The notes below the pieces were generated by a model. It had not been told where the DNA came from. It did not search any database and worked only from the letters and a program-made list of their open reading frames with translations. From contig CAZXDD010000002.1 of assembly GCA_964639415.1 (NCBI GenBank), forward strand, positions 1 through 42,060: a stretch of DNA of 42,060 nt. Direction: 5' to 3'. Of the stretch, positions 1-42,060 are shown in pieces. Source of the DNA: an uncultured Armatimonadia bacterium (lineage in GTDB: Bacteria > Armatimonadota > Zipacnadia > Zipacnadales > JABUFB01). The position numbers were made by a program, and so were the translations under genes. The stretch's first letter is position 1. The number at the start of each line of letters is the position of its first letter.

Positions 1-2831
1 CAGACCCCGGCGCTGCCGTCGGCGAAAGACACGTCGGTCAGTGCCCTGGAGAAGGCCTCGGTCCGTGGGGTGCCACCCACGGGTCCCCACTCCTGGCCGT
101 CCTGGGAGACCTCCACCACGTAGTCGTAGAACCGGCTCCCGTCCCAGTATGTCAGCAGCCACACCGAGGCGACCTCCCGCTGCTGTCCCAGATCGAACTG
201 CACCCACGCCGGCAGCGGTCGAGTGCGGTCCGACCACCAGCCATTGCGGGTCTTGTCGAGAATGCCATCATGGGCCTCCGAGACGGGGTGCCCCGGATCG
301 CTGCCGGAGGACGTGACCTCCACCGGCCGAAGCTCGCCGCCATCAGGCCCCAGCACCCGCATCTCCACCACATGCGCACAGCCGTGGTTGCCCTGGCCGC
401 CGGTGATGCGGACCCGGACAAACCGCGCGCCCCGCGGGGCAAAGGCGACGGTGTCGCCCTCGGCGCCGGCGGGAGCCCGCGGAATCCCGAACTGCAGCCA
501 GTCCCCCTGCATCCGCCAGCCCTGCGTTCCGGCCACCAGGGAGCCCAGCTCCACCGGCGTGCCGCCGGCGGTGGCCGTAACGGTTTCGCTCCGCGGCCCC
601 TCGTTGCCCGCCGCATCCACCGCCGACACGGCGTACCGCACCGGCCTGCCCAGCGGGGCGGTGTAGTCCGAGTAGCCCGTGGTCTCTTCCACGGTCGCCA
701 GGGGCGCCGGCTCAGCGCCTTCTCCCCGGTAGACTCGGTACTCCACGATATGGTGCTCATCTGTCGCGGGGCCGAAGTGCAGATCCACCCGGCCGGTCGC
801 GGCTTCCGCCCGCAGGTCGGTAACGGCCGACGGCGGGGTGGTGTCCCGCAGCGCGGAGACCAGGCGCCGGATGCGACCCACGGCCTCCTCGGTGTACGGG
901 GGCAACTCGCCCTGGTACAGCACCACGCCACAGATGTCGTCCGTCGCCAGGGTGGGGAGCTGAATCTCGCCTCCGGTCCACGGGCCAAGCTCCGTCACCT
1001 GCAGGTCCGCGGCCCGGGCGCCACACAGCAGCAGAGCCCTGTACTGCCCCGCGGTGCCCAGTACCCCGGCATCGGGCGTGACTTTGGGGGTGCACGGCTC
1101 GCCGAGGTTCGAGACGGTCAGAAGCAGGAGCTGCGGCGAGCGGCGGTACACGCAGCAGTGCACGTCGGGGCTGTCGGCCGAGGCCGCCGTGGCGGTGGCT
1201 TCCGAGTACAGCGTGGTGTCCCTGTCCATCGGGATCAGCGACAGGACCTGCCAGTACGGAAGCACGAAGTCGGCGGAGCGGTACACACTGCGGTGATAGT
1301 TGTTGTCCTGGTGGGTGCCACGGCCGAACAGGATATGCGGGTAGCTGCCCACCGCGCAGTACACGGCGGCCCCGTGCCTGGTCTGGAAGCTCTCGTATTC
1401 GCACCAGGGATGGACCACGGCGTAGGCCATACCGGTGTGGTAGGCGGCGCCCTGCAGGTCGCGAAGCATCCCGGCGTGGGTGCCGTACTCGCCGGGGAGG
1501 TAGGCGTTGAGGTTCAGGTGGAACAGGGCGTCGGGCGCCCCGCCTCCGGAGTGGCTGATGATGATGCCCTCCTCCCCCACCGCCTCCCTGTAGTGGCGGG
1601 TCAGCAGGAGGTAGTCCAGGCCGGGGAACTCCCGCTCATAGCCGGCCATGCTGCCCCCCGGCTTCATCTCGCGGAAGTGCACCGAGCCGAAATCAAAGTA
1701 GATGCCATCGATGTCCAGGGCCTCGATCCATTCCCGGTTGATCCCCCGCAGGCCGGGGTTGTCGGCCGGCACCGCATACAGCACGCACTTGATCCCGCGC
1801 GCGTGGCAGGAGGCCACCCAGCGCCGCAGATCCGCTTCGTTGAAGGGGGCGTAGTTGCCCCAGCCCTTGTTCCAGTACAGATGCAGCACACAGACGCTCA
1901 CCCCGCAGTCGGCCATGGCCCGGATGGCGGAATCCGAGGGGTAGGTCATCAGGTTCGCATTGCCCTCCTGCCAGTGGGCGATGCGCTGGCCGATGGCGTT
2001 GTCGTTCTGGCGGTAGTGGCCCATGGCGAGGCCAAAGCGGTTGCTGTACGAGAAACCGGGCCCGACGCGCACCGCCCCCCCCAGATGCCAGGAGAAGCAC
2101 TTGGCGCCCGCCTCGTCGGGCGTTACCTCACACCACATGCCCGCACCCGCGTCGCCCCCCAGAGGCTTTTCCTCCTCGAGGAACATCTCCACATGGTTGG
2201 TGAGCATATCCTGTCGCGACAGGGTCGCGCCCATCACCCGGAGGTAGCCCTCGTGGCGCAGGGCCTCATCGCGCGACAGGTTCTCTCCCCCCTGCCAGGT
2301 CTTCTTCCAGCACCACTGCAGGTGGGCAAGCTCCCCCGTGGCCAGACCCATCCCCACCTCCACATCCTGCAGCTCCACCGCGGCCCCGCCCTCGGGCAGC
2401 GCGAGCTCCAGGTCACAGAACACCGCGCCCTCCCCAAAGACCCGGAACCGCTGGGTCAGTGTCAGAGGGCACGGCTCGCCCTCCTCGTCGCGGGGGGCCG
2501 AGCGGACGACGAACACCAGGTCGGTGCCGGTGGTCTCTGCCACCTCCACGGTGGGCTCCTGGGCCAGATCGGCGCGGTACCGCTTGCCATCGACGGCTAT
2601 GGCGACGAACGCGACACCCTGCTGTGGGTCGTCGATGCGGAACTCGCCGGCCCAGTCGGAGAGCGTCACAGCCGCCGGCTGCATCCCCCGGTCGGCCCGC
2701 CATGCGACGCGGAAGCAGTCCCCGGCGACGGAGATCCCGTCGGGAGAGACCTCCGACTGCAGCGGCCTTTGGGCGGTGCAGACCACGGGTACCAGCAGGG
2801 CGAGTACGAGCAGATGAGGGCGACGCGACAT
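1..2831 (-). CDS. Secreted glycoside-hydrolase-like protein with FN3 and C-terminal F5/8 type C (discoidin)-like domains; 3' end runs off the left edge
   Basis: Absent from the ORF track because it is open at the window edge. Reading the minus strand from ATG 2831-2829 gives MSRRPHLLVLALLVPVVCTAQRPL (signal-peptide-like), and the frame stays open to position 3. Hand translation includes VLHLYWNKGWGNYAPFNEADLRRWVASCHARGIKCVLYAVPADNPGL (GH-like TIM-barrel region), IVEYRVYRGE (FN3-like) and SEAHDGILDKTRNGWWSDRTRPLPAWVQFDLGQQREVASVWLLTYWDGSRFYDYVVEVSQDGQEW (discoidin-like). The 923-aa plus-strand ORF 270..3041 is its antisense shadow. Confidence 0.75.
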   Translation of the reverse strand, partial: MSRRPHLLVLALLVPVVCTAQRPLQSEVSPDGISVAGDCFRVAWRADRGMQPAAVTLSDWAGEFRIDDPQQGVAFVAIAVDGKRYRADLAQEPTVEVAETTGTDLVFVVRSAPRDEEGEPCPLTLTQRFRVFGEGAVFCDLELALPEGGAAVELQDVEVGMGLATGELAHLQWCWKKTWQGGENLSRDEALRHEGYLRVMGATLSRQDMLTNHVEMFLEEEKPLGGDAGAGMWCEVTPDEAGAKCFSWHLGGAVRVGPGFSYSNRFGLAMGHYRQNDNAIGQRIAHWQEGNANLMTYPSDSAIRAMADCGVSVCVLHLYWNKGWGNYAPFNEADLRRWVASCHARGIKCVLYAVPADNPGLRGINREWIEALDIDGIYFDFGSVHFREMKPGGSMAGYEREFPGLDYLLLTRHYREAVGEEGIIISHSGGGAPDALFHLNLNAYLPGEYGTHAGMLRDLQGAAYHTGMAYAVVHPWCEYESFQTRHGAAVYCAVGSYPHILFGRGTHQDNNYHRSVYRSADFVLPYWQVLSLIPMDRDTTLYSEATATAASADSPDVHCCVYRRSPQLLLLTVSNLGEPCTPKVTPDAGVLGTAGQYRALLLCGARAADLQVTELGPWTGGEIQLPTLATDDICGVVLYQGELPPYTEEAVGRIRRLVSALRDTTPPSAVTDLRAEAATGRVDLHFGPATDEHHIVEYRVYRGEGAEPAPLATVEETTGYSDYTAPLGRPVRYAVSAVDAAGNEGPRSETVTATAGGTPVELGSLVAGTQGWRMQGDWLQFGIPRAPAGAEGDTVAFAPRGARFVRVRITGGQGNHGCAHVVEMRVLGPDGGELRPVEVTSSGSDPGHPVSEAHDGILDKTRNGWWSDRTRPLPAWVQFDLGQQREVASVWLLTYWDGSRFYDYVVEVSQDGQEWGPVGGTPRTEAFSRALTDVSFADGSAGV

Positions 2832-2994
2832 GGCATGTCTCCTGGGCTCCCTCGTGGAAGCCGGCGAGATCGCACGATGGGACACAGATTACCTCCGGGG
2901 GGCGCGATCTCCTCCCCTTCTGCAGGTCAAGGACGCTTCGCGGAGGAATGTCGTCACCCGGCAGGGACCGAGCATCGCACGCGAGGCGCTCCAC

Positions 2995-3627
2995 ATGGAT
3001 GGACCCAGAACCTGGGATTTCGACGGGTACGACTGGATTGACCGCTACGACGAGTACACGCGCGGGTTGCCCAGGCTGTGCTACGAGCAGGCCATCGCCG
3101 CTCTACCGCGCCTGTGCCGCGCCGAGCCGCAGGATACGGTGCTCGACATCGGTGCAGGCACAGGGAACTTTGCCGTTCCGTTCCTCGAGGCGGGCTGCAC
3201 CGTGTTGGCCATCGACCCGTCTGAGCGGATGCTGAGACGGGCGCAGGACAAGGTGGCCCGATATGGAAGGCGGCTGTGTGTGCAGCACGTGGACGACGCG
3301 TTCCTGCGCCTACTTCTGGATGATAGGCGGTTCCACATCGCCTTCGCCGCCTACGCCATCCACCACCTCGACGACTGTGCCAAACGGCAGGCCATTCGTG
3401 GCATGCGCTCGTGCCTGAGGCCCGAGGGCAGAATCGTCATCGTGGACACGATGTTCGCCGACGAGGCCCACAAGGCCCGCATGCTGGCGACAGACGATAC
3501 GCTCGAGGACGAGTACCACCCGCTGCTGAGCACCTTCCCCGCCATGGTGGCGGAAGAGGGCCTTGCCGTGGAGCTGACGCAGATCGGCCCACTGGTATGG
3601 GTGCTGGCGGGGACGCGCGATGCGTAG
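2995..3627 (+). CDS. Class I SAM-dependent methyltransferase
   Basis: Track ORF 2830..3627 trimmed to ATG 2995 (MDGPRTWDFDGYDW...). It has SAM-binding motif I (VLDIGAGTGNFAVPF) followed by the acidic loop LAIDPSERML, then RPEGRIVIVD. The start choice is uncertain because no strong SD is seen. Confidence 0.8.
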   Translation: MDGPRTWDFDGYDWIDRYDEYTRGLPRLCYEQAIAALPRLCRAEPQDTVLDIGAGTGNFAVPFLEAGCTVLAIDPSERMLRRAQDKVARYGRRLCVQHVDDAFLRLLLDDRRFHIAFAAYAIHHLDDCAKRQAIRGMRSCLRPEGRIVIVDTMFADEAHKARMLATDDTLEDEYHPLLSTFPAMVAEEGLAVELTQIGPLVWVLAGTRDA

Positions 3628-3694
3628 CGGGATCGCCACCGGGTGCCGCCCCCGATCTGCCGCCGCCACGCCACGACAAAGAAGGAGCCCACCG

Positions 3695-4819
3695 ATGGAG
3701 ATCATCAGTTCAGGCACTGTGTACTCCGGCGCCGACGACCCGCGGCGCCAAAGCTGCGCCTTCCCGGGGGTCTGTGTGCTCCCGGACGGGCGGTGGCTCT
3801 GCAGCTTCCGAGCCGCACCCACCAAGACCGGAACCCGCGGGCAGCACACGCCCCTCACCTGGTCCGATGACCTCGGCGCCACCTGGCACGAGCCGCTGGA
3901 GCCCTTCGCGCCCCCACCCGTCGACGGCAAGCCGGGCCTGTTCCGCGCCGGCTATCTCACGCCCCTGGGCGGCGACGAGGTCCTGGCCACGCTCTACTGG
4001 GTCGACCACTCCGATCCCGACAAGCCCTTCTTCAACCAGGCCACCGAGGGACTGCTGGATTCCCGCCTGATGCTGTCGCGCTCCTGCGACCGTGGCGAGA
4101 CGTGGACGGCCCCGGAGCCCATCGATACCTCTCCCTTCCACATGCCCACCCCCATCACCGGCCCGACGCTACTGCTGCCCGATGGCCAATGGGCCTGCCA
4201 GTTCGAGCTGAACAAGGCGTACGACGACGCCTCACAGTGGCGGCACCATTCGGTCCTGCTGTTCTCAGCCGACGGCGGTAGGACATGGCCGCGCCACACC
4301 CACAGCAGCGGCGACCCGGCCAACCGCGTCTTCTACTGGGACCAGCGGCCCAACGTGCTTTCCGACGGGCGGATACTCGATCTGTTCTGGACCTACGACA
4401 CCCACGAGGCGCTATACCTGAACATCCACGCCAGGGAGTCCGTGGACAAAGGACGCACGTGGTCGGGGATGTGGGATACAGGAGTGCCGGGCCAGCCGGC
4501 CCAGCCGGTACCGCTGCGCCACGGAGCCATCGCCATGGTCTACGTGGACCGGACAGGGGCGCCGGAGATCAAGCTTCGAGTCAGCCAGGACGGCGGCCGC
4601 ACCTGGCCGCGCGAGACCGAGGGCGTGATCGCCCGCCCCAAGCTGGATGTCCAGTCCACCACCAAGGACACGATGCAGGACACCTGGGCGGAGATGGAGC
4701 AGTTCTCCCTGGGGCTGCCGGCCGCCACGGCCCTGGAGGACGGCACACTGTTGGTTGTGTACTACCAGGGTCCCCACATGGACCGCACGCAGGTCATGTG
4801 GGCCCGTGTGGCGGTGTGA
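3695..4819 (+). CDS. BNR/Asp-box repeat protein, sialidase (exo-alpha-sialidase)-like beta-propeller
   Basis: Track ORF 3620..4819 trimmed to ATG 3695, with GAAGGAG 7 nt upstream. Five Asp-box motifs (S-x-D-x-G-x-T-W) are present: SDDLGATW, SCDRGETW, SADGGRTW, SVDKGRTW, SQDGGRTW. No obvious signal peptide. Confidence 0.85.
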   Translation: MEIISSGTVYSGADDPRRQSCAFPGVCVLPDGRWLCSFRAAPTKTGTRGQHTPLTWSDDLGATWHEPLEPFAPPPVDGKPGLFRAGYLTPLGGDEVLATLYWVDHSDPDKPFFNQATEGLLDSRLMLSRSCDRGETWTAPEPIDTSPFHMPTPITGPTLLLPDGQWACQFELNKAYDDASQWRHHSVLLFSADGGRTWPRHTHSSGDPANRVFYWDQRPNVLSDGRILDLFWTYDTHEALYLNIHARESVDKGRTWSGMWDTGVPGQPAQPVPLRHGAIAMVYVDRTGAPEIKLRVSQDGGRTWPRETEGVIARPKLDVQSTTKDTMQDTWAEMEQFSLGLPAATALEDGTLLVVYYQGPHMDRTQVMWARVAV

Positions 4820-4896
4820 GCGCAACGGCGCTTCGCCTGTCCCGGTGTGGGTTCCGCATGCGCCTCCGGCCTCCGGGGCCTGCCCGCAGGCCGGCA

Positions 4897-7800
4897 CTAC
4901 TCTGTCTCCAGCTCCCCCAGCAGCCGCCTGATACGCAGCGCCTGCCCGGCCACCCTGCTGCGCTGTGCCAAGATGACGTCGGGCTCCGAGGTGAAGTGGG
5001 TCAGATCAGCGACGACGTTCGTGGACACGTTCGTCAGGTGCATGGCCTCATCGACGATGAAGCCGTACTTGCCCGACTTGTCCTTTGCTTTCAGCTCGCG
5101 GGCGAGCGTCTCCAGCAATACGAGCAGTTCGTAGTCTTCGATCCCATCGCGCACGACCTCCAGGCGCAGGCTGGGCAGGGGGGTGCAGTTGGGCCCCGGG
5201 TAGATCAAGAGCCCGTCACCGTTGTAGCCCCCGAAGGTGAAGGTGTTCCAGGGCACCTGGGGCCAGCGCTTCCCCTCCTTGATGGCCTCCAGGGCCACCG
5301 GGTCTTCGTGCACGACCATGGACGGGTCGCCCAGGTCCTCCCACACCATGTTGGAGGCCCACATGGCCACCTCGTAGTAGAAGAAGCCCGTCACCCCGTA
5401 CTTGTGGGCGGCCCAGAACATCACCCGGGCGTCTGTGGCGGGGTAGTCGATGAACAGGTTCGGGTAGGGATGACGCGGGCCGCAGCAGACGTACCACCAC
5501 ACATCGTCTCCCAGATAGCGGCGGCGCTGAGCGCTCTGGTGGTCGTAATCCGACAGCAGGGTCCCCCAGCGGTTCACGTATCCCCACAGGGGCTTGGTTG
5601 GCGACACGGGGCAGGCCCTGCGCACCCCGGGGAGCCGCTTGCGGGCCCGGTCAAACGCTTCGGCCGCGCTGCGCACTCCGTCGGGAAGCAGGCTGCCGAA
5701 GCCAAACAGGTACGCGTCCTGAAGCAACCCGCGCTCTCGCAGGGCCAGAGCGTCGGCCGTCAGTGAGGCGATCCGCTCGGGATCGGCGCTGCCGAGGCTT
5801 CCGAGGCTGATGGCGTTCATGCCGTTCTCGCGGCACCAGGCGGCATCCTCGACAGGCGGCCAGATACGCTCCTCGTACAGCCCGGCCGGGTTCACGCGGT
5901 TATCCAGGAGCACCTTGTGGAAGCGCCGCCGCACCTCGGGCCCGGGGTCTCCGCGCAGGCCGTACCACTGGCTCACATCACCCCCGAAGACCATGCCGAA
6001 GCCCGTCTGGAACTTGCCGCGCAAAGGCAGGGTGAGGTCCCAGACGTTCACCGTCAGGACGACCACCTGAGTGCCCTCGGCCTCGGCGCTGACCAGAATC
6101 TTGCCCCGGTACAGGCCGGGCTCCGCGTCGGCGGGCACGCTGACGGTCACCCACAGGGGCTGAACCTCGCCGGCGGGGAGAGTGAACGGCTCCGGCGGCA
6201 GGAGAGGGTCCGGCCAACGCCCCACACGTTCCACCGGATAGACGGGGCGCCGAGTCTCCACGTAGCCCGCGCGGCTGACGGCGACGCTCTCCCGCGGGAT
6301 CGTGGCACCGTCGTCTCTGTGCAGGCCCGTCCAGTCCACCGCCACGTTCCGCACGACTTGCCCCAGGGAGGCGACGATAACCTGGCCCGACTCCCGCTCG
6401 CGCCGGGCAGACAAGAGCGCAAGCTCGCGGCTCTGGCTGTACTCCCAGTCGTCGGGCGGGACCTTGCGCAGCGCACTCTCAGTGCCGAGGGAGAAGCCGG
6501 GCAGCGCCGCGTGACCCGAGCGGGCCAGGTGGCACTTGTGCTCCAGAGCGCGGGCGGCCCGCGCCAGATTGCGGGCGTGTTGGTACTGCTCCTGCCAGGC
6601 GGTGGCCCTGTCGGCCCCCCGGGCCACAGCCCGCTTCACGGCCTCCAAGGTAGCTTCCGTATCCTCCGCCAGCCATCCAATGTCTCTCTTCAGCAGCTCC
6701 CGTAGCTCCTCGGGCTCCAGCGAGCCGCACTCCCGACGCAGCTTTGCCAGACGCGCCTCCACGCCGTTCAGCAGGCCCGAGAGCGCCGGTATGTCGAAGG
6801 CCACCGGAGGCGAGGCATAGTAGGTCTGCGCGCCGTCTGAGGAGTCAACCACCAGGCGCACCGCACCCCGCCCCTCCGAGGTGATCTCGTATCCCCAGGC
6901 GGCCGCCACGTCGCCGGAGAGCGGCACCGGCAGCTTGGGGAACACCTCATCGCCCCGTATCGCCTGCAGCTCGGCAACACAGGGCTCGGCGACGACGCCG
7001 ATGCAGAGACGGAACTCATTGCGCCCGATGAAGGGGCCGGGAATGTCGATGCCGGTGACCACCGGTCCGTCGGACCACAGCAGGCTGCCGAAGTTCGCGA
7101 ACTCATGGAAGCTCGCGTCCAGCGGTGCCCACGACGACCACTCCCCATGGGCGCGCTCGGCCCGGCCGACGTTGAAGGACCACACTCCACCGGTGGGGGA
7201 AGATCCGGTCAAAGGCGCGAAGGGAAGTGCAACCTCGCAGGTCCAGCGGTCCTCCAGGTGCCGCGTGGCACTCCGGATCTCGCCATCCCAGTTGGGTTGG
7301 CGATCCTGGGCGGCCTCGCGCACCGACTCGTCGAGCACCACATTGGCGGCCGTGACGACGACGTGGTAATACTGGTTGCGCGGGTCGTCGGGGGCGATGA
7401 ACAGGTGGACACAGTCATCGGCCCAGGCCCGTGGATCATCGCTCTCGGAGGCGTCCACACATACATTGGCCATGTCCGCTTCATAGCACTCGAAGGACAC
7501 GAAGAGGCATTCGGCGGCCCTGACGGCCCGGCAGTGGGTGGTCTGGGTGGGCACGTCATGAGTGGCCACGTTGACAAACGGCCCCAGCATGGCGGCCTGC
7601 CGCCAGACCGGGTCGGAGAGGTCGCCGTCCACCATCGGCTCCGCCGCTCCTACGGGGCAGACGGCCACGGGCGCGAAGGGCGCGGGCGTACCTGTCGTCC
7701 GGGCGGACAGTGCCGGGGACAAAAGGAGCAGCAGGCAGCCCAGCAGCGCCGCCGTCCGGTGCAGCTCCGCGCGCTGCAGGGGACAAGTGCGGGCATGTGC

Positions 7801-7938
7801 GGCCCCCGGGGCGGAGCCATCCGGACGGCCCCGCCGTCCCCCGCGGCCGATCCCTCGCGGCCGGCCCCGCTCATCTGTGCGGGCAGGGGCCGGTCGCTGT
7901 GGCAGCGAATACTGATTGTCTACGAGACAGTTCATCAT
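4897..7938 (-). CDS. Secreted DUF4091-like glycoside-hydrolase-like protein with N-terminal CBM9/DOMON-like module
   Basis: 1013-aa ORF. A signal-like hydrophobic stretch (HRTAALLGCLLLLLSPALSA) lies about 60 aa after the ATG. A CBM9-like module follows (MVDGDLSDPVWRQA...LFVSFECYE...VHLFIAPD). The C-terminal region (WWYVCCGPRHPYPNLFIDYPATDARVMFWAAHKYGVTGFFYYEV) resembles DUF4091. The true start is uncertain: between the double ATG at 7938 and the hydrophobic stretch there is no in-frame ATG, GTG or TTG, only CTG. Confidence 0.75.
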   Translation of the reverse strand: MMNCLVDNQYSLPQRPAPARTDERGRPRGIGRGGRRGRPDGSAPGAAHARTCPLQRAELHRTAALLGCLLLLLSPALSARTTGTPAPFAPVAVCPVGAAEPMVDGDLSDPVWRQAAMLGPFVNVATHDVPTQTTHCRAVRAAECLFVSFECYEADMANVCVDASESDDPRAWADDCVHLFIAPDDPRNQYYHVVVTAANVVLDESVREAAQDRQPNWDGEIRSATRHLEDRWTCEVALPFAPLTGSSPTGGVWSFNVGRAERAHGEWSSWAPLDASFHEFANFGSLLWSDGPVVTGIDIPGPFIGRNEFRLCIGVVAEPCVAELQAIRGDEVFPKLPVPLSGDVAAAWGYEITSEGRGAVRLVVDSSDGAQTYYASPPVAFDIPALSGLLNGVEARLAKLRRECGSLEPEELRELLKRDIGWLAEDTEATLEAVKRAVARGADRATAWQEQYQHARNLARAARALEHKCHLARSGHAALPGFSLGTESALRKVPPDDWEYSQSRELALLSARRERESGQVIVASLGQVVRNVAVDWTGLHRDDGATIPRESVAVSRAGYVETRRPVYPVERVGRWPDPLLPPEPFTLPAGEVQPLWVTVSVPADAEPGLYRGKILVSAEAEGTQVVVLTVNVWDLTLPLRGKFQTGFGMVFGGDVSQWYGLRGDPGPEVRRRFHKVLLDNRVNPAGLYEERIWPPVEDAAWCRENGMNAISLGSLGSADPERIASLTADALALRERGLLQDAYLFGFGSLLPDGVRSAAEAFDRARKRLPGVRRACPVSPTKPLWGYVNRWGTLLSDYDHQSAQRRRYLGDDVWWYVCCGPRHPYPNLFIDYPATDARVMFWAAHKYGVTGFFYYEVAMWASNMVWEDLGDPSMVVHEDPVALEAIKEGKRWPQVPWNTFTFGGYNGDGLLIYPGPNCTPLPSLRLEVVRDGIEDYELLVLLETLARELKAKDKSGKYGFIVDEAMHLTNVSTNVVADLTHFTSEPDVILAQRSRVAGQALRIRRLLGELETE

Positions 7939-7955
7939 GAAGTTGGTGATTTCTC

Positions 7956-9305
7956 TTGCTCTCCGACATTCGCCTTCTCGATATCGAGCCCATCTTCAGC
8001 CAGGAGCAATTCCGGGTGCCGCTGAAGTTCGGCACCGGCGTCATCACGGCCATCACCTCGATGACGGTGCGCGCCGTCGTGGAGAACCGCGCCGGCGCCA
8101 CCACCGAGGGCTTTGGCAACATCCTGCTCAGCGACACATGGGGGTTCCCCAGCGCCACTCTGTCCCATGAGGTCCGCGACCGCGCCATGCGACAGGTCGG
8201 CGAGCGGTTCTGTCGTCTGCTGCTGGAGAGCGCGCGCTTCGGCCACCCCATCGAGCTGTACATGGATGCCAAGACCGAACTTCAGGACCTGGCGGCGGAG
8301 GTGGACGCGGAGCTGGGCCTCGCCGAGCCCATGCCGCTCCTGGCGGCCCTGGTCTGCGCCAGTCCGACAGACGCCGCTTTGCACGACGCCTTCGGCAGGG
8401 CCAACGGCATCTGCTCCTACGACGGGTACGGTCCCGAGTTCATCGAATGCGACCTCAGCCGGTGGTGTGGGCCCCGGTTCGCCGGCAAGTACGTCTCGGA
8501 CTACATCCACGGTTCCTACAAGCCGTCGCTGCCCATCTTCCATCTCGTGGGCGGTATGGACAAGCTCACCGCGGCCGAGCTCGACTCAAGCGACCCCGCC
8601 GACGGCATGCCGGTCAGCCTCGACCAGTGGATCCGCCGCGACGGTCTGCGCTGCTTCAAGGTCAAGCTCCGCGGCACGGACATCGACTGGGATGTGCAGC
8701 GCACCGCGCACGTGGCGGAGGTCATCCAGGCCACCTACGCCCAACTGGGCATCTCCGATGCCTTCTACCTCTCCACCGACTCCAACGAGATGAACGAGAG
8801 CCCCGAGACGGTGCTGGAGTACCTGGAGAAGCTCCGCGCCCTCTCCCCCATGGCCTTCGACCGCCTGCTGTACCTCGAGCAGCCCACGGAGCGCGATCTG
8901 AGCGTGCACCGGTTCGACATGTACGAGGTGGCCAGGATCAAGCCGGTGGTGGTGGACGAGGGCGTCACCGATGTGGACAAGCTGGAGCTGGCCGCGGAGC
9001 TGGGGTGGTCCGGGGTCGGCCTCAAGACGTGCAAGGGGCACTCCTCGTCGCTGCTGTATGTCGCAAAGGCCGCCGAGTCGGGCCTATGCCTGACGGTGCA
9101 GGACCTCACCAATCCCGGCCGCTCCCTGGTGCACTCGGTGGGCCTGGCGGCGCGGGTGAATACCCTGATGGGCGTGGAGTGCAACTCGCGCCAGTTTCTC
9201 CCCGGCGCCGAGCCCGAGCTGCAGGCCAAACACCGCACGCTGTTCATGCCACAGGAGGGCCTTGTGTACACCGCGACCATCGGCGAGACGGGATTGGGGT
9301 ATTGA
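7956..9305 (+). CDS. Enolase-superfamily enzyme (mandelate racemase / muconate lactonizing enzyme-like)
   Basis: 449-aa ORF with a TTG start. Residues occur in the order expected for the MLE subgroup: K-x-K (FKVKLRG), metal ligands D (LSTDSNE), E (LYLEQP) and D/E (VVVDEG), and a second catalytic Lys (GLKTCKGH). Specific substrate unknown. Confidence 0.8.
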   Translation: MLSDIRLLDIEPIFSQEQFRVPLKFGTGVITAITSMTVRAVVENRAGATTEGFGNILLSDTWGFPSATLSHEVRDRAMRQVGERFCRLLLESARFGHPIELYMDAKTELQDLAAEVDAELGLAEPMPLLAALVCASPTDAALHDAFGRANGICSYDGYGPEFIECDLSRWCGPRFAGKYVSDYIHGSYKPSLPIFHLVGGMDKLTAAELDSSDPADGMPVSLDQWIRRDGLRCFKVKLRGTDIDWDVQRTAHVAEVIQATYAQLGISDAFYLSTDSNEMNESPETVLEYLEKLRALSPMAFDRLLYLEQPTERDLSVHRFDMYEVARIKPVVVDEGVTDVDKLELAAELGWSGVGLKTCKGHSSSLLYVAKAAESGLCLTVQDLTNPGRSLVHSVGLAARVNTLMGVECNSRQFLPGAEPELQAKHRTLFMPQEGLVYTATIGETGLGY

Positions 9306-9459
9306 CAAGCATGCTTAGTATACTCCATCCTAAATAGCTACGCTGCTGGTCACCGTGCTGCCAGCAATCACCGGTACCGGTGGCCCATACAGCAAGACCC
9401 TCTGAGCCCTGCGCACCCGCGTACCTCTCGGAGAGATGATTTCGCAAGGGGGATAGCCC

Positions 9460-11067
9460 ATGCCTGAGCGCCGCGCCCCTCGACACGGACTGGAGCATCA
9501 CGGCATTCGTAACGTTGGCCGAGTCTACTGGCATCAGACGACCCCGGAGTTGTACGAGCAGATTGTGCGTCGTCGTGAAGGGCACCTGGTGCACTTGGGA
9601 CCCATCGTCGTCCGCACCGGCCACACCACGGGCCGCTCGCCCAACGATAAGTTCATCGTCGAAGAGCCCTCGAGTCAGGACAAGATCCACTGGGACGGCT
9701 CGGTGAACCGCCCCATGTCCGAGGAGCACTACTGGAAGCTCCACGACCAGATGCTGCAGTACATCCAGGGCAAGGACCTCTTCGTCCAGGACTGCTACGT
9801 GGGCGCCGACCCGCGCTACCGAATCCCGATCCGCGTGGTCACCGAGGATGCCTGGCAAAGCCTCTTCGCGCGCAACATGTTCATCCAGGAGCGGGACCGG
9901 GACAAGATCATCGAGCACATCCCCGAGTTCCGCGTGATCTCGCTCCCCGGCCTGCACGCCCAGCCCCCCGAGGCCTTCGGCACCAACTCGGAGACCTTCG
10001 TCGTCGTTCACTTCGGGGAGAAGACGATCCTCATCGGCGGCACGCGCTACGGTGGGGAGATCAAGAAATCCGTGTTCACCATCCTCAACTACCTGCTCCC
10101 GCTGCACGAAGTGCTCTCCATGCACTGCTCGGCAAACGTGGGGTACAAGGGCGATGTGGCCCTGTTCTTCGGGCTCTCCGGGACGGGCAAGACAAGCCTC
10201 TCGGCCGACCCGGACAGGGCGCTGGTAGGCGACGACGAGCACGGCTGGAGTGACCACGGAGTCTTCAATTTCGAGGGCGGCTGCTACGCCAAGATCATCC
10301 GGCTCTCCAAGGAAGCCGAGCCCCAGATCTACGAGTGTACCCGCAAGTTCGGCACGATCATGGAGAACGTCATGGTCGACTTCGCCACGCGGCGTGTGGA
10401 CCTCGGTGACGACTCGTACACCGAGAACACCCGCGCCGCCTACCCCATCACCCATCTGAGCAATGTGGTGAGAGAGGGCTACGTCGGGCACCCGAAGAAC
10501 ATCGTGTTCCTCACCTGCGATTCATTCGGCGTCATGCCTCCCGTGGCCAAGCTCACGCCCGCCCAGGCGATGTACCATTTCATCGCCGGCTACACGGCCC
10601 GTGTGGCCGGAACCGAGCGGGGTATCGACGAGCCCCAGCCCACCTTCAGCGCCTGCTTCGGAGCGCCTTTCATGGCCCTGCACCCCGGGGTCTACACCAA
10701 GATGCTGGGCGAGCGGATCGCCAAGCACGACGTGAACTGCTGGCTGGTCAATACGGGCTGGACCGGTGGGCCATACGGCACCGGGCACCGGATGAGTATC
10801 AGTGTGACCAGAGCCATCATCCGCGCCCTGCTTGACGGCGATCTGGCCAGGGTCAACCTGCGCAAGGAGCCCTTCTTCGGCCTCGAGGTCCCCACCGCCT
10901 GTCCGGAGGTCGATCCCACGATCCTGGACCCGCGGAACACCTGGTCTGACCCGGCCGCCTACGATGCCCGGGCGAAGCAACTCGCCGCCAGCTTCCGGAA
11001 GAACTACGAGAAGTTCGCCGACGGCATGGGCGACGAAGTGCGGGCCGGCGGCCCCCCCGAGGGATAG
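9460..11067 (+). CDS. pckA: Phosphoenolpyruvate carboxykinase (ATP)
   Basis: 535 aa with AAGGGGGA 6 nt upstream of the ATG. The N-terminus is typical of ATP-dependent PEPCK (GRSPNDKFIV). The kinase-1a P-loop GLSGTGKTS and GDDEHGW are present, and the length fits. Confidence 0.95.
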   Translation: MPERRAPRHGLEHHGIRNVGRVYWHQTTPELYEQIVRRREGHLVHLGPIVVRTGHTTGRSPNDKFIVEEPSSQDKIHWDGSVNRPMSEEHYWKLHDQMLQYIQGKDLFVQDCYVGADPRYRIPIRVVTEDAWQSLFARNMFIQERDRDKIIEHIPEFRVISLPGLHAQPPEAFGTNSETFVVVHFGEKTILIGGTRYGGEIKKSVFTILNYLLPLHEVLSMHCSANVGYKGDVALFFGLSGTGKTSLSADPDRALVGDDEHGWSDHGVFNFEGGCYAKIIRLSKEAEPQIYECTRKFGTIMENVMVDFATRRVDLGDDSYTENTRAAYPITHLSNVVREGYVGHPKNIVFLTCDSFGVMPPVAKLTPAQAMYHFIAGYTARVAGTERGIDEPQPTFSACFGAPFMALHPGVYTKMLGERIAKHDVNCWLVNTGWTGGPYGTGHRMSISVTRAIIRALLDGDLARVNLRKEPFFGLEVPTACPEVDPTILDPRNTWSDPAAYDARAKQLAASFRKNYEKFADGMGDEVRAGGPPEG

Positions 11068-11110
11068 CGGGGGCCAAGACAGAGCCCCAATCCAGTCGCG
11101 CAACGCAATA

Positions 11111-11138
11111 GCGCCCGCCGAGTCACCTCGGCGGGCGC
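11111..11138 (+). terminator. Perfect 12-bp GC hairpin downstream of pckA (putative intrinsic terminator, no U-tract)
   Basis: GCGCCCGCCGAG-TCAC-CTCGGCGGGCGC lies 44 nt after the pckA stop, in a convergent intergenic region. It is followed by TTGTCTTG, which is only a weak T-run. Confidence 0.55.
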
Positions 11139-11263
11139 TTGTCTTGCCCACATCGCCCCCAAGAGCCTCCCTGGCCCGGGGCGGCCGCACCACGTGAGAA
11201 CCCCGCCGCCGGTAACCCATGGGGGGGAAGCTCTCCCGGTCGGGCGGCGCTCCCCCACAAGCG

Positions 11264-11433
11264 CGGCCGAGAAGTCCGGCCGGTCCGTTTCATGTCATTC
11301 TGAGCGTCCCTCTCGCGCAGCTAGATAGCGAGGAACCTCGCTGAATGCCCGGAGATTCCTCGAGATGCTCCCTCCGGGAGCGGACGCTCTGGCTATGACA
11401 TCCCCGGCGAATGCGGGGTATTGGGCCGCACCT
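11264..11433 (+). repeat. Dispersed ~175-bp element, copy 1 (hairpin + 106-bp core with terminal inverted repeats + 34-nt tail)
   Basis: The core 11294-11399 (GTCATTCTGAGCGTCC...GGACGCTCTGGCTATGAC) aligns without gaps to the reverse complement of 37095-37200 at 79/106 positions (hand count). The flanking hairpin 11264-11282 (CGGCCG-AGAAGTC-CGGCCG) and the tail 11400-11433 (24/34 identical, ending GGCCGCACCT) are also shared with the second copy. Confidence 0.7.
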
Positions 11434-12519
11434 CTATGCCATGGCCGCACAGATCGCGTCCGCCATCTGGCTGGTCCCCACCGCCGTCGGATCATCGCGA
11501 TCGGCCTTCAGATCGTACGTGACATCCTTGCCCTCTTTGATGACCTTCGCCACGGCGGCCTCCAGACGGTCGGCGGCCTCCGCCTCGCCCAGATGATGCA
11601 GCATCATCACGCCGGAGAGGATCGTCGCTGTGGGGTTCACCCTGTTTTGGCCCTTGTACTTGGGAGCGCTGCCGTGAGTGGGCTCGAACACGGCGCAATC
11701 TGTACCGATGTTGGCTCCCGGCGCCACTCCCAGGCCACCCACCAGACCGCAGGCCAGGTCGCTGAGGATATCACCATAGAGATTGGGCAGGACCAGGACG
11801 TCGTACAGATCCGGCTTCTGCACCAGTTGCATGCACATGTTATCCACGATGCGGTCCTCAAACTCGATGCCGCTATCGCCGTACTCCTCCTCGGCCACCC
11901 TCCGCGCCACTTCCAGATAGAGCCCGTCGGTGTACTTCATGATATTGGCCTTGTGCACCGCGGTGACCTTGCGGCGCCCGTTCTGGATCGCGTAGTCGAA
12001 GGCGAAACGCACAATGCGCTCGCTGGCGGAGACGGAGATCGGCTTGATGCTCACACCGGAATCCCGCCGGATAGTGGCACCCGAGAGCTCCTGAATGCTC
12101 TCGATGGCCTTGACGCACTCCTCGGTACCGCGCCGGAACTCGATCCCCGCGTAGAGGTCCTCGGTGTTCTCGCGGACGATGACGATGTCCGCCTCGGGAT
12201 AGCGTGACCGCACCCCTTCGTAGAACTTGCAGGGGCGCAGGCAGGCGTAGAGGTCGAGAGCCTTGCGCAGAGCCACGTTGACGCTGCGGAAGCCCTTGCC
12301 TACCGGAGTGGTGATGGGGCCCTTGATCGCGACCTTGTTGCGGCGCACCGATTGCAGCACATCATCCGGTAGCGGGGTGCCCTTCTCCTCCATCACATCC
12401 ACCCCGGCGTGCACCTCCTCCCACTCGATCCGCACGCCCGTCGCGTCCACACACTGCTTCATGGCATAGGCCACATCCGGGCCGGTACCGTCGCCCGGGA
12501 TGAGTGTCACCCTGTGCAT
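11434..12519 (-). CDS. icd: Isocitrate dehydrogenase (isocitrate/isopropylmalate dehydrogenase family, short NAD-IDH-like form)
   Basis: Track ORF 11434..12786 trimmed to ATG 12519, with GGAGG 8 nt upstream, giving 361 aa. Family motifs are present: [55 protein letters not shown] and [11 protein letters not shown]. The ICDH versus IPMDH/homoisocitrate DH assignment rests on motif resemblance only. Confidence 0.85.
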
Positions 12520-12714
12520 TGCGTTTGCCTCCGTCTTCGCCGGTTGGGTCCGTACCACTCGAATAAGGTCGGTACTATAGCGCAGCCCAAGCCGGGGCGG
12601 CAAGGTATTTGGCCGGAAGCGAGGAAATGCACCGGGTTCCGGGAGCTCGTCGTCTCGCCGCCATTCCCACACCCGACGCCCAACTCGGACGCCGCGGATC
12701 ACGGGGGAGTAACC

Positions 12715-13788
12715 ATGACCTTCTACGACAATGTGTTCGCCGCCCCGCCCGGTCTTATCGACCGCGGCCAGAAGGACCGCCAACACCTGATGCGCACCGA
12801 GACCGAGGATTTCCTCCGCGCCCTAAGCGAGGACTATGCCGCGCGCCAGAACGACTACTGGCACCGCGACTACTCCTCAGAGGAGGCCTTCTTGGCCTCC
12901 GTCGAGCCCAACCGGCAGAGATGGCTGGCGGCGGTGGGGGACTTTGGCCCGCCGGTTGACCACATGGCTCCCGTCGTCGAGCCCTGGATCGAGAACGATC
13001 GCATGAAGGGCCACTGGGTCACCATCGACCTGTACCCGGGCCTGCGCGGCCGCGGCGTGCTGGTCACGCCCAAAGGCGTCGACGGCCCGGTGCCCCTGGT
13101 CATCTGCCAGCACGGCATCGGGAGCTCCCCGGAGCGCGTTTTCGGGTTCCTAGATGACGCCTCCTTGTACCACCACTACGGACAACGCACGGTGGAGGCC
13201 GGGTACGCGGTACTAGCTCCCTGCAACATCACCGAGGGGCCGCCCCGCGCCCGCTACACCCGCCTGTGCACCATGTTGGGCAAGACGCTCTGGGGTCTGG
13301 AGATCGCCAAGATCAAGCGCCTGATTGACTACGCCGCCACCGTGGACGGCGTGGACACCTCGCGCGTGGGCATGTGGGGGATCTCGCTGGGCGGGGCGTA
13401 CACGATGTTCACCCTCCCCCTGGAGCCCCGTATCAAGGCCGGTATCGTCACGGCCTGGTTCAACCACCGGGTCAAGAAGATGGTCATCGATGACCCTCGC
13501 TATAGCTGCTTCCTGTCGGTGCCGGAGGAGCACATCTTCATTCCGGGCTGGCTGCGGGAGTTCACCGACAGCGACCTGGCTTCCCTCATCTGCCCCCGGG
13601 CTCTGATGTCACAGACCGGCAAGGGCGACGGCATCGCCTGGTGGCCCTTCGTACAGGAGGAGTTCGAGGCCACGCGCGCCCACTACGAGAAGCTGGGTAT
13701 CGCGGACCGGGTGGAGTTTGACCTGCACGAGGGCGGACACGAGATCCGCGTTCAGAGCGGACTGGAGTTCCTGCGCAAGTGGCTATGA
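12715..13788 (+). CDS. Alpha/beta hydrolase (acetyl-xylan-esterase / dienelactone-hydrolase-like)
   Basis: Track ORF 12409..13788 trimmed to ATG 12715, preceded by GGGGGAG. The nucleophile elbow is G-x-S-x-G (WGISLGG), and a C-terminal His lies in LHEGGHE. 357 aa. Confidence 0.75.
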
Positions 13789-13858
13789 ACGACCGGGTCG
13801 ACCGACCGGCCCGCTGGCGGCCGCCCTCGGGACGCCCGGCAGATGTGGAGCCATCGTC

Positions 13859-14905
13859 ATGAGCATCGGTATCGGCGTTATCGGCTGTGGCGTGCGCGGC
13901 CAGCACTCCTACGAGCTGGCCCTGGCCGCGCTGCCGCAATGTCAGGTACGGGCCGTGAGCCAGTACCCGGGCGCCTCGCCGGCGATGTTCGAGGGCAAGG
14001 ACGCCGAATCCCACGCCCGAAAGTACGCCCAGAGGCTGGGCGCGGAGTACTGCCCCGACCACACGGACCTCCTGCAGCGCGGGGATGTGCAGGTCGTGAG
14101 CCTCATGTGCGAGCCTCGGGCGGCTCCCGCCCTGGTGGAAGACTGCTGCCGGGCGGGCAAGCACATCGTGCGCGACAAGCCCATGTGCCTGGACCTTCCC
14201 GGCGCCGACAGGATCGTGGCGGCCGTGGAGGGCTGCGATTCGGAGCTGCTGCTGACTTTGGGGACACGCTTCTCGCCCACTCTGCGGCCCGCTGCCCGGC
14301 GGCTGATCGCCGGAGACATCGGTGAGCTCCTGACGGCCACCTTCACCTACCTGCAGGCGGGCGGCCCCCTCGATGGATTCCTCGGCTCTCCCGGGTATGT
14401 GGAGGCCGTCGGGGGAGGCGAGGTCACCAACTTCGGCCACTATGCCATCGACTACCTGCTGTGGATCGCAGGCGCACCCGTCGCGACCGTCTACGCCACC
14501 ATGGGCAGCTACTTCTATGCGGACTATCAGGACGCGGGGATGGAGGACCTCGGCCAACTGATGCTCCGCTTCAGCAACGGCGTCCTGGGCACCGTGATCA
14601 CGGGCCGCACCACGACCTCCCCCAGACCCGAGAGCTACTTTCGCCTCGACCTCACCGGCACGGCCGGCAGCATCCAGTGTGACAGCCAGGACGAATGCGT
14701 GCTCCTGAGCAGATCTGCTCCGCAGCCGCAGAGCACCGGGATCGGCGGGATACCCGCGATGCTCCGGGCCTTTCTCACAGCCATCGAGGCCGGCGAGCCG
14801 TCGCCCATCACCGCCCGTGATGGCCGCGAGGTGCTGCGCGTTTTGAAGGCGGCCTACCGCTCGGCCGCGGAGGGCTGCGCGGTCAACCTGCAGACAACGT
14901 CGTGA
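13859..14905 (+). CDS. Gfo/Idh/MocA family oxidoreductase
   Basis: Track ORF 13718..14905 trimmed to ATG 13859. The N-terminus has the Rossmann motif IGIGVIGCGVRGQ, followed by EPRAAP...AGKHIVRDKP, which is typical of the family (EKP-like motif). Confidence 0.85.
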   Translation: MSIGIGVIGCGVRGQHSYELALAALPQCQVRAVSQYPGASPAMFEGKDAESHARKYAQRLGAEYCPDHTDLLQRGDVQVVSLMCEPRAAPALVEDCCRAGKHIVRDKPMCLDLPGADRIVAAVEGCDSELLLTLGTRFSPTLRPAARRLIAGDIGELLTATFTYLQAGGPLDGFLGSPGYVEAVGGGEVTNFGHYAIDYLLWIAGAPVATVYATMGSYFYADYQDAGMEDLGQLMLRFSNGVLGTVITGRTTTSPRPESYFRLDLTGTAGSIQCDSQDECVLLSRSAPQPQSTGIGGIPAMLRAFLTAIEAGEPSPITARDGREVLRVLKAAYRSAAEGCAVNLQTTS

Positions 14906-14913
14906 ACGAGCAC

Positions 14914-14949
14914 CTCGCCCCCGGAGCGAAGGCCGCCACCGGGGGCGAG
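14914..14949 (+). terminator. Perfect 11-bp GC hairpin immediately after the oxidoreductase stop
   Basis: CTCGCCCCCGG-N14-CCGGGGGCGAG begins 9 nt after the TGA at 14903-14905. No U-tract follows. Confidence 0.5.
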
Positions 14950-15013
14950 AGATTCACGCGCCAGGCATTCGGCGCCACCTGACGGCGCGCCGACGAGCGC
15001 ACACGGACCCGTC

Positions 15014-15540
15014 CCGTGCCTGCGGGCCTCCAAGACCGCAAGGTCGGCCTCCCACCCTTCGCCAGAACCCACAACCCCGACAGAACACCTCCGTGCCTGC
15101 GGTCTTCCAAGACCGCAAGGCAGGCCACGCAACCCTTCGCCAGAACCCACAACGCTCACAGAGAACGTCCGTGCCTGCGGTCTTCCAAGGCCGCAAGGTG
15201 CCCCTCCCACCCTTAGCCAGAACCCCCAACCCTGGCGGAGAACCACCGTGCCTGCGGGTCTTGCCTCTCATTGCTGTGTGTGTGCCGCACCTTGCGGGCT
15301 TGGAAGCCCGCAGGCACGGAGACGATTGCAGTGTGTGTTGCCTCCAATTGCTGCGTGTGTGCCGCACCTTGCGGGCCTGGAGGCCCGCAAGGTCGGCCTC
15401 CCACCCTTCGCCAGAACCCACAACCCCGACAGAACACCTCCGTGCCTGCGGTCTTCCAAGACCGCAATGTGCCCCTCCCACCCTTCGCCAGAACCCACAA
15501 CGTCGGCGGCCAACCTCCGTGTCCGGTCTTCGGGGACAGC
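15014..15540. repeat. Array of 77-78-bp hairpin-bearing repeats (REP/BIME-like mosaic)
   Basis: Units start with CCGTGCCTGCGG at 15014, 15091, 15169, 15246 and 15440, with a degenerate unit at 15517. Each unit contains an 8-bp-stem hairpin (TGCGGTCT-TCCA-AGACCGCA) and the conserved block TCCCACCCTTCGCCAGAACCCACAAC. Two hairpin modules lie in inverted orientation between 15264 and 15385. An 83-bp exact repeat links 15036-15118 and 15385-15467. Confidence 0.85.
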
Positions 15541-15567
15541 CTGGAATGGTGCTCGGGCGAAGGCGGG

Positions 15568-17232
15568 CTACCCCCTCGCCTCCGCAAGGACCCTCTTCAC
15601 CGCCGCGTTGGGCCTCAGCAGCTCCTCGGCGCTCCGCACCGTCACCGTCGGGATCGCGTTATGCTCGCGGTGGATCTGCATACGCAACTCCTCGGCCTCG
15701 CTCTTGCCCGACAGCCCGCTGTAGCCGAAGGTCCTGCAGAGCCCGCCGAAGAGGAAGTCATTGAGCGCACAGCCACCGGTGCGCTCGAGGCCCTCGCAGT
15801 TGGTGTGCCAACTGTGGAACAGGTGCGCCTGCGCACAGGACAGGCCCTGCATGGTGATCTCGTTGAGCCCCTCACCGCCCACCGCCAGCCCCTCCCCCAG
15901 CTCGGCGATCTGCTGGATCAGCCGGTTCATCCCCTCACTGGCCGTGGTGTTCTCCACCAGCGCATTGTGCAGATTGCCGCTGCACAGGGTCACGTCAATG
16001 AACACCGCATCCGTGTCCACGTCCACCACCGCGGCCCCGATGTGCTCGGCGAGGATCGAGCGCCACATGGCAAGCCCCGGATGGACCTTGACCATCACCT
16101 TGCGCCGACGGTTCTCACCAAGGCTGTGGTAGGAATTGGGCACTCCCAGCACACCCCCGGCCTCCGGGTCCCAACCCCAGCCGTGCAGCCCCTTGGTAAC
16201 CACATCGCGATACTGGAAGTCGCGGAGGTACGCGTAGGCCGGGTGGGTGGGGTCCATGTCCACGGAGTTGCAGTGCGGCATGATATGGAAGCCCATGGCC
16301 TTGGCCCTGGCGAAGGTTGCCCTCGCCTCGGCCGAGGCCACGTAGGTGGGGTAGTTCTCGTCATACGCATCGCTGCGCCAGTTGGAGAAGTGAACGAGGA
16401 CCTTCGCCGGGTCCACATGGGTGGCGACGGCATCGAGAATGTCCGCATCGCCGTTGAACCAGGAGAGGGCGAAGCGGATGTCGTGCAGCCATGCCTTGCG
16501 GACCGCGCAGTCCAGCCCGTAGGCCTGCCACAGCCAGTCCCGGTACTCCCCGGCGGGCACCTGCCAGTCGCCGGTGTAGACGTTCAGCCGCCACTGCAGC
16601 CCGCCGGCGCCGAGGCTGCTGTCCAGCGGCCCGTAGGCCTCGGTCTCCAGGCCGATCGTGCCCCTGTCGATGCTCAGCGCCTTGTAGCGGTACGCGCTAT
16701 CGCGGCAGTGCACCCAGAAGCCGCCGGCCTTCCCCTGGAGGATGGCAAGCCCCGCTTCCCAGTGCATCGGCCAGGGCCAGCGCCGCTGCAGCAGTGGGTC
16801 ACTCAGCGGCAGCTTGACGCCCTGGAAGAAGGGAGCGACAAGCTCGAGGTCCTTGCCCACTCCTGGCAGTAGCCAGCGGCACGACTGCACGCCGGCTCGG
16901 GACGAGTAGGCGGCGGGCTCGAGGATGAGGTCGCCGTTTTGCGGGTCCTCAGAGACGGAGAGAACACCATCGGCGTCCCACCCGCTGAGGCGCATCTGGG
17001 CGCTCAGGGGCGAGAGCTGATGGGCGGTGATGGTGGCCGCCAGATTGCCGACCACGTCCACGGTGCCCTGGCCGGGGTAGAGCAGTTGCAGGGCGGAGCC
17101 TTTGGTGTCTACCGGCGCCAGGTACTCGCGGCCGTCGAGCTTGCTCACCAGCGAGGTCAGGTAACCCCGCTCGATGGTGGCCTTCAGTGTCCGGGTCTCG
17201 GCGAGGATCTTGCCATCTTGCACCGTGATCAT
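15568..17232 (-). CDS. Hypothetical protein (554 aa), possibly glycoside-hydrolase-like; no family recognised with confidence
   Basis: Track ORF 15568..17424 trimmed to ATG 17232, with GGAGG 11 nt upstream (MITVQDGKILAETRTLKATIERGY...). The ORF is long with protein-like composition. No signal peptide is evident. Confidence 0.7.
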   Translation of the reverse strand: MITVQDGKILAETRTLKATIERGYLTSLVSKLDGREYLAPVDTKGSALQLLYPGQGTVDVVGNLAATITAHQLSPLSAQMRLSGWDADGVLSVSEDPQNGDLILEPAAYSSRAGVQSCRWLLPGVGKDLELVAPFFQGVKLPLSDPLLQRRWPWPMHWEAGLAILQGKAGGFWVHCRDSAYRYKALSIDRGTIGLETEAYGPLDSSLGAGGLQWRLNVYTGDWQVPAGEYRDWLWQAYGLDCAVRKAWLHDIRFALSWFNGDADILDAVATHVDPAKVLVHFSNWRSDAYDENYPTYVASAEARATFARAKAMGFHIMPHCNSVDMDPTHPAYAYLRDFQYRDVVTKGLHGWGWDPEAGGVLGVPNSYHSLGENRRRKVMVKVHPGLAMWRSILAEHIGAAVVDVDTDAVFIDVTLCSGNLHNALVENTTASEGMNRLIQQIAELGEGLAVGGEGLNEITMQGLSCAQAHLFHSWHTNCEGLERTGGCALNDFLFGGLCRTFGYSGLSGKSEAEELRMQIHREHNAIPTVTVRSAEELLRPNAAVKRVLAEARG

Positions 17233-17438
17233 AGCGGCGGACCTCCGGCAGAATGTGGGGAGAAATGAGTTTCGGGACTTCGCCTTGGGCCCCATTGCAC
17301 TCCGCGACCCGATGTCCCGCGGAGCGCGGCGACTGCAGCCAAACAGCCCGCCGTGACGTTCGGGCGGCGAATGGCGCACGGTTGGGCCGGGCATGCACAG
17401 GACGCACAGTCGCTCCCGGCCCACGGCGACGGAGACGA

Positions 17439-20400
17439 CTAGGGCCGGTAAAGTTCGTGGTAGCCGTAGCAGGCTTCGCCCAATGCACTGTCGGCCAGTT
17501 CCTTGAGGCGTCTGTGATGGGTGAAGAAGATCACCTGCGTCTCCGCGGCCAGCCGGCCCAGCTCCTCCAGCGTGGCCTTGGCCCGATCATCGTCAAAGCG
17601 GATGAGGATGTCGTCGGCCACGAAGGGCAGCGGCGGCGCCTGTCGGATGGCGGCCAGCCGCAGGGCCAGGAAGAGCTGGTCGCAGGTGCCGTCGCTCATC
17701 CCCTCCACACCCACCGTCCGCCCATCGGGGCGCTCTCCGACCAGTAGCGGACGATCCGCATCGCCGAAATCGAGCTTCAATCCCTGAAAGGCACCCAGTG
17801 TGATGTTGCTGAGGATGTCACCCGCCCGGGCGAGCACCGGGGTCTGGTTCTCGGCACGGTAGGCCTCCATCGCCTTGTCCAGCCAGTGCCGGGCCACCTG
17901 CAGGGCCAGGTATTCCTCGGCCATCTCGCGTACCTGAGCCAAGGTCCTCTGCCTTTGCTCGGCCAGGTCCGCGGCGGCTCTGCTGCCATCCATGGCATTG
18001 AAGGCCTGCCGGAGCCCGCCGACCCTCTCCGTCTGAGCGGTGGCGGTCTTCTCCAGCTCCTCCAACTCCACCCCGAGCGCCTCGAGGTCGGCCTTGACCG
18101 CATCGGTGTCTGCGCCTTCAGCCTCCTGCGCCAACTCTGCAAGCGCCTTGCCCTCTCCCACCGTCTCCAGCCCGCCCTCGACGTCACCCAGCGTACTGAG
18201 AAGAGCCTCGCGCTGTCGGTGCCGCTCCCAGGCGGCGCGCAGCTCCGGAACGGGACAGCCCGCAAGCCGTGCCAGGTCGCCCAGATCGGCGAGAGCCTCC
18301 CGCAGACGTTCGCCTTGGTCGCGCAACGCCTCCTGCTCCTCACGATCTTGCTGCAACAGCCCTTCCAGGCGGGCACTGGCTGCGACGGCCTTCTTGAGAC
18401 GCTTGTGCAGCTCCCGCACGGCATCCTCCGGCGTCAGTTTCCCGCAGTCCGGAGCCAGCAGGCCCACAAGCTCGCCCACCTCCAGGGAGAACTCCTCCGC
18501 GTCCTTGTCGATACCCGCCACCCGCTTGACGACCGCGTCCACCTTTGCCTGCTTCTCGCTGAACTGCTGCAGGACGTTGAGCACGACGGTAACCTGTTCC
18601 ACGGGGGGCGCGTCGCCCAGCGCCAGGGAAGCCACCGCCCGCCGCCAATCGGCCTCCCACTGAGCCAGTCGCTGCGTGACCTGCTCCAGGTCCGCGGCCC
18701 GGCGCTCGCGCTGTGTGTTCAGCTCCTCCAGGCGTTCGGTGAGGCGCTCGAGGCGGTCGTTTCCTTCCTGAACCCCCGTGAGAACCTCCTCCGCGCGTTC
18801 CAGCACATCAGACAGGGGAGGCGGAGGCTCCCCAATCGTCTCCCCGATCTTCCGCAGGGCCCCCACCAGGGCCAGTCGCTCGCGCTCTACCAGCCGGCGC
18901 CTGTCCTCCAGCTCCGCCGCCATCCCCTCGCGCCGCTGCACGCTCTGCCGCAGCGTCTCCAGAGCCGTGAGCCACTGCAGCATCTCCGCCGGGCTCAGGA
19001 CGGCGACCGGAACGCCTTCCCATCGGCCCCGCCAGTCGGCTTCGAAGGCCCCAAGCTCGCCGTCCAGTGCCTCCTGCTCGCCCTGAACCCGGGCGATCCG
19101 CTCCTCGATGGCCTGGATGCCCGCCTGCAGGGCCGCGCGGTGCCCGACCCGCTCGGACTCCCTGCGCATCACGTCGGATACCGCGTCCGCGTCGCGAACC
19201 GTCCCCTCGTACACCCCCGCTGCGTCCCCGTCGGGGGCGTAGGCGGTCAGGTCCTGCGGGTCCCCGAGGATGTAATGCTGCTTGAGCAGGGCCCAGCCGC
19301 GGTCGCGCAGCTCGCGGGCCTCGGCCAGGTCCGTCTCGAGGGGAACGACACCCTCCGTCTCCAAACGCCGGATGTCCTGATGCCTGTCCTCCAGGGCCCT
19401 CAGGTTGTGGTTGAGCTCCTTCGCCAGCTCGTCGGCTCTGGCGGCAAGGCCGTCGCCGCGTCTCCGATAGTCCTCGACCGTGGCGGCCAGGGGCACGGCC
19501 ATGGCGGCCGCGGTGCACGCGGAGCTCCCCTCCAGGCCGAGGCTCCCGAGTTGTTGGGTCACCAGGGTGTCCTGTTTCTGCAGCTCCAGCTCGAGCCTGC
19601 GCAGTTCTGCTTCAGGGTCTCCGAGCCTGCGGGCACGGGTGACCGGAAGACGCAGGTCCGCCGGGTCGCGGCGTGCCGGCGCCCGCTCCAGGTCGCCCTG
19701 TAGCCTGCCGATTTGCTCCTGGCAATCGGCCAGTTCCCGGGCCGCCTTCTGCATCTGGTCGTCCAGGCGCCCGCGGTCGCCGCTCAGGCGGACCAGCGTG
19801 GCGCGGATCGCCGCGTCCGGGAGCAGGCGTGCGGCCCCCTCGGCGTCGGGAGCGCCCGGTAGCTGTGAGAGCAGCTCGCGGATGTCGGCCTCCAGCGTCC
19901 GCTGTTCCGCCAGCAGCTTCGTGCGGTCCTCCCAAGCCTTGCGGTGGCTGCCCGCGCGCTCCGAGAGCGCCTCCAGTTCGCCCTCGCGCTGCAGGAGCGC
20001 TTCCGGCAGCTCAATGCCCTCGATGTCCGACGCCGTCTGAGCGGCCCTGGCCCGTGTCGCCTCAATCGCCCTCTGGGCCGCATCGCGCCGGCCCGCGGCG
20101 TCGGCAAGCCTGGCCTCGAAGTCCTCCGGGAGGGCCACGACGTTCCCCAGTTGCTCCAGCGCCTGATGTAGCTCTCGGCGGCGCCCCAGCAGCGGTATGG
20201 TCTGTCGCAGCCGCACGAGCCGGGTCTGCTCGGAGCGCAGCTCCCCCGCCCGCTGCCGCAACGTCGTCTCCTCGACGCGGGCCTCCTCCAGATCTGTGCG
20301 CGCACTGAGCCAGTCTTGGCCCTTCAGCCTGCACCCACGTATCTCACCGCCCAGATCGGCGGCCCGCTTCAGCGCCTCGTTCAGAGGCTTGACCTGCGCC

Positions 20401-20927
20401 CTGGCGGTGAACAGCGTCTCGGCCCGCTCCCTGGTCTCGGCAAGAGCTCGGCTGAGGTGCACACCGCCCTCTCCGGCGGCGAACAGCGTCCGCCCCACAT
20501 CGCCCTCCCCCTGCACGATCTCCTGTCCGCCCTCGACGAGGTCCTCATGCGTCAGCGCGTACATGCGCCGGAACCGCTCGCGGTCCACTCCCCCCAGGAC
20601 CGCCGACAGCACGCTCTCGTCGCAGGGCTTGCCCTCGCTGTCCAGGAGCGTGTTCTTGTTCCCCTTGCGCCGGGTCACTTCCAGCAGTGTCCCGTCGCTC
20701 TCCAGCACGCCGCCCACGCGCATCTCGGTGTACGAATGCACGAAGCCGCCGTACTTCGTCTGCCCGCCGATCCCGAACAGCAGGTCGCGGAGGGCCTCCA
20801 GAGCCGTGGTCTTGCCGGCCTCGTTGGGGCCATAGACCAGATGGAAGTCCAGAGGCGAGGGCGAGAACTCCAGTCGCCGATCGGTGAAGTGCCCGTAGGC
20901 CAGGATGCCCAGCGACGCGATTCTCAT
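17439..20927 (-). CDS. YhaN-like AAA/ABC-type ATPase with long coiled coil (SbcC/Rad50-like)
   Basis: 1162 aa. The N-terminus carries Walker A (GPNEAGKTT). About 900 aa of Ala/Glu/Leu/Arg-rich coiled-coil-like sequence follows. The C-terminus has an ABC signature-like motif (MSDGTCDQLFLALRLA) and Walker B (LPFVADDILIRFDD). The start ATG overlaps the upstream stop (ATGA at 20924-20927). No CxxC zinc hook was seen by eye. Confidence 0.85.
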   Translation of the reverse strand: MRIASLGILAYGHFTDRRLEFSPSPLDFHLVYGPNEAGKTTALEALRDLLFGIGGQTKYGGFVHSYTEMRVGGVLESDGTLLEVTRRKGNKNTLLDSEGKPCDESVLSAVLGGVDRERFRRMYALTHEDLVEGGQEIVQGEGDVGRTLFAAGEGGVHLSRALAETRERAETLFTARAQVKPLNEALKRAADLGGEIRGCRLKGQDWLSARTDLEEARVEETTLRQRAGELRSEQTRLVRLRQTIPLLGRRRELHQALEQLGNVVALPEDFEARLADAAGRRDAAQRAIEATRARAAQTASDIEGIELPEALLQREGELEALSERAGSHRKAWEDRTKLLAEQRTLEADIRELLSQLPGAPDAEGAARLLPDAAIRATLVRLSGDRGRLDDQMQKAARELADCQEQIGRLQGDLERAPARRDPADLRLPVTRARRLGDPEAELRRLELELQKQDTLVTQQLGSLGLEGSSACTAAAMAVPLAATVEDYRRRGDGLAARADELAKELNHNLRALEDRHQDIRRLETEGVVPLETDLAEARELRDRGWALLKQHYILGDPQDLTAYAPDGDAAGVYEGTVRDADAVSDVMRRESERVGHRAALQAGIQAIEERIARVQGEQEALDGELGAFEADWRGRWEGVPVAVLSPAEMLQWLTALETLRQSVQRREGMAAELEDRRRLVERERLALVGALRKIGETIGEPPPPLSDVLERAEEVLTGVQEGNDRLERLTERLEELNTQRERRAADLEQVTQRLAQWEADWRRAVASLALGDAPPVEQVTVVLNVLQQFSEKQAKVDAVVKRVAGIDKDAEEFSLEVGELVGLLAPDCGKLTPEDAVRELHKRLKKAVAASARLEGLLQQDREEQEALRDQGERLREALADLGDLARLAGCPVPELRAAWERHRQREALLSTLGDVEGGLETVGEGKALAELAQEAEGADTDAVKADLEALGVELEELEKTATAQTERVGGLRQAFNAMDGSRAAADLAEQRQRTLAQVREMAEEYLALQVARHWLDKAMEAYRAENQTPVLARAGDILSNITLGAFQGLKLDFGDADRPLLVGERPDGRTVGVEGMSDGTCDQLFLALRLAAIRQAPPLPFVADDILIRFDDDRAKATLEELGRLAAETQVIFFTHHRRLKELADSALGEACYGYHELYRP

Positions 20928-22180
20928 CGGCCCTCACCTCCGCCGGCAAGCCGGTCACGGAGGTAGGCCTCAGCGCGCGGCACCAGCTCCCGCAGGGCGT
21001 CGGGTGCGGCGCCAAACCCGTCCTCCGAGCGTCGGAGTTCCTCGGGTAGCTTGCCCAGCAATTCCGCCACAACGGGGCTCGCGGCCAGCTCCGCCAGATC
21101 CGCATCGGTCAGGCCACAGGCGAACAGCGTCTCGAGCAACGAAGGATCGCCTACACCCGCTGAAGTCGTCTCAGCCGCCGCAGGCACGACCACCTGAAGC
21201 TTCTCCAGCCACAGGCGACCGGCGCCGACGTCATTGGCGCGGCTGCGCAGCTCATTGAGCCAGTGCTCCGGTGAGGCCACCATCCGCTCGCAGGCCCGGG
21301 AGCGCCCCGTCACCACCACCCTCGTGGCCAGCACCGGGGCCGCGACATCGTCCAGGAGCTCCTGCCATCGCGTGACGATAGCATCGGCGACGTCCTCGGG
21401 ATCGGAGCAACCTTCGCCACCGACCCGGCACTCCTCCCACCTCACCACATCCAGCTCCCGCTCTTCCACCGTGGCCTCACCGTCTTCCACCGTCACCAGC
21501 GTACAGCCCTTGGGACCCGTCTCGCGGATGTGCCGCCCCTGCAGATTGCCGGGGAAGACGACCCAGGGGTCCTCGCACAGCACCTCGCGCTGGTGGATGT
21601 GCCCCAGAGCCCAGTACTGGTACCCGCGGTCCTCCAGATGCTCCAGCGTGCACGGTGCGTACGGATCGTGACCCGGTCGCCCGTTGACACTGGTATGCAG
21701 AAGCCCGATGTTGTACACCCCCGGAAACGGAGCGGGGTACAGCAGCGCCAGATTCTCCTCGACATGCCTCCTGCCGAAGCTCATGCCGTGCACGGCCAAC
21801 CCCAGTTCGCGGAACTCGACGCTTTCGGGCGCCTTGTCGCCGAACAGATGCACATTGTCCGGAGGCCGCAGGTACTTGGTGATCTGACTGACGGCGTCGT
21901 GGTTGCCGAAGATCACGGCGGCTTTGACCCCGTGCCTTTGCAGACGGCTCATCTGACCGGCGAAATGCAGCCCCGTGTTGTAATCCTGCCAGTCGCCGTC
22001 GTACAGGTCGCCGGCGAACAGTACCAGGTCCACAGCCCGCTCGATCGCGAGGTCCACGAGCTTCTCCAGAGCCACACGCGTGGCCCCACGCACCTCATCC
22101 AACGGTGCGCCTGAGTAGTCCTGTAGCCCACGCATGGGGCTGTCGAGGTGCACATCCGCGGCATGGATGAACCTGGGCAT
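20924..22180 (-). CDS. YhaO/SbcD-like metallophosphoesterase (DNA repair exonuclease family)
   Basis: Track ORF 20924..22300 trimmed to ATG 22180, with GGAG upstream. The protein then starts MPRFIHAADVHLDS, as SbcD/Mre11-type proteins do. Calcineurin-like motifs are present: DVHLD, GDLYDGD, GNHD and GHIH. Confidence 0.85.
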   Translation of the reverse strand: MPRFIHAADVHLDSPMRGLQDYSGAPLDEVRGATRVALEKLVDLAIERAVDLVLFAGDLYDGDWQDYNTGLHFAGQMSRLQRHGVKAAVIFGNHDAVSQITKYLRPPDNVHLFGDKAPESVEFRELGLAVHGMSFGRRHVEENLALLYPAPFPGVYNIGLLHTSVNGRPGHDPYAPCTLEHLEDRGYQYWALGHIHQREVLCEDPWVVFPGNLQGRHIRETGPKGCTLVTVEDGEATVEERELDVVRWEECRVGGEGCSDPEDVADAIVTRWQELLDDVAAPVLATRVVVTGRSRACERMVASPEHWLNELRSRANDVGAGRLWLEKLQVVVPAAAETTSAGVGDPSLLETLFACGLTDADLAELAASPVVAELLGKLPEELRRSEDGFGAAPDALRELVPRAEAYLRDRLAGGGEGR

Positions 22181-22210
22181 ACGAATCTCCGGGGGGGAGT
22201 CTGCGAGTCG

Positions 22211-22270
22211 CGAGTCAACGAAGACGGCAACGGCGTCAACGGCGACGGCGTCAACACCAACGGCGTCAAC
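22211..22270 (-). repeat. Short tandem repeat GTTGACGCCG (15-bp period, 3 copies plus a fourth GTTGAC) upstream of the YhaO-like gene
   Basis: On the plus strand, CGGCGTCAAC occurs at 22231, 22246 and 22261, plus GTCAAC at 22214. On the coding strand these read GTTGAC(GCCG), each containing a -35-like TTGAC. No matching -10 element was found. Confidence 0.5.
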
Positions 22271-22318
22271 AGCAGCGGTCGCGCAGGGCGGGCGCGCCAA
22301 CGGCGAGTGACACGAGCT

Positions 22319-25300
22319 CTATCGGGGCCAGCGTAGCTCTGTCAGGTCCCGCAGGCGGTCCCGGGCATCCGTTCCGTCACCCGCCCAGAGGAGGGCCACA
22401 TGGCCGCCCGACGCCGGGAGCATCACCCGCCAGAGCCCCTCCGCTCCCGCCGGCGAGAGCGGCGAGCCCACGCCCTGCGTCCCCGGTCTGCCCACCCACA
22501 GATGCTCTTTCACCGCGAATGCACGAGAGCTGAGGCTCACCTGTGCACACTGGTGCGGCAAGACCATGAGGCTCTCGCTCTGCCGCACGTCCTCGCCATC
22601 CATCGCGCAGAGGGCATAGTGCCCGTCGGCGGTGGCGAGCAGCTCGCCGCCGATCCGAACGGCGCCCTGGCTCTCAATGGCGCGAACCGCGCCGTCGGGC
22701 CCCAGGAGCACGAAAGCAAAGCCCCTCTCCGCCAGGGAGACGGTGGCGTCGGCGGCGGGCAGGGTCACGGCCAGCGGACCGGTGCCCTCCTCGCGCCGGG
22801 CCAGCATGTAGAGTCGGCCACCGTCGGCAGTGGGGATGCTCAAGGCCCGGACCGCGGCCTGCGCGGGTTCCACGGCGATGGGCCGGATGTAGGCCATCTC
22901 CAGGACGCGGGCGTAGAGGGCCCCGTCCTGGGGCCGCCCGCGCAGCTCCATGGGATACGGCGCGTACAGCACCTTGCCGGCGCCGACCGCGGTCTCAACC
23001 GGCACCTGCTCCCAGGCCTCTCTCGACACATCGAAGGGCGGCACTGCCGGCGCCTCGGGTAGCCCCAGCTCCACACGCCGCTGCCCCCGAGTCGGCCTGC
23101 GGGTGGCGTCGAAGCTGATGTCGCCCGAGAGATAGAGCGTCCCGCCGGCCCGGGTCCAGGTGAGGATCGCGTCGAAGGTCTCGTCGGTGGGGCAGTAGGG
23201 CACCGGCCAGTACAGCACCTTTGCCGAAGCGGGCAGGGCCCCGATATCCTCCTCGTTCACCATCCCGAAGTTCACACGCTGCTCCAGCAGCAGGTCGATG
23301 GCGCGCAGCACCGCGCCATTGAGCTCGTTGAACCGCGGCCCGATCCGGTGCCTGTCCGGAGCGACGACAAACACCTCCGGCGATTCGTAGACCGGCTCCG
23401 CGAGCTTGAGCAGCAACCCGCCCTGCGCCAGCGTGTGCAGCCAAGGCTTGGGCGTGTTGGAGCAATGGCGCATCAGCCCCCACGGGAAGACGCATTCGTC
23501 AAAGTCCTTCCAGTCCCAGTTGGCCATGACGGCGGCGCCCATGCCGGCGGCATAATGACCGTAGGTCTGGAAGCGGTGGATCGAGGCCTGCACCGGCTCG
23601 CCAAAGGCCCCATTCACCCGGGCGTCGTGGGCCTCCTGGGCCCCGAACTCCCCCACCGAGAATCCCTTGCCCACGAACCGCCGGTCGACAAGCTTGACGC
23701 CCGAGGCGAAGCCGTCGACCCCGCCGTAGTAGTGCATATTGGAGAAATCCGTGTGCCGAACGCCGAGGATCTTGTCCGCCGGCGGCATACTGGGCAGGTA
23801 CCCTACGCAGATCGGGGCGTCCGGATCGCCTCTGCGCAGGCCGTCCACATTCGCCTTCACCCACCGGTTCAGTAGCTCCGTCTCGAACCGCTTCAGATCG
23901 GCGGCCCGCACGTCGTCCCAGTCATTGCTCCCCTTGCCCAGCGGCACGTCGGGAAGTGGCGCCTCCGGTGGCTGCTTGCTCCACGCCTCACGGAGCGCTT
24001 CGTCGGTGGCGTAGCGCTCCGTGAGGAACTCGTTCCACAGCGCCACCACATCCGGCCGGTCCTCCACACTCACCGAGGGCTCGTTTTGCACATCGTAGAA
24101 GATCCCCGGAACATCCCGGTACCTGCCGGCCCAGAAGGCGTTCCAGTCCGCCTGCGCCGCCAGCTCCTCCTCGGTCAGTACCGTTCCCATCCAGTCGTGA
24201 ACGGTGAGGAAGATCGCGACCCTGTGCTTCTGGGCCAGTTGCACGATGGCATCCATCTGCCGCACCAGCCGTTCCGGGCGCTCGCGCAGGTCCAGTGGCT
24301 GATTGGTGGGCCTGCCCTCGTAGCCGCCCTTGGAGTACGGGGAGAAGTGGAGGGTTCGCAGGATATGCACGCTGTTTTGGGCCATGTGGGCCAAATCGCG
24401 GTCCCAGATCGCCGGGTTCTCGTTGTCGGAGAAGTACATCATCCCCGTCTGGTTGGTACCCATCAGGAAGGTCGGCCGCCCGTCCACGGTGAGGTAGTTG
24501 TCCTTCCATGCCACGACCGGCCCCGAGGCGAGCACCTCCGGACTGCGAATGCACAAGGCCGACCGCATCACATCGGCCCGTCGCTCTCCCTCGCTGAGCA
24601 CGGCCTCTATCGGGCAGTAGTCGGCCTCCAGAACGTCCACAGCGACGCCCACCGTGACGGTCTCTGTGCTTCGCGGTGGCAGGTCCAGGGCCCGGGACAA
24701 CACCTCGTTCCCCGCGACGCGAAGCGAGATCCTGCGACTCGCGGGGCGACGGCCGTTGTTGGACACACGTACCGATATTCCCGCCGTCTCTCCCGGCTCG
24801 TAGCAGGCGAAATCGGTCTTCAGCTCGTGCAGGAAGACCTTCTCACAGATATCCGCGACGACCCGGGCCAGCAGCTTGCGCCGCGACTCCGCCCCGAGAA
24901 ACAAGTCTGTGCCGTCGGTCAGGCCACTGAAGGCCCAGCTTGACCCTGAATAGTGGCCCGAGTAGTTGTGCAGGATGCTCAGAGCGGTTCCCTGCAGCGT
25001 TCCTTCGGCGGAGTAACCCTCCAAGACGGGTACCCAGCGCCGGTAGACCGCGGGAAACACGGCGCTGTTGACCCCGGTCAGACCGCAGGAGGAAAAGCCC
25101 GACACCGGCCGGTCGAAGGTGTACTCCAGGGCCGTGAGCGCGGGGTCGTCGACCCAGACGGCGGGCCGCAGAGATGTCGTGTGCTCCAGACTGGAAGAGG
25201 GATCAAAGACCCCTATCTGGTGAGGCTCGAGCACCATCTGGTCGCCGGGCTTGCCCGTCCGGGTGTTGATCCGGCCAAGATCGGGCTCGGTCCTGGGTTC

Positions 25301-26248
25301 ATCCATCTCCGCGGCCGTGAGCTCGGGCCCGCTCGTCCCCGCCCAGCCGTCCTCGGTCAGCGCCAGCGGCGAGTCGAAGGCGTAGCCGTCGGTGGAGAGG
25401 AAGCCGCCGCCGGCCTGCAGGTAGCTCAGGAACGTCTCCCCGGCGTCCTGCGGGAAGTACGGCCCGAAAGGCAGGATCACCGCGTCGAGGCGATCCGGTG
25501 TCATCACCTCCGCCCGGGCCAGGTCGCCGGCCTTGAGCACGGTGACCCCGAACCCCTCGGCGCGCAGTGCAACCGCCAGGTCGGCCGGCGCATGCGCCGT
25601 CGCGAAGTCGTTGGGCAGGCCTTCGCCCATATCAAGGACGCCCACCGTCCCCCGCTCTCCGGGCTCGATCTCCAGATCGGCCGTCACCGGCAGCGCCACG
25701 GGCTTCTGGGACTCCCCCACCTCCCACGCCATCTTGTCCACCGTGACCTCGAGGTCCGCGAAGTTGCATCCGATGAGCATGTGGTCGACGGTCAGCATCT
25801 CGCGAGTGCCCTGACCACGACCGTCGAAGCGGAAGCCCGACACCGGAAGCCTGGCTTCGTGCCACCCCACGGGGGCCTCGGCGAGGTCCTTGCCGTCGAG
25901 GTGCACCCGTTGCACCCAGGCATCGCCGTCCGCCTCGAACAGCCAGATGTGCATGGCGGCCCCCGGTGCCGCGGAGTGCTTGTGCACCCAGAAGCGCAGG
26001 GCCCGGGCCCCGGCGGGGATACTGCACGGAGCGCTGATGTTCCCCCAGTTCGGCGTGCTGTCGGAGTAGTCCAGACGCATGCCGGTGCCCTCACGGGCGT
26101 GTTCGGTGTCGGCAGACACCTGCGGCGGGTTGCCGCCGTCCAGGTTCGGACGCCACACGGAGACGTCCTCGAAGTCGTGCAGTGGGACCTCGACGGCCAT
26201 GGCGGCCACTCCCAACATGATCAGAAGCAGTAGGTGCAGTGACGACAT
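22319..26248 (-). CDS. Large secreted glycoside hydrolase-like protein (clan GH-A TIM barrel, GH5/GH42-like, with beta-sandwich and amidotransferase-like modules)
   Basis: 1309 aa; ATG 26248 has GGAGG 7 nt upstream. The signal peptide is MSSLHLLLLIMLGVAAMA. The central region (TFLMGTNQTG...VHILRTLHF...IFYDVQNEPS) carries an NEP acid/base-like motif. The module LDAVILPFGPYFPQDAGETFLSYLQAGGGF resembles the N-terminal module of the divergent neighbour 26380..28260. Confidence 0.75.
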   Translation of the reverse strand: MSSLHLLLLIMLGVAAMAVEVPLHDFEDVSVWRPNLDGGNPPQVSADTEHAREGTGMRLDYSDSTPNWGNISAPCSIPAGARALRFWVHKHSAAPGAAMHIWLFEADGDAWVQRVHLDGKDLAEAPVGWHEARLPVSGFRFDGRGQGTREMLTVDHMLIGCNFADLEVTVDKMAWEVGESQKPVALPVTADLEIEPGERGTVGVLDMGEGLPNDFATAHAPADLAVALRAEGFGVTVLKAGDLARAEVMTPDRLDAVILPFGPYFPQDAGETFLSYLQAGGGFLSTDGYAFDSPLALTEDGWAGTSGPELTAAEMDEPRTEPDLGRINTRTGKPGDQMVLEPHQIGVFDPSSSLEHTTSLRPAVWVDDPALTALEYTFDRPVSGFSSCGLTGVNSAVFPAVYRRWVPVLEGYSAEGTLQGTALSILHNYSGHYSGSSWAFSGLTDGTDLFLGAESRRKLLARVVADICEKVFLHELKTDFACYEPGETAGISVRVSNNGRRPASRRISLRVAGNEVLSRALDLPPRSTETVTVGVAVDVLEADYCPIEAVLSEGERRADVMRSALCIRSPEVLASGPVVAWKDNYLTVDGRPTFLMGTNQTGMMYFSDNENPAIWDRDLAHMAQNSVHILRTLHFSPYSKGGYEGRPTNQPLDLRERPERLVRQMDAIVQLAQKHRVAIFLTVHDWMGTVLTEEELAAQADWNAFWAGRYRDVPGIFYDVQNEPSVSVEDRPDVVALWNEFLTERYATDEALREAWSKQPPEAPLPDVPLGKGSNDWDDVRAADLKRFETELLNRWVKANVDGLRRGDPDAPICVGYLPSMPPADKILGVRHTDFSNMHYYGGVDGFASGVKLVDRRFVGKGFSVGEFGAQEAHDARVNGAFGEPVQASIHRFQTYGHYAAGMGAAVMANWDWKDFDECVFPWGLMRHCSNTPKPWLHTLAQGGLLLKLAEPVYESPEVFVVAPDRHRIGPRFNELNGAVLRAIDLLLEQRVNFGMVNEEDIGALPASAKVLYWPVPYCPTDETFDAILTWTRAGGTLYLSGDISFDATRRPTRGQRRVELGLPEAPAVPPFDVSREAWEQVPVETAVGAGKVLYAPYPMELRGRPQDGALYARVLEMAYIRPIAVEPAQAAVRALSIPTADGGRLYMLARREEGTGPLAVTLPAADATVSLAERGFAFVLLGPDGAVRAIESQGAVRIGGELLATADGHYALCAMDGEDVRQSESLMVLPHQCAQVSLSSRAFAVKEHLWVGRPGTQGVGSPLSPAGAEGLWRVMLPASGGHVALLWAGDGTDARDRLRDLTELRWPR

Positions 26249-26379
26249 GGAAAGACCTCCAGCCCGGAGATTGGTGCACCATTTCGCCGCTCCGTGCCCA
26301 AAGGCCTCCGTGAACGCTGCGGCGAAGGAGTCGCCTAGATCGGGAATCCGAAGCCATCGGACACAGGGAGTTGCGATAC

Positions 26380-28260
26380 ATGCTGACCCGCCTGCTGTGG
26401 GCGCTTGCGACGTCCTTGGGAGCCACCGCGCTGTCGGCCGCGCCCCTCGCCGTCTACCAGTCCGAGGCCAACTTCGCCGAGTACCAGGGCGTCCACCAGC
26501 AGGCCCTGCGGCAGTGGCTTTCCGACCGGGGACAGGCCTTCGCTGTCATCGGTGACGCACAGGCCGCGGATGTGGCGCGGCTTGCCCCCTATCCGCTGGT
26601 GCTGGCCTCCAGCTCCTACATCGTCCCGCCCGGGGCGATGCGTGGCTTGTCCGCCTACGTGCAGGCCGGAGGGCAGGTGCTCTGGTTCGACTCGCCGGCC
26701 CGCGTCGGAGATCCGGAGTTTCGTAGCCTGCTGGGCCTCGGCACTCAGACCACCTATCTGACCTCCACGGACTGCAGGCTGCGCAGCACTGCGGCCACCC
26801 ACCCCCTGGCGTCCACGCCACAGGAGCTATCGCCGGCGTCCTTCGTGGGCAACTGCGCCACCTCGGCGGCCGAGGGCGCCCTGGTGCTGTATGAGGCCGT
26901 GGTCACACCCACCGGAGGCGGGGAACAGAGGCTCCCCGCGGTCGTGTTGGCCAAGAGCGGAAGCGGGGTGTGCGTTACCTTCAACTGGCTGCCCTGGCTC
27001 TCGCCCAGTGATGGACTCCGGGACCTCCTGAGCCAGTCGCTGGACTACCTCCTCGCCCGTTGGGAGCTGCAGCAGACCGACCTCGTTGCCCGTTGCCGGA
27101 CGGGACGTGTCGACATCCGCCAGCCCGAGCCTGTGCAGGTCACCTGCGCGGTCTTCGCTCGGCGCGCGGCAGCAGACACTCCCGCCACGGCCGGCCTGCG
27201 GCTCGCCGACGCCGATGGCAGACCGATCGGCCAACCACTGCACGTTGAGGCCCAATGGCAGGCGAGTGACGACGAGCTCAGCCACGCCCGCCTCTCGGCG
27301 CAGGTGCCCACCGCAGGCCTTGCCGATGGCCACTACACCGTGAGCGCCGAGGTTCATCTGGGCGCGAGCACCCGCACCGCCTCGGCGCCGGTGCGATTGT
27401 CCGGGCAACAGTGGGCCAGGCTCCAGGACGAGAACAGGCAGCGCCGGGAACTGCTGAGGCCGCTGCTTGTGGGCGCCCTCGGTGACTACGACGCCGAGCC
27501 CCGCACCGCTGAGGGTCGCGTCGACCTCCCCCGGCTGCTGCGGCAGATCGAGACGGCCCACATGAACATGTACGACTTCCTCATCTGGCATGCGGCCACC
27601 GACTGGGAGGACTTCCAGGCCTTTCTTCCCATGGCGCAGGAGAAGAGTCTCAAGGTCTGGGTGACGCTCTGTCCGCCCAGCGAGCAGGGCGGCAACTGGC
27701 CCTACTCGGAGCCCTATCGCCTGGACTTCGTCAAGTGGGCCGAGGAGATCGGCGCTCTTGCCGACCAATACCCGTGTCTCGTCGCCATGGTGATCGACGA
27801 CTTCTGGTCCGGAGACAACCGCCTGCTGTACACCCCGGAGTACATCGCACGCATGGTGGCGACCCTCCGCGCGCAGTGTCCCACGGTGGCGTTCCTGCCC
27901 ACGATCTACAAGTCCACCGTGGGCGATGCCGAGTGGGTGCGCAACTACGGACCGTACATCGACGGTATCGTGTTCCCCTACGAGGAGCTGCAGACGGGTG
28001 AGCACCTTCGGGAGCAGCTCGCGGCATGCCGAGACTGGCTGGGCCCCGACAAGCTGATCTTCGTGAACATCTACGCCAGCGGCTCATCGGGCCCGCAGGA
28101 GCCCGGCCCACGGACCGAGGCCTACATGCGGCAGACCCTCACGCTCTCACGAGAGCTGGCCGACGGTATCCGCATCTACTGCCTCCCCAAGGGGACCCTG
28201 CTTGAGGATCACCGGTACCGCGTCACGGCAGAGCTGTACGGCGAGTGGAGCGGGGAGTGA
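26380..28260 (+). CDS. Secreted hypothetical protein with amidotransferase-like N-terminal module and TIM-barrel-like C-terminal part
   Basis: The track ORF starts at TTG 26371; I prefer ATG 26380, which has AGGGAG 9 nt upstream. The signal peptide is MLTRLLWALATSLGATALSAAP. The N-terminal module is YPLVLASSSYIVPPGAMRGLSAYVQAGGQVLWF. The C-terminal part includes KVWVTLCPPSE...VAMVIDDFW. Confidence 0.7.
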   Translation: MLTRLLWALATSLGATALSAAPLAVYQSEANFAEYQGVHQQALRQWLSDRGQAFAVIGDAQAADVARLAPYPLVLASSSYIVPPGAMRGLSAYVQAGGQVLWFDSPARVGDPEFRSLLGLGTQTTYLTSTDCRLRSTAATHPLASTPQELSPASFVGNCATSAAEGALVLYEAVVTPTGGGEQRLPAVVLAKSGSGVCVTFNWLPWLSPSDGLRDLLSQSLDYLLARWELQQTDLVARCRTGRVDIRQPEPVQVTCAVFARRAAADTPATAGLRLADADGRPIGQPLHVEAQWQASDDELSHARLSAQVPTAGLADGHYTVSAEVHLGASTRTASAPVRLSGQQWARLQDENRQRRELLRPLLVGALGDYDAEPRTAEGRVDLPRLLRQIETAHMNMYDFLIWHAATDWEDFQAFLPMAQEKSLKVWVTLCPPSEQGGNWPYSEPYRLDFVKWAEEIGALADQYPCLVAMVIDDFWSGDNRLLYTPEYIARMVATLRAQCPTVAFLPTIYKSTVGDAEWVRNYGPYIDGIVFPYEELQTGEHLREQLAACRDWLGPDKLIFVNIYASGSSGPQEPGPRTEAYMRQTLTLSRELADGIRIYCLPKGTLLEDHRYRVTAELYGEWSGE

Positions 28261-28261
28261 C

Positions 28262-28440
28262 GGGGAGAATGAGAGGTCGAAGGAACGGCGAGCGACGAAC
28301 GGCGGACCACGGCGAACGGCAGACCACGGAGAGCACGGAGTTCCACGGAGTACGGCAAGGCCCGGGACGACGGAGAACGGCAGAGCACGGCGAACGGCAG
28401 ACCACGGAGAGCGACGACGCCGAGCCATGCGAGAGCGGGC
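28262..28440 (+). repeat. T-depleted, ACGG-word-rich intergenic tract with 27-bp direct repeat at 78-bp offset
   Basis: I count only six T in 179 nt of the plus strand. ACGGAG occurs at 28326, 28335, 28345, 28370 and 28404. An exact repeat, CACGGCGAACGGCAGACCACGGAGAGC, occurs at 28308-28334 and 28386-28412. Confidence 0.7.
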
Positions 28441-28490
28441 CCGCCGCTGGGCGGCTCACACGCCACCGGCTGGCGACAGGTGCCCTCCCC

Positions 28491-29819
28491 CTACTGGCGC
28501 GGCTTGAGGGCCTCGATGCGGGTCTGCAGCGCCTCCAGAGCCTGCAGAACCTGCTCGGGCTGCACCGGCGCCTCGGCCGGGCCCTGCGCCGCCGCATTGG
28601 CCTGCCTCAGTAGCTGCACGACCTCCGGCTGCGTGTCAGGGTGCAGGACCGGCTCGTGGGCGGGGCTGCCCCACTCATCCCAGGTCCAAAGCAGCGTCAG
28701 CGGGATGCGCATGGCCGCGATGCCTTCCAGACTCAGACGCAGGTCCTCGACGGCCTCCGGGCTGTCGTACACCCGCCCCTCGTACAGCCCCGCCGACGAG
28801 CCGAACTCCCCGATGTACACCGGCACCCCGATACTCTCGGCGGCGAGCTTGAGGTTCCACAGGTCGGCCAGACGGTCATCGTAGGCATGCAGACTCACCA
28901 GGTCCACGCCCTCCGGGGTGACCAGGCGCAGGTAGTCCGCCTGCTCCTGAGGGCTGTCCACGGTCCAGTCCATCTCCCCCGTCCGGCGGATGGAGCCCAG
29001 CCACAGGTGCCAGGCGGCCGGCCGCGGCGCCGAAAAGCCGGTACCGACCAGATGCTCGCGGTCCAGGAGCTTGACCTGGGCGCAGAGCTCACGGGTCAGG
29101 GCGGCCAGCTCGTCGGAGGAGTAGTTGTTCCGCCCATCGCGCACCACCGGCCCGCGCACCAGGTGCGGCGCCGGGCGCTCGAGCTTCGGCTGCAGGACCC
29201 CGTCCTGCGCGAACTGTGGTCCCAGATCGGCGCCGAGGTTCGCCTCATTCGTCAGCTCCCAAAACAGGATAGTGTCCCGCTCGGCATAGCGCCCGACCAG
29301 ATCGGCGATCCACTGCCGCAGCAGTCCGCGACCGGCCGAGTGCGGGTCGCAGAAGAACTCGCGCAGCGAATGGTGCCCCAGGTCGGCCCAACCCCCGAGG
29401 TGCCAGGCGATCGTGCCCACCACGCGGATCCCGTACTCGTCGCAGTCGTCCAGCATCTGGTCCGTTGCCGCCCACGCCCTCTGACGCACCTTTGGGTCCT
29501 CGCTCAGGTGGGTGTCCTCAATCTCCGCGGGCCAAAACGCGCTCAGGCGCACACGGATGACGCCGACGCCGATGTCCCGCAGGCCCTGCAGCGACCGGCG
29601 CGCCGCGGAACGTGCCGCCTCCGCATCTTGGCCCGTCTCGCCACGGAGACCCACCAGGTATTGGGCCAGCAGCTCGTGCTTGTTCACCGCCACGGCGGCG
29701 AAGGGCTGCCCCGCATAGGTCAAAGTGGCCCCTTCCCGTTGCAGCGCCACCCCCTCCTGCCACGGCGCGGCGATGGCGGCCGCGGAGACGACGAACGCCA
29801 GGAACGCCTGCAAAGTCAT
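28491..29819 (-). CDS. Glycoside hydrolase family 5-like enzyme (cellulase/mannanase-type TIM barrel)
   Basis: 442 aa with an AGGGGGA RBS. The signal peptide is MTLQAFLAFVVSAAAIAAP. The acid/base motif is FWELTNEANL and the nucleophile motif is PVYIGEFG. An Ala/Gln-rich C-terminal tail follows. Confidence 0.8.
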   Translation of the reverse strand: MTLQAFLAFVVSAAAIAAPWQEGVALQREGATLTYAGQPFAAVAVNKHELLAQYLVGLRGETGQDAEAARSAARRSLQGLRDIGVGVIRVRLSAFWPAEIEDTHLSEDPKVRQRAWAATDQMLDDCDEYGIRVVGTIAWHLGGWADLGHHSLREFFCDPHSAGRGLLRQWIADLVGRYAERDTILFWELTNEANLGADLGPQFAQDGVLQPKLERPAPHLVRGPVVRDGRNNYSSDELAALTRELCAQVKLLDREHLVGTGFSAPRPAAWHLWLGSIRRTGEMDWTVDSPQEQADYLRLVTPEGVDLVSLHAYDDRLADLWNLKLAAESIGVPVYIGEFGSSAGLYEGRVYDSPEAVEDLRLSLEGIAAMRIPLTLLWTWDEWGSPAHEPVLHPDTQPEVVQLLRQANAAAQGPAEAPVQPEQVLQALEALQTRIEALKPRQ

Positions 29820-29969
29820 GGCAAGTCCCCCTGATGGGCCGCCCCGGCCGCGACGCCGAGTGGCCCTGAGTGCTCTCGAGGGTTCGCCCTCGTCACGGCG
29901 TATGCCCGCTCATCCCCTCTGCCTGCCCCGGGTCTCTCGCCGCCCATGGCAGGCCTCCTCCCGTAGGTA

Positions 29970-30848
29970 TTACCTTTCTCCCCGCTGCTTGAGCCACCGC
30001 GAAAACGACGGTGCCGAGGAGAAACCCAGCTCTCGGCCTATCCGCGCATCCGTTGCCCCCTCCGCCCGCAGCTCCCTGACCCGGCGCAGACGGCACCGAT
30101 CGACGTACTGGTGAATCGTCAGCCCCATGTCGCGCTGGAACAGGCGCAGCAGGTGGTACTTGCTGTAGCCCGAGAACTTGGCCAGCCCATCCAGGGTCAC
30201 GCCGCGTCCCGCGGTCTCCTCGATGTACCGTCGCACGGCCTGCACCGTCCGCCGCTGCACGTCTCCGGCCGGGGGCTCTTCCACCTCGAACCCCCGCTCA
30301 ACCAGGGAGGTGACAATCCCCGCGAGGGCCAGAAGCAGCCGGGCCCGCACCAGCGCGGGGAGATCGTGCCACCCCGTCGCCTCGGTCAGTGCTGGGCCAC
30401 CGGCGACCACCGCCTGGTCCACGAGCAGATGCTCGGTACGCTGCGCCGTCAAGAGCCCCTCGCGAATGGAGAGCACGCGCCCCCCCACCTCGCACCCAAT
30501 GATCCCCATCCACAGGTGGTCGCTATCCGGCGTCCACGGAGGCCATTCCAGGTCATGGGACTCGAAGGCCTCCAGTACAAACACGGTGCCCGGTGCCGAG
30601 GCGTAGATCCGGCCGCCGAGGCCGAAATGCGGCTCACCGGACAGAACCAGCAGGACTTCGCGGTGCGCATGGCGATGCGAGTTGCCTGCCATCCACTCGC
30701 GGTGGGAATCGTCGCGTACCACCGGCATCTCGGCGGGCAGCCCGCCGCCTACCAGCCGCCAGCTTTGAGGGGCCAGGGCAACCTCCAGCATCGCAGGGGT
30801 GAACAGACGGTTGGGCGGCATAGCGCAATAATCGCTAACCATTCGCAA
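29970..30848 (-). CDS. AraC family transcriptional regulator (cupin-like N-terminal domain)
   Basis: 292 aa. The C-terminus has the double helix-turn-helix of the AraC family (LDGLAKFSGYSKYHLLRLFQRDMGLTIHQYVDRCRLRRV...IGRELGFSSAPSFSRWLKQ). It is divergent from the aminotransferase gene. Confidence 0.9.
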   Translation of the reverse strand: MRMVSDYCAMPPNRLFTPAMLEVALAPQSWRLVGGGLPAEMPVVRDDSHREWMAGNSHRHAHREVLLVLSGEPHFGLGGRIYASAPGTVFVLEAFESHDLEWPPWTPDSDHLWMGIIGCEVGGRVLSIREGLLTAQRTEHLLVDQAVVAGGPALTEATGWHDLPALVRARLLLALAGIVTSLVERGFEVEEPPAGDVQRRTVQAVRRYIEETAGRGVTLDGLAKFSGYSKYHLLRLFQRDMGLTIHQYVDRCRLRRVRELRAEGATDARIGRELGFSSAPSFSRWLKQRGER

Positions 30849-30957
30849 TGTCCGTCAATTGCGGCGCCGCGCATTCCGGCTATGATAGAGACTGTTGGTC
30901 TGCAGCAGCCGCAATATCCGTTACCAGGCAGCCTATCACTGCCGGGGAGGAAACGCA

Positions 30958-32229
30958 ATGAGCAGCGCAGCGAAGCCGGCTCTCACCGGTGGCACCCCCG
31001 CGGTAAGCCTCTCACACAGCCCCTGGCCGATCACCGGTGAGCAGGAAGTGCAGTGGATGGAGGAGGTCGTCCGCGGTGGCAAGTGGAGCTGGCTGGGGCC
31101 GCACGAGGAGGCCTTCTGCCGGGAGTTCGCTGCTTTCATCGGCAGCGAGTACGCCCTCGGGCTGTCCAACGGCACCGTGACCATCCAGTGCGCGCTCCAG
31201 GCCGCGGGCGTCGAGCCGGGCGACGAGGTGATCGTCCCGGGGCTGACCTGGGTCGCCACGGCCCAGGCGGCCCTGGACATCGGCGCCCACGTCGTCCTCG
31301 TCGACATCGACCCGGAGACCTATTGCATCGACCCGCAGGCCCTGGAGGCCGCGATCACCCCCAGGACCCGGGCCGTCGTCCCGGTTCACCTCTACGGCTG
31401 CATGTGCGACATGGACGCCGTCACCGAGATCGCCGGTCGCCACGGGCTGAAGATCGTCGAGGACGTGGCACACCAGCACGGGAGCCGCTGGCGCGATCGA
31501 GGCGCCGGGGCCATCGGCGATGCAGGCAGCTTCTCCTTCCAGCAGAGCAAAGTCCTCACCAGCGGGGAGGGCGGGGCCATCACCTGCAACGACGAGGAGA
31601 TCTACAACATCGCCTTCAGCCTCAAACAGGTGGGCTGGTCTCCTCAGATGCAGCCGGCCGGCCACTACGGCCACAACTATCGCATCACGGAGATGCAGTG
31701 CGTCTTGCTTCGCGGCGGACTGACCCGCATCGAAGAGCAGACGGCCATCCGCGAGCAAAGTGCCCTGGCACTCAGCGAGGGCCTCGCGCGCATCGGCGGG
31801 CCGCTGCGCGCCGCCGGGCGCGACCCGCGCGTCACCCGTCAGGCCTACTACGCCATGACCCTGCACTTCGACCCGGCTCTGGCCGAGGGCCTCACGCGGA
31901 GCCAGTACTTCGCCGCACTCGCCGCGGAGGGCCTGGGGCTGGGCGCCCCGTATGCGCCGGTCTATCGCAATGGCCTGCTCAATCTCTACGACAGGACCAG
32001 CCCGGTGCCCTATCGCGACTCGGCGGCGGTGCAGGACTATGCGAACCTCAAGCTGCCGGTGGTGGAGCGCGTCTGCGACCAGACCGGAGTGGTCTTGATG
32101 CACAACCACCTTCTCGCCGAGCCGGCGTACATCGACCAATTGGTGCAGGCCGTGGACAAGGTGAACGGGAGCCTGGCACAGATAGGCCGCCACCTTGCCG
32201 CGACGGAGGCGGCGGCCACGACGACCTGA
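30958..32229 (+). CDS. DegT/DnrJ/EryC1/StrS family PLP-dependent aminotransferase
   Basis: Track ORF 30895 (TTG) trimmed to ATG 30958, preceded by GGGGAGG. Family motifs are present: GDEVIVPGLTWVAT, IVEDVAHQHG and the PLP-lysine context SFSFQQSKVLTSGEGGAI. Confidence 0.9.
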   Translation: MSSAAKPALTGGTPAVSLSHSPWPITGEQEVQWMEEVVRGGKWSWLGPHEEAFCREFAAFIGSEYALGLSNGTVTIQCALQAAGVEPGDEVIVPGLTWVATAQAALDIGAHVVLVDIDPETYCIDPQALEAAITPRTRAVVPVHLYGCMCDMDAVTEIAGRHGLKIVEDVAHQHGSRWRDRGAGAIGDAGSFSFQQSKVLTSGEGGAITCNDEEIYNIAFSLKQVGWSPQMQPAGHYGHNYRITEMQCVLLRGGLTRIEEQTAIREQSALALSEGLARIGGPLRAAGRDPRVTRQAYYAMTLHFDPALAEGLTRSQYFAALAAEGLGLGAPYAPVYRNGLLNLYDRTSPVPYRDSAAVQDYANLKLPVVERVCDQTGVVLMHNHLLAEPAYIDQLVQAVDKVNGSLAQIGRHLAATEAAATTT

Positions 32230-32283
32230 CCCCGCCGACGCCGTCGGGCGGCAGGCGCCCACAGCAGCATCGAACGGGCAGAC

Positions 32284-32322
32284 ACAGGCGGCCTACCGCG
32301 TTTCCCGCGGCAGGCCGCCTGT
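32284..32322. terminator. 17-bp-stem hairpin (one mismatch) in a convergent intergenic region
   Basis: ACAGGCGGCCTACCGCG-TTTCC-CGCGGCAGGCCGCCTGT lies between the aminotransferase stop (32229) and the stop of the minus-strand gene at 32346. There is no U-tract on either strand. Confidence 0.5.
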
Positions 32323-32345
32323 GCTATCGCTATGAGCCACGCCGT

Positions 32346-33026
32346 CTACGAGCCGTCACCCCAGCGCCACCACAGCGTCGATCCGGAACGCGACTTCCCC
32401 GTCCGCCCACCATCGAGACCCTCCGTGTCGGCCTCCTCGGAGCCCTTCGACGCCCCGGCCCGGTTCTCGAGTATCACGGCCGCCCCTACCCGTGGCCCCT
32501 CGCCGCTGGCCACATCACGCTCCGGCCCAATACCGTCGGGATCTCTCTCGACGAAGCCGATGCTCCCGTCGAGAAAGACGCAGTATGTCCAGCCATGATG
32601 ACGCGGTACCGGCCGCCCCTGTGGGTCGGCGTCATAGAACAACATGCACGCATCCGGCTCGGGATGCTCGTCGATCCGCGTGCCACCGTACCGCGAGTTC
32701 AGGGCGTACGAGATGCTGTCTTCGCTCTTGTCTTCAGGGCACCTGAGAGCGTCCTCGTGGCCGAGGTAGTCGCCCGCCAGCAGCCGGGGCCAGGAGTGAG
32801 AAGCCGGGAGCGTCTCGTCGTAGTCGGCGGCGTAGGTTCGGGCCGCCATCTTGATCGCCAGCAGATTGCCCACGCACAGGTCCTGCCGATAGCCCGGACG
32901 CGTCCGGAACAGAGGCATCACAATCCAGCCCCCCACCACGATGACCATCCCGAGCACCAGCAGGTCTCGTCGCACATCCTGCCACAGTGATGTCCGACGA
33001 GACCGGCGCTGTCTCACCACGACCAT
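32346..33026 (-). CDS. Membrane-anchored H-X9-DG (DUF1559-type, prepilin-like) protein, paralogue 5 of the sigma-linked cluster
   Basis: ATG 33026 has a GAGGTGA RBS. A basic head and TM helix (RRDLLVLGMVIVVGGWIVMPLF) are followed by CVGNLLAIKMAARTYAADYDETLP, RCPEDK, ISYALN and RHHGWTYCVFLDGS (H-X9-DG). It has an acidic, Gly-rich C-terminal tail and no canonical G/FTLIE prepilin motif. Confidence 0.7.
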   Translation of the reverse strand: MVVVRQRRSRRTSLWQDVRRDLLVLGMVIVVGGWIVMPLFRTRPGYRQDLCVGNLLAIKMAARTYAADYDETLPASHSWPRLLAGDYLGHEDALRCPEDKSEDSISYALNSRYGGTRIDEHPEPDACMLFYDADPQGRPVPRHHGWTYCVFLDGSIGFVERDPDGIGPERDVASGEGPRVGAAVILENRAGASKGSEEADTEGLDGGRTGKSRSGSTLWWRWGDGS

Positions 33027-33030
33027 GCCT

Positions 33031-33931
33031 TCACCTCACACCTGCTATCGGCCGCTGCCTGGCCGGCCGCCACTCCGTCATCTCCGGCAGTCCTGCGACC
33101 GCCCTCACCTGCCCGCCCATGTAGGCACACACACCACGTCCATCGTTGCGCGGGTCCGTCGACCTCATCGTCTCCGCGTCCCCTGTGCACCGGCGGCGGC
33201 AAGCGAACCGCCGTCCCCGGAGATGGCCCCTCGATGGGCACCCGACCCCTTTCGGGCCAGGCCTCGCCGGGGATCTGCTTGGCTCTCCCTCGCAGACGCG
33301 CCCGGTGGGCGCCGGGCGGCTTGTGACGGAGCCTCGCGAGATTTGCACGTTCCTGTTATTGTACAGGTGGCTGCGGCCGACGTCCACCGCCTCGGACTTG
33401 GCGGCGCGCCACCCACTCGGGCTCGGCGGAGGCACCGAGAGTGTCGGTGACCTTCACGCGGCACGCGCCCGGAAGACGTCTCATCGCAGACCGCGGCCCA
33501 CAGCTCCACGAGCAAGACAAGACTGACCCGCTGCAAGATCGCCTTCTCAGCCCACATCACAGGCGGCCGGTCCCGCCGCCCCCACAGATGCACACGTACC
33601 GCGTAGGCTGTCTTGAGCTTATCAGAAACATGATACCCATTATTGGGCCGATTCACACCACTTGACGGCTCAACCTTCTCGAAAGAGTCGTTGAGCCACA
33701 TCAATTAGCCGTGCGACAGGGAGTGCCTGCGGTCGCGCCCTCGCGGCCGCGCCTGTGAGGCGTCCTGCGCGTGACGATGAGCTCCACATCGTCCGGCCAC
33801 GGACCGACTTGTGGCGGTCGATCGGTGCGGCCTCCTGTATGAACCACGGCAGCTATGGCGATCTGCTTGAGGTTGCACATGCAACTTGACTGTCTCGCCT
33901 GCTCACGGCTTCCACCGAACACGAGAGCCAT
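33031..33931 (-). pseudogene. Decayed H-X9-DG paralogue (paralogue 4), split into out-of-frame fragments and interrupted
   Basis: The N-terminal fragment is 33701..33931 (LVFGGSREQARQSSCMCNLKQIAIAAVV). The C-terminal fragment lies in the frame of ORF 33031..33435 (GCPSRGH...TDPRNDGRGVCAYMGGQVRAV), and there the H and D of H-X9-DG are replaced. No continuous ORF and no convincing TM helix remain. Confidence 0.45.
33440..33704 (-). mobile_element. Possible remnant of an IS200/IS605-type (Y1 HUH) transposase N-terminus with adjacent hairpin
   Basis: The segment 33590-33704 is visibly AT-richer than its surroundings. Its translation is MWLNDSFEKVEPSSGVNRPNNGYHVSDKLKTAYAVRVHLWGRRDRPPVMWAEKAILQRV. 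The string Y-x-x-R-x-H-L-W..R-x-R-x-x-V-M resembles the conserved N-terminal strand of TnpA(Y1). The hairpin GGCTCAAC-N15-GTTGAGCC lies at 33667-33697. The similarity is short and unverified. Confidence 0.25.
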
Positions 33932-34208
33932 CGAGCCGGTCGGTAAAGCCCCGTACCCGGAGCCGCGAAGCTCACGGGCGTCGCCGATCCACGGCGATAG
34001 CCGGTCGTCTGCGGTTGGACAGCGTGGTTTGTGCCCTGTGGTCGGTGGCAGACTCGTCGAGGCGGTGGCCCACCGCCACGGCAGTCGCCGGGGCCATCCG
34101 CAGCGGGGGGCACCTTCCAGCAGAGGAGGGGCCTGAGCAATGGCGGGCTCGACTCGAGGAATCCCGCGGCCCGAAGCGAGGTGATCCGTTACAGCATGAC
34201 CTTGAGCG

Positions 34209-34915
34209 TCATGCGGCCGCTTTCAGTCTGGCCCGGCGCCTAACCGCCCTGATCCCCGCCCACAGCGGCGGTATCCACAGCCAGCAGTAGACGGCCATGG
34301 TGCGGACGACCCGCAGGAGCGCTCTACCCGCACCTTCCGCGGTGGTGACGATTGTGTCCCACACCCCCGGGGGAACGCGGGGCTCGGGGACTGCCGGAGC
34401 CCCATCAAGCTTCGGGACGCCCGGGAACCACTTGACATGACCGTCGAGGTAGGCGCAGTGACAGCCGCCATTGTGCCGGGCCACCGGTCCCCCGGCGCCG
34501 TCGGCGTCGACGAAGAGCACCCGTTCCGCGGCCCGGGGGTACCGCCGATTCTCCGCCCGCTGTAGCGTGAGGCCATCGCGTACGAGACCGCGGCGCCACT
34601 GTGGTCCTTCTCACACCCGTACAGCGCCCTGTCACGCACGTACGGCAGTAGCTGCCGCGGCCACCGCGCGGCGTCAGGCAGCCTCCCATCGTTGTCCTCG
34701 GCGTACATCAGCGCCGCGAGCACAATCTGCTTGATGTTCGCAAAACAGCGTGGGTTGAGTTGAGGATGAGGCTTGGCCCATACGGGAAACAGCAGGGCGC
34801 CCGCCAGCATCGAGAAGAGAAGCGCGGCCGCCATCTCGATGAGACCGGCTTTGAGCGCCGCCGCTGCGTCCGCGGCCACCGGTGTTCGCTCCCCGGGCTC
34901 ACCGAATTGTCTCAT
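34209..34915 (-). pseudogene. H-X9-DG paralogue 3, closest copy of the anti-sigma ectodomain, split by a 1-nt frameshift
   Basis: The N-terminal part lies in ORF 34223..34915 (KAGLIEMAAALLFSMLAGALLFPVWAK...NDGRLPDAARWPRQL...AVSYAMASRYSGRRIGGTP). The C-terminal part lies in ORF 34209..34520 (ERVLFVDADGAGGPVARHNGGCHCAYLDGHVKWFPGVP...). The frames switch in the run CCCGGGGG at 34532-34539. An AGGAGG RBS lies 10 nt upstream of ATG 34915. Confidence 0.65.
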
Positions 34916-34933
34916 GTCGTGGGCGGCCTCCTG

Positions 34934-35488
34934 CTACCCGCTTCTGGGCCCCGCTGCGTTCCCGGCCACTCCCCTGGTGGTCTTCACATGCCCGTCCATG
35001 TAGGCGCAGTTGATGCGCCCTCTGTGGCGCGGAGCCGGACACCCCTGCGCGTCGGCATCGTAGAACAGGACGCGAGCATATGGGTCGGAATAGTCGCTCA
35101 GACGCGTTCCGCTATAGCGCGGGTCCATGGCGTAGGATATGGGAGAGCGAGACTTGTCCGCCGGACACTTGAGCATGTCCTGTGACACCCCGTAGGCGGA
35201 GAGCTGCTGCGGCCAGCTCCGGCTGTCGGGGAGCACGCCGCCGTTGGCCGCGGCATAGGCCACAGCGGCGCCGACTATCACCTTCAGGTGCTCCCGACAC
35301 TCCTGTTCCGCGCCCGCGCTCCCGGCGCGGGCACGGATCGGTGCCGAGGCGGTTGCGATGATGCCCCCAAGAACCACCAGGACTGCCCCGACAGCGATCC
35401 CGATCACAAGCACAGCGGTCCCGCATCCCCTGGCTTTGACGTCCTTCCGGGCACCTGCTCGCTGCGGCCGTTGTGGCGTAGCCATCAC
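34934..35488 (-). CDS. Membrane-anchored H-X9-DG (DUF1559-type) protein, paralogue 2
   Basis: The start is GTG 35488 or ATG 35485; AGGAGG lies 7 or 10 nt upstream respectively. A basic head and TM helix (GTAVLVIGIAVGAVLVVLGGIIA) are followed by ECREHLKVIVGAAVAYAAANGGVLP, KCPADK, ISYAMDPRYSG and RVLFYDADAQGCPAPRHRGRINCAYMDGHVK (H-X9-DG). Confidence 0.75.
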   Translation of the reverse strand: MMATPQRPQRAGARKDVKARGCGTAVLVIGIAVGAVLVVLGGIIATASAPIRARAGSAGAEQECREHLKVIVGAAVAYAAANGGVLPDSRSWPQQLSAYGVSQDMLKCPADKSRSPISYAMDPRYSGTRLSDYSDPYARVLFYDADAQGCPAPRHRGRINCAYMDGHVKTTRGVAGNAAGPRSG

Positions 35489-35642
35489 AGTGGGCCCTCC
35501 TGCCTATGCTGAGTGCGTGGCGGCGGGAGGAGGAAACCCGCACAGGCAACGGCGGCCAGCGCAGTCCCCGGCTCGGAGCCCCAGACTCTCCCACCGACGC
35601 TCATCTTGTCGATTGGGGCGGGGGCATCGTCAAGACCCGGGA

Positions 35643-36437
35643 CTAATCAGGGGATATCGAGTCGCCCGCGGGGCCGATGCCCCGGGGCACGCCATTCAGC
35701 CATTTCACGTGACCGTCGAGGAAGGCGCAGTTGGTCCCGCCGTTGTGGCGGGCTATCGGCCGCCCGCTCCTGTCCACATCGAGGAACAGGACGCGCTCGG
35801 CCCTGTCCGGGAAGGCCAGGGGGTCTTCGCGGCCATAGGTCCGGTCCATGCCATAGGAGACGTCCGCGCCGCCGCCATCGGCCGGGCACCGGTACAGCAT
35901 CCGGTTCTTGACGAAGGGCTCCAACTGCCCGGGCCAGCGGGCGGCGTCCGGCAGCCTGTCGCCGTTCTCAGTGGCATAGATCAGCGCGGCGGTCACAATC
36001 TGCCTGAGATTCGACGCGCAACCGGCTTGCCTGGCCTTCTCACTGCTTCTGGCGAAGACGGGGAACAGGATAGCGCCGAGGACCACGACAACAAACAGCA
36101 GTATCAGGGCCTCCACAATGCTGAAGCGAAGCAGGGCGGTTCCACCGGGCCGGGCGATCACGGTCCCCAGAGGCAGTTGCCTCTGAGGTCTCTCGGGCGT
36201 GGGCATCGCGGCTATCTCTTCTTCGACACGGCCGGACAGATCCTTCCCCTGCGCCGAGGCGAGCGACGCCCGGCGAAACACCTCCCCGTCGGTCTTGCTC
36301 TGCCGCAGCCACTCACGACATCGGGCGCAGTCCTGCAGGTGGCGGCGCACAGCGGCCCGTTCCTGCCCACCGCATTCCCCATCCGCGTAGGCCGAGAGCA
36401 AGAGCAGCCACTCCTCGTCGTGGTGCAGGCGGCCCAT
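35643..36437 (-). CDS. Anti-sigma factor (zf-HC2) fused through a pilin-like transmembrane helix to an H-X9-DG (DUF1559-type) ectodomain
   Basis: Track ORF 35643..36521 trimmed to ATG 36437, which shares its A with the sigma-gene TGA (TGATG). The N-terminus (MGRLHHDEEWLLLLSAYADGEC...RRHLQDCARCREWL) is a zf-HC2 anti-sigma domain. Residues 104-140 are RFSIVEALILLFVVVVLGAILFPVFARSSEKARQAGC. The C-terminus has YRCPAD, VSYGMD and RVLFLDVDRSGRPIARHNGGTNCAFLDGHVKW. Confidence 0.8.
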   Translation of the reverse strand: MGRLHHDEEWLLLLSAYADGECGGQERAAVRRHLQDCARCREWLRQSKTDGEVFRRASLASAQGKDLSGRVEEEIAAMPTPERPQRQLPLGTVIARPGGTALLRFSIVEALILLFVVVVLGAILFPVFARSSEKARQAGCASNLRQIVTAALIYATENGDRLPDAARWPGQLEPFVKNRMLYRCPADGGGADVSYGMDRTYGREDPLAFPDRAERVLFLDVDRSGRPIARHNGGTNCAFLDGHVKWLNGVPRGIGPAGDSISPD

Positions 36438-36991
36438 CAGCGCCCTCCCCCCTCGGCCACAGCATCCGCCTCGTCCTCGGCCTGGAGGATTCCGCGCAAT
36501 GCCTGGCGTGCTCGGAAGCACCTTACCCGCACGGTGCCCGCGGCGACGCCGAGCATCGTGGCGATCTGCTCGTAGCTCATGTCCATCAAGTATCTCGCGG
36601 CCAGTATCTCGCGATCGTCCTGGCGCAGGCGGTCCAGTAGTGGGGTCAAGTCCGATGCCGCGGGGTCGACGGGTCCAGTAGACGGCTCGGGCACGGAGTC
36701 CGCCTCCAGAGACAGCGCCCGCGGGGGCCGGCGCGACAGATACCGGCGACAGCGGATGCGGAGGATGCCGTAGAGCCAGCCGCCGAACCTCTCCGGGTCC
36801 TGCAGGTTCCCCAGCCCTCGGTAGGCTTCAATGAAGCTCTCCTGAGCCACATCCAAAGCGGCCTCGTCCTCGCCCACAAGGTGCCGGGCAGCGGCGATGA
36901 TCCGCCCCTGGTGGCGGCGCACCAGCTCGGAGAAGGCGTGCTTGTCGCCCTGGAGTGTCCGACCCACCAGGTGGGCGTCGCCACCGGCCAC
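36437..36991 (-). CDS. ECF-type RNA polymerase sigma-70 family factor
   Basis: 184 aa; GTG start with GGAGG 7 nt upstream. Region 2 is FSELVRRHQGRIIAAARHLVGEDEAALDVAQESFIEAYRGL. The region 4 HTH is REILAARYLMDMSYEQIATMLGVAAGTVRVRCFRARQAL. Confidence 0.9.
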   Translation of the reverse strand: MAGGDAHLVGRTLQGDKHAFSELVRRHQGRIIAAARHLVGEDEAALDVAQESFIEAYRGLGNLQDPERFGGWLYGILRIRCRRYLSRRPPRALSLEADSVPEPSTGPVDPAASDLTPLLDRLRQDDREILAARYLMDMSYEQIATMLGVAAGTVRVRCFRARQALRGILQAEDEADAVAEGGGR

Positions 36992-37060
36992 GTTGTTGCC
37001 TCCGCGCGGGGATCGCGTCCTGGGTGTATGTGCCTTGCTCTGGGGACGATGTTACGCCAC

Positions 37061-37237
37061 AGGTGCGGCCGCAAAGGCCGCCTTCGCCGAGTGTGTCATC
37101 CTGAGAGCGCCCGCTCCCGCAGGAAGCAGCTCGAACAACCTCCTGGAATATCGCGACAGCCTTCGCCATCCCGCTGCGCGAGATGGACGCTCAGGATCAC
37201 ATCCTCACGGCGGGCCCGGCTTCTCGGCCGGGCCCGC
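37061..37237 (-). repeat. Dispersed ~175-bp element, copy 2 (opposite orientation to copy 1), between response-regulator stop and sigma-factor start
   Basis: The reverse complement of 37095-37200 matches 11294-11399 at 79/106 positions. The tail 37061-37094 matches 11400-11433 at 24/34 positions. The terminal 11-bp-stem hairpin GCGGGCCCGGC-TTCTCG-GCCGGGCCCGC at 37210-37237 corresponds to the copy-1 hairpin and may also terminate the response-regulator transcript. Confidence 0.7.
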
Positions 37238-37336
37238 GGAAGGTGATGCATCGCGGCGAGACCCCCGCGAGCCGGGAACGTCGGCGGCCGCTGAGGGCGC
37301 GTCAGGCCCTGCGATAGGGAACGTGGTTCGGGGCGG

Positions 37337-38059
37337 CTAACCGTCGGCGGCGGCGGCCGTGGAGGAGGGGTCCAGGCGATAGCCCAGGCCCTTCACCGTG
37401 ACCACAAGCGAGGGCCGCGAGGGGTTGGGCTCGATCTTGTGGCGCAGATTGGAGATGTGCACCTGCACCGCGTGGGTTGCCCTGTCATCCGGCCACAGGG
37501 CCTCCAGCAGCGCCTCCTTGGAGAACACCCAGCCGGGGTGCTCCGCCAGGAAGGTGAGCAGCCGAAGCTCCGTGGCGCTGAGAAGCACTTCCCGTCCATC
37601 GATGGAGGCCACGCAGCGGGCGCGGTCGATGGCGACGCGCCCCACCCGCAGGACATCGGACTGCTCCGGCTGTCCGCGGCGGAGAACCGCGCGCACGCGG
37701 GCCAGAAGCTCGTTGAGATGGAACGGCTTGCGCACGTAGTCCTCGGCGCCGGCCTCCAGAGCCGTCTCCGCCGCATTGGCGTCGTCCACCGCGGTGATCA
37801 CCATCACGCGCGGCCCGCGCAGGGCCACGAGCTGACGGCACACCGAGAGCCCGTCCAGGTCCGGGAGGCCCAGGTCGACCAGGCACAGCGCGGGGCTTTC
37901 CTCGCGGGCCAGCGCCAGCCCCTGAGCGCCGGTGCGTGTCGCCTGCGCACGGTAACCGGCGTCCTCCAGGGCCCCGGCGACCACATCGCCCAGCGCCCGA
38001 TCATCCTCGATGATGAGGATGTCGATGCCCGCCTTGTCTTCCCGCGAACCGCCGGCCAT
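37337..38059 (-). CDS. OmpR/PhoB-family response regulator (orphan, no adjacent histidine kinase)
   Basis: Track ORF 37337..38410 trimmed to ATG 38059 (MAGGSREDKAGIDILIIEDD). The receiver domain has DD, the phospho-acceptor context CLVDLGLPDLDG, and Lys in DYVRKPF. The C-terminal winged helix is LSATELRLLTFLAEHPGWVFSKEALLEALW...VQVHISNLRHKI...VKGLGYRL. Confidence 0.9.
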   Translation of the reverse strand: MAGGSREDKAGIDILIIEDDRALGDVVAGALEDAGYRAQATRTGAQGLALAREESPALCLVDLGLPDLDGLSVCRQLVALRGPRVMVITAVDDANAAETALEAGAEDYVRKPFHLNELLARVRAVLRRGQPEQSDVLRVGRVAIDRARCVASIDGREVLLSATELRLLTFLAEHPGWVFSKEALLEALWPDDRATHAVQVHISNLRHKIEPNPSRPSLVVTVKGLGYRLDPSSTAAAADG

Positions 38060-38469
38060 GGGGGCCGTCGCCCTCCCGTGACGCCGCCGAGGCGTCGATG
38101 GACTTGGGACACGTGCCACTATGCGCGCATGCCAAGTGGCCCGAAGATCGGGCCGCTCCAGCCCCCCCCAGCGCATTGCTGACCTAGTTCGCCCACCTGC
38201 TTCGCTGTTCCTCCCCCGAATCGGGGCCATCCACGCGCCGGGAAGAAGGCGAGACGGGCCCCGCGGTCGCTCGCACGCCGTCAGGCCCCAAGGGCCGCCC
38301 GGCGCCGCGGAAGCGGCGCCATCTAGCCATCGGCGAGAGCCCATCGGGGTCCTCACGCATTCCCCGGGCCGGCGACCCGTCCGGCCTCGGGAGGGGAGCC
38401 CGCCCGGCACACGGAATGTCTCCTCGCGTCCCAGTACCTCACCGACGTCGCCGATGGGGAGTGTCCACG

Positions 38470-40944
38470 ATGCGCCATATCGCTCTTGTCGCCGCTGCGC
38501 TCAGTTGCCTGGTGCCGGCCGCCGCCGATTTCGCTGTCGTCTTGGACGGACGGGCCCGGTGTCAGATCGTGCTGGGCCAGGGGGCCCGGCCGGTGGAGAA
38601 GCAGGCGGCCGAGGATCTCGCCCGCTGCCTGCTGCTCATGACCGACGTGCAGGTGCCTCTCGTGCCGGAGGGCCAACAGAGGCCGCAGACGCCGCGGATC
38701 ATGGTGGGCCCCTGTGCCCTCCCCGATCAGGTGATGCAGGCCGTCTCGGCCCGGGACTACGGTGGCTACATCATCAGGCAGGTGGGAGATGATCTGGTCC
38801 TCCGCGGCCCCAGCGAGTACGGCAGCGCCAATGCCGTCTACGGCCTTCTGGAGGACACCCTCGGCTGCCACTGGTACATGCCCTCGGAGCTGTTCGAGGT
38901 CGTCCCCCGGCGCGCGGAGGTGGTGCTGCCGACGCTGGACGTGGCCGTGGACCCCGGCTTCCGGTACCGCTACTTCAGCGGCGTCTCCGAGGGCGGCCCC
39001 TGGCAGTTCCGCAACCGCCTCGACCGCCCCGGCAATCCCGATGCCCCCTTCCTGGCTCAGGGACACATCCTGTACCGCCTCTACCCTCCCAGCAAGTACG
39101 GCCAAGACCACCCGGAGTTCTACCCGCTGAGAAACGGCGAGCGCCGCGTGAACAAGGACGACAACGATCAGTACTCCCAGCCCTGTACCAGCAATCCGGA
39201 GGTCGTCCGCGTTGCCGTGGACACCATTGGTGCGTTCTTCGACGATCACCCGCAGGCCCACACACACTCACTGTGCATCAATGACAACAACGAATGGTGC
39301 CAATGCGATGCCTGCGCGGCGCAGGATGTGCCGGTACCCCAGTTCCGCGGCCGCACCGTCTACTCGGACCGCTACTACACCTATGTCAATGCCGTGGCCA
39401 AAGGTCTTGCGGCCAGGCATCCGGACAAGTTCCTGGGCGTGTTCGCCTACTGGGGCGTCGAGCCCGTGCCGGCGGGCATCGAGCGCATCGAGCCCAACGT
39501 CTACGTGAGCATCACCCAGGACTGCTCCCAGCACTTCGACGCGGCCTACAGGCAGACGGACCACGAGTTCATCAGACAGTGGCAGGCCAAGGCCGCCCAT
39601 GTGGGCAAGTACGACTACTACGGCCTGGGTGCCATCATCCCCCGCTACTATCCGCACCTGATCGCCGAGGACATCAAGCACTCGCGGCAGGTGGGGCTGG
39701 AGGGTTTCCACTCCGAGGCCTACCCGCTGTGGGCCTGTTTCGGGCCCCAGATCTATATGGCCGCCCAGATGCTGTACAACCCCGACCTGGACTGTGATGC
39801 CCTGCTCGACGGCTTTTTCTCCGACCTCTACGGCCCGGCCGCCCCGGAGATGGCCGCCCTGTATCAGACCCTCGAGGATGCCTGGATGAGCTACCGGCGC
39901 CCGGGCCGGTGGTTCGAGGGCATCGGCAGCATGTCCCAGCAAATCAGCATGTACCGGCCCGAGGACCTCGCTGCCATCAGGGCGCACCTGTTCCGGGCCA
40001 GGAGGCTGGCCGATAGCGACCTGATCCGGCAGCGCATCGCGTATGTCGACAAAGGTCTGGAGTATCCACTGAACCTGATCGAGGGCTGGCAGGCGGCGGA
40101 GAAGCTGCAGTCGATGGCGGTCACCGCCCAAAGCAGCGCCGACGTCATCCGGCTCATCCGGCGCGTTAACCGCTGCGTGCAGCGCGCCCCGCGTCTGTGG
40201 GAGCGCAGCATCATGGAAGACCCCATCAGCAGCGGGTGGTACAAGGCCGGTGCCCGCCCCCACGTGATCGCCCAGTGGTTCGGTCATTGCCAGGACGCCA
40301 CGGTGGCGGCGGTGAGCGAGCTGGCCGCACGCGACGGCGCCGAGGCCATGGCCGACTACCTCGCCGAATTGGTGGGCACCGACACCGAGACGCTCCTGCG
40401 CGCCTACCGCGGCGAGCTGGACGGCCTGCCGAACATGCTGACCAATGGCTCCTTCGAGAGCACCGATGCCGCCGAAGGACAGCAGCCCAGCGGTCCCGAA
40501 TGGCAAAGCGAGGGCACACCGCCGGGCTGGTGCACCTGGAAGACCGATCCGGCGCAAGGCAGACTGTTCCCGGACGCGGGCAAGGTGCGCAGCGGCAAGC
40601 TCTCGGCGGCGCTGGAGGGCGGCGACTGCATCTGCTACATCGCCTCGGTGCCCGTGGAGGCCAAGAAGCGCTACGCCGCCTGGGCCTACGCCTGGGCCGA
40701 CAGAGCCACCTCACCGCGCAGGACGACCCTCGAGGTCCGCTGGCAGGATGATGAGGGCAAGTGGTTCAACAGCGGGCTCAACACCTGCGTCGAGCTCCGT
40801 CGCCCCGGCGGTTGGGAGCGGCTGGTGAGCGCCGTCACCGCCCCGGAGGGCGCGGCGAAGGCTGTGGTCCTGCTGGTCGTGTACGGCATGCCGGAGGGCG
40901 AGACCGCCTGGTTCGATGACGCGGCGTTCGTGGAGGTGCAATGA
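38470..40944 (+). CDS. Secreted DUF4838-like protein with C-terminal CBM4/9-like beta-sandwich
   Basis: Track ORF 38416..40944 trimmed to ATG 38470. The signal peptide is MRHIALVAAALSCLVPAAA. The core (DHPEFYPLRNGERR...QPCTSNPEVVRVAVDTI...FAYWGVEPVP) resembles DUF4838 (GH20-N-like plus TIM). The C-terminal ~150 aa (NGSFES...GWCTWK...AWFDDAAFVEV) look like a carbohydrate-binding jelly-roll. Confidence 0.75.
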   Translation: MRHIALVAAALSCLVPAAADFAVVLDGRARCQIVLGQGARPVEKQAAEDLARCLLLMTDVQVPLVPEGQQRPQTPRIMVGPCALPDQVMQAVSARDYGGYIIRQVGDDLVLRGPSEYGSANAVYGLLEDTLGCHWYMPSELFEVVPRRAEVVLPTLDVAVDPGFRYRYFSGVSEGGPWQFRNRLDRPGNPDAPFLAQGHILYRLYPPSKYGQDHPEFYPLRNGERRVNKDDNDQYSQPCTSNPEVVRVAVDTIGAFFDDHPQAHTHSLCINDNNEWCQCDACAAQDVPVPQFRGRTVYSDRYYTYVNAVAKGLAARHPDKFLGVFAYWGVEPVPAGIERIEPNVYVSITQDCSQHFDAAYRQTDHEFIRQWQAKAAHVGKYDYYGLGAIIPRYYPHLIAEDIKHSRQVGLEGFHSEAYPLWACFGPQIYMAAQMLYNPDLDCDALLDGFFSDLYGPAAPEMAALYQTLEDAWMSYRRPGRWFEGIGSMSQQISMYRPEDLAAIRAHLFRARRLADSDLIRQRIAYVDKGLEYPLNLIEGWQAAEKLQSMAVTAQSSADVIRLIRRVNRCVQRAPRLWERSIMEDPISSGWYKAGARPHVIAQWFGHCQDATVAAVSELAARDGAEAMADYLAELVGTDTETLLRAYRGELDGLPNMLTNGSFESTDAAEGQQPSGPEWQSEGTPPGWCTWKTDPAQGRLFPDAGKVRSGKLSAALEGGDCICYIASVPVEAKKRYAAWAYAWADRATSPRRTTLEVRWQDDEGKWFNSGLNTCVELRRPGGWERLVSAVTAPEGAAKAVVLLVVYGMPEGETAWFDDAAFVEVQ

Positions 40945-41105
40945 ACGAGCCCAGCACCGGCTTGCCGCCGACCGGGGGAACGGTGGGGTGGGGCGCGACG
41001 ACCGCCAGAAGACACGGGGAGGACCCGCGGGCTGCAGGACGAAGTTAACGACTTCCGCCGTTGGGCAACCACCGAAGTGGAGGTCCCGAACCCACAGGAG
41101 GCCAC

Positions 41106-42060
41106 ATGACCGGACACTACGTTGTCATCGAATCCGTCGGCACCGCCGTCTTGCAGCCCTTCGATGTGCCGCGGCCCGCGGCCGGCGAAGTGCTGCTAGA
41201 AAACGACTATACCGTCATCAGCGCCGGCACAGAGCGGGCCAATCTCATCGGCCTCCCCAACACCTCCGGCCAGTTCCCCTGGCATCCGGGGTACTGCGGC
41301 CTCGGACGGGTCATCGCCATCGGCGACGGGGTGCAGAACGTCTCCGTGGGCCAGCGCGCGCTGGCCACGTGGTCCGGCCACCGCTCCCACGCGCTGCAGC
41401 GCGCCGCGGACCTCACGGTGGTCAGGGATGACCGCATCGACTCTCTGGACGCCGCCTTCGTCCCCATCGCCGCCATGGGCCTGCAGGGCGTGCGCAAGGT
41501 CAGGCTGGAGCTGGGCGAGTCGGCGATGGTGATCGGCCTGGGGCTTCTGGGCGTCTTCGCCACACAATCGGCGAGGATCGACGGGGCCATCCCGGTGATC
41601 GTCTCGGACTTCGACAAACGCCGCCGGGACCTCGCCCTGACCCTCGGGGCCGACTACGCCTTCTCCCCCGACGAGGAGAACCTGCCGGAGAAGATCGAGG
41701 AACTCACCGACGGCAAGGGCGCCGACGCCGTCATCGAGGTGACGGGCTCGGCGGTGGCGCTGCAGCAGGCGCTGACGTATGTCGCCTTCCAGGGCCGGGT
41801 GAGCCTTCTGGGCTGCACCCGCATCTCCGATGCTCCCATTGACTTCTACCGGTACGTCCACCGCCGCGGCGTGTCGCTCATCGGGGCGCACACGATGGTG
41901 CGGCCACAGGTGGAGTCCCATCCGGGGTACTGGACCGAGCGCGATGACCACCGCGTGCTTCTGGCGCTCATCGCGGCCGAGAGGCTGCAGGTGAGGCCGA
42001 TCGTGTCGGAGATCGTCTCCCCGGAGACGGCTCCCGCCGTGTACAAGCGCCTCGCGGAGG
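41106..42060 (+). CDS. Medium-chain (zinc-type) alcohol dehydrogenase/reductase family protein; 3' end runs off the right edge
   Basis: Absent from the ORF track because it is open at the window edge. ATG 41106 has AGGAGG 4 nt upstream. Hand translation gives MTGHYVVIESVGTAVLQPFDVPRPAAGEVLLENDYTVISAGTE...GESAMVIGLGLLGVFATQSARIDGA...VSDFDKRRR, with a Rossmann G-x-G-x-x-G. There are no stops to position 42060. Confidence 0.8.
   Translation, partial: MTGHYVVIESVGTAVLQPFDVPRPAAGEVLLENDYTVISAGTERANLIGLPNTSGQFPWHPGYCGLGRVIAIGDGVQNVSVGQRALATWSGHRSHALQRAADLTVVRDDRIDSLDAAFVPIAAMGLQGVRKVRLELGESAMVIGLGLLGVFATQSARIDGAIPVIVSDFDKRRRDLALTLGADYAFSPDEENLPEKIEELTDGKGADAVIEVTGSAVALQQALTYVAFQGRVSLLGCTRISDAPIDFYRYVHRRGVSLIGAHTMVRPQVESHPGYWTERDDHRVLLALIAAERLQVRPIVSEIVSPETAPAVYKRLAE

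Follow-up and report, generated by a model that had tools for sequence, protein, structure and literature searches.

A tandem array of REP-type elements in an uncultured Armatimonadia genus, probably belonging to a lineage-specific REP-RAYT system

REPs are short extragenic repeats that fold into hairpins and rely on a REP-associated tyrosine transposase of the HUH/Y1 type, the RAYT. The closest described systems are the REP/REPIN-RAYT systems of Pseudomonas fluorescens SBW25 and TnpA-REP of Escherichia coli (PMC3116915, PMC3337134, PMC5581495; PDB 4ER8). Tandem REP arrays have been described in SBW25 as a minority arrangement only (PMC3116915, “Tandemly repeated REP sequences”). Here we consider an array of 77/78-nt units from an uncultured Armatimonadia genus, which very probably represents a cluster of REP-type elements of a lineage-specific REP-RAYT system. 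Since tandem REP arrays are already on record in SBW25, we class the system within the known kind, a selfish or domesticated repeat; its phylum-level host is new, and direct tandem arrays are its dominant layout. If this assignment is right, REP-RAYT systems are extended to Armatimonadota, and a conspicuous non-coding feature is explained by its REP-RAYT identity.

The window, i.e., the whole 42,060-nt stretch of DNA that was analysed, is contig C2 of the MAG G000 (8.06 Mb in 946 contigs, 67.8% GC, 88% completeness), and it was compared with the sister species G001 (CAYRFY01, “uncultured Armatimonadia bacterium”). The original prediction asked whether the repeat unit of the window is dispersed or confined to its locus, and the copy count clearly favours dispersal: the core pattern GTGCCNGCGGKYYTCCARRMCCGC, searched with at most one mismatch, has 87 copies in G000 and 152 in G001, while the reversed control pattern has 0. 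An iterated nhmmer search with a profile built from the window units detected 147 units in 70 arrays of the MAG and the fetched G001 contigs. In G000, the cores are grouped in about 36 arrays, which occur in both orientations, and 19/36 of these are located at contig ends; the repeat family therefore breaks the assembly, which explains a practical problem met with these MAGs. Among 41 related genomes, the full 77-nt unit was detected only in this genus, and a scan of viral contigs gave no repeat copies. When metagenomes were scanned with the 27-mer, 36 contigs were obtained, all from a single JGI study (Ga0334882-89), and these contigs represent the same population, since their flanks are 99-100% identical to G000.

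The family shares with the REP/REPIN-RAYT systems a short palindrome, imperfect and preceded by a conserved 5′ flank, a copy number of dozens to hundreds, an exclusively extragenic location, and a putative RAYT-type Y1/HUH transposase gene flanked by the repeat. Vertical inheritance is a common trait as well: two species have the repeat at the same loci, and the core recurs with a 59%-identical RAYT in another family. Unlike the described systems, in which REPs mainly form inverted doublets, neighbouring REPs are here mostly direct, with a spacing mode of 77/78 nt: among the core pairs lying within 200 nt of each other, 25 are direct and 4 inverted in G000, and 53 are direct and 2 inverted in the contigs of the same population. 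Inverted doublets (REPINs) are thus not the main layout in either data set. Further differences are that each REP has a tail of ~50 nt kept uniform within the array, that the conserved flank is CCGTGCC instead of GTAG, and that the host phylum is Armatimonadota.

Clusters of REPs filling intergenic spacers, convergent ones included, are also known as enterobacterial BIMEs. However, BIMEs consist of alternating REPs with defined linkers, whereas here same-orientation runs switch only at occasional junctions inside the hairpin. The orientation pattern of successive units in the window is +++--++, the runs are mostly direct genome-wide, and alternating orientation with defined linker motifs was not found in either. 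The suggested BIME-like mosaic is therefore untenable in the strict sense of the term, because successive units are direct rather than alternating.

In the window, the array (15014-15540) occupies the 662-nt spacer between two convergent genes. The left one encodes a GFO_IDH_MocA-type oxidoreductase of 348 aa (13859..14905, + strand; a coding-potential call, with PF01408/PF02894 found in independent assemblies), and the right one a DUF6259 protein of 554 aa (15568..17232, - strand; the exact product occurs on 15 contigs, Pfam PF19773). The array starts 108 nt after the oxidoreductase stop (14905) and ends 27 nt from the DUF6259 gene stop (15568); the sequence and the ORF list bear out the originally described distances. 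Directly after the oxidoreductase stop codon, a GC-rich hairpin CTCGCCCCCGG...CCGGGGGCGAG (14914..14949, + strand) can be read from the sequence; it is outside the repeat family.

The unit of the array has 77/78 nt and is composed of the conserved hairpin module CCGTGCCYGCGGTCTTCCAAGACCGC and a variable tail of ~50 nt. The five predicted unit starts (15014, 15091, 15169, 15246, and 15440) all proved to carry an exact + strand match to CCGTGCCTGCGG; on the - strand, this string occurs exactly once (15308-15319). If one mismatch is allowed, the window has 9 matches, the expected number being 1.3, and 9 was reached by 0/100 shuffles. Tandem Repeats Finder reports 15014-15262 with a period of 77, 3.2 copies, and 82% matches.

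Reading from the left, forward unit 1 (15014..15090) combines the REP module CCGTGCCTGCGGGCCTCCAAGACCGCA, which has one stem mismatch, with a C-rich tail. Forward unit 2 (15091..15168, 78 nt) has the REP hairpin TGCGGTCT-TCCA-AGACCGCA and a tail (fold of -23.8 kcal/mol, z = -2.4), and it is followed by forward unit 3 (15169..15245); forward units 1, 3, and 5 are repeats with profile matches. In a truncated forward REP (CCGTGCCTGCGGGTCT; 15246..15261, + strand), repeat comparison places the forward-to-reverse junction, which is inside the hairpin. Reverse unit 1 (15262..15320, - strand; profile match 15319-15286, REP core 15290-15319) carries a tail that belongs to another subfamily and is rich in GT on the + strand, and its - strand fold reaches -27.1 kcal/mol (z = -3.5). 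By the same comparison, reverse unit 2 (15321..15396, - strand) has the near-palindromic hairpin CTTGCGGGCCTGGAGGCCCGCAAGG, which doubles as the REP of the next forward unit and thereby represents the reverse-to-forward junction. Forward unit 4 (15369..15439, + strand; profile match 15369-15438) consists of this shared hairpin and a tail, and forward unit 5 (15440..15516, + strand) comes after it. The degenerate unit proposed at 15517 (CCGTGTCCGGTCTTCGGGG) is plausible but weak: the REP remnant CCGTGTCCGGTCTTCGGGGACAGC (15517..15540, + strand) was read from the sequence and falls below the nhmmer threshold. Two other details of the original prediction are correct, namely the two inverted modules, which repeat comparison finds at 77-nt spacing within inverted units spanning about 15258-15396, and the 83-bp duplicate, in which 15036-15118 is identical to 15385-15467 and identity ends there on both sides.

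The complete 662-nt spacer is present with 1-2 mismatches in 4 independent assemblies (2 ENA MEGAHIT and 2 JGI), and 4 others break inside it; all of them are short-read assemblies. Since the spacer recurs in four independent assemblies, the array is not a one-off assembly artefact, an explanation which had been raised for it at the outset.

Across the family, the conserved module of ~27 nt is nearly invariant: the heptamer CCGTGCC and one variable base (C or T) precede a hairpin with a 7-bp stem and the loop TCCA. The tails of ~50 nt are alike within an array and only loosely alike between arrays (consensus ..C.C..CGCC.G.A.CCACAAC.C...). An 8-bp stem had been described in the window, and folding confirms it there; family-wide, however, the stem has 7 bp, the eighth pair (T8-A27) being found in 12/54 units, including those of the window. 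Two hairpin variants occur, GCGGTCTTCCAAGACCGC and GCGGG(T/G)CTCCAGGCCCGC, with compensatory changes at two pairs. The 7-bp stem is supported by the covariation analysis of the collected copies: 87.7% of cells are paired as compared with at most 41.7% in slid controls, and 11 cells are compensatory, a number reached by 0/500 shuffles, the compensatory changes being carried by only two hairpin variants and hence representing few independent events. By eye, the tail also seemed to contain another hairpin with covariation (CCAGCA/TGCTGG, GCCGGT/ACCGGC), but this was rejected, since pairing within units was no better than between units (p = 0.14); nor was it predicted by RNAalifold.

The genomic context of the arrays was assessed using gene calls from our own crude coding-potential model. 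By these calls, 67/70 arrays overlap no predicted gene, and the 3 overlaps are weak ORF calls running into repeats. The distance of the arrays from gene 3′ ends is 4-80 nt, whereas gene starts are in most cases 150 nt or more away. Among the arrays flanked fully (n = 16), 5 are between convergent, 4 between divergent, and 7 between tandem genes, and unit orientation with respect to the adjacent gene is mixed. This mixture of contexts and orientations suggests a tolerated intergenic insertion and is ill-fitting for a dedicated RNA gene or terminator.

Most arrays occupy orthologous loci in G000 and G001, where locus-specific tails are common to both species (for example, C41_20139 and L022_256), so that signs of recent mobility are scarce. 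At one locus, an array is present in G001 (L027:7430-7770, L020:1-400) and absent from the orthologous G000 spacer (C463:3220-3520); in the search for empty sites between the species, this spacer was too divergent to define the element ends. The G001 arrays at this locus are composite (“type B”), in which the hairpin GCGGGGCTCCAGGCCCGC and a CCGT/GTTGTC-rich tail of ~88 nt alternate with 73-nt units; in the orthologous G000 spacer, the stop codon is followed by a (GGTGAG)n microsatellite. A type-B hairpin is also found in G001 at the orthologue of the window’s right flank (G001:C414; L044:3440-3573), where its orientation towards the DUF6259 gene is reversed and the contig then ends; the array at this locus was remodelled after the split of the two species. 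As judged from coordinates, two C41 loci differ in array length by +78 nt between assemblies and the C516 locus by -100 nt, which could be either real copy-number variation or assembly collapse. Elsewhere in the window (28262-28440), an ACGG-rich and T-poor tract is located between convergent genes; no REP hairpin was seen in it, and its reverse complement resembles the CCGT-rich tails beside type-B REPs elsewhere in the genome.

The putative partner gene was found in the contigs of the same population. On L064, a flank of which is 100% identical to G000:C858, a 169-aa ORF (2356-2865, - strand) is located between two arrays. Its match to the NCBIfam model NF047646 (REP-associated tyrosine transposase) covers profile positions 4-146 of 146 and reaches 77.6 bits (E = 8.8e-22), slightly less than the curated cut-off of 80; the ORF scores 16.8 bits with the IS200 model and 21.5 with Pfam Y1_Tnp, the cut-off of which is 23. 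The best PDB match of the protein is E. coli TnpA-REP (4ER8, E = 0.009). Seven homologues agree without exception in the LPH motif, the HUH motif (H76, H78), and the YIxxN tyrosine (Y140). Sixteen contigs encode the exact protein, and 13 of these do not reach 2 kb. In 8/8 assemblies examined, arrays are present on both sides of the gene within about 45-65 nt. The immediate surroundings are alike in the 8 contigs shown of 16, two longer contigs have the same neighbouring gene, and no second locus was seen in these 8 contigs of a fragmentary genome.

A search of the G000 and G001 bins did not detect this RAYT-like gene, which is missing from both because it resides on contigs mostly below 2 kb (13/16). 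Its assignment to the window’s genome appears probable, resting on the 99-100% identical flanks of the same-population contigs. The proposed search for RAYT and IS200 genes thus gave a RAYT-like gene in these contigs and only an IS200-type gene in the MAG itself. Taken together, the dispersed core (87 and 152 copies against 0 in the control), its intergenic position, and the RAYT-like gene between arrays support one of the two alternatives of the original prediction, in which the array consists of REP elements mobilised by a RAYT.

The IS200-type Y1 gene at C138, the only Y1 transposase found in the MAG, was tried as a partner and rejected: it has 64 bits with NF033573 and 19 bits with the RAYT model, and no repeat copy is nearby. 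This gene (13857-14201) is followed by three 103-nt tandem repeats (G000:C138:13461-13723; L043:1105-1413) with a core of ~58 nt found on at least 13 contigs; they represent a separate family, possibly with its own transposase. In addition, the C858 side is joined to C622 in assembly Ga0334884 (L079:4300-5000) via arrays and MITE copies without the RAYT gene; either the assembly took a short-cut through the repeats, or the population includes a variant lacking the RAYT.

RAYT homologues are present in 30/41 genomes of the order. The closest one (59% identity) belongs to G017 from another family of the order and has on either side the sequence CCGTTCGTGCCAGCGGGTCTCCAGACCCGCTAG, a core almost identical to the present one, which forms inverted doublets there (CGTGCCAGCGGGTCTCCAGACCCGC doublets). 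The G017 genome has 56 copies of that core, mostly in +/- pairs 47-64 nt apart, i.e., classical REPINs, and 11 homologous matches to the RAYT. The G019 homologue has its own REPIN on each side, and the G012 homologue (L092, G012:C141:13595-16315; 58% identity) has a tandem array on each side, one of 6-7 copies with a period of 94 nt and the other of about 5 copies with a period of 42 nt. Since the homologues of all three genomes are flanked by hairpin repeats, the RAYT-REP partnership is general in the order, and the G012 arrays indicate that tandem REP layouts recur within it. This allows a natural comparison of two families that have related RAYTs and almost identical REP cores, one with an inverted-doublet layout and the other with direct tandem arrays, and it is useful for asking what the REP replicative unit is.

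By analogy with E. coli TnpA-REP and the IS200/IS605 enzymes, we suppose that the RAYT would bind the hairpin in single-stranded DNA and cut beside the conserved 5′ heptamer. Such binding and cutting would explain why the 27-nt module is near-invariant while the ~50-nt tails diverge between arrays. The arrays may gain and lose copies of the 77/78-nt unit by slippage or unequal recombination, which fits the homogeneity of tails within an array and the 78-nt length differences at two loci (100 nt at the third). Orientation would change by recombination or template switching within the palindromic stem; the stem is the presumed crossover point because every orientation junction inspected (15246-15261 and 15364-15391 in the window, and those of the C41 arrays) is within a hairpin. 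An effect on the host, such as mRNA 3′-end protection or termination, is possible as a secondary one. It is conceivable, albeit rather unlikely, that the replicating unit itself has changed in this genus, from the inverted doublet retained in G017 to a direct 77/78-nt “REP plus tail” multiplying in place. If true, the transposase would drive array expansion, flips in orientation at hairpins, and possibly RAYT loss by inter-array recombination, which would represent a mode of REP propagation not described so far.

Other explanations of the repeat family need to be weighed against the REP-RAYT assignment. The repeats might be a minisatellite lacking any mobiliser, spread and homogenised by recombination alone, with the RAYT-like gene having landed or been trapped in an array. 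The MIRU minisatellites of Mycobacterium tuberculosis (PMC3635867) likewise consist of directly repeated units, tens of bases long, at numerous intergenic loci, and in both cases copy number appears to differ, here between short-read assemblies in which collapse is possible. The prevalence of direct units with the fixed 77/78-nt period, the homogeneous tails within arrays, the variation in array length (78 nt at two loci, 100 nt at another), and the sharing of most loci by both species with little sign of recent transposition could all be obtained in this way. However, MIRUs are not known to have a conserved strong hairpin module, whereas the present units have one and occur in both orientations relative to genes. 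To our knowledge, no transposase is linked to MIRUs. Recombination alone would leave unexplained the RAYT flanked on both sides in all eight assemblies, the 59%-identical RAYT flanked by nearly the same core in another family, and the other homologues in the order, each with its own flanking hairpin repeats; moreover, conservation is far stronger in the 27-nt module than in the tails, as expected of a recognition site. A minisatellite origin is therefore quite improbable.

A role for the host was also considered, in which the arrays are kept as factor-independent terminators, 3′-end stabilisers, or nucleoid-protein sites, and the RAYT is a domesticated partner. E. coli REPs can stabilise upstream mRNA, and the proximity of the arrays to gene 3′ ends (4-80 nt), the conservation of loci between two species, and the lack of U-tracts in other gene-end hairpins of the window are in line with such a role. 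Nevertheless, 4/16 fully flanked arrays are between divergent genes, the ratio of 5:7:4 for convergent, tandem, and divergent contexts is that expected for random intergenic placement, and the orientation of units relative to the adjacent gene is mixed; besides, one hairpin would suffice, and arrays of 3-7 units are left unexplained. We consider selection for such a function very improbable as the reason for the arrays. Least credible is the structured regulatory RNA, suggested originally, according to which the arrays are transcribed (from the - strand in the window) into multi-hairpin molecules with UGGA loops titrating CsrA. As in the CsrB/RsmZ sponge RNAs, hairpins are repeated and have GGA in the loop on one strand, here the reverse one, and csrA is present in the genome; this gene is also found in relatives without the repeat, so that the proposed csrA check does not discriminate. 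Unlike the sponge RNAs, the family comprises at least 36 arrays in both orientations and all gene contexts, and the repeat flanks a transposase gene. The Rfam scan gave no family match, only a sub-threshold match to a plant miRNA, and the numbers of promoter-like and terminator-like sites are 0 and 0. The second tail hairpin is not supported either. We consider the sponge RNA extremely improbable, and the REP-RAYT system is the preferred reading.

The REP hairpins also harbour another repeat. A MITE-like element of ~190 nt with terminal inverted repeats CTCAGATTATGCAGG...CATGCATAATCTGAG occurs at L064:1843-2030, in L079 (two copies), and in G000:C41 just right of 20471, and it has more than 25 matches in G001. 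It is placed within the REP hairpin loop (GGTCTTCCAA / element / CTCCAAGACCGC) and looks like a second mobile element targeting REP loops.

Follow-up and report, generated by a model that had tools for sequence, protein, structure and literature searches.

An ECF sigma factor gene from an Armatimonadia bacterium, paired with a gene for an anti-sigma factor that carries a pilin-derived helix and an H-X9-DG ectodomain, and four downstream copies of that ectodomain

The window analyzed here, a 42-kb stretch of an Armatimonadia contig, carries on its minus strand a stress-type ECF sigma factor gene and an anti-sigma factor gene, followed by four copies of the anti-sigma ectodomain (P1, P2, P3, and P4, in that order). 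The open reading frames and coordinates that an earlier note had drawn from this DNA were reproduced as stated, together with the GTG start, the GGAGG ribosome-binding site, and the TGATG overlap of the first two genes. The observation is confirmed as real, and the interpretation placed on the locus is supported. The features are as follows.

37030..37055, minus strand: GTAAC-N18-CAC, putative ECF promoter for autoregulation, 64 nt 5' of the start codon of the sigma gene
36437..36991, minus strand: ECF sigma factor gene, 184 aa (Sigma70_r2 3.9e-13, Sigma70_r4_2 1.3e-13, TIGR02937 81 bits)
35643..36437, minus strand: anti-sigma factor gene, 264 aa, with zf-HC2, linker, pilin-derived TM helix, and H-X9-DG ectodomain
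36315..36416, minus strand: zf-HC2 motif region, residues 8-41 (PF13490 6.4e-11)
36033..36125, minus strand: pilin alpha1-like TM helix, residues 105-135 (R-1, F+1, E+5, ILFPVFA)
35712..35747, minus strand: H-X9-DG motif, H231...D241-G242 (TIGR04294 29.9 bits)
34934..35488, minus strand: P1, with basic N-terminal head, one TM anchor, and H-X9-DG ectodomain (family HMM 1e-35)
34209..34915, minus strand: P2, with pilin-like TM (LIE kept), H-X9-DG ectodomain, and C-terminal TM with RRRARLK tail
33031..33931, minus strand: P3, decayed copy, with N-terminal remnant SREQARQSSCMCNLKQIA and possible C-terminal remnant NDGRGVCAYMGG (SBP_bac_10 21.6 bits)
32346..33026, minus strand: P4, with basic head, one TM anchor, H-X9-DG ectodomain (HHGWTYCVFLDG), and acidic/Gly-rich tail (family HMM 1e-34)
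32284..32323, no strand assigned: GC-rich inverted repeat, possible bidirectional terminator, between P4 and the convergent DegT gene (read from the sequence)

The sigma factor consists of the sigma2 and sigma4 domains only (Sigma70_r2 at residues 23-88, Sigma70_r4_2 at residues 118-165), without sigma3 or sigma1.1, as expected of an ECF (group 4) protein, and its TIGR02937 score passes the cut-off of 42.9 bits. Every match to an NCBIfam equivalog model fell under its cut-off, and the main text of the ECF classification paper mentions neither Armatimonadetes nor pilin-type anti-sigma factors. The gene starts with GTG at 36991, with GGAGG 7 nt 5' of the start, and its dN/dS is 0.13 against the related locus L002. 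Its TGA has the A at 36437 in common with the ATG of the anti-sigma gene (a 1-nt overlap); as judged from the sequence, the two genes are translationally coupled. Overlap or adjacency of the pair was also found in L001, L002, L005, L006, L008-L013, L078, and the P0121 contig.

The GTAAC-N18-CAC site at 37030..37055 is the sole match to this motif in the window, and it places a candidate AAC-containing -35 element upstream of the sigma factor's own gene, as in autoregulated ECF systems. Each fusion locus, in 8 lineages that include the held-out locus L078, has a single GTAAY-N18-CAC site, located 60-107 nt 5' of the sigma gene; only 3 chance matches occurred in 1.02 Mb of non-fusion loci. The conserved single site suggests that the operon is autoregulated and carries the paralogues. 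The earlier note had entertained the paralogues as a separate regulon of the sigma factor; since no sigma-type motif lies upstream of P1, P2, or P4 in the window, they are more likely members of the operon. Other promoters could lie in the 154 nt that precede P1 or in the 1.2-kb P3 remnant ahead of P4, and a sigma-70-like site is present at 33358..33386. A palindromic repeat between P2 and P4 in L001 and L002 could insulate P4. The inverted repeat at 32284..32323 may terminate the operon, in both directions; it was not called by the terminator scan because it has no T-run, and a weak Rfam match overlapping it is spurious.

The 264-residue anti-sigma factor comprises a cytoplasmic zf-HC2 domain, a disordered linker, one uncleavable pilin-derived helix, and an extracytoplasmic H-X9-DG (DUF1559-type) globular domain. 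Its zinc motif (H33-x3-C37-x2-C40, HLQDCARC) is at least 90% conserved at all three positions in 28 fusion representatives, four N-terminal helices are modeled, the best structural matches to this part include RslA and RsiW, and weak matches to RsrA (TIGR03988, 3.5e-5) and ChrR were obtained. The HMM searches bore out the zf-HC2 call of the earlier note and its exact H-X9-DG motif, TIGR04294 matching residues 229-248 above the cut-off of 19 bits; D241 does not vary, and H231 and G242 hardly do. The expected SBP_bac_10/DUF1559 match (PF07596) covered only positions 5-28 of the 268-position model, at 21.3 bits against a gathering cut-off of 23.3 bits, and the homology to PF07596 proteins is clear nonetheless (phmmer 1e-22). 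In the AlphaFold2 model (pLDDT 88), helices at residues 8-77 are followed by disorder (78-106), a helix (107-157), and four strands; overall, the modeled chain (pLDDT 88-92) runs from four helices at the N-terminus through a linker and one long helix to a small domain of four strands.

The pilin-like character of the helix, also proposed earlier, stood as to its origin; the cleavage glycine has been lost. The family profile matches the alpha1 helix of solved pilins (PilA) and of GspG at 1e-14 to 1e-6, residues 105-160 give weak NCBIfam matches to ComGC, PilA, and GspG, and a hydrophobic alpha1 with Glu+5 (E109) leads into a globular domain, as in pilins. The N_methyl model (PF07963) does not match the helix, position -1 is Arg rather than Gly, and the motif does not follow a short leader but starts near residue 105. 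The whole fold compared with pilins by Foldseek was not significant or at best marginal (E 0.038, TM 0.38). Among the 28 fusion representatives, Gly-1 is retained in 6 and Glu+5 in 23, which argues that the helix is an uncleaved anchor derived from pilin alpha1 whose cleavage glycine has been lost. Glu+5 and FPVFA are strongly retained in the anti-sigma helix, but P1, P4, and the L013 paralogue have lost both, which hints at a role of the helix beyond anchoring.

All four downstream copies proved paralogous to the anti-sigma ectodomain, as had been claimed, with family HMM values from 1e-35 (P1) to 2e-7 (P3, N-terminal remnant only); this HMM found no other match in the window. The exact H-X9-DG motif is present in the anti-sigma factor, P1, P2, and P4, and BLASTP identity to the anti-sigma ectodomain is 51-53% for P2, 39% for P1, and 37% for P4 (6e-28). 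P1 probably starts at ATG 35485 (183 aa), the start annotated in near-identical contigs; its anchor has no prepilin motif and no Glu+5, TIGR04294 scores 19.3 bits, dN/dS is 0.46, and the gene is conserved in L001, L002, and L072-L077. The frameshift reported in P2 is real in the source assembly, being a 1-nt deletion near 34542/34543 that one other assembly has as well, but P2 is intact in five of seven near-identical assemblies and in L002. The intact form (235 aa) is found in L002, L076, and L077, the missing base is present in L072, L073, and L075, and L001 has an independent 4-nt deletion. The intact alleles have a dN/dS of 0.32, the two frames match the family HMM at 2e-20 and 1e-11, TIGR04294 scores 30.7 bits, and the tail resembles the C-terminal anchor of the longer fusions described below. 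P3 is an old pseudogene: the N-terminal remnant upholds the description as a decayed copy, whereas the C-terminal remnant was not significant by HMM. The P3 region has an in-frame stop in L002 and a 350-bp insertion in both L001 and L002. P4 (dN/dS 0.23) has no Pfam or NCBIfam match, TIGR04294 included, despite its exact H-X9-DG motif.

All genes of the locus are under purifying selection (dN/dS 0.13-0.56), and the arrangement of sigma, anti-sigma, P1, P2, P3 remnant, P4, DegT, and AraC is kept in related genomes. The possibility raised in the earlier note, that the fusion would resolve into two genes, was not borne out: the reading frame is unbroken in the 77%-identical L001 and L002 and in proteins of 40-48% identity, each with a sigma gene that overlaps its own on the upstream side, the same fusion occurs in 12 contigs of a near-identical population, and full-length fusions form at least 28 protein clusters at 50% identity, apparently from Armatimonadota. 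Pfam matches among their representatives were to SBP_bac_10 in 26 of 28 (counted at E up to 0.01), DUF4349 in 25, and zf-HC2 in 25. The majority are longer, having DUF4349 and a C-terminal anchor in addition. Such long-form relatives (P0121, L008, L013; 40-48% identity) have the same type of sigma partner, promoter motif, head, helix, and H-X9-DG domain; unlike them, the window protein stops just past H-X9-DG, without DUF4349 or a C-terminal TM and basic tail, and tandem paralogues follow. The short form probably arose by truncation of an ancestral long form (zf-HC2, pilin-like TM, H-X9-DG, DUF4349, C-terminal anchor) and tandem duplication of its outer part. Free paralogues also adjoin the module in L013 and the P0121 contig, and some family members, such as P0128, P0132, and P0158, retain a canonical G|F(T/R)L(I/V)E site. 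The H-X9-DG module is also found in secreted tandem-repeat proteins without a pilin helix and fused to other membrane proteins, which suggests that it is an autonomous binding domain.

In its layout the pair resembles class I zf-HC2 systems (RsiW/SigW, RslA/SigL, RseA/SigE): the anti-sigma gene comes second and is coupled to the sigma gene, its product has a helical domain for sigma binding (with H-x3-C-x2-C) at the N-terminus, a single TM, and a C-terminal part outside, and the operon is probably autoregulated. Unlike RsiW, RslA, and RseA, its TM is a pilin alpha1 helix, its outer part is a pilin-derived H-X9-DG/DUF1559 domain, free copies of that domain lie in the operon, and no site-1 or site-2 protease gene was found near the locus. 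With canonical N_methyl plus SBP_bac_10 proteins of Planctomycetota and Armatimonadota, a prepilin-type DUF1559/H-X9-DG family without an assigned function (PMC8567305), the anti-sigma factor shares the FPVFA-R-EKAR-Q-C-SNLKQ helix, the conserved Cys and Pro residues, and the RHNGG-N-AF-DGHVKW end, at 33-39% identity over the outer half. In those proteins the motif occupies the very N-terminus, where Gly-1 permits cleavage and methylation, whereas in the anti-sigma factor it lies ~105 residues in, behind the anti-sigma domain, with Arg at -1 and a globular part shorter than the Pfam model. SigI/RsgI systems of cellulolytic clostridia likewise have anti-sigma factors of modular build that detect extracellular polymers through outer binding domains, with several paralogous units in a genome. 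They differ in sigma family and anti-sigma fold, and their sensors are recognized carbohydrate-binding modules, whereas the possible link of the Armatimonadia locus to carbohydrate comes solely from its neighboring genes. The genes around the locus vary between related loci. The literature search found no paper that connects anti-sigma factors with DUF1559, H-X9-DG, or prepilin domains, in keeping with the earlier note, to which no described signaling system of this architecture was known; the architecture is shared, however, by a modest family whose commoner form has DUF4349 and a C-terminal anchor.

We consider it rather probable that the locus is a self-activating ECF sigma/anti-sigma switch with the H-X9-DG ectodomain as sensor and the paralogues co-expressed. 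In the resting state the sigma factor would be held at the membrane by the anti-sigma factor. An envelope or extracellular cue on the H-X9-DG domain, either a ligand or a protein partner and, because of the neighboring genes, possibly glycan-related, would release the sigma factor through proteolysis or a change of conformation. We infer that it would then act at GTAAC-N18-CAC upstream of its own gene, giving a transcript for the sigma factor, the anti-sigma factor, and, by read-through, membrane-anchored P1, P2, and P4. These paralogues would amount to anti-sigma ectodomains without the sigma-binding head and, as decoys or partners, would most likely tune or damp the response, either by binding whatever ligand or partner the sensor binds or by pairing with the sensor itself.

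It is unlikely, by comparison, that the helix itself is the sensor, placed in a pool of processed pilins or pseudopilins, or docked on the assembly platform of a type IV pilus or type II secretion system, such that a change in the pilin pool or in assembly frees the sigma factor, in the manner of PilS sensing inner-membrane PilA or of FlgM export linking flagellar assembly to sigma-28. Retention of Glu+5 in 23 of 28 fusions, against a cleavage Gly in 6, fits this reading, as do the loss of Glu+5 and FPVFA from the free paralogues (P1, P4, L013_up) and the homology to the alpha1 helices of solved pilins and GspG, but Glu+5 could reflect mere ancestry. A membrane pilin alpha1 helix does take part in a transcriptional circuit in PilS-PilR, which responds to inner-membrane PilA levels according to a passage of PMC6058289 that cites PMC4889343; in that system the pilin is a separate protein read by a histidine kinase, whereas here the pilin-like helix is within the regulator and has no linked pilus genes. 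Pilus and secretion genes are absent from the window and from every related locus examined, a filament could not take in an uncleaved protein that has 100 residues of cytoplasmic head, and the H-X9-DG globular domain is conserved and works also where a protein has no pilin helix.

A cytoplasmic redox switch, with the zf-HC2 zinc motif as sensor (compare RsrA and RslA) and H-X9-DG serving only to localize or stabilize, appears quite improbable. The conservation of H33, C37, and C40, the weak RsrA and ChrR matches, and the structural likeness to RslA and RsiW speak for it, but zinc is purely structural in many membrane zf-HC2 anti-sigma factors, the ectodomain and TM motif are conserved across relatives of 30-50% identity with dN/dS below 1, and ectodomain copies repeatedly adjoin the module. 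Release by prepilin peptidase, in which a cut at the pilin motif would send the sigma-bound head to the cytoplasm for degradation, is very hard to credit: some members keep the canonical site, yet cleavage of class III signal peptides depends chiefly on Gly-1, a position taken by Arg in the window protein and in its close relatives (only 6 of 28 representatives have Gly), and N_methyl does not match the window protein. We rejected as scarcely credible an assembly or annotation artifact, that is, two genes fused by chance, with functionless, decaying DUF1559 remnants behind them. The source is a metagenome-type assembly, P2 is frameshifted in it and independently in L001, and P3 is a pseudogene, but the fusion recurs in 12 near-identical contigs and dozens of divergent clusters, P2 is intact in most assemblies, and dN/dS of 0.2-0.5 for P1, P2, and P4 indicates purifying selection.

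We therefore favor an anti-sigma factor that senses a ligand or partner, with co-expressed decoys or partners. The locus ties the very large DUF1559/H-X9-DG protein family to a testable gene switch.

Reading of the open reading frames recovered the six minus-strand units that an earlier note had described, and these are listed below with the candidate promoter and the putative operon end.

36437..36991, minus strand: sigma gene, GTG start, GGAGG 7 nt upstream
35643..36437, minus strand: anti-sigma gene, 264-aa product with zf-HC2, pilin-like helix, and H-X9-DG
34934..35488, minus strand: P1, ectodomain copy
34209..34915, minus strand: P2, ectodomain copy
33031..33931, minus strand: P3, ectodomain copy
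32346..33026, minus strand: P4, ectodomain copy
37030..37055: candidate promoter GTAAY-N18-CAC, 64 nt upstream of the sigma start, its sole occurrence in the window
about 32284..32323: GC-rich inverted repeat facing the convergent DegT gene, putative operon end

The sigma and anti-sigma genes were confirmed to be coupled, with the TGA of the former and the ATG of the latter sharing one base (TGATG at 36435..36439). The HMM searches matched the sigma factor to Sigma70_r2 (3.9e-13), Sigma70_r4_2 (1.3e-13), and TIGR02937, which models the ECF superfamily (81 bits, above the cut-off of 42.9). For the anti-sigma protein, the zf-HC2 domain was located at residues 8-41 (6.4e-11) and the H-X9-DG motif at residues 229-248 (TIGR04294, 29.9 bits versus a cut-off of 19), both as claimed from inspection of the sequence. 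The SBP_bac_10/DUF1559 model gave a sub-threshold match over its first 28 positions, and residues 105-160 weakly matched ComGC, PilA, and GspG. The cytoplasmic half of the locus constitutes a conventional class I anti-sigma/ECF pair, and the outer half of the anti-sigma protein belongs to the DUF1559/H-X9-DG superfamily.

The fusion of anti-sigma and H-X9-DG parts in one gene was borne out by near-identical contigs, MAG loci, and distant relatives. Twelve contigs, drawn from several samples, carry the 264-aa protein at 99% identity and keep the gene order. The neighborhood is also conserved in L001 and L002, two Armatimonadia MAG contigs with anti-sigma proteins 77% identical to that of the window, where the order sigma, anti-sigma, P1, P2, P3 remnant, P4, DegT, AraC is kept. 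Proteins of 40-48% identity all possess the head, helix, and H-X9-DG, and an overlapping ECF sigma gene lies upstream of each. A profile search covering 1.84 billion representative proteins retrieved 194,392 at E up to 0.001, mostly via the H-X9-DG half of the query, and its top ranks were occupied by full-length fusions, representing at least 28 clusters at 50% identity. Among these 28, SBP_bac_10 was detected in 26 and DUF4349 and zf-HC2 in 25 each. The commoner form (460-570 aa) comprises zf-HC2, a pilin-like TM segment, H-X9-DG, DUF4349, and a C-terminal TM segment with an Arg-rich tail; the window protein belongs to a short form, terminating directly after H-X9-DG. A relative in another related locus (L012, 4327..5466) carries a zf-HC2 head, a pilin-like helix (RRFVEAF...LFPVFSRSKAKA), and DUF4349 without the globular H-X9-DG domain; within the family, it may represent an intermediate or a form that arose by deletion.

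The claim that the membrane helix is pilin-like held for its homology to pilin alpha1, as detected by sequence profile; in place of the cleavage glycine, the window protein has Arg. At this position, 6 of the 28 representatives have Gly and 8 have Arg (the window protein among them), Glu+5 is retained in 23 of the 28, and the FP-F...EKAR-Q-C motif is almost invariant among the fusion representatives. The family profile matched the alpha1 helices of solved pilins and GspG at 1e-14 to 1e-6. Because the glycine is mostly gone, Glu+5 is mostly kept, and the profile matches pilin alpha1, the anti-sigma helix is best described as a pilin-derived segment that is probably employed as an uncleaved anchor. 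The outer half fails the defining feature of pilins, an N-terminal cleavable leader, and release of the sigma factor by prepilin peptidase is a less likely reading of the window locus. Confident AlphaFold2 models of the full-length protein (pLDDT 88) and of the outer part (pLDDT 91.6, pTM 0.83) place four helices at the N-terminus, followed by a disordered linker (78-106), a helix (107-157), and a small four-stranded domain. When the full-length and ectodomain-only models were compared with the PDB using Foldseek, gonococcal pilin ranked first and RslA/RsiW were among the top matches to the head, with no match reaching significance (best E 0.038, TM 0.38). The globular part therefore lacks a close solved relative, and it is sequence-profile evidence, rather than fold comparison, that underlies the pilin assignment.

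A family HMM built in this analysis matched the anti-sigma gene, P1, P2 (both frames), the N-terminal remnant of P3, and P4, in agreement with their proposed paralogy, and located no further H-X9-DG-type sequence in the 42-kb window. Identities to the anti-sigma ectodomain were 51-53% for P2, 39% for P1, and 37% for P4. In P1 and P4, a basic head is combined with a single plain TM anchor that lacks both Glu+5 and FPVFA; P2 keeps LIE and FPV and has an extra C-terminal anchor that weakly resembles that of the long, DUF4349-bearing form. Since the window protein is short and the P2 anchor is weakly long-form-like, the array looks like the outer part of a long-form gene that was truncated and tandemly duplicated. 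On the basis of dN/dS values against L002, P1 (0.46), P2 (0.32), P4 (0.23), and the anti-sigma gene (0.5; outer part 0.56) are under purifying selection, as are the sigma (0.13) and DegT (0.095) genes. The frameshift reported for P2 corresponds to a 1-nt deletion in the window (34542/34543), but the base is intact in L002 and in five near-identical assemblies (99.5-99.9% identical); one other assembly, L074, shares the deletion. In P2 of L001, 4 nt have been lost independently from a GGCC repeat, and these lesions may represent repeated inactivation in natural populations or assembly errors. The decayed P3 is indeed an old pseudogene in all three lineages, with an in-frame stop in L002 and a 350-bp insertion in L001 and L002. 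Free anchored paralogues also occur beside the sigma/anti-sigma pair in related locus L013 (upstream) and on the contig encoding database protein P0121 (downstream), and thus the association recurs.

The GTAAY-N18-CAC motif was found by aligning the sigma-gene upstream regions of divergent loci. It is present in a single copy per fusion locus, each time 60-107 nt upstream of the sigma gene, and was also present in L078, a locus fetched once the motif was defined; the background was 3 matches in 58 unrelated loci (1.02 Mb). Because ECF promoters typically carry an AAC-containing -35 element, autoregulation is the natural reading of this putative promoter. The motif is absent upstream of P1, P2, and P4, where looser searches yielded nothing convincing (one loose match, at 34192, is downstream of P2), and so the paralogues would most simply be operon members. 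With regard to the suggestion that they are a regulon, decoys, or partners, operon membership is favored over a separate regulon, since they lack a sigma-type motif of their own. The GC-rich inverted repeat would mark the end of this operon. A terminator scan detected none between the genes, an Rfam scan of 32000..37500 returned no credible RNA family, and the sole sigma-70 promoter-like site of the region is a weak one at 33358..33386, within the P3 remnant.

Other features of this region were observed. An AT-rich block of unusual composition at about 33600..33690 (minus strand; GTGAATCGGCCCAATAATGGGTATCATGTTTCTGATAAGCTCAAGACAGCC...), also within the P3 remnant and near the sigma-70-like site, is nearly unchanged in L002, although identity overall is about 86%, and could be a promoter or small RNA. 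Upstream of the sigma gene by 345 nt, and in the same orientation, is an OmpR-type response regulator gene (Response_reg plus Trans_reg_C; 37337..38059, minus strand) that has no histidine kinase gene beside it; it is kept in the near-identical contigs and does not belong to the module at distant loci. BLAST located copies of a dispersed palindromic repeat, about 110-140 bp long and with GTCATYCTGAGCG...CGCTCTCAGRATGAC as its ends, between the response regulator gene and the sigma promoter (37093..37200, minus strand), elsewhere in the window (11294..11433, plus strand; 74% identical), and inside the insertion disrupting P3 (L001, 4058..4132; L002, 3742..3816). Its predicted fold is a long hairpin with branches (-56 kcal/mol, z -2.4). 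Rfam gave no match to it, and it could represent a REP-like or MITE-like element, an insulator, or a terminator.

The anatomy, gene coupling, conservation, promoter motif, and topology implied by the basic head are the established part of the mechanism. The zf-HC2 head would sequester the sigma factor, a cue on the outer domain would release it via proteolysis or conformational change, the free sigma factor would boost expression of its own operon, and the head-less paralogues would provide feedback, either by pairing with the sensor or by competing for its ligand or partner. Database searches revealed the H-X9-DG module elsewhere as secreted tandem repeats without a hydrophobic helix and in fusions with peptidase M48, with the C-terminus of multi-pass membrane proteins, and with zinc-ribbon/DUF4190 (P0138, P0146, P0008, P0250, P0050, and P0014). 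By these architectures it appears to behave as a promiscuous extracytoplasmic domain, and its occurrence both helix-free and in varied fusions favors a putative autonomous binding domain. Neighboring genes, both in the window and at distant loci, frequently encode secreted or carbohydrate-related proteins (GH5-like, DUF4838, lectin-like, CBM11, CarboxypepD_reg); the link to glycans is weak because, across these loci, no neighbor is conserved beyond sigma and anti-sigma. Elsewhere in the window, Pfam at E up to 0.001 gave no domain for two large ORFs with coding-like GC3 (22319..26248, minus strand, 1309 aa; 26371..28260, plus strand, 629 aa), and a gene for a 1162-aa AAA_27/SMC_N-type ATPase adjoins a calcineurin-like phosphoesterase gene (17439..22300, minus strand) in what looks like an SbcCD-like nuclease pair or similar system.

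The main rival to a cue acting on the outer domain is that the conserved alpha1 helix (Glu+5, FPVFA) makes the anti-sigma factor a pilin mimic, through which the ECF sigma factor would be controlled directly by machinery like that of type IV pili or type II secretion, or by H-X9-DG pseudopilins pooled in the membrane, possibly with prepilin peptidase in Gly-1 members such as P0128, P0132, and P0158. Glu+5 and FPVFA are selectively kept in the anti-sigma helix, and there is precedent in the response of PilS-PilR to inner-membrane PilA (PMC6058289, citing PMC4889343). Linked pilus genes are absent, however, with no pilus, secretion, or protease genes found beside the locus in the window or the distant loci examined, and we regard such control as improbable. 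If true, it would place assembly of the huge repertoire of DUF1559 pseudopilins under a checkpoint, with a logic comparable to that of FlgM/sigma-28. A pure redox (ZAS-type) switch is likewise less likely at the window locus.

DUF1559/H-X9-DG proteins form one of the largest uncharacterized families of Planctomycetota, Armatimonadota, and relatives, and to our knowledge they have no assigned function. Literature searches combining DUF1559, SBP_bac_10, H-X9-DG, DUF4349, or prepilin with anti-sigma factors returned nothing relevant in the library covered; the earlier note likewise knew of no described system with this architecture. Two papers that classify ECF and anti-sigma factors make no mention of these pilin-type/DUF1559 domains, and a study of Planctomycetes describes the family as expanded and uncharacterized (PMC8567305). 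The locus represents a pilin alpha1 helix repurposed as a signaling membrane anchor, and the copies of the sensor domain without the signaling head, probably co-expressed with the sensor, may be a built-in feedback device. The main value of the finding is a testable handle on the function of the H-X9-DG domain: wired to a sigma factor with a recognizable promoter, the domain has a genetic read-out, and a condition, ligand, or partner that acts on it should turn on a reporter.

Follow-up and report, generated by a model that had tools for sequence, protein, structure and literature searches.

A pilin-like H-X9-DG module with a putatively uncleaved membrane helix is fused to an ECF-linked anti-sigma factor in an uncultured Armatimonadia bacterium

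The window analysed here is the whole stretch of 42,060 nucleotides at positions 1 to 42,060 of contig CAZXDD010000002.1, from an uncultured Armatimonadia bacterium. Its minus strand carries a gene for an ECF sigma factor of 184 amino acids (36437..36991), whose product matched Pfam Sigma70_r2 and Sigma70_r4_2 and scored 81 bits against TIGR02937 (sigma70-ECF; cut-off 42.9). It is followed on the same strand by a gene at 35643..36437, stop codon included, for a protein of 264 amino acids in which an anti-sigma factor is fused to a pilin-like H-X9-DG module. The two genes overlap by one base, the A at 36437 being common to the TGA stop of the sigma gene and the ATG start of the anti-sigma gene. 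Residues 8-41 of the product (36315..36416, minus strand) were recognized as a zf-HC2 zinc-binding anti-sigma domain by PF13490 (E 6e-11, 42.6 bits; cut-off 22.2). The zinc motif H-x3-C-x2-C is present, and the ligands C22, H33, C37 and C40 were invariant in the five fusions aligned. Foldseek matched this N-terminal domain to RsiW and RslA with a probability of 0.95-0.96.

The zinc-binding domain is joined to the rest of the protein by a predicted cytoplasmic linker (residues 61-103; 36129..36257, minus strand); its length and sequence differ among relatives. AlphaFold2 placed a helix at residues 62-77 and disorder from about residue 83 to the membrane (pLDDT <50 at 83-100). There follows a buried segment resembling a class III signal, the putative membrane anchor, which runs from R104(-1) to FPVFAR131 at 36045..36128 (minus strand) and was defined by hydropathy, pilin alignment and register statistics. 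Residues 104-131 read R-FSIVE-ALILLFVVVVLGAILFPVFAR, with R104 at position -1, F105 at +1, E109 at +5 and P126 at +22. By hydropathy, residues 98-133 are the sole hydrophobic segment of the protein. From residue 104 onward, R-FSIVE-ALILLFVVVVLGAILFPVFARSSEKARQ leads into a small head that closes with the H-X9-DG motif. The motif region (residues 229-248, H231...D241-G242-H243; 35694..35753, minus strand) scored 29.9 bits against TIGR04294 (NCBIfam H-X9-DG; cut-off 19, E 3e-7). H231, D241, G242 and H243 were invariant in 66 sequences, and so were C140 and C184, a pair whose conservation would fit an extracytoplasmic disulfide. With the DUF1559 model PF07596, which relatives pass, the protein scored 21.3 bits (gathering score 23.3). 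The first-pass annotation had thus given the gene and its coordinates correctly, down to the exact correspondence of residues 104-131 to 36045..36128, and its domain make-up as well.

Type IV pilins carry the class III signal at their extreme N-terminus behind a short leader, whereas in the anti-sigma fusion 103 residues, a folded zinc-binding domain among them, precede +1. The C-terminal 160 residues matched a profile of about 100 plain H-X9-DG proteins with an E value of 4e-37, and the profile of the fusion family matched the alpha1 helices of solved pilins (geopilin, PilA, PilE1 and the pseudopilin GspG) at E 7.5e-15 to 6e-6. Since the F105 column of the family profile was aligned to mature residue 1 of the solved pilins, E109 corresponds to Glu5 and P126 to Pro22. 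The proposal that the core of a class III signal is reproduced inside the anti-sigma factor was borne out by the profile score, the alignment to solved pilins, the Glu at +5 and the position of P126 on the conserved Pro22. The likeness of the helix to pilins is homology rather than chance.

The AlphaFold2 model of the whole protein (mean pLDDT 85) consists of a helical N-domain, the disordered linker, a helix of 51 residues and a small sheet. The helix is continuous over residues 107-157 (35967..36119, minus strand; pLDDT >94 from residue 111), corresponds to alpha1-N plus alpha1-C of pilins, and is packed at high confidence on four short strands, which gives the 'lollipop' outline of a pilin. 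When the whole model was searched against the PDB with Foldseek, the head domain gave no significant match; it resembled pilins weakly, the best pilin being 1ay2 (E 0.25, TM 0.38). We infer an N-in/C-out orientation of the helix from the lack of a signal peptide, the basic flank that precedes the helix, the topology of pilins and the invariant Cys pair of the head. An internal translation start that would yield a normal prepilin was considered and rejected, because the only nearby methionine, M78, still leaves Arg at -1.

Three H-X9-DG paralogues accompany the sigma and anti-sigma genes. Paralogue 1 (34934..35488, minus strand; TIGR04294 19.3 bits, hmmsearch E 4e-10) is a membrane-anchored H-X9-DG protein with a generic transmembrane helix, having no Gly-1, no Glu+5 and no FPVF, and it keeps the same position in L024 and L027. 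Paralogue 2 (34209..34915, minus strand) is the closest copy of the anti-sigma ectodomain and has an extra C-terminal transmembrane helix. Its pilin-type helix had been described as shortened, which proved incorrect: K-AGLIE-M...LLFPVW keeps the register of the anti-sigma helix, Lys occupying -1, Glu occupying +5 and FPVW following after 15 residues, and its orthologues likewise have Lys or Arg at -1, Glu+5 and 15 residues to FPV[WL]. In this assembly a frameshift around 34520..34540 splits the gene; an intact orthologue of 235 aa is found in L024 and as P0148, and the orthologue in L027 has a different frameshift. The C-terminal helix of paralogue 2 resembles the tail of long DUF4349-type anti-sigma fusions. 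Paralogue 3 (32346..33026, minus strand; hmmsearch E 7e-8), a membrane-anchored H-X9-DG-like protein whose motif is degraded to H...LDGS, is conserved in L024 and L027. The interval 33165..33931, which lies between paralogues 2 and 3, contains a short fragment of another H-X9-DG gene (...SREQARQSSCMCNLKQIAIAA..., 33701..33931) and also a stretch whose conserved copy in L024 is on the opposite strand (3696-4262).

The operon is syntenic in two close relatives, where the sigma gene, the anti-sigma gene and the three H-X9-DG paralogues are followed by DegT and AraC genes. About 130 bases 5' of the sigma start (36992..37120, minus strand) are nearly identical in L024, L025 and L027, the proteins being about 77% identical. 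This conserved stretch may hold a promoter or a dispersed element; no ECF-type -35/-10 pair could be assigned with confidence in 36992..37120 aligned with L024, L025 and L027. H-X9-DG heads also occur in other settings. Two in tandem, with no pilin helix, were seen in P0128, P0132, P0134, P0139, P0142, P0143, P0147 and P0009, preceded by an ordinary signal peptide or by other domains and in one case with a thioredoxin-like C-terminus. Two large adjacent ORFs at G000:C1:94-3210 (minus strand; 465 and 573 aa) end in H-X9-DG heads, and their long N-terminal regions are neither pilin-like nor anti-sigma-like.

Position -1 was examined among the H-X9-DG proteins of the same genome by searching all six-frame ORFs (8.06 Mb, 946 contigs) with the family profile. 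In 100 in-register ORFs this position was Gly in 90 and Ala in eight, Phe+1 was found in 99, and every one had Glu+5. The only two exceptions at -1 were the anti-sigma factor, with Arg, and paralogue 2 of the same operon, with Lys. The replacement of the cleavage-site Gly that had been noticed in the anti-sigma factor is therefore real, Arg104 standing where 98 of the 100 ORFs have Gly or Ala. Leader peptides of prepilins invariably end in Gly or Ala (PMC10191384). A prepilin peptidase gene, which the first-pass annotation had advised looking for, was found: a full-length PilD-type peptidase/methylase is encoded at C575:2081-2995, along with two short A24 peptidases on C23 and C926. Given this enzyme, the canonical H-X9-DG copies may plausibly be substrates, in contrast to the two copies of the operon, which are conspicuous as non-substrates. 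The PilD-type gene adjoins C575:3686-4591, a gene with a canonical GFTLIELLVV pilin start. The genome also encodes an RseP-type M50 site-2 protease (G000:C344, E 1e-54).

Relatives of the fusion were then collected. A word-indexed search recovered orthologues at 99% and 77% identity and two further fusions at about 40%; run with residues 1-140 it returned five proteins only, and the family was recovered by a full scan of cluster representatives. This profile scan, over 1.84 billion representatives, added about 30 full-length fusions, most of them 470-570 aa long with an added DUF4349 domain and a C-terminal transmembrane helix. Altogether the set comprised 42 distinct, non-redundant relatives. 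Among 300 reference genomes of the same phylum, which the named plain homologues point to as Armatimonadota, 12 contained the fusion, eight in the organism's own order and four in one other family, and in all 12 a homologous ECF sigma gene lay immediately upstream (E 1e-39 to 1e-56). A sigma gene also precedes the orthologue in L024, L025 and L027. It may be that the anti-sigma fusions go back to a single fusion event, or to a small number of them, in which the helix was retained in full. One 209-aa protein, P0006, is identical to the P0003-type anti-sigma factor as far as the middle of the pilin helix, beyond which it turns into an unrelated sequence of multi-pass membrane type; P0006 probably comes from a chimeric metagenome contig.

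Whether Gly is lost at -1 across sigma-linked copies, a comparison that had been proposed, received a divided answer: 33 of the 42 fusions have neither Gly nor Ala at this position, and nine keep Gly. None has Ala, 12 have Arg, which is also the residue in the 77-99% orthologues, and the rest have Thr, Ser, Trp, His and others. The site is perfect, G|F-[TR]-L-[IV]-E, in three relatives (P0129, P0133 and P0159), one of which, P0133 with KRG|FTLVE, scores above the Pfam N_methyl cut-off. In a maximum-likelihood tree of the ectodomain (80 rows, 136 columns) the backbone was unresolved, and Gly-1 members were placed beside sisters without Gly. This scatter indicates that Gly-1 is not consistently selected. 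The F-x-x-x-E register expected of homologous fusions was upheld for its Glu, which 37 of the 42 retain (88%), and failed for its Phe, present at +1 in 14; with Phe+1 kept in only a third of the relatives, the conserved register is x-x-x-x-E. Pro+22 was found in 42/42.

The retention of Glu+5 is selective. Column entropy in the fusions was 0.96 bit at +5, against 2.2-3.0 bit at +1 to +4 and at +6 to +7. Over 15 loci the Glu+5 codon was GAA in eight and GAG in seven, which reflects synonymous turnover. Glu+5 was found in 0/33 other N-terminal fusions of the same domain (with zinc-ribbon/DUF4190, SHOCT-like or M48 peptidase modules), in which the first half of alpha1-N is replaced; the difference from 37/42 gave a Fisher p of about 1e-13, not corrected for shared ancestry. 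Fusions of the H-X9-DG head to such modules, namely M48 peptidase (P0051, P0178, P0197), zinc-ribbon-DUF4190 (P0015, P0167, P0183, P0261) and SHOCT-like 'MRAxGxSDxEIR' (P0131, P0144, P0160, P0165, P0210), arose repeatedly and keep only the second half of the helix. In 20 of the 42 anti-sigma fusions Arg or Lys is found at +2, one helical turn before Glu+5, where canonical copies have Thr. One may speculate that this residue stands in for the positive charge of the free N-terminus of a mature pilin.

The Glu5 of a pilin forms a pair with the N-terminal amine of the subunit beside it (PMC10191384). Together with the retention of Glu+5 in the fusions, this suggests that the helix of the anti-sigma factor still makes a pilin-type contact within the membrane. 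The presence of Glu+5 in 37/42 anti-sigma fusions and in 0/33 others means that 'simply an anchor' probably says too little about the helix. Linkage of the fusion to pilus or type-II-secretion ATPases was also considered and rejected. No pilus or T2SS ATPase gene was found within 30 kb of the fusion in the five genomes checked; the nearest, in two of the five, were 32-33 kb away.

Taken as a whole, these observations are in our judgement best explained by a ZAS anti-sigma factor with an uncleaved, pilin-derived anchor and an H-X9-DG sensor, an explanation we hold to be likely; the architecture and the absence of prepilin cleavage, taken jointly, we accept with slightly greater assurance. The protein would belong with RsiW and RseA among the single-pass anti-sigma factors of the ZAS type, and would be translated together with the ECF sigma factor that it holds at the membrane. 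Its transmembrane segment and extracytoplasmic sensor would derive from an H-X9-DG (DUF1559) type-IV-pilin-like protein, the fusion join coinciding exactly with the former site of prepilin cleavage. Alpha1-N of the pilin would then serve as an uncleaved N-in/C-out signal-anchor, with the 103-residue sigma-binding domain in the cytoplasm at the former place of the short pilin leader and the H-X9-DG head outside as a putative sensor. With Arg at -1, prepilin peptidase is not expected to cut the anti-sigma factor. Sigma release would presumably start with the sensing of a signal by the outer domain and proceed through regulated proteolysis or a conformational change, by analogy with known systems, and the RseP-type site-2 protease could be part of the usual release route. 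The retention of Glu+5 and Pro+22 suggests that the helix does more than hold the protein in the membrane. Most likely it would still form a pilin-type contact there, the partner being, for instance, the amino terminus of a processed H-X9-DG pilin or some component of the pilus machinery.

The first-pass annotation had offered two readings of the buried helix, of which the first, a pilin helix co-opted as an uncleavable anchor, is favoured by Arg-1 here and in the closest orthologues and by a family in which Gly occurs in nine of 42 members and Ala in none. The second reading, in which prepilin peptidase cuts the buried site and frees the sigma-binding domain, so that activation is separate from site-1/site-2 proteolysis, found no support in this protein or family-wide. 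It can draw on the full-length PilD-type enzyme and the two short A24 peptidases of the genome, on a site topology that is right, at the cytoplasmic face, on the perfect motif of three relatives, P0133 among them with its N_methyl match, and on a frequency of Gly-1 (9/42) somewhat above that of a random residue. Prepilin processing is, however, constitutive to our knowledge, and so would make a poor switch. The Arg of this protein and its 77-99% orthologues is at odds with leaders that end in Gly or Ala (PMC10191384), neither residue is found in 33 of the 42 fusions, and the Gly members are scattered in the tree. With Gly-1 in so few relatives, prepilin-peptidase release does not appear to be the mechanism of the family; as a general account of activation we give it only a few chances in a hundred, and for this protein the sequence makes it very unlikely. 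Cleavage is conceivable in a minority, since nine relatives have Gly-1 and three of them (P0133, P0129, P0159) the perfect motif. The possibility that the fusion is an artefact, produced when assembly or a frameshift joined an anti-sigma gene to the prepilin gene next to it, or that it is a pseudogene in decay, can practically be dismissed. The metagenome assembly is indeed fragmented into 946 contigs, and the adjacent paralogue 2 is frameshifted, but the same open frame was found at 99% identity on five contigs and at 77% in two other assemblies. The fusion recurs in 12 reference genomes of the phylum, in each with the sigma gene upstream, and in about 30 of the 1.84 billion clusters; together with the syntenic operon in close relatives, this argues against such an origin.

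A more serious competitor, though still an unlikely one, holds that the helix is a generic membrane anchor, with Glu+5 and Pro+22 persisting by ancestry or for insertion or site-2 cleavage and with no pilin-type partner. A transmembrane helix is all that single-pass anti-sigma factors need, and residues that destabilise a helix are favoured by site-2 proteases. In five genomes the fusion showed no linkage to pilus machinery, and the anti-sigma fusions may share one or few origins. On the other hand, ancestry accords poorly with a Glu+5 that is kept at 88% through synonymous codon changes while neighbouring helix positions diverge freely. In the 33 fusions with other modules, for which this helix likewise serves as an anchor, the Glu was lost without exception, and paralogues 1 and 3 of the same operon do without it. 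At the other extreme, the anti-sigma factor might be a decoy pilin whose Glu+5 pairs with the amine of processed pilins or docks on the pilus/T2SS platform; we put this forward tentatively and rate it as improbable. If it were true, an ECF sigma factor would be governed by the membrane pilin pool, through either its size or its flux, and in the few relatives with a perfect Gly-Phe site the anti-sigma domain would be a pilin leader, freed one-for-one with pilin maturation.

The preferred reading, a ZAS anti-sigma factor with an uncleaved pilin-derived anchor and an H-X9-DG sensor, can be compared with known single-pass ZAS (class I) systems such as RsiW/SigW of Bacillus subtilis (PDB 5wuq), RslA/SigL of Mycobacterium tuberculosis (PDB 3hug) and RseA/RpoE. 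Like them, the fusion has an N-terminal anti-sigma domain, predicted to be cytoplasmic, with H-x3-C-x2-C, followed by what are predicted to be one transmembrane helix and an extracytoplasmic C-terminal domain. Its gene is translationally coupled to an ECF sigma gene, and an RseP-type protease is encoded in the genome. Unlike in those systems, the transmembrane helix and outer domain appear to be pilin-derived, with Glu+5 and Pro+22 kept. With the canonical H-X9-DG proteins, of which the genome has about 100 paralogues, the fusion shares the alpha1 sequence ...LFPVFAR.EKARQ..., the Cys pair and the H-X9-DG C-terminus. Those proteins begin with a leader of 5-15 residues whose last residue is Gly or Ala, and they are predicted substrates of prepilin peptidase, whereas in the fusion an anti-sigma domain of 103 residues occupies the place of the leader and Arg is at -1.

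A further parallel is the sensing of the pilin inventory through PilA and PilS in Pseudomonas aeruginosa, for which PMC6058289 cites Kilmury and Burrows 2016. By analogy, and purely as a hypothesis, the fusion could likewise be an inner-membrane transcriptional regulator that reads pilins through intramembrane helix-helix contacts. In the Pseudomonas system the conserved N-terminal segment of the pilin, including Glu5, reportedly matters. PilS is a multi-pass histidine kinase that is not pilin-derived, whereas the anti-sigma factor itself carries the pilin helix. Our literature search found no published link of DUF1559 or H-X9-DG proteins to anti-sigma factors; queries for an anti-sigma factor with a prepilin and ECF returned unrelated papers only, and there was one irrelevant match to H-X9-DG. 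We are likewise aware of no published description of a class I anti-sigma factor with what looks like a pilin-derived anchor and sensor.

The H-X9-DG/DUF1559 proteins (Pfam SBP_bac_10 plus N_methyl; TIGR04294) are heavily expanded in Planctomycetota and Armatimonadota, and the family is known only as an expanded, membrane-associated, uncharacterised group of pilin-like proteins (PMC8567305). It is among the most expanded and least understood families of these two phyla, and its conserved pairing with an ECF sigma factor gives it a regulatory context and a testable read-out. The fusion also illustrates how a class III signal may turn into a plain signal-anchor, with the join at the cleavage site and the Gly lost. 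The selective retention of Glu+5 in the anti-sigma fusions provides a lead on ECF-based monitoring of the pilin pool outside Pseudomonas.
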